Shown piece after piece: positions 1 through 64,000 of a stretch of 64,000 nucleotides of DNA. Made by a program: the position numbers and the translations under genes. Origin of the DNA: a virus; the IMG/VR virus record IMGVR_UViG_3300017991_000013, positions 5,917 through 69,916 of that record; one strand, given 5' to 3'. Below the pieces are notes generated by a model that searched no databases, was not told where the DNA came from, and saw only the letters and a list, made by a program, of their open reading frames with translations. Within the stretch, counting starts at the first letter, position 1; each line of letters opens with the position of its first letter.

Positions 1-18
1 GGGAAGACGGAGCACGAG

Positions 19-1044
19 TTGAGTGCTGGCGAGCGGCTCGTCTTCGAGGACATCGCCAGCATCTCGACCCCGCTCTGCCCGCTGTGCTGGACCGGGTGGG
101 CGAGCGCGTTCCACCCCGAGAAGCTCAAGGCCAAGGAGAAGGAGGCCGAGCACAGCGACCTGCTCAAGAAGGCCGACCGCGAGATGCGGTTCGCCAAGCA
201 CTACGGCGCGGGACCGAAGCGGCTGACCGAGGTCTTCGGCCTGGTCCGCGAGCAGGTCGGCGAGACCATCAAGGCGTTCCACGAAGCGGGGAAGACCTTC
301 GAGCAGTTCAGGGCTGCGTTCCCCGAGCTGGCGCGGTACGCCAAGGAGCAGACCGAGAAGTGGGAGGCCAAGGAGAAGCGAGCGGCCAAGAAGGTCTGCG
401 ACGCGTTCGGCGTCCCGCCCGCCGTGGTCGGCGGCAACAAGCGACCGATCTCGGCTGGCGGCGTCGAGGGGATCAGGTCCAAGCTGCGAGAGGTCGAGCG
501 CGGCGCGAGCGAGTCGGGGTACGTGCGCAAGGTCGGCGCGTACAACAAGACGGCGAAGCGAGAACCCGAGCGCGGCGACATGCGCCACGACTTCGACGGG
601 TCCAGCTTCTCGCCGTCGGATCACAAGCACGGAGCCGACGTCGACTACTCGAAGAGTCCCTCGTGGGACGGGCTCGACTTCGCACCGTCGGTGCAGCACG
701 TGACCTGCAAGCACTGCGGGGTCAGCCGCCTCAACACGCAAGAGAAGTGCGCGTGCATCGAGTCGGCGTGGGCGGCGTGCTTCAACCCCGCGGTGCAGAC
801 CCACGTGGAGTTCGACGACCAGCACGACGCGACGCGACTGATCGCTCGGCTCGGTAAGGGGTTGGTGTGCTCGTCGGTGTCGAACCACCTGCTGATGCAG
901 GAGCGGGAGAACCTGCCACGGGTGATGGATTACGCTGCGCGTGAGGTGAAGGCGAGGATGGCCGAAGCCCTCCTCGACCCTCCGCGCCCGAAGAAGGAGG
1001 AGAAGGATGGTAAGGAGGTTGATGATCGTGGCAGTCGTCTTTAG
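19..1044 (+). CDS. hypothetical phage protein
   Basis: 341-aa ORF with phage-like codon usage and CxxC pairs; start uncertain near the window edge. Confidence 0.6.
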   Translation: MSAGERLVFEDIASISTPLCPLCWTGWASAFHPEKLKAKEKEAEHSDLLKKADREMRFAKHYGAGPKRLTEVFGLVREQVGETIKAFHEAGKTFEQFRAAFPELARYAKEQTEKWEAKEKRAAKKVCDAFGVPPAVVGGNKRPISAGGVEGIRSKLREVERGASESGYVRKVGAYNKTAKREPERGDMRHDFDGSSFSPSDHKHGADVDYSKSPSWDGLDFAPSVQHVTCKHCGVSRLNTQEKCACIESAWAACFNPAVQTHVEFDDQHDATRLIARLGKGLVCSSVSNHLLMQERENLPRVMDYAAREVKARMAEALLDPPRPKKEEKDGKEVDDRGSRL

Positions 1045-1453
1045 TGCGCTCGCGGGCTGCAAGCCCTCGATGAACGTGCAGCGGTCGGGGCTGCGGTGCG
1101 TGGGCGACACCGGCGTGACCGTGTTGCTGGACGAGCTGCCGGAGGAGAAGGTCGCGGAGGCGCGCAAGGACGTCAAGGACATCGGCGCCGCGCTGCTCAA
1201 GTTCTTGGAGACCGGGGACGTGGCGGCGCTCACGATGTCCGAGCTACGCGCCGAGCTGGAGAAGCTGGTCCCCGTGAAGTACAAGGGTTACTTCGACGCC
1301 GTGCTCTCGGCGGCGAGCACCCAACACGTGGACGTCGAGAAGATCGGGCCGAACAACGTGAAGCGTGTACGCGCTGCGATCCTCGGGTGCCTCGAGGGCG
1401 AGCAGCGGTACGACGTTGCAGACCGCCCGGTCGAAGAGGACGACGGTGGCTGA
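1007..1453 (+). CDS. putative lipoprotein
   Basis: Signal peptide ending in lipobox LAGC; AAGGAGG upstream. Confidence 0.7.
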   Translation: MVRRLMIVAVVFSALAGCKPSMNVQRSGLRCVGDTGVTVLLDELPEEKVAEARKDVKDIGAALLKFLETGDVAALTMSELRAELEKLVPVKYKGYFDAVLSAASTQHVDVEKIGPNNVKRVRAAILGCLEGEQRYDVADRPVEEDDGG

Positions 1454-1689
1454 CCGAGCCACGCTGCTGCGCGCGGTGCTCATTCGTATCGGTGAGCACC
1501 GCGCGGTAGCGGAGCAGGTCCAGCGCGCTATCGAGACGACGCGCCGACTGCTCCGCGACACGGGCGTCACCGACAACTCGGTGCGCTCGACCATCGGTGC
1601 GCTGGACGCCGCACAGAAGAAGGCCGACGAGCTATACGGCAACCTGATCTCGGCGGGTTGCGTGCTGTACAGTTACGTGGAGGTGTGCG

Positions 1690-2121
1690 TTGACGACGAC
1701 GGAAGAGGAAGTCAAGCGGGCGATAGCGGAGGCGGAGAAGGCGGAGGCGGCGAGGAAGTCCGACGCCGAGAGCACTGGCTCGACACCGCCGGAGGGGAAG
1801 TTGACGGCGGAGGAACTGAGGGAGCTGGGCCTCCTCGACCTGCGTGACCCCGTCACCCCGAAGGAGGCCGCGAAGCTCTTCGACTCCAAGTCGCCGACGC
1901 AGGCCGAGCGCCTGCTCGCACACCGCAAGCAGTTGGAGGAACGCGAGGCCATGCTCGCCAAGTTCAAGGGCAAGGGCACGCTCAAGATCGGGGACGAGGA
2001 GATCGACCTCGAGATGGCCGAGCGGATCAGACAGCACAACGCGGGGCGCGGCGTCGGCAACACGGAGAAGAAGCAACTCCGTTGGCTCCGCGACTACCTG
2101 CGACGGGCGGGCGCGGAGTGA
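1690..2121 (+). CDS. hypothetical protein
   Basis: GGAGG upstream of TTG start; good codon usage. Confidence 0.55.
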   Translation: MTTTEEEVKRAIAEAEKAEAARKSDAESTGSTPPEGKLTAEELRELGLLDLRDPVTPKEAAKLFDSKSPTQAERLLAHRKQLEEREAMLAKFKGKGTLKIGDEEIDLEMAERIRQHNAGRGVGNTEKKQLRWLRDYLRRAGAE

Positions 2122-2325
2122 CCGAGCACAACCAGCGCGCCCTGCGCGGACGGATGGAGAAGGCCGGCTGCCCCTCTTGCAACGACCTGCAACCGCAGGA
2201 GGGGCAGCTGGTCCCGCTCTGCCGACGGGGTGACCTCGCCCTCATGATGGAAGCCTGCGCTTCCCGGAGGACGCGGTCACGCAAGCGGCGGAGGAGAAGG
2301 GCCAAGCTAAGATAGGAGGAAAAGC

Positions 2326-2901
2326 ATGGTCAACTACAAGTTCCGCAAGAAGCCCGTGGTGATCGAGGCGTTCCAGATGACGCTGGAGCGGCGGTGGGAC
2401 AACAGCGAGTGGCCGAACTGGCTGCACGCCGCGTGGCAGCAGGAGCCCGGCGAGGGCGGGGTGTGGATCGACCCCGACGCCCCGGTGGCCGAGGGCCGCG
2501 AGTCCGCCGACAAGCTGGTGTGCGGCACGCTCGAAGGTGTGCACCGCATCGACTTCGGGGACTACATCATCTGCGGGATCAAGGGCGAAATCTACCCGTG
2601 CAAGCCCGACATCTTCGAGGCGACGTACGAGCCAGTGGTCGACGACCGCGCCCCGCTCCGCGAGACCAAGCGGCGGCAGCGGGTGATCGCAGCCATGAAG
2701 CGGGTCGTCAAGGAGCACGGCCGCATGAAACTCGTGGGCGAGTCGTCGTACACGCCGTCGGGCGACATCCAGGTAACGGTGCGCTTCGAGTTCGACGAAC
2801 CCGCGAAGGCCATAGACCTGATCATGGCCGCGGTGGAAGAGCCGGTCGACCTGCACGCGCCGGACTGTCAGTGCGCCGACTGCCTCGGGTGGCGGCCGTG
2901 A
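2326..2901 (+). CDS. conserved phage hypothetical protein (KKPVVIEA...GDYII...YPCKPDIFEATYE family)
   Basis: Recognisable motif of a widespread phage family; AGGAGG SD. Confidence 0.8.
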   Translation: MVNYKFRKKPVVIEAFQMTLERRWDNSEWPNWLHAAWQQEPGEGGVWIDPDAPVAEGRESADKLVCGTLEGVHRIDFGDYIICGIKGEIYPCKPDIFEATYEPVVDDRAPLRETKRRQRVIAAMKRVVKEHGRMKLVGESSYTPSGDIQVTVRFEFDEPAKAIDLIMAAVEEPVDLHAPDCQCADCLGWRP

Positions 2902-3356
2902 CCGTCAAGCTCGAAGACGGCTACGTCATGATCGACGTCGCCGATCTGTTCCAGCGCCTGTCGGTCGAGCAGAAGACCGAGCTGGCCCAGCACCTCGCGT
3001 GCGACGAGGCGGTGCTGGGCTTCGTGGCGGACCAGCTGCTCGACGGCTGGACCGAGGCGGGCTGGCACGGGTACAAGCACACCGGGGACGCCGAGCCCAC
3101 GACCGCGCTCGACAAGGCGCGGCGGCGGATCGCGCTGGGCGCGAGCGAGACCGCCAACAAGGTGATCGACGAGCTACAGCGGTCGATCAAGAACACCGAC
3201 GAGGACGTCGAGCGTTACCGCAAGTGGGCCTTCGCGATGTACCACGCGTGGCCCACGCACCACGTTAGGGAGCGGCCGGAGCTACCCGACCCGATCCAGA
3301 CCGCGAGGATCGTGGACCGAGGTCAGCCGAGCCTGCACCCGGAGGGCGGGTCGTGA
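2898..3356 (+). CDS. hypothetical protein
   Basis: GTGA overlap with the upstream stop; protein-like 3' part of ORF 2394..3356. Confidence 0.6.
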   Translation: MTVKLEDGYVMIDVADLFQRLSVEQKTELAQHLACDEAVLGFVADQLLDGWTEAGWHGYKHTGDAEPTTALDKARRRIALGASETANKVIDELQRSIKNTDEDVERYRKWAFAMYHAWPTHHVRERPELPDPIQTARIVDRGQPSLHPEGGS

Positions 3357-3706
3357 GGGTCATCGTAACGGGCGATCGGAACTGGGACGACCCGGTCACG
3401 ATTCAGAACGAGCTGGCCAAGCTGCCGCCCGACTCCACCGTGGTGCACGGCGACTGCCGCGGCGCCGACCGCTGGGCGGGGCGCCTCGCCAGAGAGCTGG
3501 GCCTCACGGTCGTCGCGTGGCCGGCGGAGTGGAAGAAGCACGGAAGGAAGGCTGGCCCGATCCGCAACCAAGAGATGGTGGACTCGGGCGCCGACCTCGT
3601 GCTCGCGTTCCACCCCGACCTCGGTCGGAGCAAGGGGACGAGGGACTGCGTGCGCCGAGCGCAGCGAGCCCGCATTCAGGTGAGGGTGATCGATGGAACC
3701 GACTAA
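3353..3706 (+). CDS. SLOG-family (DUF2493/YspA-like) protein
   Basis: VIVTGDR, VVHGDCRGAD, AGPIRNQEM and SKGT motifs. Confidence 0.85.
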   Translation: MRVIVTGDRNWDDPVTIQNELAKLPPDSTVVHGDCRGADRWAGRLARELGLTVVAWPAEWKKHGRKAGPIRNQEMVDSGADLVLAFHPDLGRSKGTRDCVRRAQRARIQVRVIDGTD

Positions 3707-3941
3707 GTTCGACGAGCAGAACACGGTGCTGCACGCCCCGCCCGGGGTGGGCGAGGACGAGTGCAGCCAGCTGCCCGTGTACCACGGCAGCGGCCTCATC
3801 ATCTCGTGCTGGCGCCTGGGCTTCTGGGAGCGCGTGCGCCTGCTGTTCACGCGGCGGGTGTGGCTGCTGGTGCACGGCGACGTCCACCCGATGGTGTCGC
3901 TGACGCCGGTCTACCCCTTCGAGGCTAAGTCAGATGGGTAA
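3693..3941 (+). CDS. hypothetical protein
   Basis: ORF coupled to neighbours; ISCW...ERV.LLF phage motif. Confidence 0.65.
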   Translation: MEPTKFDEQNTVLHAPPGVGEDECSQLPVYHGSGLIISCWRLGFWERVRLLFTRRVWLLVHGDVHPMVSLTPVYPFEAKSDG

Positions 3942-4263
3942 GCGTACGTGTAAGGAGTGCGAGCGACTGCGCGACGAGATCAGGGAGACCGCGCGGTGGC
4001 TGGACGGGCAGGGAGTAGGAGCGGACCTCGTGGCGAGGGAACTCCGCAGAGCGATAGGGGAGGGCGATGGCCAAGAAGCACACGCGAAAACAGACCCGCG
4101 CCATGAAGCGGCGCAAGGAGAAGCGGCGAAAGACACGTGCCGAGTACTTGAAGAAGGGCTAGAGAAGTGCAAGGGGTGCGGGTTCCACCGCCGACTGGTG
4201 GCGGGCTCCCCGCTGTGCCAGCGGTGCCACGAGCACCGCTACCCCTTCGGGAGGGGCAGATGA
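3934..4263 (+). CDS. hypothetical protein with CxxC pairs
   Basis: Three CxxC pairs; overlaps neighbours. Confidence 0.5.
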   Translation: MGKRTCKECERLRDEIRETARWLDGQGVGADLVARELRRAIGEGDGQEAHAKTDPRHEAAQGEAAKDTCRVLEEGLEKCKGCGFHRRLVAGSPLCQRCHEHRYPFGRGR

Positions 4264-4544
4264 AGGCCGGCGACCTGATCGTCACGTTCGAGAAGGGATA
4301 CTTCCCGTTGCCCGAGCACGGCTGGGCGGGCACCGTGCCCGACGCCCTGCGGATGCTGGCGAACTACTTGGAGGACGAGACGGTCCCCGAGGCGCGGCCC
4401 GTCGATCCCGGTGCCGACAAGTGGCAGACGTTCCTCGAGGTGACCGAGCAGGGTCGCCGCTTCGTGGGGAGCGTCGAGGTGCAGGCGTTGACCGAGGACA
4501 GCGACGGCAAGCAGAACTGGGTCAAGAGGGAGGTCATCAAGTGA
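4260..4544 (+). CDS. hypothetical protein
   Basis: ATGA overlap; GGAGG SD. Confidence 0.6.
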   Translation: MKAGDLIVTFEKGYFPLPEHGWAGTVPDALRMLANYLEDETVPEARPVDPGADKWQTFLEVTEQGRRFVGSVEVQALTEDSDGKQNWVKREVIK

Positions 4545-5005
4545 CCGAGCCGCCGCGAGGTGGTTGGGCGAACTACAAGGAACGGATGCTCACGTTCGCG
4601 CGGGAGCTAGACCGGAGGTACGGTATGAGCCAGGAAAAGAAAACGGTGTGCGTGGACCTCGACGGTGTCCTCGCGAGCTACGACGGCTGGAAGGGGCCGA
4701 CGGTCATCGGCGAGCCGCTCAGCGGCGCGGTGGACTTCGTCAGGGAGCTGGCCGAGAAGTTCGAGGTGGTGGTGCACACGACCCGCGCCAACACCGACGA
4801 GGGCAGGGCGGCCATCGAGGCGTGGCTCCAGGAGCACGGCTTCACCGGGGTCAGCGACCTCGTGGGCAAGCCGATGGCGGTGGCCTACGTGGACGACCGC
4901 TCGGTGAGGTGCGTCCCGCAGGAACTGCTGCCCGAGTTCAGGACCAAGGCGTTCAGCACCGCGCTCAAGCGGGTGCAGTGGCTGGCGCTGCCGCGACCGC
5001 GGTGA
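4541..5005 (+). CDS. HAD-superfamily phosphatase-like protein
   Basis: VDLDGVL motif I, TTR, GKP and YVDDR motif IV; alternative start at 4625. Confidence 0.8.
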   Translation: MTEPPRGGWANYKERMLTFARELDRRYGMSQEKKTVCVDLDGVLASYDGWKGPTVIGEPLSGAVDFVRELAEKFEVVVHTTRANTDEGRAAIEAWLQEHGFTGVSDLVGKPMAVAYVDDRSVRCVPQELLPEFRTKAFSTALKRVQWLALPRPR

Positions 5006-5305
5006 CGTTTCAGCGGGCGGTCTTCCGCCTCGCCGTGCGGTGGGAGCGGTTCAAGCGGGTGGTGCTCTACGAGGTGGCGGGCTTCGTCTACCTCGTCGCG
5101 GTGGTACTCTATTACTGGGGGAGGTGGCTGTGCCAAAAGATAAGCCAAGCTTAGTCACGAGGCTGGGTCGAACGCTGCTCGCCATCGTGGCGTGCGTCGT
5201 GATCCTCGGCGGCGCGGTAAGCTGCACATACGTGGACTACCTCGCGTACGCGGAGCGGTACCCGCACGCGGCGTGGTGGAGCTACTTCTTTCGAGGGAGG
5301 GAGTG

Positions 5306-5881
5306 ATGATCGAGCAACACTACTACAAGGTCGAGGGGCCCTACTTTCCGAAGCGGGAAGACTCGCACATGGGGATGTGGGGCGTGCAGGTCTCGCTGAA
5401 CGCGGCCATGGTGCGCGCGGCCTACTCGCACCGACTGAAAGACGAGCACGTCCTGCGCTTCCGCGAACTCATCAACGAGGAGTTGAAGCGGTACATTCCG
5501 CACCCGAGCGAACCGGGGCTCGCGGACTTCTCGATGTCGTCGGGCCGCGCGCCGATCCTGTTCTGCGGCGAGGGCATGTCGGCGAACAATCAGGCGCGCC
5601 TGCTGGTGCACTCGCTCTCCGTGGCGGGGAACGCCTGCGGGGTCGACCTCGAGCACAACGCGTACGTGGGCAGCATGGAGCAGAAGCAGGAGTGGCAGGA
5701 CGTGAAGTACCTGCCGCACAACATGGATGGCCCGCACCAGGCGCTCGCGGTGATCCGCGCGTGGCAGGTGTGGTACACCTACGCGCTGCACCTGCTCCAG
5801 GAAGAGGGCGCCCTGCCCGAGCCCGAGATGGGCTACCTCGACGAGAACGGAGAACTGACGACGTGGGGAGGTGGAGGGTGA
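5306..5881 (+). CDS. hypothetical protein
   Basis: ATG after GGAGG; good codon usage. Confidence 0.65.
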   Translation: MIEQHYYKVEGPYFPKREDSHMGMWGVQVSLNAAMVRAAYSHRLKDEHVLRFRELINEELKRYIPHPSEPGLADFSMSSGRAPILFCGEGMSANNQARLLVHSLSVAGNACGVDLEHNAYVGSMEQKQEWQDVKYLPHNMDGPHQALAVIRAWQVWYTYALHLLQEEGALPEPEMGYLDENGELTTWGGGG

Positions 5882-6093
5882 TCGACGTGCAGAGCACGAT
5901 GAAGATCGAGGAGGTCGAGGGCGTCGAGGACAACAAGGTCGGCGACCGCAAGTTCATGTTCGTGGAGTCACACCGCACCATAGGCGGCTTCGTGATCCTC
6001 AAGAGCGTGGACCCGAAGTTCCGCGTGACCGTGAGGACCCGCGACCTCAAGGCGGCGCTGGAGAACTCGGAGAACGTGAACCGTCATGGGTAA
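5878..6093 (+). CDS. hypothetical protein
   Basis: GTGA overlap; GGAGG SD. Confidence 0.55.
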   Translation: MIDVQSTMKIEEVEGVEDNKVGDRKFMFVESHRTIGGFVILKSVDPKFRVTVRTRDLKAALENSENVNRHG

Positions 6094-6274
6094 GCCGCGC
6101 GTAACGATCGACCGCATCGTGGTGCCCGTTCCGAGCGACGTAGACACAGAGGTCCTACGTCGCAAGCTCGTGATCGAGCTACAGGTCTGTATCGCGCAGG
6201 AGGCGAGCCGGGTCGTGAAGCCCGCTGACCTCGACGCGCTGGTCTATGTCCTGCCCGGGAAGGGGAAGGGGTGA
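6086..6274 (+). CDS. hypothetical protein
   Basis: Small ORF coupled to neighbours. Confidence 0.45.
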   Translation: MGKPRVTIDRIVVPVPSDVDTEVLRRKLVIELQVCIAQEASRVVKPADLDALVYVLPGKGKG

Positions 6275-6447
6275 TGCGGAAGCTCTACGAGGAGTGGCTG
6301 GAGCTGGTCACGAGGGCAGAGGTGCGCGACACGCTGGCGGTCGGTGGTGCGGTCGGCCTGCTCCAGCGGTTCGAGGCGTGGCTGGAGGAAGAGGGCTGGC
6401 TGCGTGAGGGCGACCGCGCGAAGGAGGAGAACGATGGACCTGCGTGA
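6274..6447 (+). CDS. hypothetical 57-aa protein (below the ORF-track cutoff)
   Basis: TGATG overlap; translated by hand as MRKLYEEWLELVTRAEV... Confidence 0.5.
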   Translation: MRKLYEEWLELVTRAEVRDTLAVGGAVGLLQRFEAWLEEEGWLREGDRAKEENDGPA

Positions 6448-6745
6448 AGAGATGGCGCGGAAGCTGCTCGCGGTCTTCGAGGGTCCGCCGACCGACGAGG
6501 AGCGGGTGCTCCCCGAGGACTGGCAGGGCTACCTGCCCGCGGTCGACGCGGTGCTAGAACTGCTCCCCGCGGGGAGCAACGCAGAGGTGTACCTGCGTGC
6601 GAAGCTCCGCGAGATGGAGCAGACCTGCAAGAACCTAGAGGCGGACCTGCAATCGGAGGCGACCGCTCGGCGGGCAGCGGAACAGCGGGCGCTCGACCTG
6701 CAGGGCGACGTGAACCTGCTGCGTGGATCGGCGGGGCTGACGTGA
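6434..6745 (+). CDS. hypothetical coiled-coil protein
   Basis: AAGGAGG SD, ATG at 6434. Confidence 0.6.
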   Translation: MDLREEMARKLLAVFEGPPTDEERVLPEDWQGYLPAVDAVLELLPAGSNAEVYLRAKLREMEQTCKNLEADLQSEATARRAAEQRALDLQGDVNLLRGSAGLT

Positions 6746-6933
6746 GCGACACGCTGCCGCAGCACCTCTGCAACCGGGCGACCTCGAGGTCGGAGTACTG
6801 CTCGCGGTGTGTGCACGGGCGCCCGCACACCTACGCCCGCTGCAACTCTCGGCGGTCGTGCGCCGCTCGCCACGTGTCCTGCGCGTGCGTGGCCACCGTT
6901 CGCAACTACAAGGAGCTGGGCCGTGGCAAGTAA
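6742..6933 (+). CDS. small Cys-rich protein
   Basis: 7 Cys in 63 aa; GTGA overlap. Confidence 0.45.
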   Translation: MSDTLPQHLCNRATSRSEYCSRCVHGRPHTYARCNSRRSCAARHVSCACVATVRNYKELGRGK

Positions 6934-7132
6934 GCCCCTATATGTCGCGACCCTGCCCGAGATCGCGCCGGTCGAGGTGGACCCGAACGACGAGGACACC
7001 CTGCGGCAGCTGACCCGCGGCCTGCTGCTGGAGGATGGCCACGCACGGAACGTCGTACGACGGGTGTTGGCCAACCTACGATGCGCGGCGTACAACGAGC
7101 AGGCAACTCGTGGTCTAGGAGAATCCGAATAA
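6923..7132 (+). CDS. hypothetical protein
   Basis: GTG start after AGGAG; last gene before an AT-rich gap. Confidence 0.45.
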   Translation: MASKPLYVATLPEIAPVEVDPNDEDTLRQLTRGLLLEDGHARNVVRRVLANLRCAAYNEQATRGLGESE

Positions 7133-7260
7133 CGTTATGACTTTGTAACAGTCTACAGGTTACATTGCTATACCCAAGTATTATAATACTACTGGAGAGA
7201 AGTGTTTCCCAAAATCCGAAAGAAAAGCCTGATTTTTGAGTTCGCCTAGACTCAAAAAGG
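7133..7260 (+). promoter_or_regulatory. AT-rich promoter region upstream of the packaging/structural operon
   Basis: Sharp GC drop; TATAAT at 7182-7187 within GTATTATAA, a 9-mer also seen at 43596-43604. Confidence 0.55.
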
Positions 7261-7310
7261 CGTGTGATCGAGAGACGTGATCACGTTCTGCGAGCGAGGG
7301 ACCGCGTTCA

Positions 7311-7925
7311 TTGGCCAAGCTCCCCGAACCGAACCTGGTGCAGTACTGCACCTTCGTCAACCCCGACACGCAGGTCGCGTGCCGCAAGGTGGCGACGGAA
7401 GGGTACACTCGTTGCTGGGAGCACGGCGGCGGCAACTCCGCGTTCCGACGACCGTTGAACCCCGACGTCGCACCCGGCAAGGCGGACACGGTCAAGAAGC
7501 GTCGGGCGTCGCGCTACTCAGCGGCGTTCAAGAGCGAGACCCTGCGGACGCGGTTCGAGGAACTCCTCAATAACCCCGCCATGCTCGACCTGCGGGAAGA
7601 GCTGGCCCTCCAGCACATGATGATGGAGTCGGTGGCCGCGAAGGTGAAGGCCATCGACCTCGAGAAGATTCCGGCGGAAGCCATCGCCCTAGTCAACCAG
7701 ACCGTGGGCGAGATCAGTAAGACAACCGAAACGATAGCGAAGCTCGAAGGCAAGCTCCAGACGATCATCCGCATCGAAGACCTACGCTCGTGGACCGACG
7801 AGGTGCTCAACATCGTCGTCAAGTACATTGACGACCCTGCGAAACTGGAGTCGCTTGCCATTGATCTTAACAACGCGAGAGTCCCCGCTTCTACCGGGAG
7901 GCGTCGAGAGCCGAGCCAGGACTGA
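7311..7925 (+). CDS. terminase small subunit (putative)
   Basis: C..C..CWEHGG (HGG zinc-knuckle) N-terminus, helical body, directly upstream of TerL. Confidence 0.7.
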   Translation: MAKLPEPNLVQYCTFVNPDTQVACRKVATEGYTRCWEHGGGNSAFRRPLNPDVAPGKADTVKKRRASRYSAAFKSETLRTRFEELLNNPAMLDLREELALQHMMMESVAAKVKAIDLEKIPAEAIALVNQTVGEISKTTETIAKLEGKLQTIIRIEDLRSWTDEVLNIVVKYIDDPAKLESLAIDLNNARVPASTGRRREPSQD

Positions 7926-9321
7926 GGCGTTCGACCAACTGGTAGAGGGATTGCGGATGCGGGCCGACCCCGTTCGGCACCGCTGTGTCGCCAACGTCAA
8001 CGACTTCGTTGAGTTCGTGGCGCGGGACGAAGAGGGGAACCGACTCAAGCAGGCGGGGCTGCACCGTCGCTTCCAAGCACACGCCAACAAGTATCGGTTC
8101 GCCGCGTTCGGCATGCCGCGCGAGCACGGCAAGACCTCACAGATCGTGGCGCGGATCGCGCACCGCATCGGGTGCAACCCCGAGAAGCGGTTCAAGCTGC
8201 TGTGCGCTGGAGACACCGCCGCGAAGAAACGCGTCAAGGCAATCATCCGTCTCATGCGGACGCCCGACTACCGACGCGTCTTCCCCGACATCCACATCGA
8301 GTCGAAGGGCGACACGGAACTGCTCGTGCGCCGCGAGAGCGGGAGCGTCGATCCCACGCTAGAGGGCTACGGCATCATGTCGTCGGTCACGGGCGGTCGG
8401 TGCGACGAGCTGTATCCCGACGACGTCGTCGACGCGAAGCAGATGAAGTCCAAGGTGTACCGCGAGTCGGTCAAGGAGCGGTTCTGGGACGACTGGATGA
8501 ACCTGCTTACGCCGAACGGTCGCGTCGTCTACACCTACACGCCGTGGCACGTCAGTGATCTCAGTGCGGAGATCGAGGGCAAGCCGACGTGGCACGTGCT
8601 CAAGGTACCGGTGGAGCTGGACGCGGAGGGGCGGCCGCTCTCGGTGTGGGACGAGCGCTGGCCGACGCTCGCACTAGAGGAACGCGCCTCGGTCGTCGGC
8701 TCGTCGAGCTTCGCCCGCGGCTTCCGTCTGCTGCCCGTCAGTGACGAAGACATCGTCATCAAGGAAGAGTGGTGGACGTTCTACGACCAGCTTCCCGAAC
8801 GCGGCTCGCGACTGCTCGGCGTCGACCTCGCCATCAGTCAGAAGAACAGCGCGTGCTACCGCGTGTTCGTCTACGTGCTGGTCCACGAGGGGATCGCCTA
8901 CATCGTGGACGCGATCCGCGGCCGCTGGTCCTTCCCCGAACAGAAGAAGCGGCTCAAGGAATTCGGCAACCAGCACGGCGTGACGCGCGCCTTCGTGGAG
9001 TCGGTCGCCTATCAGCAGGCGATGGCCGACGCCCTCAAGGAGGAGAGCGACGTCCGCTTCGGCGTGCAGTCCGTCTTCACCTCGACCGACAAGTACACGA
9101 GGGCGAGTGAGCTGGCGGTGTACGTCGAGAACGCGCGCGTCCGTTTCCCCGCGGACCCCGCTCGACCCGGGCACCCGCTGCCGCGACTGCAGTGGCTGTA
9201 CGACGAGATGAACGACTTCCCCTTCGGTGACTTCGACGACGGGATCGACGCTACCGGGTTCGCCGTGCTCGGTGCTTTCGGCTCTGCGAAGAACGAGCCA
9301 CGAGTGAGGATGATCGCATGA
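7828..9321 (+). CDS. terminase large subunit
   Basis: Walker A-like PREHGKTS, TGGRCD..YPDD, TPWH, nuclease GVDLA, ESVAYQ and DDGIDA; start uncertain. Confidence 0.92.
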   Translation: MTTLRNWSRLPLILTTRESPLLPGGVESRARTEAFDQLVEGLRMRADPVRHRCVANVNDFVEFVARDEEGNRLKQAGLHRRFQAHANKYRFAAFGMPREHGKTSQIVARIAHRIGCNPEKRFKLLCAGDTAAKKRVKAIIRLMRTPDYRRVFPDIHIESKGDTELLVRRESGSVDPTLEGYGIMSSVTGGRCDELYPDDVVDAKQMKSKVYRESVKERFWDDWMNLLTPNGRVVYTYTPWHVSDLSAEIEGKPTWHVLKVPVELDAEGRPLSVWDERWPTLALEERASVVGSSSFARGFRLLPVSDEDIVIKEEWWTFYDQLPERGSRLLGVDLAISQKNSACYRVFVYVLVHEGIAYIVDAIRGRWSFPEQKKRLKEFGNQHGVTRAFVESVAYQQAMADALKEESDVRFGVQSVFTSTDKYTRASELAVYVENARVRFPADPARPGHPLPRLQWLYDEMNDFPFGDFDDGIDATGFAVLGAFGSAKNEPRVRMIA

Positions 9322-10616
9322 TTCAGTTACTGAAGCCGCTGCGACGCTTGTTCAAGGCGGACCCCGTCGGCCCGACGCCCCAGCAACCCGGGCGCGGTGG
9401 CGGAACGCGCGCGGTCACCGAGCAGGAGGCAGAGGCCGGCGGCAGCGTAGTCAACCAAGCGGTGTACACGAACCACGTCTGGGTCTACGCGTGTGCCAAT
9501 CAGATCGCGTGGCGCCTCGCCGCTCTCCCGCCGAGGGTGATGCGGGAGAACGTCGCCGACCCCGACGCCGAGGACGTGCAGGTCTACGACTCGTGGGTCA
9601 ACCGACTCATCACTCGGCCGAACGAAGAGGACTCGTGGTACGACGTGGTCGAGGCGACGCTGGAGTTCCTCGAACTGAACGGCGACTCCTACTGGGAACT
9701 CGTCGGCGCGAACCCCGACCAGAAGGTGCCGCCGGTCAAGCTCTACGTTCTGCGGTCCGACCGCATGACGGTGATCCCGCACCCCGAGCGAAGGGTCGAG
9801 CGATACGAGTACTCGACGGGCAAGGGTGAGCCGACGCGCCTCGCCCCGTGGGAAGTGTTCCACGTCAAGTACTTCAACCCGATGTCAGAGCAGACGGGCC
9901 TCTCGCCGATCCAGCCAGCGTCGACCAACATCACGTTGGACTTCTACGCGATGGCGACGCAGTCTGACTTCTTCCGCAACGGCGCGCGGTTCGACGGCTA
10001 CCTCAAGACGCCGACCACGCTGGGCGACGACACCTTCAAGCGGGTCAAGAGCGAGTGGAAGCAGCGGTACTCGGGCGTCGGTCGCGGGTTCAAGACGCCG
10101 CTCCTCGAGGGCGACGTCGACTACAAGCAGCTGTCCGCCACGCCCAAGGAGGCGGGGTTCAACGAGACACGCGCCGCGAACCGCGAGGACATCCTCGCCT
10201 CGCACGGCGTGCCGCCCGTGGTCGTCGGCATCCTCGACGGGTCGAGCTACGCGAACGCGTTCGCCCAGATGGCTGAGTTCTGGCAGGGCACGCTCGTCCC
10301 GAAGAACACCAAGTTCTACGAGAAGCTGAACCGCCTCGTCAAGTTCTACTCGCCCGACCTCTACGTCGAGCCCGACTACAGCGAGGTCCAGCACTTCCTC
10401 GAAGAGCGGGAGGTCGTCGTCGAGGAACGCAAGCTCGCCATCGAGGAGGCGAAGCTCGGGGCGCTCACGATCAACGAGTACCGCCAGCGGGTACACGGGC
10501 TCGACCCGGTGCCGTGGGGCAACACCTTCTTCATCAACGCGAGTCAGGTGCCGGTGGACGCCGTGGACATGGAGAAGATCGAACGCGAGATGGAAGAGCG
10601 GGCACTAGAGGGCTAG
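9318..10616 (+). CDS. portal protein, HK97 family
   Basis: VYACANQIA, LNGDSY, GLSPI, FFRNGA, GVPP..VG and TINEYR motifs. Confidence 0.93.
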   Translation: MIQLLKPLRRLFKADPVGPTPQQPGRGGGTRAVTEQEAEAGGSVVNQAVYTNHVWVYACANQIAWRLAALPPRVMRENVADPDAEDVQVYDSWVNRLITRPNEEDSWYDVVEATLEFLELNGDSYWELVGANPDQKVPPVKLYVLRSDRMTVIPHPERRVERYEYSTGKGEPTRLAPWEVFHVKYFNPMSEQTGLSPIQPASTNITLDFYAMATQSDFFRNGARFDGYLKTPTTLGDDTFKRVKSEWKQRYSGVGRGFKTPLLEGDVDYKQLSATPKEAGFNETRAANREDILASHGVPPVVVGILDGSSYANAFAQMAEFWQGTLVPKNTKFYEKLNRLVKFYSPDLYVEPDYSEVQHFLEEREVVVEERKLAIEEAKLGALTINEYRQRVHGLDPVPWGNTFFINASQVPVDAVDMEKIEREMEERALEG

Positions 10617-10619
10617 CAG

Positions 10620-12557
10620 TTGGCCAAGACGAAGACGCCGAGCCGAGCGACCCTGCTGCAAGAGTACCGCGACCAGCGGGCTCGGTTGCAGCACGAGGTC
10701 AAGCTCCGTGCGTGGGAGAAGGCCATCGAGCGTTCTGCCAAGCTCGCGTTGACGCGTCAGTACCGCGACCTCGAACGCAGCGGCCTGCTCCGTCGGTACT
10801 TCGACAAGGAGGGCCCGACGGCGAGGGCGCAACGGAAGGCCGCGCAGCCGTTCGAGCCCAACGAGGTGCGGTACCTCATCAAGGTGCTGGAGCGTAGCTT
10901 CCCGCGAGGGATCGCGCAGGACCTCGCCCTCTACAAGAAGAAGTTCGACGACATCGAGGACTTCCTCGACGACAAGGAGTCGTACCTCGAGGCGTCGGGC
11001 AAACAGCTCACCTCGGCGTTCGAGGAGGCGGGGCAGTCGGCGCTGGATCAGGTCGAGGGCGGGCTACGCTTCGACGTGCTCAACCGCGACGCGGTCGCCG
11101 CCGCCAAGAACATCCCGCTGCAGTACGCCAAGCGGGTGAGCGCGGGAACGAAGGCGATGGTTCGCCGCGGGCTGGCGCAGGCGCTCAAGAACGGCGAGGG
11201 CCTCGACCAGGTGACCGAACGAATGCGCCGCATCTTCCAGGTCCCGAAGGACCAGACGTGGAGGGCGCAGCGGATCGCTCGGACCGAGACCAACAAGGTG
11301 GTGAACCTCGGGACGCTGCAGGGCTACCAGCAGTCCAACGTGGTGCGGTCGAAGCGCTGGCTCGCGGGGTTCAACGCCCGCGACGCGCACGCCGCCGCTC
11401 GCGGCCAGACGGTCCCGCTCAACGAGCCCTTCATCGTGGGCGGCGAGCCGCTGATGTACCCGGGCGACCCGTCCGGCTCTGCGGGCAACATCATCAACTG
11501 CCGCTGTACGATGACGCCGGTCGTGGATCGCCGAGCGTCGCGGACACCTCGCACCGAGCAGGCGTTCTCGGAAGCCAACGAGAAGGTCGCCCAGCAGTTG
11601 ATCAAGGAGAACCCGGTCAAGTTCAGCGGCGCCACGGTCCGCGCTTACAACAAGGCGATGGACGCGCTCGCGGCGGGGAAGTACAAGGGGTCCCTCTTCC
11701 GCGGGGCGAGCAACAAGATGCGGAAGAACTACGAGGCGGGGCTCGACAAGAAGCTGATCTCGGAGCTGGGCCTCTCGAAGAAGGAGGCGAAGAAGTTCCG
11801 CGAGTACTTCCAGAGCGACGTGCTCGGTGACTGGTACGGGTCGTCCGACGGGGAGGGCGCGGCGGCCATGAAGGACTGGGCGCGGCGCCGCTTCAAGCGG
11901 TCGAAGGTCTACTACCACGGACGCGTGCTCAAGAAGTCATCGTCCATCGCGGTAGACGCGGACGAGTTGTACTCGAACCTCGCGGACGAGATGGAAGACT
12001 TCGCGGATCGTTTCCTCGAAGCGTCGGCGCAGGCGAACCTGCGTACCGCGAAGAAGGCCACCGACGCCATGCTCGACTACACCTACGCGCACCAGCAGCA
12101 ACTCATGGAGCGGGCGAAGGTGGGAACGATGTCGGCGTACCGCGGGGTAGGGAACAACTTCTTCACCAAGCGCGGGCTACGGACTCCGAAGACCGGGGCG
12201 GTGGCTCGCGTCGGGGAGAACAACCTCTCCTCGTGGTCGACCGCGCTCGACGAGGCCGAGGGCTTCGGCGACGTCATCATGCGACGAGAGGTTGCGCCGC
12301 GCGAGGTGTTCATGGACGCGGGCAGCGGGAACGCCTACACGAAGCGGGCGGGCGACACCTTCCTGCACGAGCGCGAGCTGGTGACGCTGACCGACGGGCC
12401 GCGCCGCCTGCAGGTCGCGGACGTGGACTTCTTCGAGACGCGCAAGGCTTCTGGACCCAGTCTCAAGGCGCTCAACACCGAGCTGGCCGAGAGAGATAAG
12501 GTGGACTTCGTTATGCCCCTCACCCAATCTGAGGCAGACTACTTGAGGAAGCGGTGA
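10620..12557 (+). CDS. MuF/gp7 minor head protein with C-terminal ADP-ribosyltransferase-like domain
   Basis: RAQRIARTE, KRW, R.AH, PGDPSG..IINCRC (MuF); C-terminal YRG / SSWS / ERE triad. Confidence 0.85.
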   Translation: MAKTKTPSRATLLQEYRDQRARLQHEVKLRAWEKAIERSAKLALTRQYRDLERSGLLRRYFDKEGPTARAQRKAAQPFEPNEVRYLIKVLERSFPRGIAQDLALYKKKFDDIEDFLDDKESYLEASGKQLTSAFEEAGQSALDQVEGGLRFDVLNRDAVAAAKNIPLQYAKRVSAGTKAMVRRGLAQALKNGEGLDQVTERMRRIFQVPKDQTWRAQRIARTETNKVVNLGTLQGYQQSNVVRSKRWLAGFNARDAHAAARGQTVPLNEPFIVGGEPLMYPGDPSGSAGNIINCRCTMTPVVDRRASRTPRTEQAFSEANEKVAQQLIKENPVKFSGATVRAYNKAMDALAAGKYKGSLFRGASNKMRKNYEAGLDKKLISELGLSKKEAKKFREYFQSDVLGDWYGSSDGEGAAAMKDWARRRFKRSKVYYHGRVLKKSSSIAVDADELYSNLADEMEDFADRFLEASAQANLRTAKKATDAMLDYTYAHQQQLMERAKVGTMSAYRGVGNNFFTKRGLRTPKTGAVARVGENNLSSWSTALDEAEGFGDVIMRREVAPREVFMDAGSGNAYTKRAGDTFLHERELVTLTDGPRRLQVADVDFFETRKASGPSLKALNTELAERDKVDFVMPLTQSEADYLRKR

Positions 12558-12558
12558 C

Positions 12559-15246
12559 ATGAAGCTCGAAGACCTGACCGCCTCGAACGTCGCGGACCTA
12601 CCGACCGACGAGATCGTGTCCCTCCATCACCGCACCCACCAGCTGTGGAACCGGATGCGGTCGCCGGAGCAACGGCAGCTGTTGACCGACGCACACCGCT
12701 GGCTGGTCGAACAGATGGAGGCACGCGGGATCAAGCACACCTCCCCGCTCGGTAAGAAGGCACCCGGCTACTACGAGTCGATGATGGTGCTGCGGCGCGA
12801 CGGCGTCGTGCAGATGGGTGCCCTGATCGAGCGCGTCCCGATGGGGCGGGTGCTCGACCTCGGCGCGGGGATCGGGACCGCGGCTCGCGTGCTGGCGAAC
12901 AGCGGGCGAGAGGTCGTGTGCCTCGACCAGTCGCGGGAGGCGGTGCTCCGCTGCGGGGAGCTGGGGCTGGAGGCGGTGCAGGACGACGCGCTGGAATACC
13001 TCGCGCGGCAAGACGACGACTCCTTCGACTGCGTCTACTCGCTCCACTTCTTGGAGCACCACGAGGCGCCGGACGCCGTGCTCGAAGAGTGCGCTCGGGT
13101 CGCCAAGCAGTGCACGCTCCACGTGGTGCCGCTGGGCGAGCGGGGCGACGAGAGCCACAAGCAGAAGTGGAAGAGCATGGTCGACTTCTCCGCGGCGATC
13201 CGCTCGGTGCCCTACGCCAAGAGTTACAAGTCCCTCGTGGACGAGACCCTGCTGGTCGAGGTGCACAAGGACCTGCCGGACTTCATGGAGCGGCTGGGCG
13301 ACGCGACCGTGGTCAAGAACTTCGTGTCGGTCGTCGGCGGTACCGCCACGCGCTACGACCCGATGTCAGACCTCGACGTGTTGATCCGCCAGTCGTCAAG
13401 GGACGAGGCGCTCGAACTCGTCGTGCGGAACCAGCTCACCCAAGAGGCGCAGGACAAGCTGCACTTCATCTATCACGCCTCGGGACCGCACGGAGACAGC
13501 GTGCCGCTCTACGACCTCGTGCTGCGGCCGGCGGATCGTCTCGCGCTGGAGCGCGTGGACAAGGCGTTCGCGCCGATCACTCGCTTCCAGCCCGCCAAGC
13601 CCGGGCCGAGCTTCCTCATCGTCGACAAGGACGCCGACGACGTGAAGGCGCTGCTCGGCGCGTGGGCCGGCAAGCCGCTGGGCAAGGACCGAGAGATCGC
13701 GGTCGAGCGGAAGTACAACGGCTGGCGCGGCGTCGTGCAGTTCGATGGCAAGCGCGGGTCGGTGTTCTTCGAGGGCAACAAGCGCGAACGCATCCAGCAG
13801 TTCCCCGACCTGCTCGCGGACCTCAAGGCTATCGGCGAACCGATGATCCTCGACGTGGACTTCGGCGCGGTCGGCACCGACGGCAAGCCGCTCCCGCGGA
13901 TCGCCCTCAGTCAGTTCGCGTCGTTCAACAAGAAGTTCGGTCTCAAGTTCGACACGCCCGCGGGTCCCGCCACGCTCAAGGTCACGGGGTTCGATGTGCC
14001 CTACTTCAAGGAGGACCTGAGCGGCAAGCCCTACCACGAGCGCCGCGCCATTCTCAAGAAGGTGCTGACGTCGTCGGACCTGCGCGTGCTCGCACCGAGC
14101 GAGGGACGCGTGGTCAAGAACCCCGACGCCTTCGTGGCCGCGGTCAAGACGATGGCCGCGAGACCCGGGAGCGAGGGCGTCGTGGTGAAGAAGGTCAACG
14201 CGTCTTACCCCGCCGGCGGCTCGACGTCCGACTGGATGAAGGCCAAGAACGCCGCGGGTCTGAACATGGAAGTCATGCGCGTCAAGAAGGCGGGCGACGC
14301 CTACTCGCACACCGTCGGGCTGAAGGCCGAGGGCGGTGACCTGGTCGAGGTCGGCGGCACGATGAACCACGGGACCCGGTTCGCTCCGGGCGCGGTGGTC
14401 AAGGTCGACGTCGAGGAACTCATCCCGCTGTGGAGCGCGAAGCAGAACCGGTGGGAGGCGAGCATCGTCGTCGGCATCATCCGAGACCGCACCGAAGCGA
14501 AGAGCGCGGACTCGATGGGCACCGCGATCAAGAAGGCCGAGGGCGCGAACGTCTTGCAAGCGGGCCCGCCGATGCGGAAGCTCCTGCGCGAAGCGAAGCT
14601 GGTCAAGCAACGCGAGGAGGCGGACGACGACGAGGGCGGCTCGGGCGCGGAGGGTAACCTCGACTTCAAGGTCGGCGACTCGGGGAGCGGCGTGCTCCAG
14701 CTCCACGAGATGGGTCTCTCGGAAGAGGAAGCGAAGGAAGGGAAGAGCGGGACGTGGTCTGCCCACACCGACTTCCGACTGCGGCGCGGCGACGACGACT
14801 ACTGGGAGGGCGGCGAGTTCTTCACTCCGGGCAACAACCACAAGAAGTCGAAGCTCCTCCAAGACGGCGCCCGCATCCTCATGAACTTCAAGGTGCCGAA
14901 GAAGGAGGGCCGCTCCGGCAAGGGTCCCTTCGTCGTGCACGGTCCGCTCGGCTGGCTCAAGGTCGGCGCGCAGGGACCGAAGCTCTTGTCACCGGGGACG
15001 CCGGGCGCGTACCCCGAGACGTGGTCCCGCATTACCAAGCTCGCCTCGATCAAGTGGAAGGCTGGCACGCAGGACGAACACTACAAGGAGTTCATGTTCG
15101 AGTTCGACGGGGACCTCAAGGGTCGTAGTGGGCGCTGGGTATTCGCGTTCGCCCCGTTGGGAGACAGCCGCAAGTGGATTGCGTTCCGACCCGCCGAGCA
15201 ACGGATGGACGCGGAACGCAAGAAGGGCGAGCTGGTGGAATTCTAG
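12559..15246 (+). CDS. multidomain protein: SAM methyltransferase + nucleotidyltransferase + ATP-dependent DNA ligase + LigD phosphoesterase-like tail
   Basis: VLDLGAGIG and HFLEH; VGGTA..SDLDVL; ERKYNGWR, SEGVVVK, WMKAK; QLH..HTDFRL. Confidence 0.8.
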   Translation: MKLEDLTASNVADLPTDEIVSLHHRTHQLWNRMRSPEQRQLLTDAHRWLVEQMEARGIKHTSPLGKKAPGYYESMMVLRRDGVVQMGALIERVPMGRVLDLGAGIGTAARVLANSGREVVCLDQSREAVLRCGELGLEAVQDDALEYLARQDDDSFDCVYSLHFLEHHEAPDAVLEECARVAKQCTLHVVPLGERGDESHKQKWKSMVDFSAAIRSVPYAKSYKSLVDETLLVEVHKDLPDFMERLGDATVVKNFVSVVGGTATRYDPMSDLDVLIRQSSRDEALELVVRNQLTQEAQDKLHFIYHASGPHGDSVPLYDLVLRPADRLALERVDKAFAPITRFQPAKPGPSFLIVDKDADDVKALLGAWAGKPLGKDREIAVERKYNGWRGVVQFDGKRGSVFFEGNKRERIQQFPDLLADLKAIGEPMILDVDFGAVGTDGKPLPRIALSQFASFNKKFGLKFDTPAGPATLKVTGFDVPYFKEDLSGKPYHERRAILKKVLTSSDLRVLAPSEGRVVKNPDAFVAAVKTMAARPGSEGVVVKKVNASYPAGGSTSDWMKAKNAAGLNMEVMRVKKAGDAYSHTVGLKAEGGDLVEVGGTMNHGTRFAPGAVVKVDVEELIPLWSAKQNRWEASIVVGIIRDRTEAKSADSMGTAIKKAEGANVLQAGPPMRKLLREAKLVKQREEADDDEGGSGAEGNLDFKVGDSGSGVLQLHEMGLSEEEAKEGKSGTWSAHTDFRLRRGDDDYWEGGEFFTPGNNHKKSKLLQDGARILMNFKVPKKEGRSGKGPFVVHGPLGWLKVGAQGPKLLSPGTPGAYPETWSRITKLASIKWKAGTQDEHYKEFMFEFDGDLKGRSGRWVFAFAPLGDSRKWIAFRPAEQRMDAERKKGELVEF

Positions 15247-15292
15247 TCGTGGGGCGTAGGGCGCACCTCACCGAGACAGGAGGACGAGGAGG

Positions 15293-15667
15293 GTGAAGTT
15301 CAGACAGTTCTTAACCAAGAACGAGGAGAAGCGGCTGGTGTACGGGATCGTGTACGAGCCCTACTCCGTGGACACTCAGGGAGACTACGCCTCCGACGAC
15401 GAGATCGAGAAGGCCTGCCACAAGTTCATGGAGAACTGGCAGAAGGTCGGGCTCATGCACCAGCGAGACATGCCCGACATCAAGGTCGTCGAGTGCTACG
15501 TCGCCCCGACCAACTTCCGCCTCAACGGGGAAGAGATCAAGAAGGGGTCGTGGGTGCTCGCGGTGAAGGTCTACAACGACACGATCTGGGAGATGGTCAA
15601 GAAGGGAGAGCTGACGGGGTTCTCTCTCCAGGGCTACGGTAGAGAGAAAGAAAAGGATAAGGAGTAA
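15293..15667 (+). CDS. XkdF-like putative prohead serine protease
   Basis: EKRLVYGIVYEP..VDTQGD, GLMH, KGSW, KKGELTGFS. Confidence 0.85.
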   Translation: MKFRQFLTKNEEKRLVYGIVYEPYSVDTQGDYASDDEIEKACHKFMENWQKVGLMHQRDMPDIKVVECYVAPTNFRLNGEEIKKGSWVLAVKVYNDTIWEMVKKGELTGFSLQGYGREKEKDKE

Positions 15668-16237
15668 GTGCCCATGCGGGAACTGAAGGACATGGACGTG
15701 CGAGAGGTTCACTTCGTGGACTCGCCGGCCAACAAGCGTAAGTTCCTTCTCGTCAAGTCCGCCGACGGCGGAGAGGACGAGGAGAACAAGGACCCCGAAG
15801 AGAAGGTCGAGGAAACCAAGGTCGAGGAGACCGAGGAGTCCAAGACCGAAGAGGGCGAGGAGAAGTCGGAGGACAAGGTCGAGGAGACCGAGAAGGCCGA
15901 CGAGACCGAGACCTCAGAAGAGAAGAAGGACGAGGAGGCCGAGAAGGGAGCCGAGACCAAGGCGGACATGAAGCAGGTCCGCGAGGTGCTCACCTCGATC
16001 AAGGGCGCCGTGGACAAGGCGCTCGGGATGCTGGCGTCCGCCGGCACGGGCTACGGCCCGCCCCCGAAGTCCGAGTCCTCGGAAGCCCCGACCGACAAGG
16101 TCGAGGAGACCACCGAGGAGAAGAAGTCCGACTCCGGTGAGGAGGACGAGGTCGACGAGGAGCTGGTCAAGGCTCTGGAGAAGGCGGAGTCCCAGTACTC
16201 CGACGCGTCGGCAGAGGAACTCAAGAAGGCGCTGTAA
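15668..16237 (+). CDS. putative capsid scaffold protein
   Basis: EVHFVDSPANKRKF N-terminus typical of XkdF loci, then a very acidic E/K-rich region; precedes the capsid gene. Confidence 0.65.
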   Translation: MPMRELKDMDVREVHFVDSPANKRKFLLVKSADGGEDEENKDPEEKVEETKVEETEESKTEEGEEKSEDKVEETEKADETETSEEKKDEEAEKGAETKADMKQVREVLTSIKGAVDKALGMLASAGTGYGPPPKSESSEAPTDKVEETTEEKKSDSGEEDEVDEELVKALEKAESQYSDASAEELKKAL

Positions 16238-16286
16238 GGATTACAGCTCCTCGCAACCTGCAGTAACGTAGAAGGAGAAACACGGA

Positions 16287-17534
16287 ATGACGAAGAAGGA
16301 ATTCTTGGAGCGGCTGGCCGCGCTCGAAAAGAAGGGCGGCGAGTTCACCACGCTCATGGACGACGTCCGCGCGACGCTGTCCAAGCGCAAGACCGGCTAC
16401 ACCGAGGGCGGCATGACTCCGAGTGAGGAAATCCTTCTCACCAAGTCCGCCGACCCCGAGGTGCTCAAGGCCCAGGAACAGAACGACGACCTGTACCTTC
16501 TCTCGAAGGTCATGGGCGTCAGCCCCAAGGCGACTCAGCTGTACCGCAAGTACATGGGCGGCGAGCTGGGCAAGGCGATGGCCGCCGCGACCGCAGGGTC
16601 CGGCGCGGAGTGGGTGCCGACCGGGTTCAGCAACAAGCTGATCGACCTGGTGCGGCTCCAGCTCAAGGTCGCGGCTCTCTTCACCGAGATTCCGCAGCCG
16701 ACCAACCCCTACAAGGTGCCGGTCGTCGCGAGCGACGCCACCGCGTACCTGATCGCGGAGTCCACCAGCGACACGGCGGACAAGATCACCGCGTCGACCC
16801 CGGGCACCACCGACCTCACCCTCACCGCGAAGAAGCTCGCCGCGCGCGTGCTCTTCTCGGAAGAGGTGAGCGAGGACAGCATCATCCCGGTGCTCCCGTT
16901 CGTGAAGACGAACGTGGCGCGGGCGCTGGGCGACGGGCTCGAAACCGCCATCATCAATGGCGACACGAACGCCACGCACATGGACTCCGACGTGACCAAC
17001 GCGAAGGATGTCCGCAAGGCCTACGAGGGACTGCGCTACCTGGCCCTCAACATCAGCGGAGTGCAGGTCGACTGCTCGACCTTCAACCTGACGAACGTCA
17101 GGGCGATCCGCAAGGCCATGGGGAAGTACGGCGTCGACCCGAGCAAGCTCGCGTGGATCGCCGGCCCCAAGGTCTGGAACAAGATGCTCGGTCTCGACGA
17201 GGTCACCACGGTCGAGAAGTACGGGCCGAAGGCAACCATCCTCACGGGTGAGCTGGGCAAGCTCGACGGTATCTCCATCATCGTCAGCGAGCACGCTCGC
17301 GAGGACCTGAACAACGCCGGCGTCTACGACGGCACCACGACCACCGACGCGGTCCTGCTCCTGGTCAACCGCGACAGCTTCATGCTCGGTGATCGGCGGA
17401 AGATCACCACGAAGACGCAGGAGGACATCGAGACCGACCAGATGATCCTGGTCAGCACCCAGCGCAAGTCGTTCAAGCGGGTGTACGCCACGACCCAGCC
17501 GTTCGTGGCCTGCGGCTACAACATCACCGCGTAG
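16287..17534 (+). CDS. major capsid protein, HK97 fold
   Basis: G.EWVP, LTAKKLAA..FSEEVSEDS, AIINGD and GKLDGISI; strong SD. Confidence 0.92.
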   Translation: MTKKEFLERLAALEKKGGEFTTLMDDVRATLSKRKTGYTEGGMTPSEEILLTKSADPEVLKAQEQNDDLYLLSKVMGVSPKATQLYRKYMGGELGKAMAAATAGSGAEWVPTGFSNKLIDLVRLQLKVAALFTEIPQPTNPYKVPVVASDATAYLIAESTSDTADKITASTPGTTDLTLTAKKLAARVLFSEEVSEDSIIPVLPFVKTNVARALGDGLETAIINGDTNATHMDSDVTNAKDVRKAYEGLRYLALNISGVQVDCSTFNLTNVRAIRKAMGKYGVDPSKLAWIAGPKVWNKMLGLDEVTTVEKYGPKATILTGELGKLDGISIIVSEHAREDLNNAGVYDGTTTTDAVLLLVNRDSFMLGDRRKITTKTQEDIETDQMILVSTQRKSFKRVYATTQPFVACGYNITA

Positions 17535-17606
17535 CCGAAGTTGAAGTCCGGGGAGGGGCTCACCACCCGTCGGTGGGCCCCGACCCACTTCCCCGCTGGA
17601 GCGAAC

Positions 17607-18212
17607 ATGCTGGTTGGTTGCGTCATCTATTACGAGGACTGTCTTGACCTCTTGGAGAGGTGCTTCACCTCTCTACGAGCCCGGGTCGATAGACTCGTGG
17701 CCGTGGATGGGGCATACGAGAGCTTCCCGCACGACCTACCGTGGTCGAGCGAAGCGCACCTCCAAGTGGCCAAGCGATACGCGGACGTTCTCTGGTCGAC
17801 CGGCGTACCGTGGGCCGACGAGATCGAGAAGCGGAACTCGTACCTGGAGCACTGCGATCCGGGCGACTGGGTGCTGGTGCTCGACGCCGACGAAGAGCTG
17901 CACGGCAGACTGCCGGTGCTCGACGAGGCGCAGGTCGGTTACAACGTCACACTCCATCAGGACTGGCTGCAACCCAGACCTGTGTTCAGGTTCTTCCGCA
18001 TGTCGGAAGGGCTGCACTATCGCGGAGCGCACAACGCCCTGTTCGATGCCGAGGGTCGGCTGCTGAACCACGAGGTCACCGAGACCTTGCCGAACCTCAA
18101 CATCGAGCACCACGCGTGGAAACGCCCCGCGGAACGAGTGAGCGCGAAGGGCATCTACGTGAGGGCCCTCGCGGAACGAGAGCGCGCGTTTCGAGAGGAG
18201 TACAAGCTGTGA
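17607..18212 (+). CDS. GT2-family glycosyltransferase
   Basis: VAVDG, KRN and DWVLVLDADE motifs. Confidence 0.8.
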   Translation: MLVGCVIYYEDCLDLLERCFTSLRARVDRLVAVDGAYESFPHDLPWSSEAHLQVAKRYADVLWSTGVPWADEIEKRNSYLEHCDPGDWVLVLDADEELHGRLPVLDEAQVGYNVTLHQDWLQPRPVFRFFRMSEGLHYRGAHNALFDAEGRLLNHEVTETLPNLNIEHHAWKRPAERVSAKGIYVRALAERERAFREEYKL

Positions 18213-20638
18213 AGTGGATCGAAGAATTGTCGGGCAAGACCTACAAGTCTGGCGACTACGAGATTCAAGGCGGGAAGGCCGAGCGGGTCTCTGACGAGGA
18301 GGCGTTGCGTCTGCTCTCTGACTTCCCGGGTCGGTTCAGACTCACGAAGGAAGACGCGGGTCTGGCAAAGCAGGCGGCGGCACTCGTGGGAGGTGTGCCG
18401 CACGCGCCGGCCGAACCGATTCACCTGATCGAGAAGGTGGACATCATCATCCCGATCATCGGGCCGCTGGAGCCCCTGTTCCAGCTGTTGGACTCGATAC
18501 CCGCGGTCATGCGACACAACGTGGTCGTGGTCAACAACAGCGGGCAAAGCTCGAAGGGTGTTCGGGCTGAGTTCCCCGAGGTCCGCTTCTTGGACAACGA
18601 GTGTAACCTCGGGTGGATCGGTGGGCTCCAGCAGGGCTTGCGGCACTGCGCGAACCCCTACGTCGTCTTCATGAACTCGGACCTCGCCCTGCCCGAGAAG
18701 GCCGACGAGATGTTCCACGACATGGTCTCGACGCTGGAGACGAACGAGAAGGCGGCGACCGTGTCCTCGCTGCGATGGGAAGGCGGCACCGACTCGACGA
18801 TGAAGGAGGCCGCCAAGAAGATTCGGGAGCTGGGCAAGTTCGTGAACCTCAAGCCCTCGACCGAACCCGCGATCGTGCAGCAGATCAACGACGAGATTCA
18901 GAAGGCGGTCGGCAAGCGGCGGGTCTTCGAGACGAAGAAGGACGTCGTGCTCTTCTGCGTCATGCTCAAGCGGGCGGCGTACGAGGAGGTCGGCGGCTTC
19001 AACGAAATCTACGGGCTCGGCTACGTGGACGACGCAGACCTGACGCGCCGCCTGCGGAACAAGGGCTGGCGGCACTTCGTGCTGGCGAGCTGGGCGATCA
19101 ACCACTTCAACAACACCTACGGCTTCAAGGACGTGCTCGGCAAGGGGTTCTGGGCCTACCACAAGAAGAACCGCGAGGTCTACAACCACTACTGGGACTC
19201 GATCCCGCAACTGCCGGTGCTCTACGTTACCTGGAACCGACTCGACTACACGAAGAAGACGCTGCCGCCGCTGCTCAAGGACCCCGACGTCTGGCTCGTC
19301 GTCGCCATCGACAACGCGTCGACGGACGGCACGCAGGAGTACCTGCGGAAGATGGAGCGCGAGTACCCCGACAAGCTGCGGGTCGTGTTGAACGAACACA
19401 ACCAGCGGGTCGCCGGAGCCATGAACCAGTTCTTCGACATGGTCGAGCCGATGCGGTACTGGGCCAAGGTCGACAACGACACGCTCTTGAAGAAGGGCGA
19501 CCTCAAGAAGTTGCTGGACCTCTTGAAGCAGAACAGCGCCGACCTGCTCCAAGCCCAGAACCAAACCTTCCGAGCGGAGAACAACCTCGTGGTCAAGGGA
19601 CACCTCGGCGGCACCGCGCTCGTCGGGAAGACATTCAAGCAGCGGGTACCCGTAACAAATCAGGTCCTCGGCTGGACTCAGTTCCAGCGGGGAGGCGAGG
19701 GCCGGAACCTCAAGAAGCTGGTCACCAATCTCGTGTCCGTCGAACTGCTCGACCACGACGAGGAAGGCAACAAGATCGACGACGAGAAGTACCCGCGCTA
19801 CAACAAGCTGATCTCGATGGCCCGCGGCTACGAGAGCACGCCGTTGAACCGAGTCGCGGTCGCGGTACCGAAGGGTCGGCCGAAGCTCTTGCACGTCATG
19901 TGCGCGTACAACGAAGAGCACCGCTACCTCGAGGCGGTCATCCGCGACACGAGGGAGCACGCCGACAGGGTGATCGTGATCGACGACGCGAGCAACGACA
20001 AGACCGCCGACGTGGCGCGGTCGCTGGGCGCGGAGGTTGTCCGCAACGAGAAGAACCTCTCGGGACAGAGCGAGACCGCGCTGCGGTCGAAGATGTGGGA
20101 GGTCGTGCGCGGCGTTCGACCCGAGTGGGTGCTGACCCTCGACGCCGACGAGCTGTTCGAGCCCGGGTCGTGGGAGACGCTGGAGAAGCTGATGGCGGGG
20201 TCGCCCGAGGAGTTCGCGGCGTACCGCTTCTACATTCTCCACATGTGGAAGGACACGCAGCACGTTCGCGTCGACAAGGCGTGGGGCGGCTACAACAACA
20301 TCCGGCTGGTGCGCTACTCTGACCGAGCGGGGCAGGCCGAGAAGAACAAGCGGTGGCACTCGGGCGGCGTTCCGCTGGAGTACCAAGGGCAAGCGATCCT
20401 TGCCAAGCCGAAGATTCTTCACCTCGGCTTCGTGCGAGAGCGGGACCGCGTCGAGAAGTACCTCAAGCACATGCAGCGCGGCGGGGCCGAGGGCGATGGG
20501 ATCGACGTCGAACATCTAATCTCAATCCTCGACGACAACCCGGAACTCCACGAGTGGACTCGCGGACTCCCCCAGCGGGTCGAACCGGTCGGCCCTCGCC
20601 GCGCCATTCAACTAAACTGGGAGCCGAGCAATGGCTAG
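18209..20638 (+). CDS. glycosyltransferase with three tandem GT2 (GT-A) domains
   Basis: IIIP/VNNS/FMNSD/GGFNE/DDAD; VTWNR/DNASTDGT/KVDND; AYNEE/DDASND/LTLDADE/HLG; GTGA overlap. Confidence 0.85.
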   Translation: MKWIEELSGKTYKSGDYEIQGGKAERVSDEEALRLLSDFPGRFRLTKEDAGLAKQAAALVGGVPHAPAEPIHLIEKVDIIIPIIGPLEPLFQLLDSIPAVMRHNVVVVNNSGQSSKGVRAEFPEVRFLDNECNLGWIGGLQQGLRHCANPYVVFMNSDLALPEKADEMFHDMVSTLETNEKAATVSSLRWEGGTDSTMKEAAKKIRELGKFVNLKPSTEPAIVQQINDEIQKAVGKRRVFETKKDVVLFCVMLKRAAYEEVGGFNEIYGLGYVDDADLTRRLRNKGWRHFVLASWAINHFNNTYGFKDVLGKGFWAYHKKNREVYNHYWDSIPQLPVLYVTWNRLDYTKKTLPPLLKDPDVWLVVAIDNASTDGTQEYLRKMEREYPDKLRVVLNEHNQRVAGAMNQFFDMVEPMRYWAKVDNDTLLKKGDLKKLLDLLKQNSADLLQAQNQTFRAENNLVVKGHLGGTALVGKTFKQRVPVTNQVLGWTQFQRGGEGRNLKKLVTNLVSVELLDHDEEGNKIDDEKYPRYNKLISMARGYESTPLNRVAVAVPKGRPKLLHVMCAYNEEHRYLEAVIRDTREHADRVIVIDDASNDKTADVARSLGAEVVRNEKNLSGQSETALRSKMWEVVRGVRPEWVLTLDADELFEPGSWETLEKLMAGSPEEFAAYRFYILHMWKDTQHVRVDKAWGGYNNIRLVRYSDRAGQAEKNKRWHSGGVPLEYQGQAILAKPKILHLGFVRERDRVEKYLKHMQRGGAEGDGIDVEHLISILDDNPELHEWTRGLPQRVEPVGPRRAIQLNWEPSNG

Positions 20639-21230
20639 CACGACAGAGGTCGAGTACGTTCAGGACTACCTCGGTATAGCGCACGGTACCGACGACACGC
20701 TGATCGGTCGGTTCATCGACGCGGTCAAGCCCGCCATCGTGAACATCTGCGGGCTGGACGTGTTCGATGTGAAGGCGGACTGGACCGAGGAGTACTCGAA
20801 CGACTCGTACCTGCGCGACGAGCTACAGCTCCGCCACGTCCCCGTGGTTTCGATCACGTCGGTGAAGCAGACGGTGGACCGCGACTGGGACACGTGCGAG
20901 GCCGAAGACCCCGACGACTACACCTTCGATCCACAGACGGGTATCCTGCAACTGATCGGGATCAAGTTCATCCGCGGGTACCAGTGCATCCAGGTGATCT
21001 ACGAGGGCGGCTCGGAAGAGATCGACGACGACGTGTTGATGGCGATGTCCATGTCGGTCGCGTTGCTCTACAACAGGGCGAAGTCCCACGCCGACGGGAT
21101 AAAGTCGGAGCGGCTCGGTGAGTACTCCGTCACCTACGGAGATAGCGCGGGACAGCAGAAGGGGCTGGACGCGCTCGTGCCCGAGACCGCTCGCGCGTTC
21201 CTCATGAAGTACACGGCGGGTCGAGTATGA
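20631..21230 (+). CDS. head-tail connector (gp6-like)
   Basis: V.DYLGI..DD.LI, PVVSITSV, Y.GG and KSERLGEYSVTY. Confidence 0.85.
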   Translation: MASTTEVEYVQDYLGIAHGTDDTLIGRFIDAVKPAIVNICGLDVFDVKADWTEEYSNDSYLRDELQLRHVPVVSITSVKQTVDRDWDTCEAEDPDDYTFDPQTGILQLIGIKFIRGYQCIQVIYEGGSEEIDDDVLMAMSMSVALLYNRAKSHADGIKSERLGEYSVTYGDSAGQQKGLDALVPETARAFLMKYTAGRV

Positions 21231-21568
21231 GCTTCCTCGGAATGCTGGAGTCCACCGGGGAGCTGCGGCACCCGGAGAACACCTACAACGCTCGCCGCGA
21301 GGTCGTGCGCGGCTGGAGCGACCCGACTACGATCCGCCTGTCGTTCCAGCCCAAGAGCGGGCAGGGCACGACGCAGGAGGACGAGGGCGTGGTGCAGGAG
21401 ATCGACGCGATGTGCTTCTGCGAGGCGAGCGTCGACGTGCGACCCGAGGATGGCGACGGCAACCGCGACAAGCTGACGGTCGACGGCGTCGACTACTACG
21501 TCTACAAGGTCGAGGACATCACGAACCGCGCACGGATCAAGCGGTTCAGTGTGAAGAGGTTCACCTAA
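21227..21568 (+). CDS. head closure protein
   Basis: Size, position and D.LTVDG.DY.V motif. Confidence 0.7.
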   Translation: MSFLGMLESTGELRHPENTYNARREVVRGWSDPTTIRLSFQPKSGQGTTQEDEGVVQEIDAMCFCEASVDVRPEDGDGNRDKLTVDGVDYYVYKVEDITNRARIKRFSVKRFT

Positions 21569-22093
21569 GTGGGGATGCCCAAGCGCGACGCTCAGGGACG
21601 CTTCGTCGCGGGCTCGGGCTCGAAGGGCAAGAAGGGGAAGCGGATCAAGGACACCTTCTCGCAGATGTTGAAGCAGATCGAGAAGCAGGTACCGAACGAG
21701 GTGCGGGAAGCGATGGAGATGGTGGCCCGCAAAGCGGAAGAGCAGGCCAAGCTCAACATTCCCGTGGAGAAGGGAACCGCGCGGCAGAGCATCACGGTCA
21801 AGGAGAAGCTCCGCAAGAACGTGTACATCTACTACCTCGGGACGAACGTGACCAGCAAGGACGGCTACCCCTACCCGGTCGTCTTGGAGTTCGGGTCCAA
21901 GTGGGTGACCGTCGGGACGCCGCGTAGTCCGCTCAAGTCGTGGCCCGCGAAGCAAGAGAGGGGCGGCGGCTGGGACATCATGCCGTGGCTGCGACCCGCG
22001 ATCCGCTCGGTGCAGAGGCTGATGGAGAAGTCGCTGGCGAAGGCCATCGGGAAGTCGGCGGGTAGGTTCAAGGTGAGGGAGCGAAGAGGGTGA
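21569..22093 (+). CDS. HK97 gp10-like neck/tail-completion protein
   Basis: PV..G..R.SI, Y..VLEFGS and PWLRPA; N-terminal RDAQGRF. Confidence 0.8.
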   Translation: MGMPKRDAQGRFVAGSGSKGKKGKRIKDTFSQMLKQIEKQVPNEVREAMEMVARKAEEQAKLNIPVEKGTARQSITVKEKLRKNVYIYYLGTNVTSKDGYPYPVVLEFGSKWVTVGTPRSPLKSWPAKQERGGGWDIMPWLRPAIRSVQRLMEKSLAKAIGKSAGRFKVRERRG

Positions 22094-22758
22094 AGACCGC
22101 GATCGGCATCCTGACCCACGCTCGGCCCGAGAAGTTCCAACGGGCCCTGTGGTCAGCGATCTACCAAGAGCCGGACGCGATCTACGTCTGCTTCGCGGGA
22201 CAGCGTTATGAACTGACCGAGAAGCTGAACGAGAGCTTCGAGGAGATCGAGGGCTACGGACCATGGATCGGGAGGTCGCGAGCGTCGATAGCGAACCACG
22301 CGTTCCGCGACGGGTGCCACGCACTGATCGAGCTGGACGACGACGATGTGATGTTGAACGGCGCGTACGAGAGGATGAAGGGTGCGCTCGGTCGGGTCGA
22401 CGTGGTCTACGGTGACTTCGTGGTGCACACCGACCACGAGCAGAAGACCATCGAGAAGCCGGAGTACGAGCGCGGCCTCTTCAAGAGCGGGTGTCACAGC
22501 AACGGGGTGCGCGGCTACACGATAGCGGCGTACCTGCGAGCGGGGAAGCACAACAAGTTCCTCAAGCTGTGTTCCGACTTCGACCTCTTCCTGCGCTTCG
22601 ACATGGACGAGGACACTGAGCTGCTTCGTGTACCCGACGGTCCGCTCGCGGTGGTCGGGGTCGAGGGCGACAACCTATCGGTCGAGCAGTGGCCCGAACA
22701 GATGTCGGTGGGCCAAGCACTGGTCCGGGCATATTACCCGGAGGAGGTCAAGGCGTGA
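22090..22758 (+). CDS. GT2-family glycosyltransferase
   Basis: LDDDD (DxD), DVVYGD and DFDLFLR. Confidence 0.8.
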   Translation: MKTAIGILTHARPEKFQRALWSAIYQEPDAIYVCFAGQRYELTEKLNESFEEIEGYGPWIGRSRASIANHAFRDGCHALIELDDDDVMLNGAYERMKGALGRVDVVYGDFVVHTDHEQKTIEKPEYERGLFKSGCHSNGVRGYTIAAYLRAGKHNKFLKLCSDFDLFLRFDMDEDTELLRVPDGPLAVVGVEGDNLSVEQWPEQMSVGQALVRAYYPEEVKA

Positions 22759-23756
22759 GGGTACTGGTCACCGGGGGCTGCGGGTTCATCGGCTCGCACA
22801 TTGCGAACGGTCTCGCCAAGCGCGGGCACACCGTGGTCGCGTACGACAACATGTCGGGCGGCTCGATGGACAACGTGGACACGCACAGTGTCCGAGTGGT
22901 CGTGGGCGACTGCGCCGACGTCGAGAACATGGACCAGATAGCGAACCGCTTCCGACCCGAGGTCGTGTACCACCTCGCGGCGAACGCGAGGGAGGGCGCG
23001 TCGTTCTTCGATCCGCGCCGAGTGGTCAAGGATAACCTCTTCGGCTTCACGACGGTGCTGGAGCGGTGCCTCGCCGCGAACGGCGTCAAGAAGGTCGTGA
23101 TGTTTTCGAGCATGGCGATCTACGGGATCGGGTCACCGCCCTTCAACGAGGACGACGACCCGAAGCCGTGTGATGTCTACGGCGTAGCGAAGGCCGCGAT
23201 GGAGCAGACCCTGCGGTGCATGGCAGGGGCGCACGGGTTCGAGTGGACGATCATCCGACCGCACAACGTCTTCGGTCCCGGGCAGCGGCTCGACGACCCC
23301 TACCGCAATGTCGTCGGCATCTTCACCAACCGAGCCATGCGCGGCGAGCCGATCTACATGTATGGCGAGGGGCACGAGCGTGCGTTCTCCTACATCGACG
23401 ACTCCCTGACCATGTACCTGCGAGCGGTCGACGACGACAAGTTCGACGGGCGCGTGGTGAACGTGGGCGGCGAGGAAGTGGTCACGATCCGCGAGCTGGC
23501 CATCGAGGTGCTCAAGAACTTCCCGCTGTCTCGCTCGAAGATCAAGGTCCTGCCACCGCGGTACGGCGAGGTCAAGCACGCGTACTGCGAGCACCCCGTC
23601 GCGAGGTCACTGGGCTTCGAGCCGATGACCCCGCTGGCCGAGGGCGTGCGCCGCTACTGCGAGTGGGCGAAGCGGCAGGGCAAGAAGGACTGGCGGTACG
23701 AGGGCCTCGCAATCGAGAGCGACCTCATGCCCGAGACGTGGCGTGAGAAAAAGTAG
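22755..23756 (+). CDS. NAD-dependent nucleotide-sugar epimerase/dehydratase
   Basis: VLVTGGCGFIGS, HLAA, SSMAIYG, YGVAK and RPHNVFGP. Confidence 0.92.
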   Translation: MRVLVTGGCGFIGSHIANGLAKRGHTVVAYDNMSGGSMDNVDTHSVRVVVGDCADVENMDQIANRFRPEVVYHLAANAREGASFFDPRRVVKDNLFGFTTVLERCLAANGVKKVVMFSSMAIYGIGSPPFNEDDDPKPCDVYGVAKAAMEQTLRCMAGAHGFEWTIIRPHNVFGPGQRLDDPYRNVVGIFTNRAMRGEPIYMYGEGHERAFSYIDDSLTMYLRAVDDDKFDGRVVNVGGEEVVTIRELAIEVLKNFPLSRSKIKVLPPRYGEVKHAYCEHPVARSLGFEPMTPLAEGVRRYCEWAKRQGKKDWRYEGLAIESDLMPETWREKK

Positions 23757-23777
23757 ACCACGCGTAGGAGGTGAAGG

Positions 23778-24050
23778 ATGAAGTTGGACATCAAGGAGAT
23801 TCTCTTCGGGCTGTTCCGCAGTCGCAAGTTCCGCACCGTGGTGCTGGGCTTCGTGGTTGCGCTGGCGGTCAAGAAGGGATGGCTCGGTGAGATGTCGCCG
23901 GAGTCCCAAGCGGACCTGCTCAACATGCTGGTCCTCGGGGTTGGCGCACTCGTCGGTGCCACCGCGCTCGAAGACAGCGCGGAGAAGCTGGGCTCGGGCG
24001 TAGGCAAGGGCTCGTTGCCAGCACCGAAGGAAAAGGGCAAGGGCAAGTAG
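23778..24050 (+). CDS. putative holin
   Basis: 90 aa, SRKF motif, two hydrophobic segments, basic C-terminus. Confidence 0.6.
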   Translation: MKLDIKEILFGLFRSRKFRTVVLGFVVALAVKKGWLGEMSPESQADLLNMLVLGVGALVGATALEDSAEKLGSGVGKGSLPAPKEKGKGK

Positions 24051-24062
24051 AGGAGACCGAGC

Positions 24063-24284
24063 GTGGCGATCTTCTTAGTTGTCGTCAAGCTCGTGACCCT
24101 GCTGTTGGGCGCGTGGCTGGACCCGGACGCGAGGCGGAAGCGGGAGAAGCTCAAGGGGGCGCGCTCACTCCTTCGGGACTTCGACCGCTACGCCGAAGCG
24201 GTCTTGAGTGAAGATGGGGAGGCGGTCGATGCCGTTCTGGAAGACCTGGATCGGAAGTATCGTTCTCGCGCTGGCTCTCGGTAG
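24063..24284 (+). CDS. i-spanin-like membrane protein
   Basis: N-terminal TM then a charged helix; overlaps a lipoprotein gene. Confidence 0.5.
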   Translation: MAIFLVVVKLVTLLLGAWLDPDARRKREKLKGARSLLRDFDRYAEAVLSEDGEAVDAVLEDLDRKYRSRAGSR

Positions 24285-24606
24285 CGTCGCTGGTTGCAAG
24301 CGTCGCGTGGTCTACGTCGAGGGGAAGCGGACCCATTGGCTTGAGTCGGGCCAGCCCGCGCCTTACAGCGGCTACCTGGTCGAGAAGGGCAAGCTCTTGA
24401 CCCTGCTCAAGAGGGCGCGGGAGAACGTCGGCACAGAGGCGCCCGCTGAGAAGACAACGCCCGCGGTCAAGAGAGAAGAGACGGTCGCGGAAACAACGTC
24501 GCCTGTGAGCGATCCAGGCGCGACTAAGAGCACGCCATGGGTGGCGTACGGGGTGATCGGCGCACTGATCGTCGGTCTGTTCCTCTGGAACCGCAAGAAG
24601 GGGTGA
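24229..24606 (+). CDS. lipoprotein with C-terminal TM segment (spanin-like)
   Basis: Lipobox VAGC; C-terminal PWVAYGVIGALIVGLFLW-NRKKG. Confidence 0.6.
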   Translation: MPFWKTWIGSIVLALALGSVAGCKRRVVYVEGKRTHWLESGQPAPYSGYLVEKGKLLTLLKRARENVGTEAPAEKTTPAVKREETVAETTSPVSDPGATKSTPWVAYGVIGALIVGLFLWNRKKG

Positions 24607-24610
24607 CACC

Positions 24611-24940
24611 TTGCCAGAAGACACGCGAGATACGAAACCTCTCGACGCGGTGCCAGAGAAGCCGCCGGGCTTCGATAAGCTACCCGTGGAAGACCAGACG
24701 GTTATTCGACAGTTTCAGAGTAACCCCGATCCTGTGATTGGGCTGGCGTACGTCATGACGAAGGTGGCGCAGGTCTCTGCTCACCAGACCACGGTCGGGT
24801 TGGAGTGCGCGGACCGACACAAGGTGGTGGATGCGAAGCTCAGAGGCTTCGAGAGACTCAAGTGGATCGGCGCTGGGGTGCTGCTGGTACTGAGTGCCAT
24901 CAAGGCGTGGGTGCTGACCAAGGTGCTTGGCGCACCGTAG
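24611..24940 (+). CDS. membrane protein with C-terminal TM (lysis-region)
   Basis: Helical body followed by KWIGAGVLLVLSAI. Confidence 0.5.
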   Translation: MPEDTRDTKPLDAVPEKPPGFDKLPVEDQTVIRQFQSNPDPVIGLAYVMTKVAQVSAHQTTVGLECADRHKVVDAKLRGFERLKWIGAGVLLVLSAIKAWVLTKVLGAP

Positions 24941-24950
24941 GGAGAGAACG

Positions 24951-25178
24951 ATGTCGATCAAGGAGCTGGATAGCCCCATCGAGTTACCCGGGCGGACGAT
25001 CTCGAAATTCCGCGTGAACTTCAACTCCATCAGTATCTGTTCGCTGGAAGCTGACGGGGTGACCGAGGTGGGGCATGACCCGCTCGACCTGAAGGAAGAA
25101 GACCTAGAAGCGGATGACGCGTTGCGGGTCGAGCTGGAACGCGTGGCAGCGGCGCACCTTCAAACGCTGACGGAGTGA
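24951..25178 (+). CDS. hypothetical protein
   Basis: GGGAG SD, ATG at 24951. Confidence 0.5.
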   Translation: MSIKELDSPIELPGRTISKFRVNFNSISICSLEADGVTEVGHDPLDLKEEDLEADDALRVELERVAAAHLQTLTE

Positions 25179-25182
25179 CGAG

Positions 25183-25716
25183 ATGGCTGACACACCGAGA
25201 AACATAACCGACCTGCTCGCACTGCTCGCGGACAACGTCGGGCAAGACATCTCGCCGCAGGACCTGCGAGACTTCCTCGTCAGCGTGCTGGGCGAGTACG
25301 CGCAGATATATGTCCACGACGGGGCGACCGCGCAGTCGGGCATCACCACGACCCCGGTGAAGATGACCGGGTGGGCAACCGACGGGGACGACGAGGGGAA
25401 CCTCGACGCCGACGCAGCCAGCGATCGCATCAACGTCGACGAGACGATGGACGTGGAGGTCATCTTTCAGTGCTCGTTCTCGGGCTCTGCGAACACGACC
25501 TTCGAGTTCCACGCGTACGTCAGCGGTGAGCAGACGCAGGGGGCGTGCAAGCGGAAGCTCGGCGCGGGTGGCGACGTGGGTAGCTGTAGCTTCACCTGCC
25601 TCCTCAAGGGCTTGACCAACACCGACGCCATCGAGGTCTATGTGGAGTCGGACAACGGTGGTGGAGCTTCCATGACCCCGGTGCACGCGCAGTTGGTGGT
25701 AAAGAGGGTTCGCTAG
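25183..25716 (+). CDS. virion structural protein (C1q/TNF-like C-terminal domain suspected)
   Basis: L.DN..QDISPQDLRD N-terminus; beta-rich end D.IEVYV. Confidence 0.55.
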   Translation: MADTPRNITDLLALLADNVGQDISPQDLRDFLVSVLGEYAQIYVHDGATAQSGITTTPVKMTGWATDGDDEGNLDADAASDRINVDETMDVEVIFQCSFSGSANTTFEFHAYVSGEQTQGACKRKLGAGGDVGSCSFTCLLKGLTNTDAIEVYVESDNGGGASMTPVHAQLVVKRVR

Positions 25717-27954
25717 ATGGCTGATCGGTTCTACGTAGGCGGCGGGGCGTTCGACGAGGGGTTCGACCTCGGGTTCCTCCTGTTCGCGCTCTGGGACGAC
25801 ACCGCGAACTGGTCCACCTCCTCTGGTGGAGCGGGCGGCGCCAGCGTGCCCGGGTCCGGGGACGTCGCGATCTTCGACGCGAACAGCGGGAGCTGTCTCT
25901 GCGATGTCAAGCCGAACGTGCAGAAGCTCGACCTGCAGTCGGGCTACGATCACAAGCTCGACTTCGATACCTACGGCGCGACGATCGGGAGCGGAGGGTG
26001 CGTGGTCGCCGACGGCGAGCTGGACATGGGTTCGGCGAAGGTCGACATCAACGCGACGTCTGCGGGCACCGGGTTCTTCCAGAGCGGCGGCGAGGTCACG
26101 CTGACCAGCGATACCTGCGAGGTCAACGGGGACTTCGAGCGCAGTGCGGGCACGTTGAACCACAACAGTGGTACCGTGTTCATGCTTCGCGTCGTTGCGG
26201 CAGACCGAGACCTCGATGTCAACGGGGCCACGCTCTACAACGTCTCCATCACCTACGGGGCCTACGGCATCGACCTAGACAGCGACATGACCATCGATAC
26301 CGGAGGCTTGCTCAAGCTGAACGACCTCCGCGACCTCGCGGGCGCGAACACCATCACGCTGCTCGGGGACATGGAGACCAGCGAGACGAGCGCCAACTAC
26401 GGGACGCGAGCAACGGTCCACGTCGTGGGAACGGGCGCGCAAGAGATCAAGGGCACGTCGGTCACAGGTAACCGCATCTTCCCCATCAGCGGTCTCATCG
26501 TCGACAAGCCCAGCGGGACTCTGACCTTCACCAACAAGATCAAGTTCCAGAGCAACACCCTCGTGATCGAGTACATCCGAGGCGACTGCGACTGGACGGG
26601 GTGCACGAACTTCCACCTCGACGGACACCACTCTACGATCAAGTGCACCGCAGACTGGACGATCGAGCCCACGCAGTTTGAGATTCACACGGACGCGTTC
26701 AACTTCTACATCTCCACGGGCATCCTCACGCTGGCGAGCGGGTGCACCTTGCAGGGCAGCGCCTACGGGAACCTCGTGAGCAGTGCCGGCGGCGAGGTGC
26801 ACCTCCAAGGCGACGCGAACTTCAACAGCGACATCACCGAGTACCCGTCCACCGCGAAGTTCGTGGCCAACGGCACCGGAGCACAGACGGTGCAGGGAAC
26901 CGGGCAGGTCACCAAGCTGGTCATCGACAAGCCCTCTGGAACCCTCACCCTCGGGAGCATCGCCATCGGTGGGGACACCTCGGTTCGACCGCAGTTCGAG
27001 TACATCCAAGGCGACGTGGACACCACGGGCAGCACGATCGAGATTGGTGACGGTGCGTACGACAGCCATCGGATCAAGACCCGCGATCTCGAACTGAATA
27101 ACCTGACCATTAACCCACAGGGTTCCTACAACTTCGACGCGGATGGTCCGTGCATCGTAAAGGGAAAGCTGCTCGTAAGCTCAGTCTACAACTTCGGGCA
27201 GATCAACGGCGGCTACATCGATGTGCACGGAGACTTTGAGTTCAACGATACGAGCACCGTCGGCAGCGATTGCCCCGTCAACCTCGTGGGCGATGGTGCG
27301 CAGTCGCTCCTCTGTGACGGCGGAGACCTCGGCGGCGTAGAACTGACCATCGACAAGCCGAGCGGCACCGTTTCTCTCGGCGAGAACTTCGCGCCGACTG
27401 GCTGGACGGCCGACCTGACAGTCACTCGCGGCGAGCTAGACACCGCTGGTTACGACGTGGTCATGGCGGGGCGTACGTTCACCCTCGGGGCTTATGGAAA
27501 GTTCCGCGCCAAGGGTGACGAGACCTTTACCATCGGGACGGTCGACTGTCAGACGGGGTCCACGGTAGAGTTCTACGACGCGGCGGCGACCGCGGTGGTA
27601 ACGAACTTCACGAAGACCTACTATAACCTCGAACTCGGGGCGAGCAAGACGCATCAGGTTGCCTCGGGGGTGGGGAACGGCATCGTGGTCAACGGTGTCC
27701 TCAAGAGTCTCGGCACCAGCGGGACCCGAGCGGTGCTCCGTTCGACGACGCCCGCGACTCAGTGGGAGCTGGACTTGCAGGGAACGAGCTGGCTCTACGA
27801 CGCGGCGGACATCCAAGACGGGGACGCCTCCGCAGGGAACGACGTCTACTGCGTGGGTTCGCTCGACAGCGGGAACAACACGGCGGACTTCATCTTCTCC
27901 ATCACCCCGTCGGCCAGCGGTTACCGCCCCGGCGTGAGGAGGCACAATGTTTAA
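25717..27954 (+). CDS. beta-helix tail fibre/spike-like protein
   Basis: NWS.SSGG.GGASVP..D.AIFD start; three G.GAQ..L.IDKPSGT repeats. Confidence 0.7.
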   Translation: MADRFYVGGGAFDEGFDLGFLLFALWDDTANWSTSSGGAGGASVPGSGDVAIFDANSGSCLCDVKPNVQKLDLQSGYDHKLDFDTYGATIGSGGCVVADGELDMGSAKVDINATSAGTGFFQSGGEVTLTSDTCEVNGDFERSAGTLNHNSGTVFMLRVVAADRDLDVNGATLYNVSITYGAYGIDLDSDMTIDTGGLLKLNDLRDLAGANTITLLGDMETSETSANYGTRATVHVVGTGAQEIKGTSVTGNRIFPISGLIVDKPSGTLTFTNKIKFQSNTLVIEYIRGDCDWTGCTNFHLDGHHSTIKCTADWTIEPTQFEIHTDAFNFYISTGILTLASGCTLQGSAYGNLVSSAGGEVHLQGDANFNSDITEYPSTAKFVANGTGAQTVQGTGQVTKLVIDKPSGTLTLGSIAIGGDTSVRPQFEYIQGDVDTTGSTIEIGDGAYDSHRIKTRDLELNNLTINPQGSYNFDADGPCIVKGKLLVSSVYNFGQINGGYIDVHGDFEFNDTSTVGSDCPVNLVGDGAQSLLCDGGDLGGVELTIDKPSGTVSLGENFAPTGWTADLTVTRGELDTAGYDVVMAGRTFTLGAYGKFRAKGDETFTIGTVDCQTGSTVEFYDAAATAVVTNFTKTYYNLELGASKTHQVASGVGNGIVVNGVLKSLGTSGTRAVLRSTTPATQWELDLQGTSWLYDAADIQDGDASAGNDVYCVGSLDSGNNTADFIFSITPSASGYRPGVRRHNV

Positions 27955-29794
27955 GAACGTAGCGGGCCAGCTGGTCACGGTCTTCGCGTGGGATACCGCG
28001 GCCGACGCGCCCAAGACCGGGGACGCCGCGAACATCACGGCGTACCTCAGCAAGGACGGCGGCGCTGCGGCGGCGACCAACGATGTCAACCCGACCGAGC
28101 TGGACGCGACGAACATGAAGGGCGCGTATCAGTTCACCATGACGCAAGCCGAGACGAACTGCGACCTGCTCGACCTTGTTCCGGTGAGCGCCACGGCGGA
28201 CGTCGTGATCGAGATGGTGTCCATCTACACCATCCCGCTCGACGACTACAAGGCAGACGTCAGCGGACTCGCGACCTCGGCCGCGCTCTCGGCTCACGAC
28301 GCCAAGCTCGACACGGTGGACGGGGTGGTCGATGCGATCAAGGTCAAGACCGACGATCTGAACTTCAACTCCGACGTGACCAAGCTCTTGCTCGTGGACA
28401 TCCGCGACGTGAATGACGCCGCGGTCACGGGCGTCAACGACTTCAAGGCGGACGTCAGTAACCTCGACGTCGCGGTCTCGACCCGCTCTGACTTCGACGC
28501 CTCGTCGGACACGGTCGACGTGGATCGGGTTGACGGCACCTCGTTGCAGGGGAAGGTCGGACGCAACCTCGACTTCTTCTTCCAGAACTCCGGCGGCGAC
28601 ACGACCAAGGAGGTCGACGACGTCGGCGGCGGCGGTGGCACCGACTGGACCAGCGGCGAGAAGGAGAACATTCGGCAGGCGCTCGGGGTCACCGGTACCA
28701 AGAGCGCGACGAGCGGCGGCAACCTCGACGCGGTCAAGGCGGACACCGACGCGTACCTCGACGCCTCTGTCTCGACACGGGCGCTGGAGGCTGGCGGCAA
28801 CCTCGCGGCGGTCAAGGGCAAGACCGACCAGATGGCGTTCACCGGGTCCGACATCCACGCGACCCTCGTGGGCGAAGAGGTCGACATCGGCAAGGTCAAG
28901 GGCGTCGGCGTCACAGACATCAACGACTTCAAGGCCGACGTGTCGGGGCTCTCGACCTTCAACCACAACACCGACGAGGTCGATCTCGGCGAGGTCAAGG
29001 GCGTGGCGGTCACCGGGGTCGACGACTTCAAGGCCGACGTGTCCGCGCTCGCACTGCAGGCGACCCTCTCCACGGTCAACACCAAGTGCACCACGATCCA
29101 AACGAAGACCGACCAGCTCAACTTCTCGGGCGCCAACGTGCAAGCTCGCGTGGCAGACAAGGGCGTGCTCAACGACCCGAGCGCGTCGGACATCGACACC
29201 GAGCTATCGAGCAACCACGGCAGCGGAAGCTGGGAGGGCGAGGTCGCCACGAGCGTGGACCTCAACGACAACGCGAACAACAAGGACATCGTGGCGGAGG
29301 CGCTCAAGGAACGCGACGTCAGTGGCGTGAGCGGAGTCAGCGGCTCGATCTACAAGGACCTCAAGGATGTGATCGACGCCAACCAGGTCGACCTCGACTA
29401 CATCATCACCGTGGTCGACGCGATCAAGGTCAAGACCGACCAGATGAACTTCTCGGGGACCGACATCAAGGCCACGCTCGACGGAGAAGAGGTCGACGTC
29501 GGAGCGGTCAACGGGGTATCGGTCACCGGTCCCGACGACTTCAAGGCCGACGTCTCGGCGCTGGCCACCGCGGCAGCGGTCGCGACCCTGCAGTCCGACG
29601 TCACCATCGTGCAAGAGCTTCGGCAGAACCGCTTGGAGTTCGACATCACCAGCTCGCCGACGAAGGCCTACATCTGGAACACCGCGGGCTCGGCGCGCAA
29701 GTGGGAGTGCACGCTGACCGACAAGGATGGCGCGGACGTGACGACGCTGACTCGCGGACCCATCAACGCGACGGCTTGGAGCTTGGTGCCCTAG
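27947..29794 (+). CDS. repeat-rich fibre-like structural protein
   Basis: Repeated DD(F/Y)KADVS and VDAIKVKTDQ.NFSG units. Confidence 0.7.
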   Translation: MFKNVAGQLVTVFAWDTAADAPKTGDAANITAYLSKDGGAAAATNDVNPTELDATNMKGAYQFTMTQAETNCDLLDLVPVSATADVVIEMVSIYTIPLDDYKADVSGLATSAALSAHDAKLDTVDGVVDAIKVKTDDLNFNSDVTKLLLVDIRDVNDAAVTGVNDFKADVSNLDVAVSTRSDFDASSDTVDVDRVDGTSLQGKVGRNLDFFFQNSGGDTTKEVDDVGGGGGTDWTSGEKENIRQALGVTGTKSATSGGNLDAVKADTDAYLDASVSTRALEAGGNLAAVKGKTDQMAFTGSDIHATLVGEEVDIGKVKGVGVTDINDFKADVSGLSTFNHNTDEVDLGEVKGVAVTGVDDFKADVSALALQATLSTVNTKCTTIQTKTDQLNFSGANVQARVADKGVLNDPSASDIDTELSSNHGSGSWEGEVATSVDLNDNANNKDIVAEALKERDVSGVSGVSGSIYKDLKDVIDANQVDLDYIITVVDAIKVKTDQMNFSGTDIKATLDGEEVDVGAVNGVSVTGPDDFKADVSALATAAAVATLQSDVTIVQELRQNRLEFDITSSPTKAYIWNTAGSARKWECTLTDKDGADVTTLTRGPINATAWSLVP

Positions 29795-30562
29795 ATGTAC
29801 ACGCGAGCGATTCTCGGTTCGTGGCAGATCACGGGGTCTGCGTTATACCCCGACACGCCCACGGACTTCGTAGGGACCGACGACGAGAACGGGGACAGCA
29901 TCTCGTTCTCGGCGAACGTGGGCGAGACGACCGACACGCTGCGCGTGTGGTACAAGCCCGAAGACAACGAGGCGTGGTCGGCCTACGTGGACGTGACGCC
30001 GCCGGTAACTCCCTCGTTGGTTCGGTCTGGGCAGATCACGGGGCTCGACACGGGCCAGCGCTACATGCTGATGGCGATGGCCTACTACGAGGGCTTCAAC
30101 AGCATCCCGACGATGCCCATCTTCGTCTGGTGCACGGAGGGACTAAGGGTGCGACAAGAGATCAGGTCCGCCATCGCGGCGAGGCTGCTCACGTCGAGCG
30201 AGTTGGTCACTGACCTCGGCGGCGAGCACATCTACTACATCCGTCCGCCGCAGGGCGCGAACTACCCTTGCGTCACCTACTTCGTGGTCGACGACGACCC
30301 GAACCTTCGGTGGGACACCTACGGGTACATCGACCTGCTGGTGCAGATGGACGTGCACGCGGAGGGCGGCGAAGCTGCGACGGCGATCGACGGCATCGTT
30401 GACATCCTCGACAACCTATTCACACAGTGGCGTCTAGACTCGACGCACTGGAAGGGCTTGAACATGTGGAGAACGGGAGGGCGCATAGCATTTAGAGCGG
30501 AGGAACAGAAGGAGCAACGCCCACTGAGTTGGGTAATCAGAGTGGTCCGCAAGGACCTGTAA
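29795..30562 (+). CDS. tail terminator-like protein with N-terminal Fn3-like domain
   Basis: ITGL..G.RY (Fn3); IY..PPQ.A.YP.VTY and VQMDV (DUF3168-like). Confidence 0.65.
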   Translation: MYTRAILGSWQITGSALYPDTPTDFVGTDDENGDSISFSANVGETTDTLRVWYKPEDNEAWSAYVDVTPPVTPSLVRSGQITGLDTGQRYMLMAMAYYEGFNSIPTMPIFVWCTEGLRVRQEIRSAIAARLLTSSELVTDLGGEHIYYIRPPQGANYPCVTYFVVDDDPNLRWDTYGYIDLLVQMDVHAEGGEAATAIDGIVDILDNLFTQWRLDSTHWKGLNMWRTGGRIAFRAEEQKEQRPLSWVIRVVRKDL

Positions 30563-30577
30563 CGAGGAGGAAAGGGA

Positions 30578-31102
30578 ATGCCGAACATTACTGGTGGCGA
30601 CCTCAGCAAGATTCTTGCGGGGCCGTGCGAGATTTTCCTCGGGACGCCCGAGGCCAGCATCGGTCACACGCAGGACGGGGTGGAGTTCAATTACGAGCCG
30701 GACATCCGCGAGCGCAACGTGGACGCCTACGGCTCGACGCCGGTGGAGCTGTTGCTCATCGGTGAGAACATCGAGGTGACCACGCGGATCACGCAGTGGG
30801 AACTGGCCAAGCTCAAGAAGGCCATGCCGGCGGGGCTGCAGGGCTCGAACTACTTGGGGCTCGGGCGCACCGCGGGCTTCCACCTCGCGGAGAACGAGGC
30901 GGTACTGATGCGGATTCACCCGCTGGAGCAGGGAGCCGTCACCGACTACGACGTCTACCTGTGGCGCACGGTGTCCAACGCACCGGTAGCCATCGCCTTC
31001 AACAACGAAGGGGACCGGGTCTTCGAGGTCACCTTCAAGGCCATGCCGGACGAGTCGCGTCAGGAAGGTCAGCTCCTCGGCAAGATCGGTTCGCCGAGCT
31101 AA
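30578..31102 (+). CDS. major tail tube protein
   Basis: I.AGP..I, IGHTQDGV.F and FEVTF.A.PD; upstream of chaperone and tape measure genes. Confidence 0.8.
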   Translation: MPNITGGDLSKILAGPCEIFLGTPEASIGHTQDGVEFNYEPDIRERNVDAYGSTPVELLLIGENIEVTTRITQWELAKLKKAMPAGLQGSNYLGLGRTAGFHLAENEAVLMRIHPLEQGAVTDYDVYLWRTVSNAPVAIAFNNEGDRVFEVTFKAMPDESRQEGQLLGKIGSPS

Positions 31103-31141
31103 CAGTAGGAAACGAAACCCTGGAGCGCGGAGGGAAGTAGC

Positions 31142-31576
31142 ATGACAGAGGAAAGGGCCAGTCTGCCCAGGACCAAAGACCTCGACACGGTGTTGGGGAA
31201 GGTATCCGTGGGACGCCCGAGACTCAAGACCTTAACGGTCGTGGCTCGGGCATTGCAAGACGCCGACCTGGACATCTCGTTGTTGACCAAGGGCGGGGAG
31301 AAGAAGGAAGAGGGTGACGAGAGCAACGAGCCGAGCGCGGTCGACAAGCAGCTCGGCATCACCCTCGCCCTGAAAATCCCCGAGGTGCTGCCGTCGGTCT
31401 TCACCACGCTGGTGAAGAAGGACGACAAGCCCCTCACCGAGGAAGAAGCCGAGGAGCTAGAGATCGAGGACGCGATCAACATCGTGACCACGGTGGTGGA
31501 GCTTCTGGACAAGGAAGCCATCCGCCGTTTACGAGAGCAGCTCCAGCGGCTACTGAGTCGCGGCAACGCGGCCTAG
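31142..31576 (+). CDS. tail assembly chaperone (gpG-like)
   Basis: Lies between tail tube and tape measure genes; acidic and helical. Confidence 0.7.
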   Translation: MTEERASLPRTKDLDTVLGKVSVGRPRLKTLTVVARALQDADLDISLLTKGGEKKEEGDESNEPSAVDKQLGITLALKIPEVLPSVFTTLVKKDDKPLTEEEAEELEIEDAINIVTTVVELLDKEAIRRLREQLQRLLSRGNAA

Positions 31577-31899
31577 ACCCTTGGTGGTTCCAGCGCCTCG
31601 TTGACCTGTTCGGTGAAGAGTACGGCTGGACGAGGGACGACACGCTCGACCTCTTTCCAAGGGAGGCCGAGATTCTCTCGACCATCATCGACGGCCGTCG
31701 CGCTGGAGAGAAGCTGGAGCGGTTAACAGAGGCAGACTGGCCCAACCTCAAGAAGAGCGTTCGCAGCCAGATCAAGCGGAAGCTCAAGGAACGCATGGCG
31801 ACGGCTCGACCCTTCCACCGGCCGAAGTACTCGGCGGAGGTCGAGGCGCGCATGAAGGAAATCCGAGAGAAGCAGAAGAGGGAGCGGGATGCCCGGTAA
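31525..31899 (+). CDS. -1 frame extension of the tail assembly chaperone (gpGT-like)
   Basis: Open -1 frame with no suitable early start codon (…LVDLFGEEYGWTRDDTLDL…) ending TAA at 31899. Confidence 0.65.
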   Translation, partial: PFTRAAPAATESRQRGLDPWWFQRLVDLFGEEYGWTRDDTLDLFPREAEILSTIIDGRRAGEKLERLTEADWPNLKKSVRSQIKRKLKERMATARPFHRPKYSAEVEARMKEIREKQKRERDAR

Positions 31900-34800
31900 C
31901 GAAGTAGCAGGGATTTGGGGCGAGCTAGGCGCGGATGTCAATCCGCTGCTCCGTGCTGTCAGCAAGGGCGTCCAAGCCCTCGGTGTATTCGGTAAGGCGT
32001 TGCAGAAGACCCAGCGCGGTCTCGGTACGCTGGGCAAGGCTGTCGCCAAGACGGGTGCCGCTGTCGAGTCTACCGGTCGAGCTATCGGGAACGTCGGTCG
32101 CAAGGTCCGCAACACCGGGGCAGTCATCACCGCGACCATGACCGGGATCATCGTGACCACGACCAAGATGGCCGCGACCTTCGAGGAACGCTTCGCCGAG
32201 ATCGAGACCCTGCTCGGCGGTGTCTCCAGCGTTCAGATCGCGGGGATGCGGAAAGACATCTTGGCGCTGTCGGCGGACTTCGGCAAGTCGACCAACGAGA
32301 TGGCGCTCGGCTTGTACGCGACGGTGTCGGCAGGTGTCGACGCCGCGGAGTCCATCGAGTTCTTGGCGAAGGCGACGAAGGCGGCTATCGGTGGAGTCGC
32401 GTCTACCAACGAGGCGGTGTTGCTCGGGACCGGGGTCATCAAGGCCTACGGTCTACAGTGGAAGGACGCGACCCGTGTCTTCGACCTCGCGTTCCAGACG
32501 GTCAAGCTAGGTCAGACAACCTTCGCGGAACTCGCGCACTCCGTTGGGCGGGTAACGCCTATCGCAAAGGCCGCGAACATCCAGCTCGAAGAGATGTTCG
32601 GTGCGTTCGCTACGCTGACCGGCGTGACGGGTGACACCGCAGAGGTGGCGACCCAGCTACGCGCGATCCTCAACGCGGTGGTCGGGCAGAGCAAGGAAGC
32701 GACCGAGGCGGCAGCGGCACTGGGGTTGGAGTTCAACGCGGCGGCACTGGGGTCGAAGGGTCTCGGCAAGTTCCTCAAGGAACTCGCGGACTTCATGAAG
32801 GACGACGCCGCCATCGCGGCCCGCATGAACAAGATGATGAAGGGCACGGGGAAGATCAGCAAGGAGACGGGAGAACAGATACTCCTGTTGAACGACCTGC
32901 TGGGCAAGACCTTCCTCGAACGCATGGCGGTACTGATCCCGAACCAGCGAGCCATCGCCGCGGCGCTCGCGCTCTCCAACGAGCAGGCCGCGACCTTCGC
33001 CAAGAAGACCAAGGAGATGAACAAGGCGGCGGGGTCGTCGGAGGCGGCCTTCAAGAAGATGTCGAGTACCTTCTTGTTCGGCTTCCGGCAGATGGTCCAG
33101 CAGATGAAGGTCTTCGGGATTCAGATCGGTGAAATCTTCCTGCCGCACATGACGAAGCTGGTCAACGCGATTAAGAAGGTCGTGATCCGAATGCGGGACT
33201 GGGTCAAGGCCAACCGCGAAGCCATCGACACGGAGATATGGCGCTTCGTCACTCTGTGGACCACGCGGCTCAACATCTTCCTGCGGCTCTTGAAGACCCA
33301 CATCATCCCGGTCCTCAAGGAGTGGGCGGAGAAGATCGGTTGGGTCAAGCTCTCGTTACTCGCGATCCTCGGACCGATCATGTTACTCGCAGGGCTCGCG
33401 CTCACCATCGCGGCTCCCTTCATCGTGGCGTTCGGGAAGATCATCGTGGTAGTCGGGGGACTCATCTCCAAGCTCTGGTTGCTGGCGCCGATCTTCCTCG
33501 TCATCGGGAAGATCATCGCAGACGCGTGGAAGGAGGTGAGCGGTAGCACGCTGACCTTCCAAGACGTGATAAAGGGCGTCGTCGACACGTTCTTGCTGGT
33601 CCGCAAGAAGATCAAGGACGCGGTGCAGTTCATCGCGGACTGGATATTCAAGCAGTGGTTGCGAGTGAAGCACCGAGTCATCCCGATAATCAAGGACCTC
33701 GTCAAGCAAGCGGCGAGCGCGTGGGCGTGGCTGGAGGGAAGGACCAAGGAGGTCTGGGCTGCGATTTCCCTCTGGCTCAATACCACGGGGATGGACATCT
33801 GGAACACGGTCTCCGAGTGGTTCCAGAAGATCGCGGACTTCGTCATCTCGACCTCGGTGTGGTGGTTCAACGCGATGAAGCCGAAGTGGCTGGCGATCCT
33901 CGCGCTGGCGAAGCAGGTGTGGTCGTCGGTCTGGACCATCATCCAGAAGTTCTCTCGCGTTATCGGAGAACACATCCGCGAGGTGTGGACCGGGCTCTCG
34001 GAGTTCTGGGCCGAGAACGGGGACGACATCCTCGAAGTTCTCAGCATGTTCTGGGAAGCGGCCAAGCGTGGGTTCGAGCAGATGCAACGCAACATCGCTA
34101 CCGCTATCCACTGGATCATCTCGGTGTGGCGCCTGATAGAACCCGCGGTCATGTTCATCATCGACATCATGCTGTCACTGTGGCGGCACACGATGCGGAT
34201 ATGGCGAGCCATCGCTCGCGTGATCGGTGACGCGATGATGATCGTCGTGTCCATCATCCGCGGAGACTGGCAGAAGGTCGGTCGGTTCATCATCGACTTC
34301 CTCGTGTCGCTGATGTCGCTGTTCCGCAAGATGTTCTTCCCGAAGGAACTGATCGCGGACATCATGCGAGCCACCGTTCGGTTCATCATCGACGGGTGGA
34401 AGCGTATCTTCGAGTTCGTCGGGATGATCTTGCAGAAACTCTGGAACCTCGTCTGGAACACCTTGAAGAAGATGGCCAACACCATCTGGACTCTGATCTT
34501 CCCGCACAAGATCATCGCGAGTGCACTGCTCAAGGGCTTCAACCTAATCAAGGGCATGTGGGACCGAATCCTCAACTACACGAACAAGATTTGGTCCAAG
34601 GTTCGAGACAAGGTCACCAACACGCTGATGTTCTGGAAGAAGGGTTCGCCGAGAGTCACCGACGTGCTGGGCAAGTCATTGACCATGATCGGCGACCAGC
34701 TCTCGGCCTTCCAAGAGACCGTGGACATCTCGGCGACGCGGACCTTCACGACCGAGGCCGCGCTCGCTGGTGCCGGCGCCGCGGGTGCCGAAGCCGGTGG

Positions 34801-34924
34801 ACCCTCGACCGTCAACATCAACATCAAGCAGCCCGTGGACCGCTCGGTAGTTCGCAACGCGATCATACCAGAGGTGACCACGGCTGGGAGACGCGGGCGT
34901 ACCCAGTTGGGTAGAGAAGGATAG
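31889..34924 (+). CDS. tape measure protein (TP901-type core)
   Basis: 1011 aa; TP901-like core (GLY..VSAG, TVKLGQTT) then Trp-periodic helical repeats. Confidence 0.92.
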   Translation: MPGNEVAGIWGELGADVNPLLRAVSKGVQALGVFGKALQKTQRGLGTLGKAVAKTGAAVESTGRAIGNVGRKVRNTGAVITATMTGIIVTTTKMAATFEERFAEIETLLGGVSSVQIAGMRKDILALSADFGKSTNEMALGLYATVSAGVDAAESIEFLAKATKAAIGGVASTNEAVLLGTGVIKAYGLQWKDATRVFDLAFQTVKLGQTTFAELAHSVGRVTPIAKAANIQLEEMFGAFATLTGVTGDTAEVATQLRAILNAVVGQSKEATEAAAALGLEFNAAALGSKGLGKFLKELADFMKDDAAIAARMNKMMKGTGKISKETGEQILLLNDLLGKTFLERMAVLIPNQRAIAAALALSNEQAATFAKKTKEMNKAAGSSEAAFKKMSSTFLFGFRQMVQQMKVFGIQIGEIFLPHMTKLVNAIKKVVIRMRDWVKANREAIDTEIWRFVTLWTTRLNIFLRLLKTHIIPVLKEWAEKIGWVKLSLLAILGPIMLLAGLALTIAAPFIVAFGKIIVVVGGLISKLWLLAPIFLVIGKIIADAWKEVSGSTLTFQDVIKGVVDTFLLVRKKIKDAVQFIADWIFKQWLRVKHRVIPIIKDLVKQAASAWAWLEGRTKEVWAAISLWLNTTGMDIWNTVSEWFQKIADFVISTSVWWFNAMKPKWLAILALAKQVWSSVWTIIQKFSRVIGEHIREVWTGLSEFWAENGDDILEVLSMFWEAAKRGFEQMQRNIATAIHWIISVWRLIEPAVMFIIDIMLSLWRHTMRIWRAIARVIGDAMMIVVSIIRGDWQKVGRFIIDFLVSLMSLFRKMFFPKELIADIMRATVRFIIDGWKRIFEFVGMILQKLWNLVWNTLKKMANTIWTLIFPHKIIASALLKGFNLIKGMWDRILNYTNKIWSKVRDKVTNTLMFWKKGSPRVTDVLGKSLTMIGDQLSAFQETVDISATRTFTTEAALAGAGAAGAEAGGPSTVNINIKQPVDRSVVRNAIIPEVTTAGRRGRTQLGREG

Positions 34925-34927
34925 GGG

Positions 34928-35311
34928 ATGGCGAGTACGACGATCACGTTGCAGAAGGGCGCGGGCACACCGGTCTCGTTGCCAGGTCCCTCTCCCGATT
35001 ACGCGGGGCGCTCTGACCTGCACCAAGCACTCGGCCGAACGATGGACGGAACGGTTTTCGTGTATGACCACGGGGTCACCACGTACCCGGTGCGCCCGGT
35101 ACTGATCGGACTCTCGGACGCGCAGAAGTCATCGCTGGAGACCTTCTTCCGAACCGAGGTCGAGGGCATGCTGTACACCTTCACCTACACCGACACGAAC
35201 GGGGCGAACTTCACCGCGCGCTTCATCGAGGACAACCTATCCTTCGAGAAGAAGTCCAAGAACAACTGGGACGTTGCGCTTCCGATGGAACTCAACTCCG
35301 TGGTGGGGTGA
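34928..35311 (+). CDS. distal tail protein (putative)
   Basis: Follows tape measure; L..FF..V.G...FTYTD motif. Confidence 0.6.
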   Translation: MASTTITLQKGAGTPVSLPGPSPDYAGRSDLHQALGRTMDGTVFVYDHGVTTYPVRPVLIGLSDAQKSSLETFFRTEVEGMLYTFTYTDTNGANFTARFIEDNLSFEKKSKNNWDVALPMELNSVVG

Positions 35312-35314
35312 CCC

Positions 35315-38300
35315 TTGCGCTCGCTGACCGGACCAACTAACACCGAGAAGAACTCGACCTCGACCAAGCCGCGCCTCGTGGTGAGGGTCGACTGGCCCTC
35401 GCCCATCGGTACGAAGTACTACTCCGAGCAGGCGCTAACGATCTCGGGCGGCGTGGTCACCGAAGCCCGCCTCGTGTCCACCGGCGTGGTCGACATGCCC
35501 CTCAATCCCGACCAAGCTAACTCGCTCAACGTGATCTCGGACTTCTCGTTCGTCCTGCGAGACGAGGACGCGGTGATCCGCGAGTATGTCCAAGAGGTGC
35601 AGACCGAGAAGTCACCGGTCTACATCTACCAGCACTTCGTGGGCAACGCGGTGGCGGACCTCACGCTCCTCATGAAGGGCATGTTGTCGTCGCCGATCTC
35701 GAAGGACACGTCGAGAGCTACGATGCGGTTCGACGTAGAAGACGTCGTCGCTCTCTTCGAGAAGAACATCGGGACCATTGCGAACCAGAGCGACTTCCCC
35801 GACGTCTGGCGCGAGGACGAGGGCAAGATGTTGCCCATCGCCTACGGCAAGGTGCCGCGCGTTCAGTCGGTGTGCATCCAGCGAGGCTACACGACGGTGC
35901 TCGCGGAAGACATCGACGCTACGCAAGACTCGTTCCACGTCAAGAACGGCGAGCACTTCCCGCAGGGCGAGAACATAAACATCCGCGTCGGGACCGAAGA
36001 GATGCGCGGTTCGTTCGACGGGGTGAAGTTCACCGCGATCCAGCGACCGCGACGCGTTCACGAAGCACAGACCACGCACCGCTGCGGCGGCGCTCGAAGG
36101 CTACGCGACTTCCGACTACCCGTGGACTTCCCCACCGACAACGAGTTGAAGGGCTATCGGGTTCGGCTCTTCATCTTCGGGTTCTCGGTGCGGCGTACCA
36201 TCATCGCGTACGACGCGAGGCTCGGCGTCATCAAGGTCGACCGACCCTTCTACAAGGAACTCAACCCCTTCATCGGCGAGCGCGTGCCTCGCGGCGCCAC
36301 CTACTACATCGAGACGCCGACCTCGAAGCACTCGCGCGGCGAGATCGTGGAACACGTCCTGCCCTCGGGGATCGTCTACGCCTGCAACGACGCACCCTCG
36401 CGTTCCATCACCAACATCGAGGTGCGGGCGCAGTTCAAGATCGCGGCAGCTACCTCCGACGAGGTGAAGCAGGAGGAGACCGAGAATCGGTTCACGCCGA
36501 TCAATCCGTCGGACTACGTCGTCAAGCTGAACGACACCTCGTGGGGTCTTGGACACGGGATCACCACCATTCGGTTCAAGCGGCCGCTCGACCTGATCGA
36601 ACCGAACATCGTCGAGGATGGACTCTGGGTAACCTTCAAGGCCACCGTCGATGGGTCGAACAACTTAATCGAAGACCCGGACAAGGTGACCTATGACCTG
36701 CTCACGCGACACGCTGGGGTCTCGGCGAGTGACCTAGACCTCGCGAGCTTCAACGCGGTCAACCCGCTGGTCAATCACCTCGACATGGCGTTCGCTCTCC
36801 ACGAGACCAAGAACGGTCTCGACGTCGCGGCGGACCTAGCGTTTCAGTCGAGGTCCGTGCTGGTCTGGGAAGCGGGCAAGGGCTATCTCCGCTACCTGAC
36901 CAACTCGCCCGCTGCGGCGGCGACCTCGACCGTGGACCAAGACGACATCCAGCTCACGACGCCGCGTCTCAGTCTCACCCCGGTGGAACAGCTGTTCACC
37001 TCGGTCTATGCGAGGTACACCGATGACGACGACACCAAGTTCGTGGTGGTCGAAGACACGTCGGCTATCTCGGCGTATGGTCGAATCCAGAAGCGTGTCG
37101 AACTGTGGGCGTACCAGACTCGAAGCTCGGCCGCAGAGATCGCAGCGTTCTGGCTCAAGCGGTGGGCGTTCGTCTACGAGTGGTTGCAGGTCCGCACCTT
37201 CCTCACCCGCTTAGAGGTGCAACGCCTCGACACGGTCGAGATGGATGCGGGCGACGTGGTGCCGAGCGGGGTTAAGGGTATCGTCGAGCACGTCAAGCAG
37301 TCTCCCGGGTCAGGGACCTCTGGGCAGATGGACCTCATCGAGTTGGAGGTCCGCCTACCTCGCGGCCCCGGGTGCGACACCTCCCTTTGCGAGATTTGTC
37401 AGGCGACCTGCGAGACAGGGCAGGAGACCTGCGTAGCGTGCGAGACCGGGGAAGCCTGCGCGTATTGCGACTCGTGTCAAGACTTCCACGAGCTGTCGGG
37501 TGGCTGCGGCGTGGTCACCGAGTCCGCGGGCGACGGCGACTGCACTTACTCAGAGGGATCGCCCTGCACTTCGCAGTGGGGTTGCGGGGTCACCGAGCAA
37601 GGTGACGGGGACATCTGTCAAGACTGGGAACAGAACCACTGCACCGACACGTGCATGATCTCGTGCGAGCCTTGGCGCGAGACCGGCTGGGACGACTCCA
37701 TCGACTACTGCCCGACCGACACCGGTATCTGCGACTCGATCATGTGCTCGGTCGACGACGTCTTCCACGACACCGAAGACGATCCCAACTGTGGCGAGAC
37801 TTGGTGCGGGCTGACCGAGACCAACTGCGCCGACTCGGTGCAGGCTGAGGGTTGCGGCTGGCTCTGCGAGTCGGTCGAGACCAACGACGAGGAGTGGTAC
37901 GACGATAAGCTCAACGTCGGGTTCGAGCAGCCGACGCAGGTGACCGACGGTGACCGCGAGTCAGACCTCTCGTACCCGTTCTACATCTGGGCACAGACCG
38001 ACTCGCTCGGCGTGCGCGGCCGTCCAACCAAGGGCGCACCGCTAGAGGTCTTCAACCGCAACATCGAGTGGCACCACTCCGAGGTTCCGGAGGACAACGG
38101 GCTCTACGTGACCGACAACATCGTGGGCACCGACCTCGGGTTGAGTTACCTCGAGGGCCAGATCTTCCCGACGTGGGAGACCGACGAGGCCTACATCACC
38201 GACGTGTCGCAGGCTTCACCTTCTGCTGCACAGAAGAAGGGCGACACGACCAAGGTGGCTCGCTCGAACCACGAGCACGGGTTCGATGGGTCTGCCTTCG

Positions 38301-39736
38301 CGGGGACCAACATCACGTGGTCGGGCGGTCAGTTCAACGCGACCGGTGGCGGTGGTTCACCGGGGTCAGACATTCAGAACGTCAAGACCGCGAACGCCGC
38401 GGGGTCCAACAGCGAGTACGCTCGCGACGATCACGAGCACGCCTTCGTTCGACGGACCGCCGGCAACAGTGGGACGCCGCACTACTCGGGGATCGAGGCC
38501 ACCGGTACAGGGACCGACGAGTGGGGCGTGATCTGGGAAGACGACGAGGCCTACATCACCGACGTGACTCAAGCCTCGCCGTCGGCGGCAGAGAAGAAGG
38601 GCGACCGCTCCGCGGTGGCGCGGGCCAACCACGAACACGGGTTCGACGGTACCGCGTTCGCTGGCGAGGGGCTCGGCTGGGCGACCGACGCCTTCAACGC
38701 CGACTGGGAAGCTACGCTCGGGAACATCGCCTCGGTCAGCGACACGACGGGCGCGGTGGGGTCGAGCACGAAGGTGGCTCGCGCCGATCACAAGCACCTC
38801 TTCAACGGCGCCGCCTTCGCGGGGACCAACATCACCTGGAGCGGCGGGCAGTTCAACGCCTCGGGCGGTGGCGGTACACCGGGGTCCGACATCCAGAACG
38901 TGAAGACCTCGAACGCCGCGGGCTCGAACTCCGAGTATGCTCGCGACGATCACGAGCACGCCTTCGTTCGCCGCACGTCGGGCAACAGCGACTCCGCGCA
39001 CTACTCTGGCTTGGAGGCCACCGGTAGCGGGAGCGACGAGTGGGGTGTGATCTGGGGAGACTCCGGCGGCGAGGTGACCGACGTTCTCACTGGGTCGCCC
39101 TCGACGAAAGAGGGCACGACCAACAAGGTCGCCCGCATCGACCACGAGCACGGGTTCGACGGGACGAACTTCGCGGGCTTCACGATCAAGTGGTACTACG
39201 GTGCGTTCGAGGTGGACGCCACTACGTTCCTCTCTAACTACGCGCCGCGAGACGTGGACACCTATGGCGGCGCTGCGGGCATCGGGACCGACGCGAGTAA
39301 GAGCGATCACAAGCACGGGTTCGACGGGACGAACTTCGCGGGCAACAACATCACGTGGTCGAGCAATCAGTTCCACGTCTCCGACGGCGCGGGTCTCTCC
39401 CCCTCGACCGAGGTTCCCCTCGACGTCGACGGCACCAGCGGGGCGGCGGGCTCAGGTACGCCTTATTCAAGAGAGGATCACGAACACGGGTTCGACGGTA
39501 CCAGCTTCGCGGGCTCGAACATCTCGTGGAGCGGTGGGCAGTTCAACGCGACCAACACCACCTACACCGCGGGCGACGGGCTCGACCTATCGGGCACCGA
39601 GTTCAGCGTGAAGCTCGCAGCCTCGAACCCGGGGCTGGAGTTCGTGGGCACGGGTACCGACGAGCTGGACGTGAAGCTCAAGGGCAGCGGCGGTCTAGCG
39701 AAGGACAGCAGCGGGCTCTACGTCGTGTGGGAGTAG
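35315..39736 (+). CDS. tail tip/hub protein with Cys-rich insert and HxH-repeat fibre
   Basis: LPIAYG, SISAYG and D.VE hub motifs; 25-Cys tract; eight H(E/K)H repeats. Confidence 0.8.
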   Translation: MRSLTGPTNTEKNSTSTKPRLVVRVDWPSPIGTKYYSEQALTISGGVVTEARLVSTGVVDMPLNPDQANSLNVISDFSFVLRDEDAVIREYVQEVQTEKSPVYIYQHFVGNAVADLTLLMKGMLSSPISKDTSRATMRFDVEDVVALFEKNIGTIANQSDFPDVWREDEGKMLPIAYGKVPRVQSVCIQRGYTTVLAEDIDATQDSFHVKNGEHFPQGENINIRVGTEEMRGSFDGVKFTAIQRPRRVHEAQTTHRCGGARRLRDFRLPVDFPTDNELKGYRVRLFIFGFSVRRTIIAYDARLGVIKVDRPFYKELNPFIGERVPRGATYYIETPTSKHSRGEIVEHVLPSGIVYACNDAPSRSITNIEVRAQFKIAAATSDEVKQEETENRFTPINPSDYVVKLNDTSWGLGHGITTIRFKRPLDLIEPNIVEDGLWVTFKATVDGSNNLIEDPDKVTYDLLTRHAGVSASDLDLASFNAVNPLVNHLDMAFALHETKNGLDVAADLAFQSRSVLVWEAGKGYLRYLTNSPAAAATSTVDQDDIQLTTPRLSLTPVEQLFTSVYARYTDDDDTKFVVVEDTSAISAYGRIQKRVELWAYQTRSSAAEIAAFWLKRWAFVYEWLQVRTFLTRLEVQRLDTVEMDAGDVVPSGVKGIVEHVKQSPGSGTSGQMDLIELEVRLPRGPGCDTSLCEICQATCETGQETCVACETGEACAYCDSCQDFHELSGGCGVVTESAGDGDCTYSEGSPCTSQWGCGVTEQGDGDICQDWEQNHCTDTCMISCEPWRETGWDDSIDYCPTDTGICDSIMCSVDDVFHDTEDDPNCGETWCGLTETNCADSVQAEGCGWLCESVETNDEEWYDDKLNVGFEQPTQVTDGDRESDLSYPFYIWAQTDSLGVRGRPTKGAPLEVFNRNIEWHHSEVPEDNGLYVTDNIVGTDLGLSYLEGQIFPTWETDEAYITDVSQASPSAAQKKGDTTKVARSNHEHGFDGSAFAGTNITWSGGQFNATGGGGSPGSDIQNVKTANAAGSNSEYARDDHEHAFVRRTAGNSGTPHYSGIEATGTGTDEWGVIWEDDEAYITDVTQASPSAAEKKGDRSAVARANHEHGFDGTAFAGEGLGWATDAFNADWEATLGNIASVSDTTGAVGSSTKVARADHKHLFNGAAFAGTNITWSGGQFNASGGGGTPGSDIQNVKTSNAAGSNSEYARDDHEHAFVRRTSGNSDSAHYSGLEATGSGSDEWGVIWGDSGGEVTDVLTGSPSTKEGTTNKVARIDHEHGFDGTNFAGFTIKWYYGAFEVDATTFLSNYAPRDVDTYGGAAGIGTDASKSDHKHGFDGTNFAGNNITWSSNQFHVSDGAGLSPSTEVPLDVDGTSGAAGSGTPYSREDHEHGFDGTSFAGSNISWSGGQFNATNTTYTAGDGLDLSGTEFSVKLAASNPGLEFVGTGTDELDVKLKGSGGLAKDSSGLYVVWE
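38296..39055 (+). repeat. intragenic duplication of about 240 bp (approx. 38296-38535 and 38815-39055)
   Basis: FAGTNITWSGGQFNA..GGG.PGSDIQNVKT.NAAGSNSEYARDDHEHAFVRRT.GNS..HYSG.EATG.G.DEWGVIW occurs twice. Confidence 0.85.
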
Positions 39737-39739
39737 GTC

Positions 39740-40792
39740 GTGGCTTGGTCGGACTTCGCTTCGCTGGTGGCCGGCACCAGCCAGATGCAGCTCTCCCACT
39801 TCAACGACATTCGGTCGGCGTTGATCGAGCGGTGCGACTGGGTCGGTGACTCGACACAGAAGACCGCGGCGCAGGCTCTCTCTACTACCAACCCCTTCAA
39901 CACCACGTGGCTGATCGCGGCGCGTGACATCTGTCAGGCGCTGTGCACGCAGTACAACCGCCCCGGCTTAGCGTACGCCTCTGGGTCTGCGCACGGATTC
40001 TGGTCCGTGGTCAGCATGAAGAACTATCTGCACTCCACCTATGGTGAACCGGGCGGCATGGGGTACATCGCTCCGAACTACAACTGGATTCTTCGCCCGA
40101 CACGAAAGGGCACCTTGACCACCGGCAAGGACATGCCGGCCGCGACGTACCATCCCTACCTCGAACACATCATGGGGTTGTACTACGTCATCAACGACAT
40201 CCTTCGTTGGATACCGACGACGCACGTCTACACCGGACCGATCCGGATGAAGTCCGCCAGCAAGGCGAGCTTCTTTCAGTCAACGCCCGCCATCGCTTGG
40301 ACCGCGATGAAGGCCGCGACCCCAGCACTAAGTGGATTTGTCTCTACCGCGAACTTCGCGTCGTGCTCTATCTCTGGCGGGTCTAGTTTCAACGGTGGTG
40401 ACCAGCGCGGCATCTTCTACAAGAAGGTCAGCAACGCGTGGCTCGTCGCGCCTTCGGGGTTCGACGCGGTGAAGTTCTTGTTCAAGACAGGCGTGGGCGT
40501 TTCCTTCCTCGGACCCTACAAGATGCTGGCGAACATCACCGCCACCGCGTCCGGAGCGTATACCACAGGTAGCGCGTTCAAGTCTTCGTTCTCAATGGGT
40601 GCAGCGAACACCTATCTTGAGTTCGACGCGGACAACCCCGGGAACTGGCCGGTCACAACCGGAACGATTCCGATGCTGATCTATAACCCCACCTATGACA
40701 CAACGCAGACCGCGAACTTCGACGAGTCCGCCGGGACCGATGCGGCGAACTTGGGCTTTACCTTGAAACCGACCACGAGTTACGGAACCTGA
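39740..40792 (+). CDS. putative tail/receptor-binding protein
   Basis: HFNDIR.AL N-terminal motif; S/T/G/aromatic-rich; lower GC3 than neighbours. Confidence 0.55.
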   Translation: MAWSDFASLVAGTSQMQLSHFNDIRSALIERCDWVGDSTQKTAAQALSTTNPFNTTWLIAARDICQALCTQYNRPGLAYASGSAHGFWSVVSMKNYLHSTYGEPGGMGYIAPNYNWILRPTRKGTLTTGKDMPAATYHPYLEHIMGLYYVINDILRWIPTTHVYTGPIRMKSASKASFFQSTPAIAWTAMKAATPALSGFVSTANFASCSISGGSSFNGGDQRGIFYKKVSNAWLVAPSGFDAVKFLFKTGVGVSFLGPYKMLANITATASGAYTTGSAFKSSFSMGAANTYLEFDADNPGNWPVTTGTIPMLIYNPTYDTTQTANFDESAGTDAANLGFTLKPTTSYGT

Positions 40793-40804
40793 AAGGAGGA
40801 ACAC

Positions 40805-41896
40805 ATGCCACGGCCGGGCGCGCGGTCGATGGTACTGAACATCAGCCATCGATGTAACCTGAGGTGCAAGTACTGCTTCGTCGACCTCGAGAACGAGATG
40901 ATGTCGAAGGAGGTCGTCAAGAAGGCGGCGAAGGTAATTCCCTGGCGAGACCCGCGAAAGGGTCCCGAGTTCATCTCGTTCTTCGGCGGGGAGCCGCTTA
41001 CCAACTTCAAGCTGATCGAGTACGTGGCGCAGCTCTTCCCGAGAGCTACGCTTCACGTCACGACCAACGGGACACTGATCGACCCCGCGATGATCCGTCT
41101 GTTCCAGACGCGGAAGTTCACCTTCATCGTTTCGCTCGACGGCGACAAGGAAACCCACGACGCGAACCGAGTCTACGCTGACGGTCGCGGCTCGTGGGAG
41201 GACGTCGTCAAGGGCTTGGTCAAGCTCCGCGACGCCAAGCTCACGGGGCGGGTCACCCTCCGCGGGACCTACACCATAGACAACCCGAACCTCTCGTCGC
41301 GGGTCCTCGCGCTCAACGAGGTAGCCGACGAGGGTCTGGCGCACGCCTGCGCCGTCGAGCCCGCCGACGACCGCACCGACGAGTACACCGCCGAGCACTG
41401 GAAGGAGTTCGCGGACCAGTATCAGCAAGCGGTCGACTGGTGCGTGGAGCGACTCTTCCGAGGGAAGCGTGCTCGCTGGCGGATCATGGAGAAGTTCTAC
41501 GCTCGCGTGAAGACACACCAGCTCCACGCCGCCACCTGCGGCGGAGCCATCGGTGTCTTCACGATCAACCCCGGCGGGGAAATCTTCGCGTGCCACCGAG
41601 AGGGCGACACGCAGGTCGGGCACGTGGACACGGGGCTAGAGCAGGAGCGCCTCGACCAGTGGGCCTGCAACCGCCACGTCAACGCCAAGCTGGACTGCCG
41701 CTTCTGCGGCGCGGCGTTGATCTGCGGCGGACCCTGCCGCTACTCGTCGCTCCGCAACTGCGGCTCGCAGAACGAACCCTTCCTCGTGGACTGCCGCGTG
41801 CGCGGCGTCACCGCACTCAACGCCTACCGCCTAGCTGCGAACAAGCACTGGGACAGCGTGTTGACGCCATGGCTGAGAGACGCCAAGCGGCGATAG
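40805..41896 (+). CDS. radical SAM/SPASM-domain enzyme
   Basis: CNLRCKYC, FFGGEPL, TTNGT, SLDG..HD.NR; SPASM C..G.IFAC..CRFC.....CGGPC. Confidence 0.93.
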   Translation: MPRPGARSMVLNISHRCNLRCKYCFVDLENEMMSKEVVKKAAKVIPWRDPRKGPEFISFFGGEPLTNFKLIEYVAQLFPRATLHVTTNGTLIDPAMIRLFQTRKFTFIVSLDGDKETHDANRVYADGRGSWEDVVKGLVKLRDAKLTGRVTLRGTYTIDNPNLSSRVLALNEVADEGLAHACAVEPADDRTDEYTAEHWKEFADQYQQAVDWCVERLFRGKRARWRIMEKFYARVKTHQLHAATCGGAIGVFTINPGGEIFACHREGDTQVGHVDTGLEQERLDQWACNRHVNAKLDCRFCGAALICGGPCRYSSLRNCGSQNEPFLVDCRVRGVTALNAYRLAANKHWDSVLTPWLRDAKRR

Positions 41897-43581
41897 TCAG
41901 GGAAGCGGGCGGCCTCGGAGACGCGACCCAGTGTCTCAGCGTCTGCCGCGCCTACAAGGCGGCGGGCTACGAGGTGACCTACTTCATCCTGGACTGGTAC
42001 GAGAACTACGTTCGCCACTCGCCGGACGTCGACCGGGTGGTGGGCGTAGGGTTCCGTGAGCGGCGAGGCCGCGACCAGATGCTCGACCCGAAACGCTTCC
42101 CCTACCTGCTCTCCACGGGGATCGAGTTCGACGAGGTCGTAGACCTCTGGTGCCCGGTCAACTACTACGAGCGGGTCTGCCCCGGCCCCGTGGACAAGGA
42201 TCGCATGGAGCTTTGGTTCCGCGCGGCCTCCGTTCCCTTCGCGGGGCTCGGGCGCTTGCAGTTCTCGGCCGAGGAGGAGAAGCTGGTCGAGGGGACCGTG
42301 CGCGGCCTGCTCGACTGGAAGACCGCCGACGACTACGTGATCGTGGTGCCCTACGCCACGGGGCGGGATCGTAGCTGGCCGCCGTCGCGGTGGCGCAAGG
42401 TGATCGACGGGTTGCGGGCGCGGCGCCAGAACGTCATCACATTCGTCGACAAGCCCAGCTTGAAGCGGCAGTTCCCGTTCCCTCAACTGGGCAAGGTGCC
42501 CTTCTGGGTAGTCGCCGCCGTGGTGAAGCGAGCCAAGCTGGTGCTGTCGGTAGACACCGGGCCGCTGCACATGGCGGGAATGATGGGCGTGCCAACGATC
42601 GGGCTGTTCGGGTGCACCGACGGAGAGCTGACCTGCAACCCCTACCCGCGAGCACACTGGATTCAAGGTCGGGTCTGCGGGCCCTGCTACTACACGGTGC
42701 GTCGCGGCTGGTCTCCGAGGTGCCGCAAGGTCGGGTGCCGCTCCATGCTCCAGATCAAACCGCAGCAGGTACTCGACTACGTGGACCGCGTGCTCAAGAA
42801 CCTGCCAGCAGAACGACGAGCGGTGGACCGCAGCGGACTCGCGGTCTGCACGATCGCGTACAACGAGCCAACCCTAATGCGGCGGTGGCTGGAGTACTAC
42901 TACGACAAGGCAGACGAACTCGTGGTCGTGTACGGACGGGTCTCGAAGTATCCGCGCGTGGAGAACGACGTCACCCCAAACATCGTGTCTCAGTTCCCCG
43001 ATCCCGAGCACAAGATACAGCTCGTCGCTCGAAAGGTCTGGGACAGCAAGGCGGCCATGCAGAACGCGTGGCTCGACCGCTCCCGCTGCGGCGTGATCGC
43101 GTACCCCGACATCGACGAGTACATCGACGACGTCGAGGCTATCCGCGAGGTGTTCGAGAGGGGCGGCGTTTCCTCCGCGACGCTGCCGTTCCAGCACTAC
43201 TACCGCGACACCGATCACGTCGTAGTGGGCGGGCGGTTCGACACGCAGGTAATGCGCGTGATCCGCAGGCAACACGGGTTCCGCTTTCGCGGCAGGTTCG
43301 ACAGGTACGAGGGGCCCGGCGGCGCGTACCACAAGGCCAACTCTACCCCGCTGTCCGTGATCGTCCATCACTACGGGTACGCCAAGCCGCTGTCAGAGAT
43401 GCGGGCCAAGCACGTCTTTTACTGCGCCCGCGATAACGGGGTGCACCGCGATAACCCAAACTGGTTCGCCGACGAGTACCCCAACGAGCCCGGGGAAAAG
43501 ACGCGCGTGGTGCCGGTCGGAACGTGGTGTCCGTTGCCGCCGTTCCGCGTGTGCAAGGAGAATATAAAGAAGCTGGTTTAA
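41869..43581 (+). CDS. GT9 (heptosyltransferase-like) + GT2 fusion glycosyltransferase
   Basis: GGLGD, RSWP..RW, SVDTGPLHMA..GVPTIGLFG; then IAYNE, DIDE and HHYGY. Confidence 0.88.
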   Translation: MAERRQAAIVREAGGLGDATQCLSVCRAYKAAGYEVTYFILDWYENYVRHSPDVDRVVGVGFRERRGRDQMLDPKRFPYLLSTGIEFDEVVDLWCPVNYYERVCPGPVDKDRMELWFRAASVPFAGLGRLQFSAEEEKLVEGTVRGLLDWKTADDYVIVVPYATGRDRSWPPSRWRKVIDGLRARRQNVITFVDKPSLKRQFPFPQLGKVPFWVVAAVVKRAKLVLSVDTGPLHMAGMMGVPTIGLFGCTDGELTCNPYPRAHWIQGRVCGPCYYTVRRGWSPRCRKVGCRSMLQIKPQQVLDYVDRVLKNLPAERRAVDRSGLAVCTIAYNEPTLMRRWLEYYYDKADELVVVYGRVSKYPRVENDVTPNIVSQFPDPEHKIQLVARKVWDSKAAMQNAWLDRSRCGVIAYPDIDEYIDDVEAIREVFERGGVSSATLPFQHYYRDTDHVVVGGRFDTQVMRVIRRQHGFRFRGRFDRYEGPGGAYHKANSTPLSVIVHHYGYAKPLSEMRAKHVFYCARDNGVHRDNPNWFADEYPNEPGEKTRVVPVGTWCPLPPFRVCKENIKKLV

Positions 43582-43650
43582 TTTCAGCCGCTTAGGTATT
43601 ATAAGATGATAGAGGGGATGACCCTCCAACAGTAGAACAGCAGAGAGGAG
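43582..43650 (+). promoter_or_regulatory. putative promoter of the replication operon
   Basis: AT-rich gap with GTATTATAA at 43596-43604; strong SD before the helicase. Confidence 0.45.
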
Positions 43651-43656
43651 GAAACC

Positions 43657-45477
43657 ATGGCAACCGGACAGCATACGTTGACAGCCCGCATTGAGGTCAC
43701 GCTAGGAACGGCAGACCGCTTGGCCATCGTGGTCAAGTCTGGCCCGCTGTTTACCGACACGGTCGACCTCATAAAGGGGTTCCCCGAGCGGAAGTGGTCC
43801 GCTCAAGACTATGAGTGGCGCGTGCCGCTCACCGAGAACAACGTCGCCTATCTCCGCTCGTACTTCCTCGAAGAGGAAATGGAGATCGACGACGAGGCTC
43901 GGGTGGCCATATCCTATATTGAAAAGACCCGAGAGTTCGAGGAGAAGAAGGCGCGGCGTCGTTGGGAGTACCTCTTCAACGACAAGGTCCACGAGGTGCC
44001 GCACAAGTTTCACACCGAACCCTATCGTCACCAGACCGTCGCGCTCGATTCCATGCACAACGCAGAGTACTTCGCCCTCCTCATGGAGATGGGCACCGGC
44101 AAGACGAAGGTCGTGCTGGACGAGGCGCTGTGGTGTGCGCGTGAAAGCGACGACCCCTACCGCGTACTGATCGTGGCACCCAAGTCCCTGCTGCTGAACT
44201 GGCGTGCCGAGATCGGAAAGCACCTGCCCGAAGACTTCCCCACGTGGGTGGGTCGGCTGCGTACCGGGGTGAAGGGCTTGGAGTTACTGCTGGACGGCGT
44301 CCGCTCGAAGGCTCGCCTCCAGTTCTACCTCGTGAACTACGAGCGGATACGCTCCATTCTCGAACCGCTCAAGAAGTTCAACTTCGATCTGTGCGTCCTC
44401 GACGAGTCCACGCGGATCAAGAACCCCAACGCGAAGCGGACGAAGGCCACGCACGAGTTGGGGCAGGCGTGCAAGCGTCGAGCGGTCCTCACGGGAACGC
44501 CGGTCACGAACAACGTGTACGACCTCTTCTCGCAGTTTCAGTTTCTCCAGCCCGGCAGCCTCGGGTTCAACTCGTACTACGCGTACAAGAACCACTACTC
44601 GATCATCGAGCGGTGGAAGGCCGGAGAGCGTGGCGGGCAACGCGAGAAACTGCACGGCTTCAAGAACCTCGACGAGCTAAAGCGACGGCTCTCTCGCTGT
44701 TCCTTCGTGGTCAAGAAGGCCCAGTGTCTCGACCTGCCTGACAAGACCTACACCACGCGGGCCGTTGAGATGACGCCGAAGCAGGCCGAGCTGTACAAAG
44801 AGATGGAGCAGTGGTTGATCGCGGCCCTCAACAAGGAGTTCCAGGACGCGAGCAAGACGAGCCACGCGGCGGCGACCATCGTCAAACTGCTGCGGCTCGC
44901 CCAGATCACCTGCGGCTTCCTCAAGAGTCTCGACGGAACCGTGACCCCGATCCCCGGCGGCAACCCGAAGCTCGACGAGCTGGTCTCCATTCTGGAGAAT
45001 GACGTCGACCCCGACCACAAGGTGCTGGTCTGGGCGCGGTTCCGGCAGGACATCAAGGTCATCGAAGAGGCGCTGGCGAAGTACAACCCCGTGGTGCTGC
45101 ACGGCGGGATCAAGGCCGAGCAGCGTTTCGAGAACGCCGAACGCTTCAACAACGACCCGAGCGTGAGAGTACTTATCGGTGAGCCGTCAACCGGCGGCCT
45201 GGGTCTGAACCTCGTGGGTTCGGCCGAGCACCCCTGCACGACGACCGTCTACTACTCCAACGACTTCTCGTTGGAGAAGCGGTTGCAGTCAGAGGATCGG
45301 TGCCACCGGTCAGGGATGCACACGAAGAGTGCGGTAACCTATATCGACCTCGTGTGCGAGGATACCATCGACGAGAGAATCGCCATGATCCTTCAGTCCA
45401 AGAAGTCACTGAGCGAGGCGGTGAAGGACCTCTCGACGATCAAGGAACTGCTGCTGGGAAAGCGGCGGACACAGTAG
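43657..45477 (+). CDS. SNF2-family helicase
   Basis: MEMGTGKT, LDES..IKN, LTGTP, GGLGLNL and QSEDRCHRSG. Confidence 0.93.
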   Translation: MATGQHTLTARIEVTLGTADRLAIVVKSGPLFTDTVDLIKGFPERKWSAQDYEWRVPLTENNVAYLRSYFLEEEMEIDDEARVAISYIEKTREFEEKKARRRWEYLFNDKVHEVPHKFHTEPYRHQTVALDSMHNAEYFALLMEMGTGKTKVVLDEALWCARESDDPYRVLIVAPKSLLLNWRAEIGKHLPEDFPTWVGRLRTGVKGLELLLDGVRSKARLQFYLVNYERIRSILEPLKKFNFDLCVLDESTRIKNPNAKRTKATHELGQACKRRAVLTGTPVTNNVYDLFSQFQFLQPGSLGFNSYYAYKNHYSIIERWKAGERGGQREKLHGFKNLDELKRRLSRCSFVVKKAQCLDLPDKTYTTRAVEMTPKQAELYKEMEQWLIAALNKEFQDASKTSHAAATIVKLLRLAQITCGFLKSLDGTVTPIPGGNPKLDELVSILENDVDPDHKVLVWARFRQDIKVIEEALAKYNPVVLHGGIKAEQRFENAERFNNDPSVRVLIGEPSTGGLGLNLVGSAEHPCTTTVYYSNDFSLEKRLQSEDRCHRSGMHTKSAVTYIDLVCEDTIDERIAMILQSKKSLSEAVKDLSTIKELLLGKRRTQ

Positions 45478-45489
45478 AAGGAGTACATC

Positions 45490-45921
45490 ATGCCTAAGGT
45501 CTGGGTAGTGAAGGCAGCGCACCACAACTTCAACGACGCTACACGGTTCGGTGATCTGTGTTACATCTTCACCGACAACAGCGACCACCGAGACAATCCG
45601 GAGGGCGTAGCTCCACCCACGAAGGTATCGCCCTTCCAGATAGACAAGGTCTCCCTCGCGGTCCGGCAGTTGATCGCCGACGGCTTCGTGTCCGCCGACG
45701 ACTTCCTGTTAATGAGCGGACCGGCGAGCATGATCGCCGCGACGTACGCGGAGTGGCTCTGGGCACTGGGAGAGGTGAAGGTCCTGCTCTTCCACGCCCG
45801 AGCGGGGGAGTACGTTCTGAGGACCGTGAGAGGACACGGGGATGGACAACTCGACAGCAGGTACGAAGCAAACGCTGATGGAGCTAATGAAGGAGGGCAT
45901 GGCGCTCACGCTAACCGCTGA
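45490..45921 (+). CDS. hypothetical protein
   Basis: AAGGAG SD; DFLLMSGP motif. Confidence 0.6.
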   Translation: MPKVWVVKAAHHNFNDATRFGDLCYIFTDNSDHRDNPEGVAPPTKVSPFQIDKVSLAVRQLIADGFVSADDFLLMSGPASMIAATYAEWLWALGEVKVLLFHARAGEYVLRTVRGHGDGQLDSRYEANADGANEGGHGAHANR

Positions 45922-46369
45922 CGGTTTGTCAGAGGCGGTGGGCAAGGAAGACGAGACAGCGGGCAAGGTCGCGGAACTAGCGAACCTGCTGCTCGTCATC
46001 CGGACCGCCAAGGAGTCACTCGACTCCGTGATCAAGGAACTCAACAAGAGCAAGCAGCACATCCAGCGCCGGTTCGTGGCGAGGATGGAAGCGGAGAAGC
46101 TGGACCAGTGCGTGACGGCTGGCCACAAGTTCACGCTCAAGGCGAAGGGCTACTTCTCGTTGCCGCCGAAGAACCAGGCGATGGAACGCGCGGCCGTGAT
46201 CAAGGCCCTCCGAGAAGACCCGCAGACCGCACCGCTCGTATACGACGACGTGGTCTCGCGGACACTGAACGCCTACTGCGCGGAGCAGCTGGAGAAGGGA
46301 GGTGAGATTCCAGACGGTATCCGTTCGTACATCGAGACAGCGGTTTCCATTCGACAGGTCAACGATTAA
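45842..46369 (+). CDS. conserved replication-module protein (coiled coil)
   Basis: TL.AY..E..E.G..IPDGI motif common upstream of phage ssDNA-binding genes. Confidence 0.65.
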   Translation: MDNSTAGTKQTLMELMKEGMALTLTADGLSEAVGKEDETAGKVAELANLLLVIRTAKESLDSVIKELNKSKQHIQRRFVARMEAEKLDQCVTAGHKFTLKAKGYFSLPPKNQAMERAAVIKALREDPQTAPLVYDDVVSRTLNAYCAEQLEKGGEIPDGIRSYIETAVSIRQVND

Positions 46370-46383
46370 AGGAGCAACGCACG

Positions 46384-47154
46384 ATGGGCAAAGAGAAGAA
46401 GGAACTAGCGAAGACGGAGGGCGGTGCGCTGGCACCGCGACCCGATTACATCGGGGAGGGCAACGAGGGCATGGAGCAGATGCGTCCGCAGGACCTCGTC
46501 CTGCCGCGGATCAAGCTCCTGCAGGCACTGAGCCCCGAGGTCGCCGAGGGCGACATGAAAGCGGGGACCATGGTCAACACCCTCACGGGTGAGGTCGTGG
46601 TGGAGAAGGACGAGACCATCGAGTTCGTCCCGGTTCAGCACTACCTGGAGTGGATCGAGTGGGCCCCGCGTTCCTCGAACCAGGGAATCATCGACCGCTC
46701 GCGGGACGCGCAGTCCGAGCTGGCCATGCGCTCGGCCGCCGGAGAGAGCGTCGAGGTAGACGGCCGCAAGAAGTTCGTGGTCACCGAGTACCACAACTTC
46801 GTGGTCGCGGTGCCCTCGCTGGGGCTCGACGTTGCGGGGCTGATCGTGCTGTCCTGCAACCGCTCGTCGCACAAGCGCGGCAAGCAGCTACTCAGCTTGG
46901 CCCGCTTCCGCGGCAAGTGCCCGCTGTTCGCCGGGCGCTACAAGCTGTCGTCGACCCAGGAGACGAACAAGAACAACGAGTCCTACTACAACTACGTCAT
47001 CAAGAACGCTGGCTGGGCGACCGAGGAAGAGTTCGCCGCGCTCAAGCAGGTCCACGAGAGCTTGCAGCAGGTCACGGTGTCCACCGAGCAGGAGGACGAG
47101 CCGGACGCTGCCGGTCCCTCGGGCGACAAGCCCAGCGGTGACGGTGACTTCTAG
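46384..47154 (+). CDS. putative ssDNA-binding protein
   Basis: G.E....DL.LPRIKLLQALSPEV motif; acidic tail ending DGDF. Confidence 0.7.
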   Translation: MGKEKKELAKTEGGALAPRPDYIGEGNEGMEQMRPQDLVLPRIKLLQALSPEVAEGDMKAGTMVNTLTGEVVVEKDETIEFVPVQHYLEWIEWAPRSSNQGIIDRSRDAQSELAMRSAAGESVEVDGRKKFVVTEYHNFVVAVPSLGLDVAGLIVLSCNRSSHKRGKQLLSLARFRGKCPLFAGRYKLSSTQETNKNNESYYNYVIKNAGWATEEEFAALKQVHESLQQVTVSTEQEDEPDAAGPSGDKPSGDGDF

Positions 47155-47262
47155 CCTCAACCTGTTGACGCGAGATTAGATACCTCGGGACCGCGGGGGT
47201 TCGCTGGGCGCTGGTACTAAGGGCGGGGAAGCCCAGCCGTCGGCAGACATCGGGAGTAGAGA

Positions 47263-47640
47263 GTGCCACGAAAGCACGAGCGCGACTTAACCAAGAAACC
47301 TACGACGTGTGCCCTCGGCGGCTGCGAGAACCGCGGCCCCGAGAAGTGCCCGTTGTGTAAGCACTACACGCCGTCTCGTGGTTCGCGTTACTACTACTGC
47401 GCGAGGTACACCGCCAGCAGGGTCACCTGCGACAAGGATCACGACGAGTGTCAGACGTGCACTTACTACGAGGGCGGCGAGGGCTTCGGCTCTGGCCGTC
47501 CGAACTTCTCGGGTGTCGATTGGCAGGACCCAGAAGAGCGGGCCGCGTACATGAGGAAGTACATGCGCGAGTACCGCAAGCGCAAACGAGTGGAGCGCGA
47601 GAAGAAGCGTGCCGAGGAGGGAGCGACCGATGAAAAGTAG
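47263..47640 (+). CDS. Cys-rich basic protein (putative zinc-finger DNA-binding protein)
   Basis: 8 Cys; YMRKYMREYRKRKR helix; adjacent to the origin-like element. Confidence 0.6.
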   Translation: MPRKHERDLTKKPTTCALGGCENRGPEKCPLCKHYTPSRGSRYYYCARYTASRVTCDKDHDECQTCTYYEGGEGFGSGRPNFSGVDWQDPEERAAYMRKYMREYRKRKRVEREKKRAEEGATDEK

Positions 47641-47683
47641 TCGGGCGCGGGCACGTTTCTTCGCGGGTTCCAGCGAGCGTTCT

Positions 47684-47925
47684 GTTAAAATATATGCAAC
47701 CTCTCCCCACATGGGCTCGCCCTTAGTTCTAAGGAAGGGGCGAAAGTCGAGTGTTAAAATAAAGGCTATCTGTCCCCGCTCTCTGATTCTCAGATTGACC
47801 TCAAAATCTGAGCGAGGTATGAGAGCGATAGGGGGTACAGATAGCCTTTATTTTTACAGGGTGCCCATCGGCGTTCTCAGAGTCGAGGTTTCAGAGATAC
47901 GGGGGAGAGGTTGCATATATTTTTA
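47684..47925. repeat. nested inverted repeats, putative replication origin
   Basis: 22-bp IR (47687-47708/47902-47923) and 18-bp IR (47756-47773/47837-47854) share centre 47805; inner 8-bp IR; AT-rich. Confidence 0.8.
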
Positions 47926-48337
47926 CGGGTATCGCTCTCAGATCGCCCTGGCACTTTCAGAGGGGTATCAATCAGATATTTCGAGAAGTCGCGCCAGGAT
48001 CAATCGAGCGAGCGGCAATCATGCGGGTAAAACGAAAAGAATGCGGGAATCTGCCAGGAGCGCGTGATTCTGCCCAGAGAGCGACCGAGAACACGCGGCC
48101 GCAGAGAACTCAGGAAACGAGGAGGACCAGCATGGAAAGACGACGCAAACGTCAACGAGTGAAAGGACGTCCTCCCCGAAAGGCGACTAGAGCGGCTCCT
48201 GGAGGGCACGGCATTTTCATTCGTCGACGTCGATGCCCTGTACACGACGTAACCAACTGAGAGATTTCCAGCAAACCTAGGGCGGCGTCTTTTCACTCGT
48301 GAGGGTTTCCGTCCTGTTTTCCTAGAGCCGAGGAAGC

Positions 48338-51172
48338 ATGAGTTCTCCCAAGGACCTAGATGTACGCAAGCTGCTCGATCACTTCGGGATCGAGTACGAG
48401 GAACGTGGCGACGGCGAGCTACGTGTGCTGTGCGCGTTCCACGCGGACGAGAACCCGTCGTGTCAGATCAACGTAGAGAAGAAGGCGTTCTTCTGTTACA
48501 CCTGCGAGGCGAAGGGCGACGTCATCAACTACATCGCTGGCCGCATGAACACGACGCGGCCGACGATAATCAAGGAGCTAGAACTAGAGGGCTGGGTCGG
48601 TCGGTTCATCTCGCAGAAGATGGTCGAGAAGTGGCACCAAGCTCTGCTCAAGACACAGCCCTACCTCGAGGCACTCAAGAAGAAGGGCATCAGTAAAGAG
48701 ACCATCGACCGCTACTCGCTCGGCGTCAACCGACAGCGGATCACGATCCCGATCTACGACGACGCCAAGAACATCGTCAATGTACGGCAGTACTCACCGA
48801 ACCCGAAGGACGCTCGCCACAAGGTAATCAACTACAAGGGCTTCGGTGGTCGGCGGCTCTACCCGTACGAGGCTTTGGCGGACCAGGAAATCTGGATCAC
48901 CGAGGGCGAGTTGAAGGCCCTGCTGTTGCGCGAGCGTGGGTTCAACGCCATGTGTGCGACGGGTGGAGCTGGCACGTGGGCGATGGAGTGGAACGATCTC
49001 TTCGCCAAGAAGGACGTCGTCCTCTGCTACGACATCGACGACGCGGGGATCAAGGGCGCGAACCGAGTGGCGCGGTGTCTATACCCGACCGCCAAGTCCG
49101 TGACCCTCGTGGTGCTGCCGATAGACCGCAAGGAGTTCCCGAAGGGCGACGTAACCGACTGGCTCGTCGACCTCAATCACACCGCCGAAGACCTGCGCGA
49201 ACTACAGGGCAACTCGCAGCAGTGGTCGCCCGCACTCTTCCGCCGAGAGAACGAGGAGGAAGAGGACGAAGAGGTGACCCCGGTTCACCTGTCCCAGTCG
49301 TCGCTGGCGAAGTGGCATGGCAAGCGGGTCGAGACCGAGGCGCTGGTCTCCGCGAAGGACACCGCGCCCTACATCATCCCCGCCGAGATCGAGGTCGTGT
49401 GCCAGCGGGACAGCGGCAACATCTGTCTGGTCTGCCCCGTGGCTGGGTTCGAACCCGGGGAGACCTTGAAGATCGGTCCGACGAATCCAGTGGTCCTCGA
49501 ACTCGTCGGCATCTCAACCGACCAGCAGGAGCGAGCCATGAAGAAGGCCGCCGGCGTTCCGCGTTCCTGCTCGCAGTGTATCTTCAAGGCCAAGAAGTCG
49601 ATGAACATCGAAGAGCTTCGACTGATCCCACAACTCAAGATCGCCACGCAGGAAACAGACCACGTGGTGCGGCGAGCGTTCTACGTCGGCCACGGGATCG
49701 AGACCAACACCGCGTACATGCTTCGCTCCAAGGTGATCCCCGAACCACAGTCGCAGTACGCGACGTTGCTGACCTACGAGGCGGAAGCGTCGGTGGACTC
49801 GTTGTCGACCTTCAAGCTGACCCGCGAACTCAAGACGAAGCTCAAGCTGTTCCAGCCAAAGGAGTGGACGCTCACAGGGTTGCGGGTCAAGCTCGACCAA
49901 ATCTACGAGGACCTCGAAGCGAACGTGACCCACATCTACATGCGGCGAGACCTCCACGTGTTCTACGATCTCGTCTACCACTCGGTCCTCTACATCCGGT
50001 TCCAAGGTCAGCCGATCAAGGGCTGGGTCGAGGGGCTCGTGGTGGGCGACAGCGGGCAGGGAAAGTCCGAGGCCATCAAGCACCTCATGAACCACTACGG
50101 CCTCGGTGAGAAGATCGACGCGAAGGGCGCGAGCGTAGCGGGACTGCTCGGCGGGCTGCAAGAGACAGCCAAGCGGTGGTTCGTGTCGTGGGGTGTCATC
50201 ACCCTCAACGACCGACGACTCGTGGTGCTCGAAGAAATCAAGGGCATGCACCAAGAGGTCATCGCCAAGCTAACCGACATGCGGTCCAGCGGGATCGCAG
50301 AGGTGAGCAAGGTAGAGAAGGCAAAGACGAACGCCCGCACTCGACTCGTCTGGATCAGTAACCCGAGGTCCGACGATCAGGTGATGTCGTACAACTTCGG
50401 GATCACCGCGGTCCGCGAACTGATCGGTTCGCTCGAAGACGTACGCCGCTTCGACATGGCCATCATGTTGGCCAGCGGTGAGGTCGACCGCAAGGTCCTC
50501 AACCTCCGAACGGGTGATCGACCCACGGCAGAGCACACGTACACCCACGAGTTGTGTCAATCGCTGGTGCTGTGGACGTGGAGCCGGAAGCTCGAAGACG
50601 TGCAGCTTACCGAGGAGGCGGAGGAACTGCTGCTCAAGGAATCGAGCCGCATGGGGAAGGAGTACTCCGCCACGATCCCGCTCGTGGAAGCGGCGGACCA
50701 GCGGCTCAAGCTGTTGCGGCTCTCGGCAGCGTGCGCGGCGCGGACCTTCTCCACGGAGGACGGGCAGACATTGCTGGTTCGGAAGTGCCACGTCGAGTAC
50801 GTGGTGGAGTTCCTCGACCGAATCTACGACAGCCCCGCCATGGGTTACCGAGACTACTCGAAGAACCTCGCGGGCGAGAAGCAACTGCGGGACGCCGATC
50901 AGGTCGAGGCGATCCTCAACGAGTTGCCGCACCAGAAGGACGCGATCCAATCCATGCTCGAAGCACCGGGCATGACCGCGACCGACATGATGGACTGGGC
51001 GGAGATGGACAAGGATACCGCGCGAGAGTTTATCGGCGGCTTGGTCCGCAAGAACGCGTTGAAGCGTGGCCGTCGGTACTACGTGAAGACGCCGGCGTTC
51101 ATCGCCATGCTCCGACGAATCTCTAACAACGGGGAACTATCCAACGAGGCCCCAGCGGAGGTAGAGTTCTAA
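48338..51172 (+). CDS. primase-helicase: CHC2 zinc finger + Toprim + MCM-like AAA+ helicase
   Basis: C.FH.D..PSC..CYTC; ITEGE, YDIDDAG, KGDVTD; GDSGQGKS, ASVAGLLG, LEE, ISNP and RRFD. Confidence 0.88.
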   Translation: MSSPKDLDVRKLLDHFGIEYEERGDGELRVLCAFHADENPSCQINVEKKAFFCYTCEAKGDVINYIAGRMNTTRPTIIKELELEGWVGRFISQKMVEKWHQALLKTQPYLEALKKKGISKETIDRYSLGVNRQRITIPIYDDAKNIVNVRQYSPNPKDARHKVINYKGFGGRRLYPYEALADQEIWITEGELKALLLRERGFNAMCATGGAGTWAMEWNDLFAKKDVVLCYDIDDAGIKGANRVARCLYPTAKSVTLVVLPIDRKEFPKGDVTDWLVDLNHTAEDLRELQGNSQQWSPALFRRENEEEEDEEVTPVHLSQSSLAKWHGKRVETEALVSAKDTAPYIIPAEIEVVCQRDSGNICLVCPVAGFEPGETLKIGPTNPVVLELVGISTDQQERAMKKAAGVPRSCSQCIFKAKKSMNIEELRLIPQLKIATQETDHVVRRAFYVGHGIETNTAYMLRSKVIPEPQSQYATLLTYEAEASVDSLSTFKLTRELKTKLKLFQPKEWTLTGLRVKLDQIYEDLEANVTHIYMRRDLHVFYDLVYHSVLYIRFQGQPIKGWVEGLVVGDSGQGKSEAIKHLMNHYGLGEKIDAKGASVAGLLGGLQETAKRWFVSWGVITLNDRRLVVLEEIKGMHQEVIAKLTDMRSSGIAEVSKVEKAKTNARTRLVWISNPRSDDQVMSYNFGITAVRELIGSLEDVRRFDMAIMLASGEVDRKVLNLRTGDRPTAEHTYTHELCQSLVLWTWSRKLEDVQLTEEAEELLLKESSRMGKEYSATIPLVEAADQRLKLLRLSAACAARTFSTEDGQTLLVRKCHVEYVVEFLDRIYDSPAMGYRDYSKNLAGEKQLRDADQVEAILNELPHQKDAIQSMLEAPGMTATDMMDWAEMDKDTAREFIGGLVRKNALKRGRRYYVKTPAFIAMLRRISNNGELSNEAPAEVEF

Positions 51173-52218
51173 TGAAGGTCGCACACCTCAACGATGACTT
51201 CTTCCACAAGGTGTGGGCGAACGGCGCGATCCCCTCGCGGACGCGGCGGTTGTTCCCCGAACAGCAGGTGCTTCGGTTCTCCGAGATCGAGAACTCCGAC
51301 GAGCCGCTGTATTGCACCGAGTTCCCCTACCTCTGCGAGGCGACGGAAGCTCGCGTGCTCAAGGTCGTAGAGTTTCTGCGAGCCTACCGCGGGGTGACCG
51401 TCGTGACCTTCTGCCAAGACGCCCTGCCACCGTGGCACGACAAGAAGAAGGGCGCGCTGGTCTTCGACAAGGTGCTGGCTCTCAGTCCGAAGAACCACCC
51501 GAGCCTCACCAACATCGTGGGCCCGTGGTATCGCGTGCCACCGCAGTTCGAGTACTGCGAGCGGTACTACGAGAACCGCGACATCGACCTGCTCTACCTC
51601 GGTCGATGCGAGAACCGCAAGAACCCGCGGTGGGTAGCGGAGGCCCTGCTCAACGTTCACCTCAACGACGGGTCGACCTTCATGAAGTTGGCCCAGAGGT
51701 CGCTGGCGGGTGCGAAGATGTACGAGTACTCCGACCTCTTCGGGTTGCCGCTGGAGAAGGACACGACGAGAGGGCGCGTCGAGGAACTGCTCGGCCGCTC
51801 GAAGTTCCTGCTCTCCCCGACCAACTGGGGAGTGGGCGAGTACGACGGGTTAGAGAACGCGGTGCTGGAGGCGATCGTCTGCGGGTGCGCCCCGATCCTT
51901 CACCCGCATTGGTGCACCGGGGTCTACGAAGATTACCCGCTCCAGCTTCGGTCGATCCAAGAGGCGAAGGAGTTCGAGGTGCCCGACGAGGCTGCGTACA
52001 GAGACGCGCTCGACTTCATGGCCGACGTGCCGGAGCCGATGCACTCGACCCGCCCGCCCGGGGTGCTGCGGGAGAAGCTGGACCAAGCGGTGGACGACGT
52101 GTACTTTGATCGAGGGGCGAGGCAACAGAGGTGCGACGACTACGTGGCGTGGGTCAAGACGGGCGAGTACAAGCGCCGTCGCCGCGCGGGTGACTGGGAG
52201 ATACCGGATGTCGGGTAA
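51172..52218 (+). CDS. GT-B fold glycosyltransferase (candidate DNA glycosyltransferase)
   Basis: LYLGR..RKNP and GLENAVLEAIVCGC.PI; located in the replication/nucleotide cluster. Confidence 0.7.
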   Translation: MKVAHLNDDFFHKVWANGAIPSRTRRLFPEQQVLRFSEIENSDEPLYCTEFPYLCEATEARVLKVVEFLRAYRGVTVVTFCQDALPPWHDKKKGALVFDKVLALSPKNHPSLTNIVGPWYRVPPQFEYCERYYENRDIDLLYLGRCENRKNPRWVAEALLNVHLNDGSTFMKLAQRSLAGAKMYEYSDLFGLPLEKDTTRGRVEELLGRSKFLLSPTNWGVGEYDGLENAVLEAIVCGCAPILHPHWCTGVYEDYPLQLRSIQEAKEFEVPDEAAYRDALDFMADVPEPMHSTRPPGVLREKLDQAVDDVYFDRGARQQRCDDYVAWVKTGEYKRRRRAGDWEIPDVG

Positions 52219-53122
52219 GCGGATCGCGGTACTGGGGATGTCGTTCCCCGCTCGGGTGGTCGGGCGAGAGCTAGAACTCGAAGGCCACGAGGTGATCTAC
52301 TACGGGGACGACCGAGGCACTGGTCAGTTCAAGCGACACGGTCCGCGATACCTCTGGCTCTGCAACGACGTGCGACTCTTCTTTGGACCCTACGTGAAGC
52401 TGATCCCTCAGCGGGTCGAGGTCAAGTGGTGGAACGGTCACGAGGTCACGACGCGCCACACGCTCGAAGAGGTCTACGCCTACAACGTGAAGACCCGCGG
52501 GCGTCAACGACCGCACGCGCCCTGCGAGGGACAGACGAACTTCCTGTCGGTGCTCGGTGGCTGGAACCTACTGGACAGCAGACTCAAGCCGCGCAAGTCA
52601 AAGGGCTTTGCCATCGCCATCTTCCCCACGGAGATTGGCTGGCGCGTGGTCAACGAGGGCAAGAAGGCGGAGGCGGTCGACGGCATCGTGACCTCGCTCC
52701 ACTATCAGGTCTTCGGGAAGCTGACGCAGTACTACCGCGCCGACTTCCCGAGGGTGGGGACACGACCGATCAAGGTCTACTATCACTACGCGAGAGAGCA
52801 CACGCCCGACATGGGCTTGCCGCTGCTCAACGCGAACATGCTGGTGTACTCGGGTCGAGAAGAGGACCCGTGGTTTCGCTGGAGCTACGACGGCGAGGTC
52901 TACATCTTGGAGAGCCGAGAGAGGTTGCCCGGCAACTGGGACCTCGTGGAGAGTTCGGTCTCCAAGATACTCGACGCGACGAGCGACCTGTACTACCCCG
53001 AGGGTGTCTTCCCCGTCGGTCGGTGGGCAGAGGGCAAAGAGGACCTGCTGGTCCACGAGGTGATCGAGAGGAGAGAGAAGTATGTCGAGCAGGTGGAACG
53101 AGGCCTGGGCTTACCAGCGTAG
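52208..53122 (+). CDS. FAD-dependent oxidoreductase/UDP-galactopyranose-mutase-like protein
   Basis: Degenerate Rossmann start RIAVLG; GPRYL, PWFR and GVFPVGRWAE. Confidence 0.55.
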   Translation: MSGKRIAVLGMSFPARVVGRELELEGHEVIYYGDDRGTGQFKRHGPRYLWLCNDVRLFFGPYVKLIPQRVEVKWWNGHEVTTRHTLEEVYAYNVKTRGRQRPHAPCEGQTNFLSVLGGWNLLDSRLKPRKSKGFAIAIFPTEIGWRVVNEGKKAEAVDGIVTSLHYQVFGKLTQYYRADFPRVGTRPIKVYYHYAREHTPDMGLPLLNANMLVYSGREEDPWFRWSYDGEVYILESRERLPGNWDLVESSVSKILDATSDLYYPEGVFPVGRWAEGKEDLLVHEVIERREKYVEQVERGLGLPA

Positions 53123-53927
53123 GTTCATGCAGTCGGAGGTCGAGCGGATCGGCCGACTGCCGCTGAACGAAGCGCACCGACGACTCTGCTTGCACCTCAC
53201 CTCTGAGGTCGCGGAGCTACTCGACTGCGTGGACTGGAAACTGCACGCGAGGGAGAAGCCGCCCGACCACTACGCGGTGATCGAAGAGTGCGTGGACGTC
53301 TGGAAGTTTCTGATGGACGTGCTCTACATCCACAACGTCACCGACGACGAGTTCCTCGATGTCTTCGAGCAGAAGTCTGTCGTGGTCGAGAACCGCATGG
53401 CCATCGAGCGCCTCAAGAAGTTGTACGACGGGAGCTTTCAGACCCCGTTGTTCATCTCGGACCTCGACGGCGTGCTCGCGGACCGCGACGAGTCGATGCT
53501 CGCCTATGTCAACGATCGGTTCGTGCGCGACTTCAAGTCGGTCGACGAGATGCGACAGACCATCTCGGCCAACGAGTACCACGAGATGAAGGACGACTGG
53601 TACGAGAGCGGCGGGTTCGAGAAGGTCGAGGTGATCGAAGAGCAGGCCGCGATCTTCCGCGAGGCCCCGGGCTTGCGAATGATCTGTACCTCGCGGGACG
53701 TAGACCGCTACCCGCAGTTAGCGTACCAGACAATCGAGTGGGTGAAGACCCACTTCGGCAACGCGATCACCGGCGTGGTGTTCGCGAAGGAGAAGGACAA
53801 GGCGTTGTGGTGGGTGCCGCGAGAGGGCACCGTGGCAGTGGACGACGAGGAAGACCTCTCGCGTGTCTGCACCTATTACCGCAGCTGGACAGAGGAGGTA
53901 CTACATGCCACCGAACAGCAAGGTTGA
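53082..53927 (+). CDS. MazG/dimeric dUTPase-like pyrophosphatase fused to a HAD nucleotidase
   Basis: SEVAELLD..WK.H and EECVD..KF; SDLDGVLAD, TSR and VDD. Confidence 0.8.
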   Translation: MSSRWNEAWAYQRRFMQSEVERIGRLPLNEAHRRLCLHLTSEVAELLDCVDWKLHAREKPPDHYAVIEECVDVWKFLMDVLYIHNVTDDEFLDVFEQKSVVVENRMAIERLKKLYDGSFQTPLFISDLDGVLADRDESMLAYVNDRFVRDFKSVDEMRQTISANEYHEMKDDWYESGGFEKVEVIEEQAAIFREAPGLRMICTSRDVDRYPQLAYQTIEWVKTHFGNAITGVVFAKEKDKALWWVPREGTVAVDDEEDLSRVCTYYRSWTEEVLHATEQQG

Positions 53928-54831
53928 GAAGTTCGTGTCGCCCTTCGTGGGGCGGCGGGGTCAAGCGCCGATCACACGGGTCCGCCCGTTGGAGTCGGCG
54001 CTCACGGTCAAGGTGCTCGCGGGTCCGTCACCCGAGCAGGTCGCTGCGAAGTTCGGACCGACGCACGCGGCTCACGCGCTCGCCGTGCCCGAGCCGAGCG
54101 CCGAGGTCTTGAAGGACCTCAAGCTCTTGTTCCAGGGCAAGGGTCTCTGGCAGATGCTGGAGATGTTGGAGTTCGACCTGTTGATCGAAGGGTGCTCGCG
54201 TATCTTCACGCACCAGTTGGTCCGCACGAGGATCGGCGTCACCTTCTCGCAGCAGGGAACGGGCGACGGCGACTGCCGCCACATGGACCTCGTGATGCCG
54301 AGCGCGTACCCGGGTCCCGCGCAACAGCGAGCCATCGCGGCGGCGCTGAACTCGAAGCTCGCGTACGTCGACCTGGTCGATGGCTACCACGTGCCGGAGC
54401 AGGACGCGCGCTACCTTCTGCCGCACTGCCTCGGCACCTTCATCTACATGCACGCGAACCTCGCTTGCCTCAGCGGGCTCTACAAGAAGCGGACGTGCGT
54501 GATGACCCAGGCGTGGGAGACCCACCTCTTCGCGGAGAAGCTCAAGGCCGCGCTGGTCAAGCACAGCCCGTGGACCGCCGCGCTCTTCGGCAACCCCTGC
54601 GAGTCGGGCAACTGCTGGTACCAGAACGCGAAGGACACGCCGTTCGCGGTCAGCCACCTGTGGCGGCCGGATGAGGATCACGACGGGTTCGAGTGGAACC
54701 CGGCGTCCTTCTTCTATGGCGACCACGAGGAGTGCTCGACGTCTTACCCGGTCGACGTGCAGTACTACAAGGCCGACGACCCCTGCTCGAAGAGGGAGTG
54801 GCAGACGCTCTGGGATGAGTATACTGCTTGA
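53905..54831 (+). CDS. divergent ThyX-like flavin-dependent enzyme
   Basis: LE.LEF..IEGCSR..THQLVRTR..FSQQ, EQDARYLLP and KR.C..Q.WE. Confidence 0.8.
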   Translation: MPPNSKVEKFVSPFVGRRGQAPITRVRPLESALTVKVLAGPSPEQVAAKFGPTHAAHALAVPEPSAEVLKDLKLLFQGKGLWQMLEMLEFDLLIEGCSRIFTHQLVRTRIGVTFSQQGTGDGDCRHMDLVMPSAYPGPAQQRAIAAALNSKLAYVDLVDGYHVPEQDARYLLPHCLGTFIYMHANLACLSGLYKKRTCVMTQAWETHLFAEKLKAALVKHSPWTAALFGNPCESGNCWYQNAKDTPFAVSHLWRPDEDHDGFEWNPASFFYGDHEECSTSYPVDVQYYKADDPCSKREWQTLWDEYTA

Positions 54832-55750
54832 GGGACCAGACAGGTCGGGGAAGACTACCCTAGCAGAGAAGCTGGTGGGGAGGGGATGGCGTTCGGTTAC
54901 GCCCCTCCCCACCGCGCGTGCGCGTGCTCACGCCTTCGCGGTGTACATGGGTCAGTCGCGAAAGCCGCACGCGGTGATCGACCGAGGGTGGGTAACGGAG
55001 GTCGTGTACTCTAGGGCGCTGAGTCGCGAGCCCGCCCTCGGTTACCACCACCAGTGGTGCCTCTCGTTGGAGGCGGCTACCCACGGGTTGGTCACTCACT
55101 TCCTCGACCCGACCCTCGCGGTGCTCGAACGCCGCTGGGTAGAACAGCCGAACGTAACGCGAGAGCAGTGGTTGAGGGTGATCGACGAGTACCGCAAGTG
55201 GCTGGACGAGGAGGCGTGGTTCTGGCACGGCTACCTGCACCAAGTGGTCAAGGTGACCGAGCCCGACCTCAGCGACATGTCCGAGAGCGCCGAGGCAATG
55301 GAGGCTGTTTCGGAAGAGGCGCACCTGCGCGAGTCTTGGGGCGCGCCCGTTCCGAAGCTGCTTCTAGTGGGAGAGCGTCCGAACCCCAACAAGGTGTGCG
55401 CGAACGCGAACTACGTTAGGCCGCTCATGCCGCGCAACGCTGGGGAGGGCGGGGCTTACCTCTTTCGAGCGTTGGGGTCAGTGGGCCTCTGCCCTCACGA
55501 GGTCCACCTCTGCAACGCCTACCGCTCAGATAGCCAGCCCGAGAAGGTGCGACACCTGTGGGAGAAGCTGATGCGGCCGCCGATCGTCACGCTCGGCAAG
55601 GTAGCCGACGAGGCGTTGCTGGACCGAGACCTACCGCACGGCGCGGTAGATCACCCGCAGTACAAGCGCCGCTTCGAGTCGGGGCTGGAAGAACTCTACG
55701 GACTGGAGATAATGGATGCTGGTAACCTCAATCGAACAACTTCCAACTGA
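54815..55750 (+). CDS. dNMP kinase fused to a uracil-DNA-glycosylase-like domain
   Basis: LEGPDRSGKTT and IDR...TEVVYS; LLVGERP, LCNA, IVTLGKVA and HP. Confidence 0.8.
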   Translation: MSILLEGPDRSGKTTLAEKLVGRGWRSVTPLPTARARAHAFAVYMGQSRKPHAVIDRGWVTEVVYSRALSREPALGYHHQWCLSLEAATHGLVTHFLDPTLAVLERRWVEQPNVTREQWLRVIDEYRKWLDEEAWFWHGYLHQVVKVTEPDLSDMSESAEAMEAVSEEAHLRESWGAPVPKLLLVGERPNPNKVCANANYVRPLMPRNAGEGGAYLFRALGSVGLCPHEVHLCNAYRSDSQPEKVRHLWEKLMRPPIVTLGKVADEALLDRDLPHGAVDHPQYKRRFESGLEELYGLEIMDAGNLNRTTSN

Positions 55751-57671
55751 CCTGCCAGAGTTCGTGCTCGACGTTGAGACCACGTCGTTCGACGACAAGC
55801 TCCCAGCCTTCAACCCGTGGGAGGGCTGCCGGATCGCAGGGATCGCGCTCGGCACACTCGAAGGTGACCACACGTGGTACATCCCCTATCGCCACCACTC
55901 GGGCGCTCAGAACGCGAGCGAAGAGAACCTGCCCCTCGAACCGGTACAGCGCTGGCTCCGCGACCTCTTCAAGAAGGCGGAGCGATACGTCAACCACAAC
56001 ATCAAGTTCGACCAGCGGTTCATCCACTTCGAGGGCGCCGACGTGTTCGCGCCGAAGCGCAACGAGTGTACGATGGCGCTGGCGCGGCTGGTGCACAACG
56101 ACCTGCCGCAGTACTCGCTGGAGTTCCTCGGTCAGAAGTATTGCGGCGAGGGCAAGGCACCGCTGGCCATCAAGGCCTACTTGAAGTCGATCAAGTCCAA
56201 GGACTTCGGGCGGGTGCCGCCGCGAGTGATGGGCAAGTACGCCGAGCAGGACGCGCGGCTCACCGCACTGCTGCGGCTCAAGCTCTTGGAGAAGCTGCCG
56301 TCGTGCTCGCTACCGATGTGGGACATCGAGTGCGCGGCGACCACCGAGCTGTTGCGGAACGAGATCGAGGGTGTTCGCCTCGACGTGACGCTGATGAAGA
56401 CCACGCAGCTTCGTATCCTGCGGCGGCTGCTCGAACTTAACTCAGCCATCAACGAGATAGCCGGACGAGAGATCGACCCGGGCAAGGAGTCGGAACTGAC
56501 GGCGTTCCTCATCGGCGACCTCGGCATCGAGCCCAAGGCGTACACCGCCACGGGCCTGCCGCAGTGGAACAAGATGGCGTTCGTTCAGATGGAACACCCC
56601 GTCGGTCCGCTGCTCGCGGAGTACACCACGCTGATCCATCACATGCACACCTTCTTAGAGGGCTGGCTCAAGCGGACGCACGAGGGATTCCTTCACCCAG
56701 ACTGGCGGCAAGCGGGCACCAAGACCGGGCGACTGTCCAGCAAGAACCCGAACATGCAGAACATCCCGCCGGAGGCTGAGGTCTACCTGCTGCCCTACAA
56801 CGACGACGACGTAATCATCACCTTCGATTACTCGCAGATCGAGTACCGCATCTTCGGGCACTACACGCAAGAGCCCGCGATCATGGACGCGTACCTCAAG
56901 AACAAGGACACCGACTTCCATGGGATGCTCGCCGACATCTTGGGCGTCGAGCGGCAGTTTGCGAAGTCCCTCAACTTCGCCTTCATCTATGGGATGGGCG
57001 AGAAGAAACTGCTGGACTCGTTGGCGGGGTTGCTGTCCATTCGAGCGGACGACGAGAACCTTAAGGAAAAGCTCCGCGCGTATACGTACGCCTCGACCCT
57101 CAAGATCGCGGAACGCGCCAAGCAGTTAGACCTCTCCGACTTCTTGCAGATCGCCAAGAACATCTACAACGAGTACCACAAGAAGTTTCCGTCGATCAAG
57201 AAGTTCTCACGGGCGGTCTATGGCGCGGGGCGTCGACGCGGCTGGGTACGCAACCTGCTGGGCAGGGTCTACCAGGTTCCGAGGGTCGCCCCGCACAAGG
57301 CTGTGAACTGGCTGATCCAAGGGTCAGCGGCCGACGTCTTCAAGGAGCGCCTGTTCGTGGGCACCCTGCCAGACGTGCGGGCGAAGTTCGGTGCGCGGAT
57401 GATCGCGAACGTTCACGACGAGATAGCGTTCTCGGTACCGCGTGAAGCGGCGGTCGAGTTCTACGACTACGCGGAACGGTCGCTGGAGGATTTTGAGTTG
57501 CGGATTCCGCTCTACGTTTCGGGCAAGGCTTCCGGGGCTTCTTGGGGACACTCGGTAAAGGTGAACGGTTCTGAGGAAATCGAGGTCGCCGTGAAGAAGT
57601 CACGGGAGATCGACGGCCCCACGGTCTTCGAGCTGGAGAAGGGCGTGACGAACATCGCAGCGGTATCATAA
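55716..57671 (+). CDS. polA: family A DNA polymerase with 3'-5' exonuclease
   Basis: DVETT, HNIKFD, YA.QDA; TGRLSS..PNMQN, DYSQIE, AK..NF...YG, IQGSAAD and VHDE. Confidence 0.95.
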   Translation: MLVTSIEQLPTDLPEFVLDVETTSFDDKLPAFNPWEGCRIAGIALGTLEGDHTWYIPYRHHSGAQNASEENLPLEPVQRWLRDLFKKAERYVNHNIKFDQRFIHFEGADVFAPKRNECTMALARLVHNDLPQYSLEFLGQKYCGEGKAPLAIKAYLKSIKSKDFGRVPPRVMGKYAEQDARLTALLRLKLLEKLPSCSLPMWDIECAATTELLRNEIEGVRLDVTLMKTTQLRILRRLLELNSAINEIAGREIDPGKESELTAFLIGDLGIEPKAYTATGLPQWNKMAFVQMEHPVGPLLAEYTTLIHHMHTFLEGWLKRTHEGFLHPDWRQAGTKTGRLSSKNPNMQNIPPEAEVYLLPYNDDDVIITFDYSQIEYRIFGHYTQEPAIMDAYLKNKDTDFHGMLADILGVERQFAKSLNFAFIYGMGEKKLLDSLAGLLSIRADDENLKEKLRAYTYASTLKIAERAKQLDLSDFLQIAKNIYNEYHKKFPSIKKFSRAVYGAGRRRGWVRNLLGRVYQVPRVAPHKAVNWLIQGSAADVFKERLFVGTLPDVRAKFGARMIANVHDEIAFSVPREAAVEFYDYAERSLEDFELRIPLYVSGKASGASWGHSVKVNGSEEIEVAVKKSREIDGPTVFELEKGVTNIAAVS

Positions 57672-57794
57672 TGAATAGCGCAGGCGACCCCGTTCCGCCG
57701 CAATGCCGCAGAAGCACGCGAGTACATCGTTCCTGAAAGTGCCGCTAGGATGCCGAATTCGGCTACTCTACCAGGATGGAATACTTCAAAATCG

Positions 57795-57867
57795 CCCTAA
57801 GTCTCACGCTTTCAATGACTTAGGGAGCGAAAATAAAGTTTACTTTGGGGGCTCCATCGATTAGGAT
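57795..57867 (+). promoter_or_regulatory. sigma70-like promoter with upstream inverted repeat
   Basis: TTTACT (57839-44), 17-bp spacer, TAGGAT (57862-67); A-rich UP-like tract; IR CCCTAAGTC-13-GACTTAGGG. Confidence 0.6.
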
Positions 57868-57873
57868 AGAGGT

Positions 57874-58204
57874 GTACCACAGATCGAAGAGCCAAGAACG
57901 AAGGCGAACCGAGGGCGCCCGCACCAAGACCCTCGACCGCGGGACGGAGGGACGGCCCCGCAGCTCCGACCGGTTCGAGTCCGGCGAGCCCAAGGCGAAC
58001 CCTCCCAGCCCGTTAGTCGCGCCTTGACAATTCGAGCCGCAGGAGCCACCCCAGCGGAGGGTAATACTCGGCGCAACGTCGAGACCTCGGGGCACGCATC
58101 TTCAGTGCTAGAGGGATAGTACGCTGGACACGACTCCGGAGTTGGATCGGGTAAGCCTAGCCCGACCTTCACGCAAGGCGGCCAAGATAGCTAGTCCTCA
58201 AACA
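57874..58204 (+). ncRNA. candidate structured RNA/leader, unassigned
   Basis: No convincing ORF; many hairpins, a T-loop-like arm and a possible pseudoknot. Confidence 0.4.
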
Positions 58205-58279
58205 GCCGAAAGCGTGGCGAGAGATCGCCGCGCTTGTCCGCGGGAACCCACCCGCCGCGGGCCTGATGAGGCAGGGTGG
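58205..58279 (+). ncRNA. hammerhead ribozyme 1 (type II)
   Basis: GCC-GAAA, stem III GCGTGGCGA/TCGCCGCGC, CUU cut after 58235, stem I GTCCGCGG/CCGCGGGC, CTGATGA-GGC, pseudoknot CCACCC/GGGTGG. Confidence 0.9.
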
Positions 58280-58319
58280 AACTTTGGGGCACGGCGCCCC
58301 GCAACAGGAGGACAGCAAG

Positions 58320-58637
58320 ATGGCGAAGAACAAGAAGAGCACCAGCAAGGGCACCACCAAGAAGGCCGCCACCAAGAAGGCCGCGCCGGTCGACCACACC
58401 GAGACGGTTGCCAAGAAGTTCCAGGCAGTCGTCGCCGAGGTGTACGGAGCCGACGTTCCCGACAAGATCGTGGTGCGGGTGAACAAGCTCGCGGCCTCGA
58501 TCCAGAAGGGAATCCAGAGCGCGGTCCGGAAGGCCGAGCGCGAGGCGAACAAGGGTGCCAAGCTCGCGGCCAAGAAGGAGAAGCTCGCGGCCAAGATCGC
58601 CAAGCTCCAGGCACAGATCGAAAAGCTCAACGACTAG
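58320..58637 (+). CDS. Lys/Ala-rich small protein with C-terminal coiled coil
   Basis: AGGAGGACAGCA SD; ends KIAKLQAQIEKL. Confidence 0.8.
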   Translation: MAKNKKSTSKGTTKKAATKKAAPVDHTETVAKKFQAVVAEVYGADVPDKIVVRVNKLAASIQKGIQSAVRKAEREANKGAKLAAKKEKLAAKIAKLQAQIEKLND

Positions 58638-58642
58638 CACGA

Positions 58643-58707
58643 GCCGAAACCCCGCCTCGCGGCGGGGTCTCTGCGGGCTACCCTCCCGCGGACTGATGAG
58701 GCAGGGT
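58643..58707 (+). ncRNA. hammerhead ribozyme 2 (type II)
   Basis: GCC-GAAA, CCCCGCC/GGCGGGG, GUC cut after 58669, TCTGCGGG/CCCGCGGA, CTGATGA-GGC, ACCCT/AGGGT. Confidence 0.93.
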
Positions 58708-58730
58708 GAAAGGGAAAAGGAGGACAGCAG

Positions 58731-59030
58731 ATGGCAGGTACGTTGAAGTCGTACGAGGCCGAAGAGCGGAACAGCAAGAAGCGGATAAGGTCCGCGGAGT
58801 TCCTGCTCTTCGCCCAGTCGCACGAACTCGAACAGCTCGAACGACAGCTGGCCGAACTGCCCCGGCGGATCAAGGCCCTTCAGGGCAAGGTCGCCGCGGG
58901 GCGGGAGAAGCTGGCGAAGTACGAGCGCTTCCACAAGAAGCAGTTCGGCGACCCGCGCCAGAAGGAAGTGCTCAAGATGAAGGAGCAGCTGGAGCGGTTG
59001 AAGCGGGACCTACGTCGGTTGGAGAGCTAG
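58731..59030 (+). CDS. small coiled-coil protein
   Basis: Conserved SD cassette; 99 aa. Confidence 0.75.
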   Translation: MAGTLKSYEAEERNSKKRIRSAEFLLFAQSHELEQLERQLAELPRRIKALQGKVAAGREKLAKYERFHKKQFGDPRQKEVLKMKEQLERLKRDLRRLES

Positions 59031-59101
59031 TGCCGAAACCCCGCCCGCGTGGCGGGGTCGCCCCGGGGACATCCCCTCCCGGGGCCTGATGAGGCAGGGG
59101 A
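59031..59101 (+). ncRNA. hammerhead ribozyme 3 (type II)
   Basis: TGCC-GAAA, CCCCGCC/GGCGGGG, GUC cut after 59059, GCCCCGGG/CCCGGGGC, CTGATGA-GGCA, TCCCCT/AGGGGA. Confidence 0.93.
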
Positions 59102-59119
59102 CCAACAGGAGGACGGCAG

Positions 59120-59245
59120 ATGGACGAGCACTACAAAGCGTACGAGGAGTACGTGATGGGCCTGCGCCCGTGGGACGCCGAGGTTGCGGCGTACTACAAG
59201 GCGTGGCGCGAGTCGCACCTCTCGAAGTGGGAGGCGACCCGATGA
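59120..59245 (+). CDS. 41-aa protein (below the ORF-track cutoff)
   Basis: AGGAGGAC SD; MDEHYKAYEEYVMGLRPWDAEVAAYYKAWRESHLSKWEATR. Confidence 0.7.
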   Translation: MDEHYKAYEEYVMGLRPWDAEVAAYYKAWRESHLSKWEATR

Positions 59246-59478
59246 CTGTGCGCGAACTGATGGAGGTGCTTCGGGACTACGACCCCGAGGCAGAGGTGCG
59301 GGTCGCGCAAGACTCGCACGACCACTGGCGGACGACCCTCGCCCGCCCGCTCGACACCGTGTCGAACCAGCTCGTGGTTTTCTCGCGGTACCACGAATTC
59401 GACGTCGTGGTCGACGAGGACGACGAGGACGCGGTCGACGGCACGAACGCGGTGATCCTGAGCCACGGGGCTCTCTAG
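59242..59478 (+). CDS. small acidic phage protein (MTV.EL.E.L..YDP.AEV family)
   Basis: ATGA overlap; common phage N-terminal motif. Confidence 0.75.
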   Translation: MTVRELMEVLRDYDPEAEVRVAQDSHDHWRTTLARPLDTVSNQLVVFSRYHEFDVVVDEDDEDAVDGTNAVILSHGAL

Positions 59479-59542
59479 CCGAAACCGCCCTTCGGGGCGG
59501 TCGTCCCGGGTTACCCTCCCGGGGCCTGATGAGGCAGGGTAA
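59478..59542 (+). ncRNA. hammerhead ribozyme 4 (type II)
   Basis: GCC-GAAA, CCGCCC-TTCG-GGGCGG, GUC cut after 59502, GTCCCGGG/CCCGGGGC, CTGATGA-GGC, TTACCCT/AGGGTAA. Confidence 0.95.
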
Positions 59543-59562
59543 GGGAATAGGAGGACAGCAAG

Positions 59563-59892
59563 ATGAGTAGACGCATGACCAAGGTGGAGTTCCACTACTG
59601 CGGAGTCTTCATGGTGAAGGTCGATCAGGCGATTAACCTGTGGGACCTCTTCACCCTGAGCGACGACGTACACCGGGCTCGGGTCCACCTGCTCTGTGAC
59701 TCGGACCTGAAGATCCTGCACGAAGCGGGCATCTCGGCCCGCGACATCTGTTGGCTGGTCAGCAGAACCGGCACATCGTTCCAAGCGGTGGAGTTCTTCC
59801 GCACCGCGCACCAGCTCGGCGACGACGTCCCCGCATGGACCGACGAGATTTACCACGCGAGGGGCGAGGCGCTCGCCGGACTGAATCCGTAG
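59563..59892 (+). CDS. hypothetical protein
   Basis: Conserved SD cassette. Confidence 0.7.
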   Translation: MSRRMTKVEFHYCGVFMVKVDQAINLWDLFTLSDDVHRARVHLLCDSDLKILHEAGISARDICWLVSRTGTSFQAVEFFRTAHQLGDDVPAWTDEIYHARGEALAGLNP

Positions 59893-59896
59893 CACA

Positions 59897-59962
59897 GCCG
59901 AAACCGCCCTTCGGGGCGGTCTCCGCGAGACCCACCCTCTCGTGGACTGATGAGGCAGGGTG
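59897..59962 (+). ncRNA. hammerhead ribozyme 5 (type II)
   Basis: GCC-GAAA, CCGCCC-TTCG-GGGCGG, GUC cut after 59921, TCCGCGAG/CTCGTGGA, CTGATGA-GGC, CACCCT/AGGGTG. Confidence 0.95.
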
Positions 59963-59979
59963 AACGATAGGAGGACAGC

Positions 59980-60189
59980 ATGTACACGAGCACGAACTTC
60001 AAGACGAAGAAGGCTCTCAAGGAAGCGGTCGCCGCCGGAGAAGAGGTGCGGGTCTACCAGCCCGGCCCGATCGGAGGCGCGCCGCCCCGCGACGGAGTCG
60101 TCTGCGTCGAGGGTCCGCACTACCCGAAGCCGCACCGCTGGTACGCGCAGGTCACCCTCAAGGATGGCAAGGTCGTCAAGGTCAGCTAG
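59980..60189 (+). CDS. conserved small phage protein (NFKTKKALKEAV..EGPHYP.PH.WYA)
   Basis: Conserved SD cassette; 69 aa. Confidence 0.8.
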   Translation: MYTSTNFKTKKALKEAVAAGEEVRVYQPGPIGGAPPRDGVVCVEGPHYPKPHRWYAQVTLKDGKVVKVS

Positions 60190-60259
60190 CCGAAACCGCC
60201 CCGACCACTGGGGCGGTCTGCCGCGTGGGGCCCACCCGCGGCACTGATGAGGCAAGGGC
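60189..60259 (+). ncRNA. hammerhead ribozyme 6 (type II)
   Basis: GCC-GAAA, CCGCCCC/GGGGCGG, GUC cut after 60218, TGCCGCG/CGCGGCA, CTGATGA-GGC, GCCC/GGGC. Confidence 0.9.
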
Positions 60260-60341
60260 AGGGGAGAGTGGTCGCGTGACCACGCCCCGTCGTTTTAGGT
60301 CGCGCCCCTCGGCTGGGGTGCTTTGTTCAAAGGAGGCAGAG

Positions 60342-60638
60342 ATGCCCGAGAACAAGAAGGGACAGCAGAAGGTGGAGAAGAAGGCAGAGGGTCCGAAGGA
60401 GATTCCCGCGTTCAAGGACGAGGAAGGCAAGCTCGTCAAGCTGAGTGCGAAGAACTTCCCCAAGACCAAGGAAGGCCGCATGGCCTTCTGCGACTACCAG
60501 GTCCTGCGCTGGACCGCCAAGAAGGACCGCATCTCCAAGGCGGGCGACCCCAAGCAGAAGAAGCTGGCCAAGATCGAGAAGATGAAGGCCATGATCGCCA
60601 AGCTGGAGAAGGAACTCGGCGGCGACGACTCCGAGTAA
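60342..60638 (+). CDS. Lys-rich small protein with C-terminal coiled coil
   Basis: AAGGAGG SD; ends KIEKMKAMIAKLEKEL. Confidence 0.8.
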   Translation: MPENKKGQQKVEKKAEGPKEIPAFKDEEGKLVKLSAKNFPKTKEGRMAFCDYQVLRWTAKKDRISKAGDPKQKKLAKIEKMKAMIAKLEKELGGDDSE

Positions 60639-60652
60639 CCGACCACCTTCGA

Positions 60653-60729
60653 GCCGAAACCCGGGGCACCCAGGAACACGCCCCGGGTCTTCGCGGGGTT
60701 ACCCCTCCCGCGGACTGACGAGGCAGGGG
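60653..60729 (+). ncRNA. hammerhead ribozyme 7 (type II)
   Basis: GCC-GAAA, CCCGGGGC/GCCCCGGG, GUC cut after 60689, TTCGCGGG/CCCGCGGA, CTGACGA-GGC, CCCCT/AGGGG. Confidence 0.92.
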
Positions 60730-60756
60730 AAACGAGGGAACAGAGGAGGACAGCAG

Positions 60757-61275
60757 ATGAAAGACGCCTACACGATAGAGGAGGTGGAGGCCGAGGTGCA
60801 GAAGTGGCACGCTCGGATCGTTCGCCTGCTCCCGCCGGTGCTCGGGCCCCGACCCCACGGTCGCCGCCGTACCAAGCTCTACAGCTTGGGCGACGACATC
60901 GAGGTCAGGTTCACGGGAACGAGACCGCGGCGGAAGATCGCCCACGGTGGGCAGCGCGGCGTGTGCTTCAACTTCTGGTACATGCGCGCGGTGCCGAGGG
61001 ACGTGTATCATCACACCGTGGTCCACGAGGTGTGCCACACCATCGCGTGCCGCATCGAGCCATGCGAGTCTCACGGCACCCTGTGGGAGTTCATCATGCG
61101 GATAGCGGGATACCAGCCCAGCCGCACCGCGAACTACTCGCAGTTCAGCCCGAGAGCAGAACAGCAGGATGAGACCTCGCGACGGATGTGGAAGCTGTAC
61201 CAGCTACGGCAGAAGCTGGCGAAGCTCGAAGAGGTAGAACGCGTAGCCGCAGAGACCCTGCCCGACGACGAGTAA
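60757..61275 (+). CDS. SprT-like zinc metalloprotease
   Basis: TVVHEVCH (HExxH) and HG..W..IM...G..P.R. Confidence 0.8.
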   Translation: MKDAYTIEEVEAEVQKWHARIVRLLPPVLGPRPHGRRRTKLYSLGDDIEVRFTGTRPRRKIAHGGQRGVCFNFWYMRAVPRDVYHHTVVHEVCHTIACRIEPCESHGTLWEFIMRIAGYQPSRTANYSQFSPRAEQQDETSRRMWKLYQLRQKLAKLEEVERVAAETLPDDE

Positions 61276-61312
61276 CTACGTCGTCGTCCTCCATAGGGGC
61301 TTGGTAGCCCCA

Positions 61313-61384
61313 GCCGAAAGGGCCCCGCTGTCCGGGGCCCTCGTTCCGAGACTCACCCTCTCGGAGCCTGATGAGGCAGGGTGA
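61313..61384 (+). ncRNA. hammerhead ribozyme 8 (type II)
   Basis: GCC-GAAA, GGGCCCCG/CGGGGCCC, CUC cut after 61342, GTTCCGAG/CTCGGAGC, CTGATGA-GGC, TCACCCT/AGGGTGA. Confidence 0.92.
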
Positions 61385-61403
61385 TGGAGAAGAGGAGGAC
61401 AGC

Positions 61404-62099
61404 ATGGACAGAATGAGAGTGATGGGGGAGCGGGCCCGACGTGGGAAACCGCGCCAGCCGATCACGCTGGAGAAGGGCGACGTCGTCTACATCGAGGACG
61501 TGCGCTCACACCACAAGCGCCAGCGCGTCGGGTTCTGCGACGGGGCAGAGGTGCTCCGCGAGTGGCGGCTCGGGTTCGAGAAGCCGCACGGCGGGTACCG
61601 CACCCACTGGCTCAACGCCGAGTGCCTCGTGATCGCCGACACTCCGGTGGACCGCAGCTACAAGTGCAAGGTCCACGTCGGGCAGGAGGTGCTCGTGGAC
61701 AAGCTCCGCTTCACGATCGAGCAGCCCGGGCCGATGGGCGGCGACAGCGCGAAGCTGGTGCCCGTGGTGACCCGCACCGTGTGCGTGTCCTGCGGCAAGC
61801 TCAAGAACTGCACCGACGCCCGCAACCCGTGGGACCCGGCGCACGACGACGTCGAGCCCTGCCCGTGGTGCTCGACCTGCCTGCGGGCAGAGCGGCGCAA
61901 GGTCGTCGAGCAGTCGGACCACTACCAGGTAGCCGACAAGCGGTCGCTCCGCGACGTCGCGGAGAAGAGGGAGCGGAAGTTCTACGGGTACAAGTTCCAA
62001 GCGAGGGGCACGCGCGAGGCCACCGAGTACGCGCTCGCGCACTACCGCTACGAGATGCGGCGGAACTGCATCGTGGTCAAGGTCGAGGCTGACGACTAG
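61404..62099 (+). CDS. hypothetical protein with zinc-binding Cys cluster
   Basis: Conserved SD cassette; CVSC..C..CPWCSTC. Confidence 0.7.
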   Translation: MDRMRVMGERARRGKPRQPITLEKGDVVYIEDVRSHHKRQRVGFCDGAEVLREWRLGFEKPHGGYRTHWLNAECLVIADTPVDRSYKCKVHVGQEVLVDKLRFTIEQPGPMGGDSAKLVPVVTRTVCVSCGKLKNCTDARNPWDPAHDDVEPCPWCSTCLRAERRKVVEQSDHYQVADKRSLRDVAEKRERKFYGYKFQARGTREATEYALAHYRYEMRRNCIVVKVEADD

Positions 62100-62206
62100 C
62101 CGAAATCGGTGGGTGAAAGCGTAGTCGGATACCGGCGCGCGGCACGCGAGTAGCCCACTGATAGTTCGGGGAACTCACCCTCCCCGAGCCTGATGAGGCA
62201 GGGTGA
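62099..62206 (+). ncRNA. hammerhead ribozyme 9 (type II, extended stem III)
   Basis: GCC-GAAA, TCGGTGGGT/GCCCACTGA around a 38-nt insert, AUA cut after 62163, GTTCGGGG/CCCCGAGC, CTGATGA-GGC, TCACCCT/AGGGTGA. Confidence 0.9.
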
Positions 62207-62223
62207 AAGAAAAGGAGGACAGC

Positions 62224-62556
62224 ATGTCAGAGGACAAGTTGCGTAAGGCGGCGGCACGGTTCCGTGCCCTCGTTGCGCGGAAGGAGAAGGTCGACTCCGA
62301 GCTTAAGGACCTGAAGGCCAAGCTCGCGGCCGCGATCCCCGCCCACGAGGAGCGGTTCGGCGTACGGCACGACGTGGCCAACACGCTGATCGTGGACAAC
62401 CGTCTGGAGAAGGCGCTCGACAAGCTCGGTCTGGGCAAGCAGGCGACCGCGACCAAGGTGTCCGTCACCAAGGTCAAGGCGCTGGCCAAGATCGACACGC
62501 GGGTACCCAAGGTGATGCGCTTCCGCAAGTCGGACCGCATCCTCGTCGTGTCCTGA
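62224..62556 (+). CDS. basic coiled-coil protein
   Basis: Conserved SD cassette. Confidence 0.75.
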   Translation: MSEDKLRKAAARFRALVARKEKVDSELKDLKAKLAAAIPAHEERFGVRHDVANTLIVDNRLEKALDKLGLGKQATATKVSVTKVKALAKIDTRVPKVMRFRKSDRILVVS

Positions 62557-63032
62557 TGAGGGCCACCAAGATGGAGTACCACGGGGACGGGTGTGGGGCC
62601 TTCGGGCCCGGGGTGCACCAGGGCGACTACGAGCGGTTCGCACGCATGGCCGCGAACGTCCTGCAGGCCAGCCCCGCGTTGGAGTTGATCCTCGAACCGG
62701 GCGACGCGACACGCTACGAGCTGGCGGTGGTACACACTGAAGAGGGACTGGTAGTCTCAAAGCTCAACGATGAGTCCCTGTGCTTCCGGGTCTACAACCC
62801 GTGGTGCCAGATGTACCAGGTACGCGAGCAGGTTCGGTACAACCCGAGAACGCAATTCCCGAACCCGCACACCATGTGCGTGATGCTCCAGCTGTGCCGC
62901 GACCTGATCGCCTACCTCGCGGGCTCTCAGCCGTCGGCCGACCCGGTCTTCGACTGGTCGGAGTACCGCGCGTACCCCGAGGGTAAGAAGCACACCGAGA
63001 CCCAGCGGGACCTGGCGAGGGAACAGGAGTAG
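62556..63032 (+). CDS. hypothetical protein
   Basis: TGATG overlap; EPGDATRYEL motif. Confidence 0.65.
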   Translation: MRATKMEYHGDGCGAFGPGVHQGDYERFARMAANVLQASPALELILEPGDATRYELAVVHTEEGLVVSKLNDESLCFRVYNPWCQMYQVREQVRYNPRTQFPNPHTMCVMLQLCRDLIAYLAGSQPSADPVFDWSEYRAYPEGKKHTETQRDLAREQE

Positions 63033-63038
63033 CGAGCG

Positions 63039-63073
63039 AAGGGGCCGTCTTTCGGGGCGGCCCCTTTTCTTTT
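63039..63073 (+). terminator. intrinsic terminator
   Basis: AAGGGGCCGTCT-TTCG-GGGCGGCCCCTT hairpin followed by TTCTTTT. Confidence 0.9.
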
Positions 63074-63164
63074 GCTAATAGTGGAGAGACCGTACGAGCG
63101 CGCTTCAACGTCGGGTGAGCGCGACCCGATCTTACAACCCGACAGCAGAGGAAGGAGAGGTACG

Positions 63165-63437
63165 ATGGCAGAGGCACTGGCACTGAAGAAGGGCGAGGTC
63201 AAGGACATCAGCGAACTGATGGTCGCGGCCGCGGGTCTGGAGAAGGCGCCCGAGGGTTTCGTGGACGAGGTGGAGACCGCGACCACGAAGCTCCTCAAGA
63301 AGCTGGGCAAGACCGTCGCCAAGGCGGAGCGCGAGGCCAAGAAGGCGGAGAAGAAGGCCGCCAAGGTCGAGAAGCTCAAGGCCCAGATGGAGAAGCTCAA
63401 CGCCGCTCTGGCCGAGCTGGCCTCCGACGAAGAGTAG
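63165..63437 (+). CDS. Lys/Ala-rich small protein with C-terminal coiled coil
   Basis: V.KAEREA.K and KVEKLKAQMEKL, similar to 58320..58637. Confidence 0.8.
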   Translation: MAEALALKKGEVKDISELMVAAAGLEKAPEGFVDEVETATTKLLKKLGKTVAKAEREAKKAEKKAAKVEKLKAQMEKLNAALAELASDEE

Positions 63438-63443
63438 CACCGA

Positions 63444-63505
63444 ACCGAAACCGCCCTCCGGGGCGGTCGTCCTCGGGTTCCGCCGAGGGCCTGACGAGGT
63501 AGGAG
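63444..63505 (+). ncRNA. hammerhead ribozyme 10 (type II)
   Basis: ACC-GAAA, CCGCCC-TCCG-GGGCGG, GUC cut after 63468, GTCCTCGG/CCGAGGGC, CTGACGA-GGT (compensatory stem II). Confidence 0.9.
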
Positions 63506-63512
63506 GTGTTAG

Positions 63513-63650
63513 ATGGCTTGCGAGATATGCGGAGGTAGCCACGACCTAGCGATGTGCGACGCCTGCGGGAAGATCGTGTGCGCGGAGCACCGCGTGCTGG
63601 TGATCGAATCCTACGAGGTGCTGTGCGACGCCTGTAACAAGAAGAGGTAA
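63513..63650 (+). CDS. 45-aa zinc-finger protein (below the ORF-track cutoff)
   Basis: AGGAGGT SD; MACEICGGSHDLAMCDACGKIVCAEHRVLVIESYEVLCDACNKKR. Confidence 0.7.
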   Translation: MACEICGGSHDLAMCDACGKIVCAEHRVLVIESYEVLCDACNKKR

Positions 63651-63659
63651 CACGCTTTC

Positions 63660-63971
63660 GTGCTGACGAAGAAGGACTGGAGGAACTACGCGCGGCAGCT
63701 GGACGAGCTGTACGACGGCGACGTCGATGGCCCGCCCCGCCTGCACTGCGCGTGGCAACTCATGACCGACGACTCACTCGTAGAACTAGACGACGAGTTG
63801 TTCGAGCGTCGACCGAACTACATCACAGCCGCGGTCTGTCTACTCGACCGACACTGCGAGCACCCCGACACGGAGGCGCTCGCCGCGGAGTTGAAGGATC
63901 GGACCTTCAAGTCAGAGGAGGAGTTTCAAGAGTGGGCGACCGAGCGATACCCGGAGGCCGCCTCCTCGTAG
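63660..63971 (+). CDS. hypothetical protein
   Basis: GTG start; GAGG upstream. Confidence 0.55.
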   Translation: MLTKKDWRNYARQLDELYDGDVDGPPRLHCAWQLMTDDSLVELDDELFERRPNYITAAVCLLDRHCEHPDTEALAAELKDRTFKSEEEFQEWATERYPEAASS

Positions 63972-64000
63972 TGCCGCCGTCGGCTCGCTGTTGGGTCAAC

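What the first reader, a model, noticed from the sequence alone, without database searches (positions are those of the whole stretch)
58205..63505. Array of ten type II hammerhead ribozymes punctuating a phage small-gene operon
Seen: nearly every intergenic gap here reads GCC-GAAA-[stem III hairpin]-UH-[stem I hairpin]-CUGA(U/C)GA-GGC-purine tail, followed by a strong SD (usually AGGAGGACAGCA). Core bases are invariant while stems differ in sequence but stay paired. Stem II covaries (GCC/GGC versus ACC/GGT in copy 10). The stem I loop covaries with the 3' tail (TTACCCT/AGGGTAA, TCCCCT/AGGGGA, TCACCCT/AGGGTGA, CCACCC/GGGTGG). Predicted cuts fall after 58235, 58669, 59059, 59502, 59921, 60218, 60689, 61342, 62163 and 63468. 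Established: this is the hammerhead consensus in type II topology, and hammerheads are known in phage and metagenomic DNA. Inference: a protein-free way to cut a polycistronic (probably early) transcript into gene-sized mRNAs, analogous to RNase III sites in the T7 early operon. Ten copies interleaved with unrelated ORFs appears unusual to me; novelty was not checked.
Basis: partly seen in the sequence, partly recalled or inferred. Interest (0 to 1): 0.95.

Follow-up and report, generated by a model that had tools for sequence, protein, structure and literature searches.

The report
Ten-hammerhead ribozyme array in phage operon
An uncultured 70-kb phage places ten well-formed self-cutting hammerhead RNAs between its small genes, probably chopping one long transcript into single-gene messages; this layout has been known in phages since 2011, and this is a large, regular example of it.

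Summary
Rfam RF02276 finds all ten: seven above its cut-off and three below at 34.9, 27.4 and 17.7 bits. None lies elsewhere in the 69.9-kb genome or on the other strand, and shuffles give 0.035. Stems I and III pair in every copy despite sequence differences.

The reading as protein-free cutting of a polycistronic transcript is reasonable but untested. It is the reading already published for clustered prophage hammerheads (Perreault 2011, PMC3088659).

Ten copies is not exceptional. Other IMG/VR phage records that I scanned hold 11, 8 and 7 type II hammerheads, also fused to lineage-specific ribosome-binding leaders. This scan has already noted many such arrays on other DNA.

No RNA run holds the sequence, so cleavage could not be checked.

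Verdict: real, tidy, a new member of a known kind; modest interest.

The parts
57672..58203 (+). ORF-free leader between the DNA polymerase gene and HH1, with a low-GC patch (45% at 57800-57899) that probably holds the promoter. HH1 would cut this leader off gene 1.
   Evidence: ORF list; GC profile. The fold is not unusual: z -1.07. The promoter scan gave only one weak sigma-70-like site, at 57645-57672. ARAGORN found no tRNA.
58204..58280 (+). HH1, type II hammerhead, cut after 58235 (H17 = U)
   Evidence: RF02276 27.4 bits, below cut-off; parse: stem III 10 bp, stem I 8 bp; pseudoknot GGGUGG/CCACCC, 6 bp
58320..58637 (+). g1, 105 aa, Lys-rich with a C-terminal coiled-coil-like tail; paralog of g7 and g12
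   Evidence: Translation; blastp g1-g12 42% over 57 aa, E 2e-10; no Pfam match above cut-off
58642..58710 (+). HH2, cut after 58669
   Evidence: RF02276 42.8 bits; parse
58731..59030 (+). g2, 99 aa, coiled-coil ORFan
59031..59103 (+). HH3, cut after 59059
   Evidence: RF02276 42.4 bits; pseudoknot AGGGGA/UCCCCU
59120..59478 (+). g3 (41 aa, 59120-59245) and g4 (78 aa, 59242-59478), joined by an ATGA overlap with no ribozyme between them
59477..59543 (+). HH4, cut after 59502; the stop codon of g4 overlaps the first base of stem II
   Evidence: RF02276 50.1 bits; pseudoknot AGGGUAA/UUACCCU, 7 bp; spacing
59563..59892 (+). g5, 109 aa ORFan
59896..59964 (+). HH5, cut after 59921
   Evidence: RF02276 41.8 bits
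59980..60189 (+). g6, 69 aa ORFan
60188..60261 (+). HH6, cut after 60218; atypical tail, pseudoknot only 4 bp. It is followed by two hairpins, one terminator-like (60302-60321 plus TTTGTT), before g7.
   Evidence: RF02276 43.6 bits
60342..60638 (+). g7, 98 aa, paralog of g1/g12; has a homolog downstream of the polymerase in the nearest relative, L011
   Evidence: tblastn 51% over 75 aa, E 8e-21
60652..60732 (+). HH7, cut after 60689 (CUGACGA core)
   Evidence: RF02276 38.0 bits
60757..61275 (+). g8, 172 aa, SprT-like zinc metalloprotease fold (HEVCH)
   Evidence: PF10263 E 4.1e-7, 30.3 bits against cut-off 25.6
61312..61385 (+). HH8, cut after 61342
   Evidence: RF02276 34.9 bits, below cut-off; pseudoknot 7 bp
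61404..62099 (+). g9, 231 aa, Cys-rich ORFan
62098..62207 (+). HH9, cut after 62163 (H17 = A); 38-nt insertion in the stem III loop
   Evidence: RF02276 17.7 bits, E 0.021; parse: stem III 10 bp, stem I 9 bp; pseudoknot 7 bp
62224..63032 (+). g10 (110 aa, 62224-62556) and g11 (158 aa, 62556-63032), overlapping by one base, with no ribozyme between them
63038..63075 (+). Intrinsic-terminator-like hairpin (13 pairs) with a T-run; the only long gap in the stretch without a hammerhead
63165..63437 (+). g12, 90 aa, paralog of g1/g7
   Evidence: start read from the sequence
63443..63508 (+). HH10, cut after 63468. Stem II is ACC/GGU. The 3' tail is itself the SD (AGGAGG), 13 nt from the core end to the ATG. 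Pseudoknot potential is only 4 bp.
   Evidence: RF02276 45.4 bits
63513..63971 (+). g13 (45 aa, four CxxC-type Cys pairs) and g14 (103 aa). + strand genes then continue over the record's end into genome positions 1-7400 without ribozymes.
   Evidence: GC3 test of strand; no Rfam hit at E<=1 in genome 1-7500

Best explanation
These are ten functional type II hammerhead ribozymes. They are transcribed as part of one or a few + strand polycistronic RNAs that start in the low-GC gap after the DNA polymerase gene.

As each copy is made it folds into stems III and I as hairpins, a 3-bp stem II, and a loop I/3'-tail pseudoknot. It then cuts itself after H17. This splits the transcript into pieces of 434, 390, 443, 419, 297, 471, 653, 821 and 1305 nt, each carrying one or two genes.

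Each upstream piece keeps its stop codon, because the cut lies 24-67 nt behind it. It ends in the stable stem III hairpin with a 2',3'-cyclic phosphate. Each downstream piece begins with a 5'-OH on the stem I hairpin, followed by a nearly constant leader and a strong SD. The 5' UTR is 58-61 nt in 6 of 10 copies.

The likely benefit is that every small gene gets the same context-independent translation start and its own protected ends. Expression and decay of neighbouring genes would then be uncoupled without any host or phage nuclease.

What is shown: the motifs, their pairing, their placement and their strandedness. What is inferred: transcription as one unit, cleavage in vivo, and the benefit.
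For: - Rfam RF02276 matches all ten copies, 7 of them above the cut-off.
- All ten lie on the coding strand and none elsewhere; 0.035 are expected by chance.
- My own descriptor finds 10 of 10 on +, 0 on -, and 0 in 1.18 Mb of shuffled loci.
- The core is complete in all ten and the cut sites are consistent.
- Stems I and III are 100% paired with several pair types; 0 of 2000 permutations reach this.
- Stem II shows a compensatory change in HH10.
- The pseudoknot is at least 5 bp in 8 of 10 copies.
- The MFE fold gives the three-way junction in 6 of 10 copies and stem III in 10 of 10.
- Spacing to the stop codon and to the SD/ATG is regular.
- Junctions without a ribozyme are overlapping, translationally coupled genes or a terminator.
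- The same hammerhead-plus-leader layout appears in five other IMG/VR phage stretches.
- Published tests: triple prophage arrangements cleave in vitro and in E. coli, and pseudoknot mutants lose activity (PMC3088659, passages). Three type II hammerheads of Desulfovibrio vulgaris cleave in vivo (PMC8782182, abstract and passages).
Against: - There are no RNA data for this phage, so neither co-transcription nor cleavage is shown.
- Three copies score below the Rfam cut-off.
- HH6 and HH10 have only 4-bp pseudoknots, and Perreault 2011 report about 20-fold slower cleavage when 6 bp are cut to 4.
- In 4 of 10 copies (HH1, 5, 7, 9) the nested MFE fold pairs the tail with the 3' arm of stem I instead of forming stem I.
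- Predicted SD accessibility rises after cleavage in only 6 of 10 copies (mean 0.58 against 0.45), which is inconclusive.
- The nearest polymerase relatives lack Rfam hammerheads (0 of 5 records), so the array is not essential to this type of phage.
- A terminator at 63038 and a terminator-like hairpin at 60302 suggest more than one transcription unit.
Confidence: 0.75

Rival explanations
1. Re-joining instead of simple cutting. Each released piece carries the 3' half of one hammerhead at its 5' end and the 5' half of the next at its 3' end. The two ends could rebuild a complete hammerhead and be ligated, either by the reverse reaction or by a host RtcB-type ligase. The result would be circular or shuffled mRNAs.
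For: Stem II is GCC/GGC in HH1-HH9, so halves from different copies are compatible for 8 of 9 pieces. The pseudoknot partners both lie on the same (3') half. Perreault 2011 raise this possibility. A sibling note on this genome raises it too.
Against: After cleavage the two products of a type II hammerhead are held together only by the 3-bp stem II. This favours release and makes it unlikely that ends 300-1300 nt apart find each other (inference). Perreault 2011 looked for spliced or circular products and found none (data not shown in the paper). Another array (L128) mixes several stem II types, so interchangeability is not a general rule. The HH9-HH10 piece would have an A.C mismatch and contains a terminator.
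Confidence: 0.05
2. Graded or regulated cleavage. The copies are deliberately unequal, differing in pseudoknot length, H17 identity, the stem III insertion in HH9 and the SD-as-tail in HH10. They would then cut at different rates or under different conditions and set the relative amounts and timing of the gene products.
For: Rfam scores range from 50.1 down to 17.7 bits. Pseudoknots range from 4 to 7 bp. In HH10 the pseudoknot partner is the SD itself. Perreault 2011 suggest that slower phage variants may be conditionally active.
Against: The variation is also what neutral drift among paralogous copies would give. No ligand-binding or switch element is evident. Rfam finds no riboswitch or other family in the region at E<=10 other than chance-level hits.
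Confidence: 0.1
3. Cassette boundaries. The ribozyme plus SD unit is chiefly a portable junction that travels with, or recruits, small accessory genes by recombination. RNA cutting would make each acquired gene expressible wherever it lands.
For: HH4, HH5 and HH10 share an identical stem III, as do HH2 and HH3, and the leader is near-identical in 8 copies, while the genes between are mostly unrelated ORFans. The g7 homolog in relative L011 sits in a small-gene block with no Rfam hammerhead. Other phages have their own homogenised unit.
Against: No cassette was seen to have moved with its ribozyme: none of the 14 array proteins other than g7 hits any of the 143 other loci held. Repeat homogeneity can arise by gene conversion within one genome. 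This reading adds to the processing function rather than replacing it.
Confidence: 0.08
4. The motifs are chance look-alikes or dead relics with no activity.
For: Three copies fall below the Rfam cut-off, and no cleavage data exist.
Against: 0.035 are expected by chance against 10 seen, all on the coding strand and all intergenic. All core positions are intact and every stem position is paired.
Confidence: 0.02

Closest known systems
Type II hammerhead ribozyme with loop I/3'-tail pseudoknot (Rfam RF02276; Perreault et al. 2011, PMC3088659)
   Same: The core, the topology (stems I and III capped, stem II open and short), and a Watson-Crick pseudoknot between loop I and the bases right after stem II are the same. 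Seven copies pass the curated score.
   Different: Nothing essential differs. HH9 has a 38-nt stem III loop. HH10 uses the SD as its tail. HH6 and HH10 have only 4-bp pseudoknots.
Clustered hammerheads flanking single genes or short gene blocks in prophages (Perreault et al. 2011, Figure 3 text; De la Pena 2017 review, PMC6155905)
   Same: Several ribozymes lie on the coding strand between small, non-conserved phage ORFs. The same inference was drawn there, of processing into single-gene or operon-length mRNAs.
   Different: The tested published cases are triples. Here there are ten in 5.3 kb of a complete free-phage genome, with a near-constant SD leader fused to each copy. My searches of the held library found no paper describing arrays of ten or more. 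Supplements were closed and could list some.
Other hammerhead arrays in uncultured phages
   Same: There are 11, 8 and 7 RF02276 matches on one strand within 2.4-5 kb. Each copy is followed by a lineage-specific SD leader.
   Different: The lineages are unrelated, with no shared array proteins. Stem II sequences differ. G013's copies have 3-nt stem I loops, so they lack a pseudoknot.
RNase III processing sites of the T7 early operon (recalled knowledge, not tested here)
   Same: It works alike: intergenic RNA structures cut a polycistronic early transcript into gene-sized mRNAs that keep a 3' hairpin.
   Different: The T7 sites need the host enzyme RNase III and leave 5'-phosphate and 3'-OH ends. 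Here the RNA cuts itself and leaves 5'-OH and a 2',3'-cyclic phosphate. This array is not a member of that class.
Synthetic ribozyme insulators such as RiboJ (recalled knowledge, not tested here)
   Same: A hammerhead placed before the RBS removes variable upstream RNA, so the gene gets a standard 5' UTR that starts with a hairpin.
   Different: RiboJ is an engineered device from a satellite-RNA hammerhead of a different topology. The natural array also defines the 3' end of the gene in front.

Membership tests
Hammerhead ribozyme, type II (RF02276) | Conserved catalytic core: CUGANGA, GAAA, the A15.1-U16.1 pair, and H17 not G | tested here: met
   Met in 10 of 10 copies: CUGAUGA in 8, CUGACGA in 2; GAAA in 10; A-U in 10; H17 is C in 8, U in 1, A in 1
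Hammerhead ribozyme, type II (RF02276) | Three-helix junction with stems I and III closed by loops and stem II open | tested here: met
   Met in 10 of 10 copies: stem III 8-10 bp, stem I 7-9 bp, stem II 3 bp; 100% pairing and 0 of 2000 permutations as good; the MFE fold shows the full junction in 6 of 10
Hammerhead ribozyme, type II (RF02276) | Covariance-model score at or above the curated cut-off (37 bits) | tested here: inconclusive
   7 of 10 are above (38.0-50.1 bits). 3 of 10 are below (34.9 and 27.4; 17.7). The low scores go with long stem III loops and non-consensus stem III bases, not with core changes.
Hammerhead ribozyme, type II (RF02276) | Pseudoknot of four or more pairs between loop I and the bases just after stem II | tested here: met
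   10 of 10 have at least 4 bp and 8 of 10 at least 5 bp. Covariation occurs at two positions. The own-versus-cross difference is modest, 5.8 against 5.0 bp.
Hammerhead ribozyme, type II (RF02276) | Site-specific self-cleavage giving 5'-OH and 2',3'-cyclic phosphate | not testable with these tools
   No run on record as RNA is listed for this sequence; a bench assay is needed
Clustered phage/prophage hammerheads (Perreault 2011) | Several hammerheads close together, on the coding strand, flanking single genes or short gene blocks of a phage | tested here: met
   Ten lie in 5.3 kb, with one or two genes between successive copies. The phage identity comes from tape measure, primase, helicase and polymerase matches and an IMG/VR record with terminal repeats.
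RNase III-type processing sites (T7 early operon) | Long imperfect double-stranded hairpin cut by host RNase III | not tested
   Considered only as a functional analogy, not as a membership claim

The most novel reading that the evidence does not exclude
The pieces released by the array are not end products. Every piece carries two compatible hammerhead halves and the chemistry-ready ends (5'-OH and 2',3'-cyclic phosphate). They could therefore be re-joined, by the ribozyme's reverse reaction or by a host RtcB-type ligase, into circular or re-ordered phage mRNAs that resist exonucleases.
Probability: 0.05. Interest if true: 0.85.

Novelty: new member of a known kind. Interest (0 to 1): 0.3.

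Why it matters
The biological role of bacterial and phage hammerheads is still called an open question in the reviews I read (PMC6765202; PMC6155905). A complete phage genome with ten regular copies, predicted fragment sizes and a constant leader is a convenient test bed. It could show whether ribozyme punctuation sets mRNA boundaries, stability and translation independently for each small gene. It does not by itself change what is known. The layout was described in 2011, and arrays of similar or larger size turn up in other uncultured phages.

Tried and rejected
- **RNA evidence.** The look-up of sequencing runs listed no RNA holder. Three DNA runs hold the stretch and may be its source.
- **Conservation in relatives.** The five records with the best polymerase matches (26-44% identity) have 0 of 5 RF02276 matches at E<=0.1. 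The exact 17-nt core-plus-tail motif has no other match in viral contigs. So no orthologous array was available for between-genome covariation.
- **Other RNA families.** Nothing else passes the gathering threshold in the window. There is nothing at E<=1 in genome 1-7500 or in relative L011. ARAGORN found no tRNA or tmRNA, despite a T-arm-like CCGG-TTCGAGT-CCGG at 57970-57984.
- **Leader as a structured RNA.** The fold z-score is -1.07. There was no similarity to L011 or to any held locus by blastn or nhmmer. Not supported here.
- **SD unmasking by cleavage.** Inconclusive.
- **MAFFT alignment A1.** It misaligns stem III because loop lengths vary, so I counted pairs from my own structural parse instead of using count of structure pairs or a new covariance model.
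- **Protein functions.** 9 of the 10 proteins searched have no Pfam match above the curated cut-off and no PHROG of known function; the exception is SprT-like g8.
- **Survey caveat.** The loose pattern is mostly noise. 95 of the 127 loci L027-L153 gave no descriptor hit.

Full report
**What is there.** The window is bases 5917-69916 of a 69,916-bp IMG/VR virus record with direct terminal repeats, rated complete. The repeat is 123 bp exact and GC is 63.6%. PHROG matches to tape measure protein, primase/helicase, helicase and DNA polymerase show a tailed phage. The finding lies just downstream of the DNA polymerase gene (55716-57671), after a 533-nt ORF-free gap.

**Checking the observation.**
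- Rfam at gathering threshold finds seven matches in the whole window. All are Hammerhead_II (RF02276), on the + strand, and between 58642 and 63508.
- With a relaxed threshold two more appear, at 61312-61385 (34.9 bits) and 58204-58280 (27.4 bits).
- The whole-genome search adds 62098-62207 (17.7 bits, E 0.021), giving exactly ten matches at E<=1.
- A plain core regex finds the same ten, none on the minus strand and none elsewhere in the genome. In 200 dinucleotide-preserving shuffles the mean was 0.035.
- A stricter descriptor of my own (core, 2-bp stem II, A-U closed stem III of at least 4 bp, H17, stem I of at least 5 bp) again finds 10 of 10 on +, 0 on -, and 0 in 1.18 Mb of shuffled loci.

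**Structure.**
- Across the ten copies, stem III positions 1-8 and stem I positions 1-7 are paired in every copy, although most positions show two or three pair types. None of 2000 permutations of 3' arms among copies reaches this.
- Stem II is GCC/GGC nine times and ACC/GGU in HH10, a compensatory change.
- Because most tails share AGGG, own-tail pairing beats cross-copy pairing only modestly, 5.8 against 5.0 bp.
- Nested MFE folding gives stem III in 10 of 10 copies and the whole three-way junction in 6 of 10. In HH1, 5, 7 and 9 the tail displaces stem I, which is what a program that cannot draw pseudoknots may do. Z-scores run from -1.05 to -3.07.

**Layout.**
- Between the leader and g14 there are 14 junctions. 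Ten hold a hammerhead, two are overlapping stop/start codons (g3/g4 and g10/g11), one holds a strong terminator-like hairpin (63038-63075) and one is a 9-nt gap.
- The stop codon of the gene in front lies from -1 to 37 nt before stem II. It overlaps the first base of stem II in HH4, HH6 and HH9.
- The cut is 24-67 nt behind the stop, so each upstream piece keeps its stop codon.
- After the cut the 5' UTR is 58-61 nt in six copies; the full set is 84, 61, 60, 60, 58, 123, 67, 61, 60 and 44 nt.
- The leader AGGAGGACAGCA is exact after seven copies and has one mismatch after HH3.
- In HH10 the tail after stem II is the SD itself.
- Pieces between cuts would be 434, 390, 443, 419, 297, 471, 653, 821 and 1305 nt.

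**The genes.**
- They are small and mostly without family. g8 is SprT-like (PF10263, E 4e-7). The rest give nothing above the Pfam cut-offs and only PHROGs of unknown function.
- g1, g7 and g12 are paralogs: Lys-rich with a coiled-coil-like tail.
- A GC3 test shows that + strand genes continue past the record's end into genome 1-7400. They are mostly overlapping and carry no Rfam match.
- The hammerheads therefore punctuate only the first 5.3 kb of a longer small-gene block.
- GC falls to 45% at 57800-57899, the lowest value among the 100-nt windows profiled across 56500-64000. This fits a promoter upstream of HH1, but that is inference, as is the label 'early'.

**How it most likely works.**
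- The RNA cuts itself at each copy as it is transcribed.
- The upstream product ends in the stem III hairpin with a 2',3'-cyclic phosphate.
- The downstream product starts with a 5'-OH on the stem I hairpin and carries a standard leader and SD.
- In a type II hammerhead with a 3-bp stem II the two products are held together by those three pairs only. Release should therefore be fast and re-ligation poor (inference).
- The expected result is gene-sized mRNAs with context-independent translation starts and structured ends. It resembles RNase III processing of T7 early RNA and synthetic ribozyme insulators; both comparisons are recalled, not tested.
- I tested one prediction in silico, that cleavage frees the SD. 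The result was inconclusive: mean unpaired probability 0.58 cleaved against 0.45 uncleaved, higher in 6 of 10 copies.

**What is known.**
- Perreault et al. 2011 (PMC3088659; passages read) described type II hammerheads and the loop I/3'-tail pseudoknot. [quoted passage not shown]
- In the same paper three tandem arrangements (one from A. tumefaciens called a triple) cleaved in vitro and one in E. coli. Circular or spliced products were sought and not detected.
- The De la Pena 2017 review (PMC6155905, passages) says hammerheads are often close together, flanking small non-conserved ORFs, with a persistent phage link.
- PMC6765202 (passages) calls the function unresolved.
- PMC8782182 (abstract and passages) showed in vivo cleavage of three type II hammerheads in Desulfovibrio vulgaris.
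- Five searches of the held library found no paper describing arrays of ten or more. Supplements were closed and may list some.

**How unusual is ten?**
- Records reached by two loose DNA patterns gave RF02276 counts of 3, 1, 2, 7, 1, 2 and 1 and 11, 8, 4 and 4.
- One 67.6-kb phage (G013) has 11 on one strand within 5 kb.
- In these arrays each copy is also followed by a lineage-specific SD leader.
- The scan's own index holds 263 notes in at least 216 genomes with these words. They include arrays reported at 9, 10, 12, 22 and 'up to about 25' copies. I did not verify those.
- The nearest polymerase relatives (at most 44% identity) have no Rfam hammerhead (0 of 5 records), although the closest one has a g7 homolog in its own small-gene block. 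The array is therefore a lineage-specific acquisition.

**Rivals.**
- Re-joining into circles or shuffled mRNAs is topologically possible, because stem II is interchangeable in HH1-9. It is disfavoured by the 3-bp hold, by the published negative result and by mixed stem II types in another array.
- Graded cleavage and cassette-boundary readings are compatible with the data and would add to the processing function rather than replace it.
- Chance or dead relics are excluded as far as sequence can tell.

**Verdict.** This is a new member of a known kind. It is a clean example that is useful for experiments, but not a surprise to a specialist.

Noticed in passing
L011:12975-13045 (nearest polymerase relative): By eye, the gap after a small gene reads GAAA, a 6-bp A-U closed hairpin, UA, a 4-bp hairpin, then CUGAUGA. 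It has a 5-bp loop/tail pairing (GGGCU/AGCCC) but U.U at the 10.1-11.1 position. It may be a variant hammerhead that Rfam does not score: there was no hit at E<=1.
   Followed up: partly
window 58320-58637, 60342-60638, 63165-63437: Three small Lys-rich proteins with a similar coiled-coil-like C-terminus (g1, g7, g12) are paralogs spread through the array. g7 has a homolog in relative L011.
   Followed up: partly
window 12559-15246: An 895-aa protein in the head-gene region combines a class I methyltransferase domain (residues about 95-185) with an ATP-dependent ligase domain (378-563). I saw no link to the ribozyme ends.
   Followed up: partly
genome 4025-4264 (outside the window, 1891 bases before its start): An eighth exact copy of the leader AGGAGGACAGCA precedes a 75-aa + strand ORF with no hammerhead in front, so the leader also occurs without the ribozyme.
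   Followed up: partly
window 57970-57984: A tRNA T-arm-like CCGG-TTCGAGT-CCGG sits in the leader before HH1. ARAGORN and Rfam find no tRNA or tRNA-like family there, and the 533-nt leader does not fold unusually well (z -1.07).
   Followed up: partly
window 60262-60341: Between HH6 and g7 lie two extra hairpins, the second terminator-like (60302-60321 plus TTTGTT). This gives g7 a 123-nt 5' UTR, unlike the 58-67 nt of most other copies. It may be an attenuator or a sub-operon boundary.
   Followed up: no
window 62553-62562: CTGATGAGGG inside the g10/g11 overlap is a chance core-like word with no GAAA or stem partner. It is not an eleventh ribozyme.
   Followed up: yes
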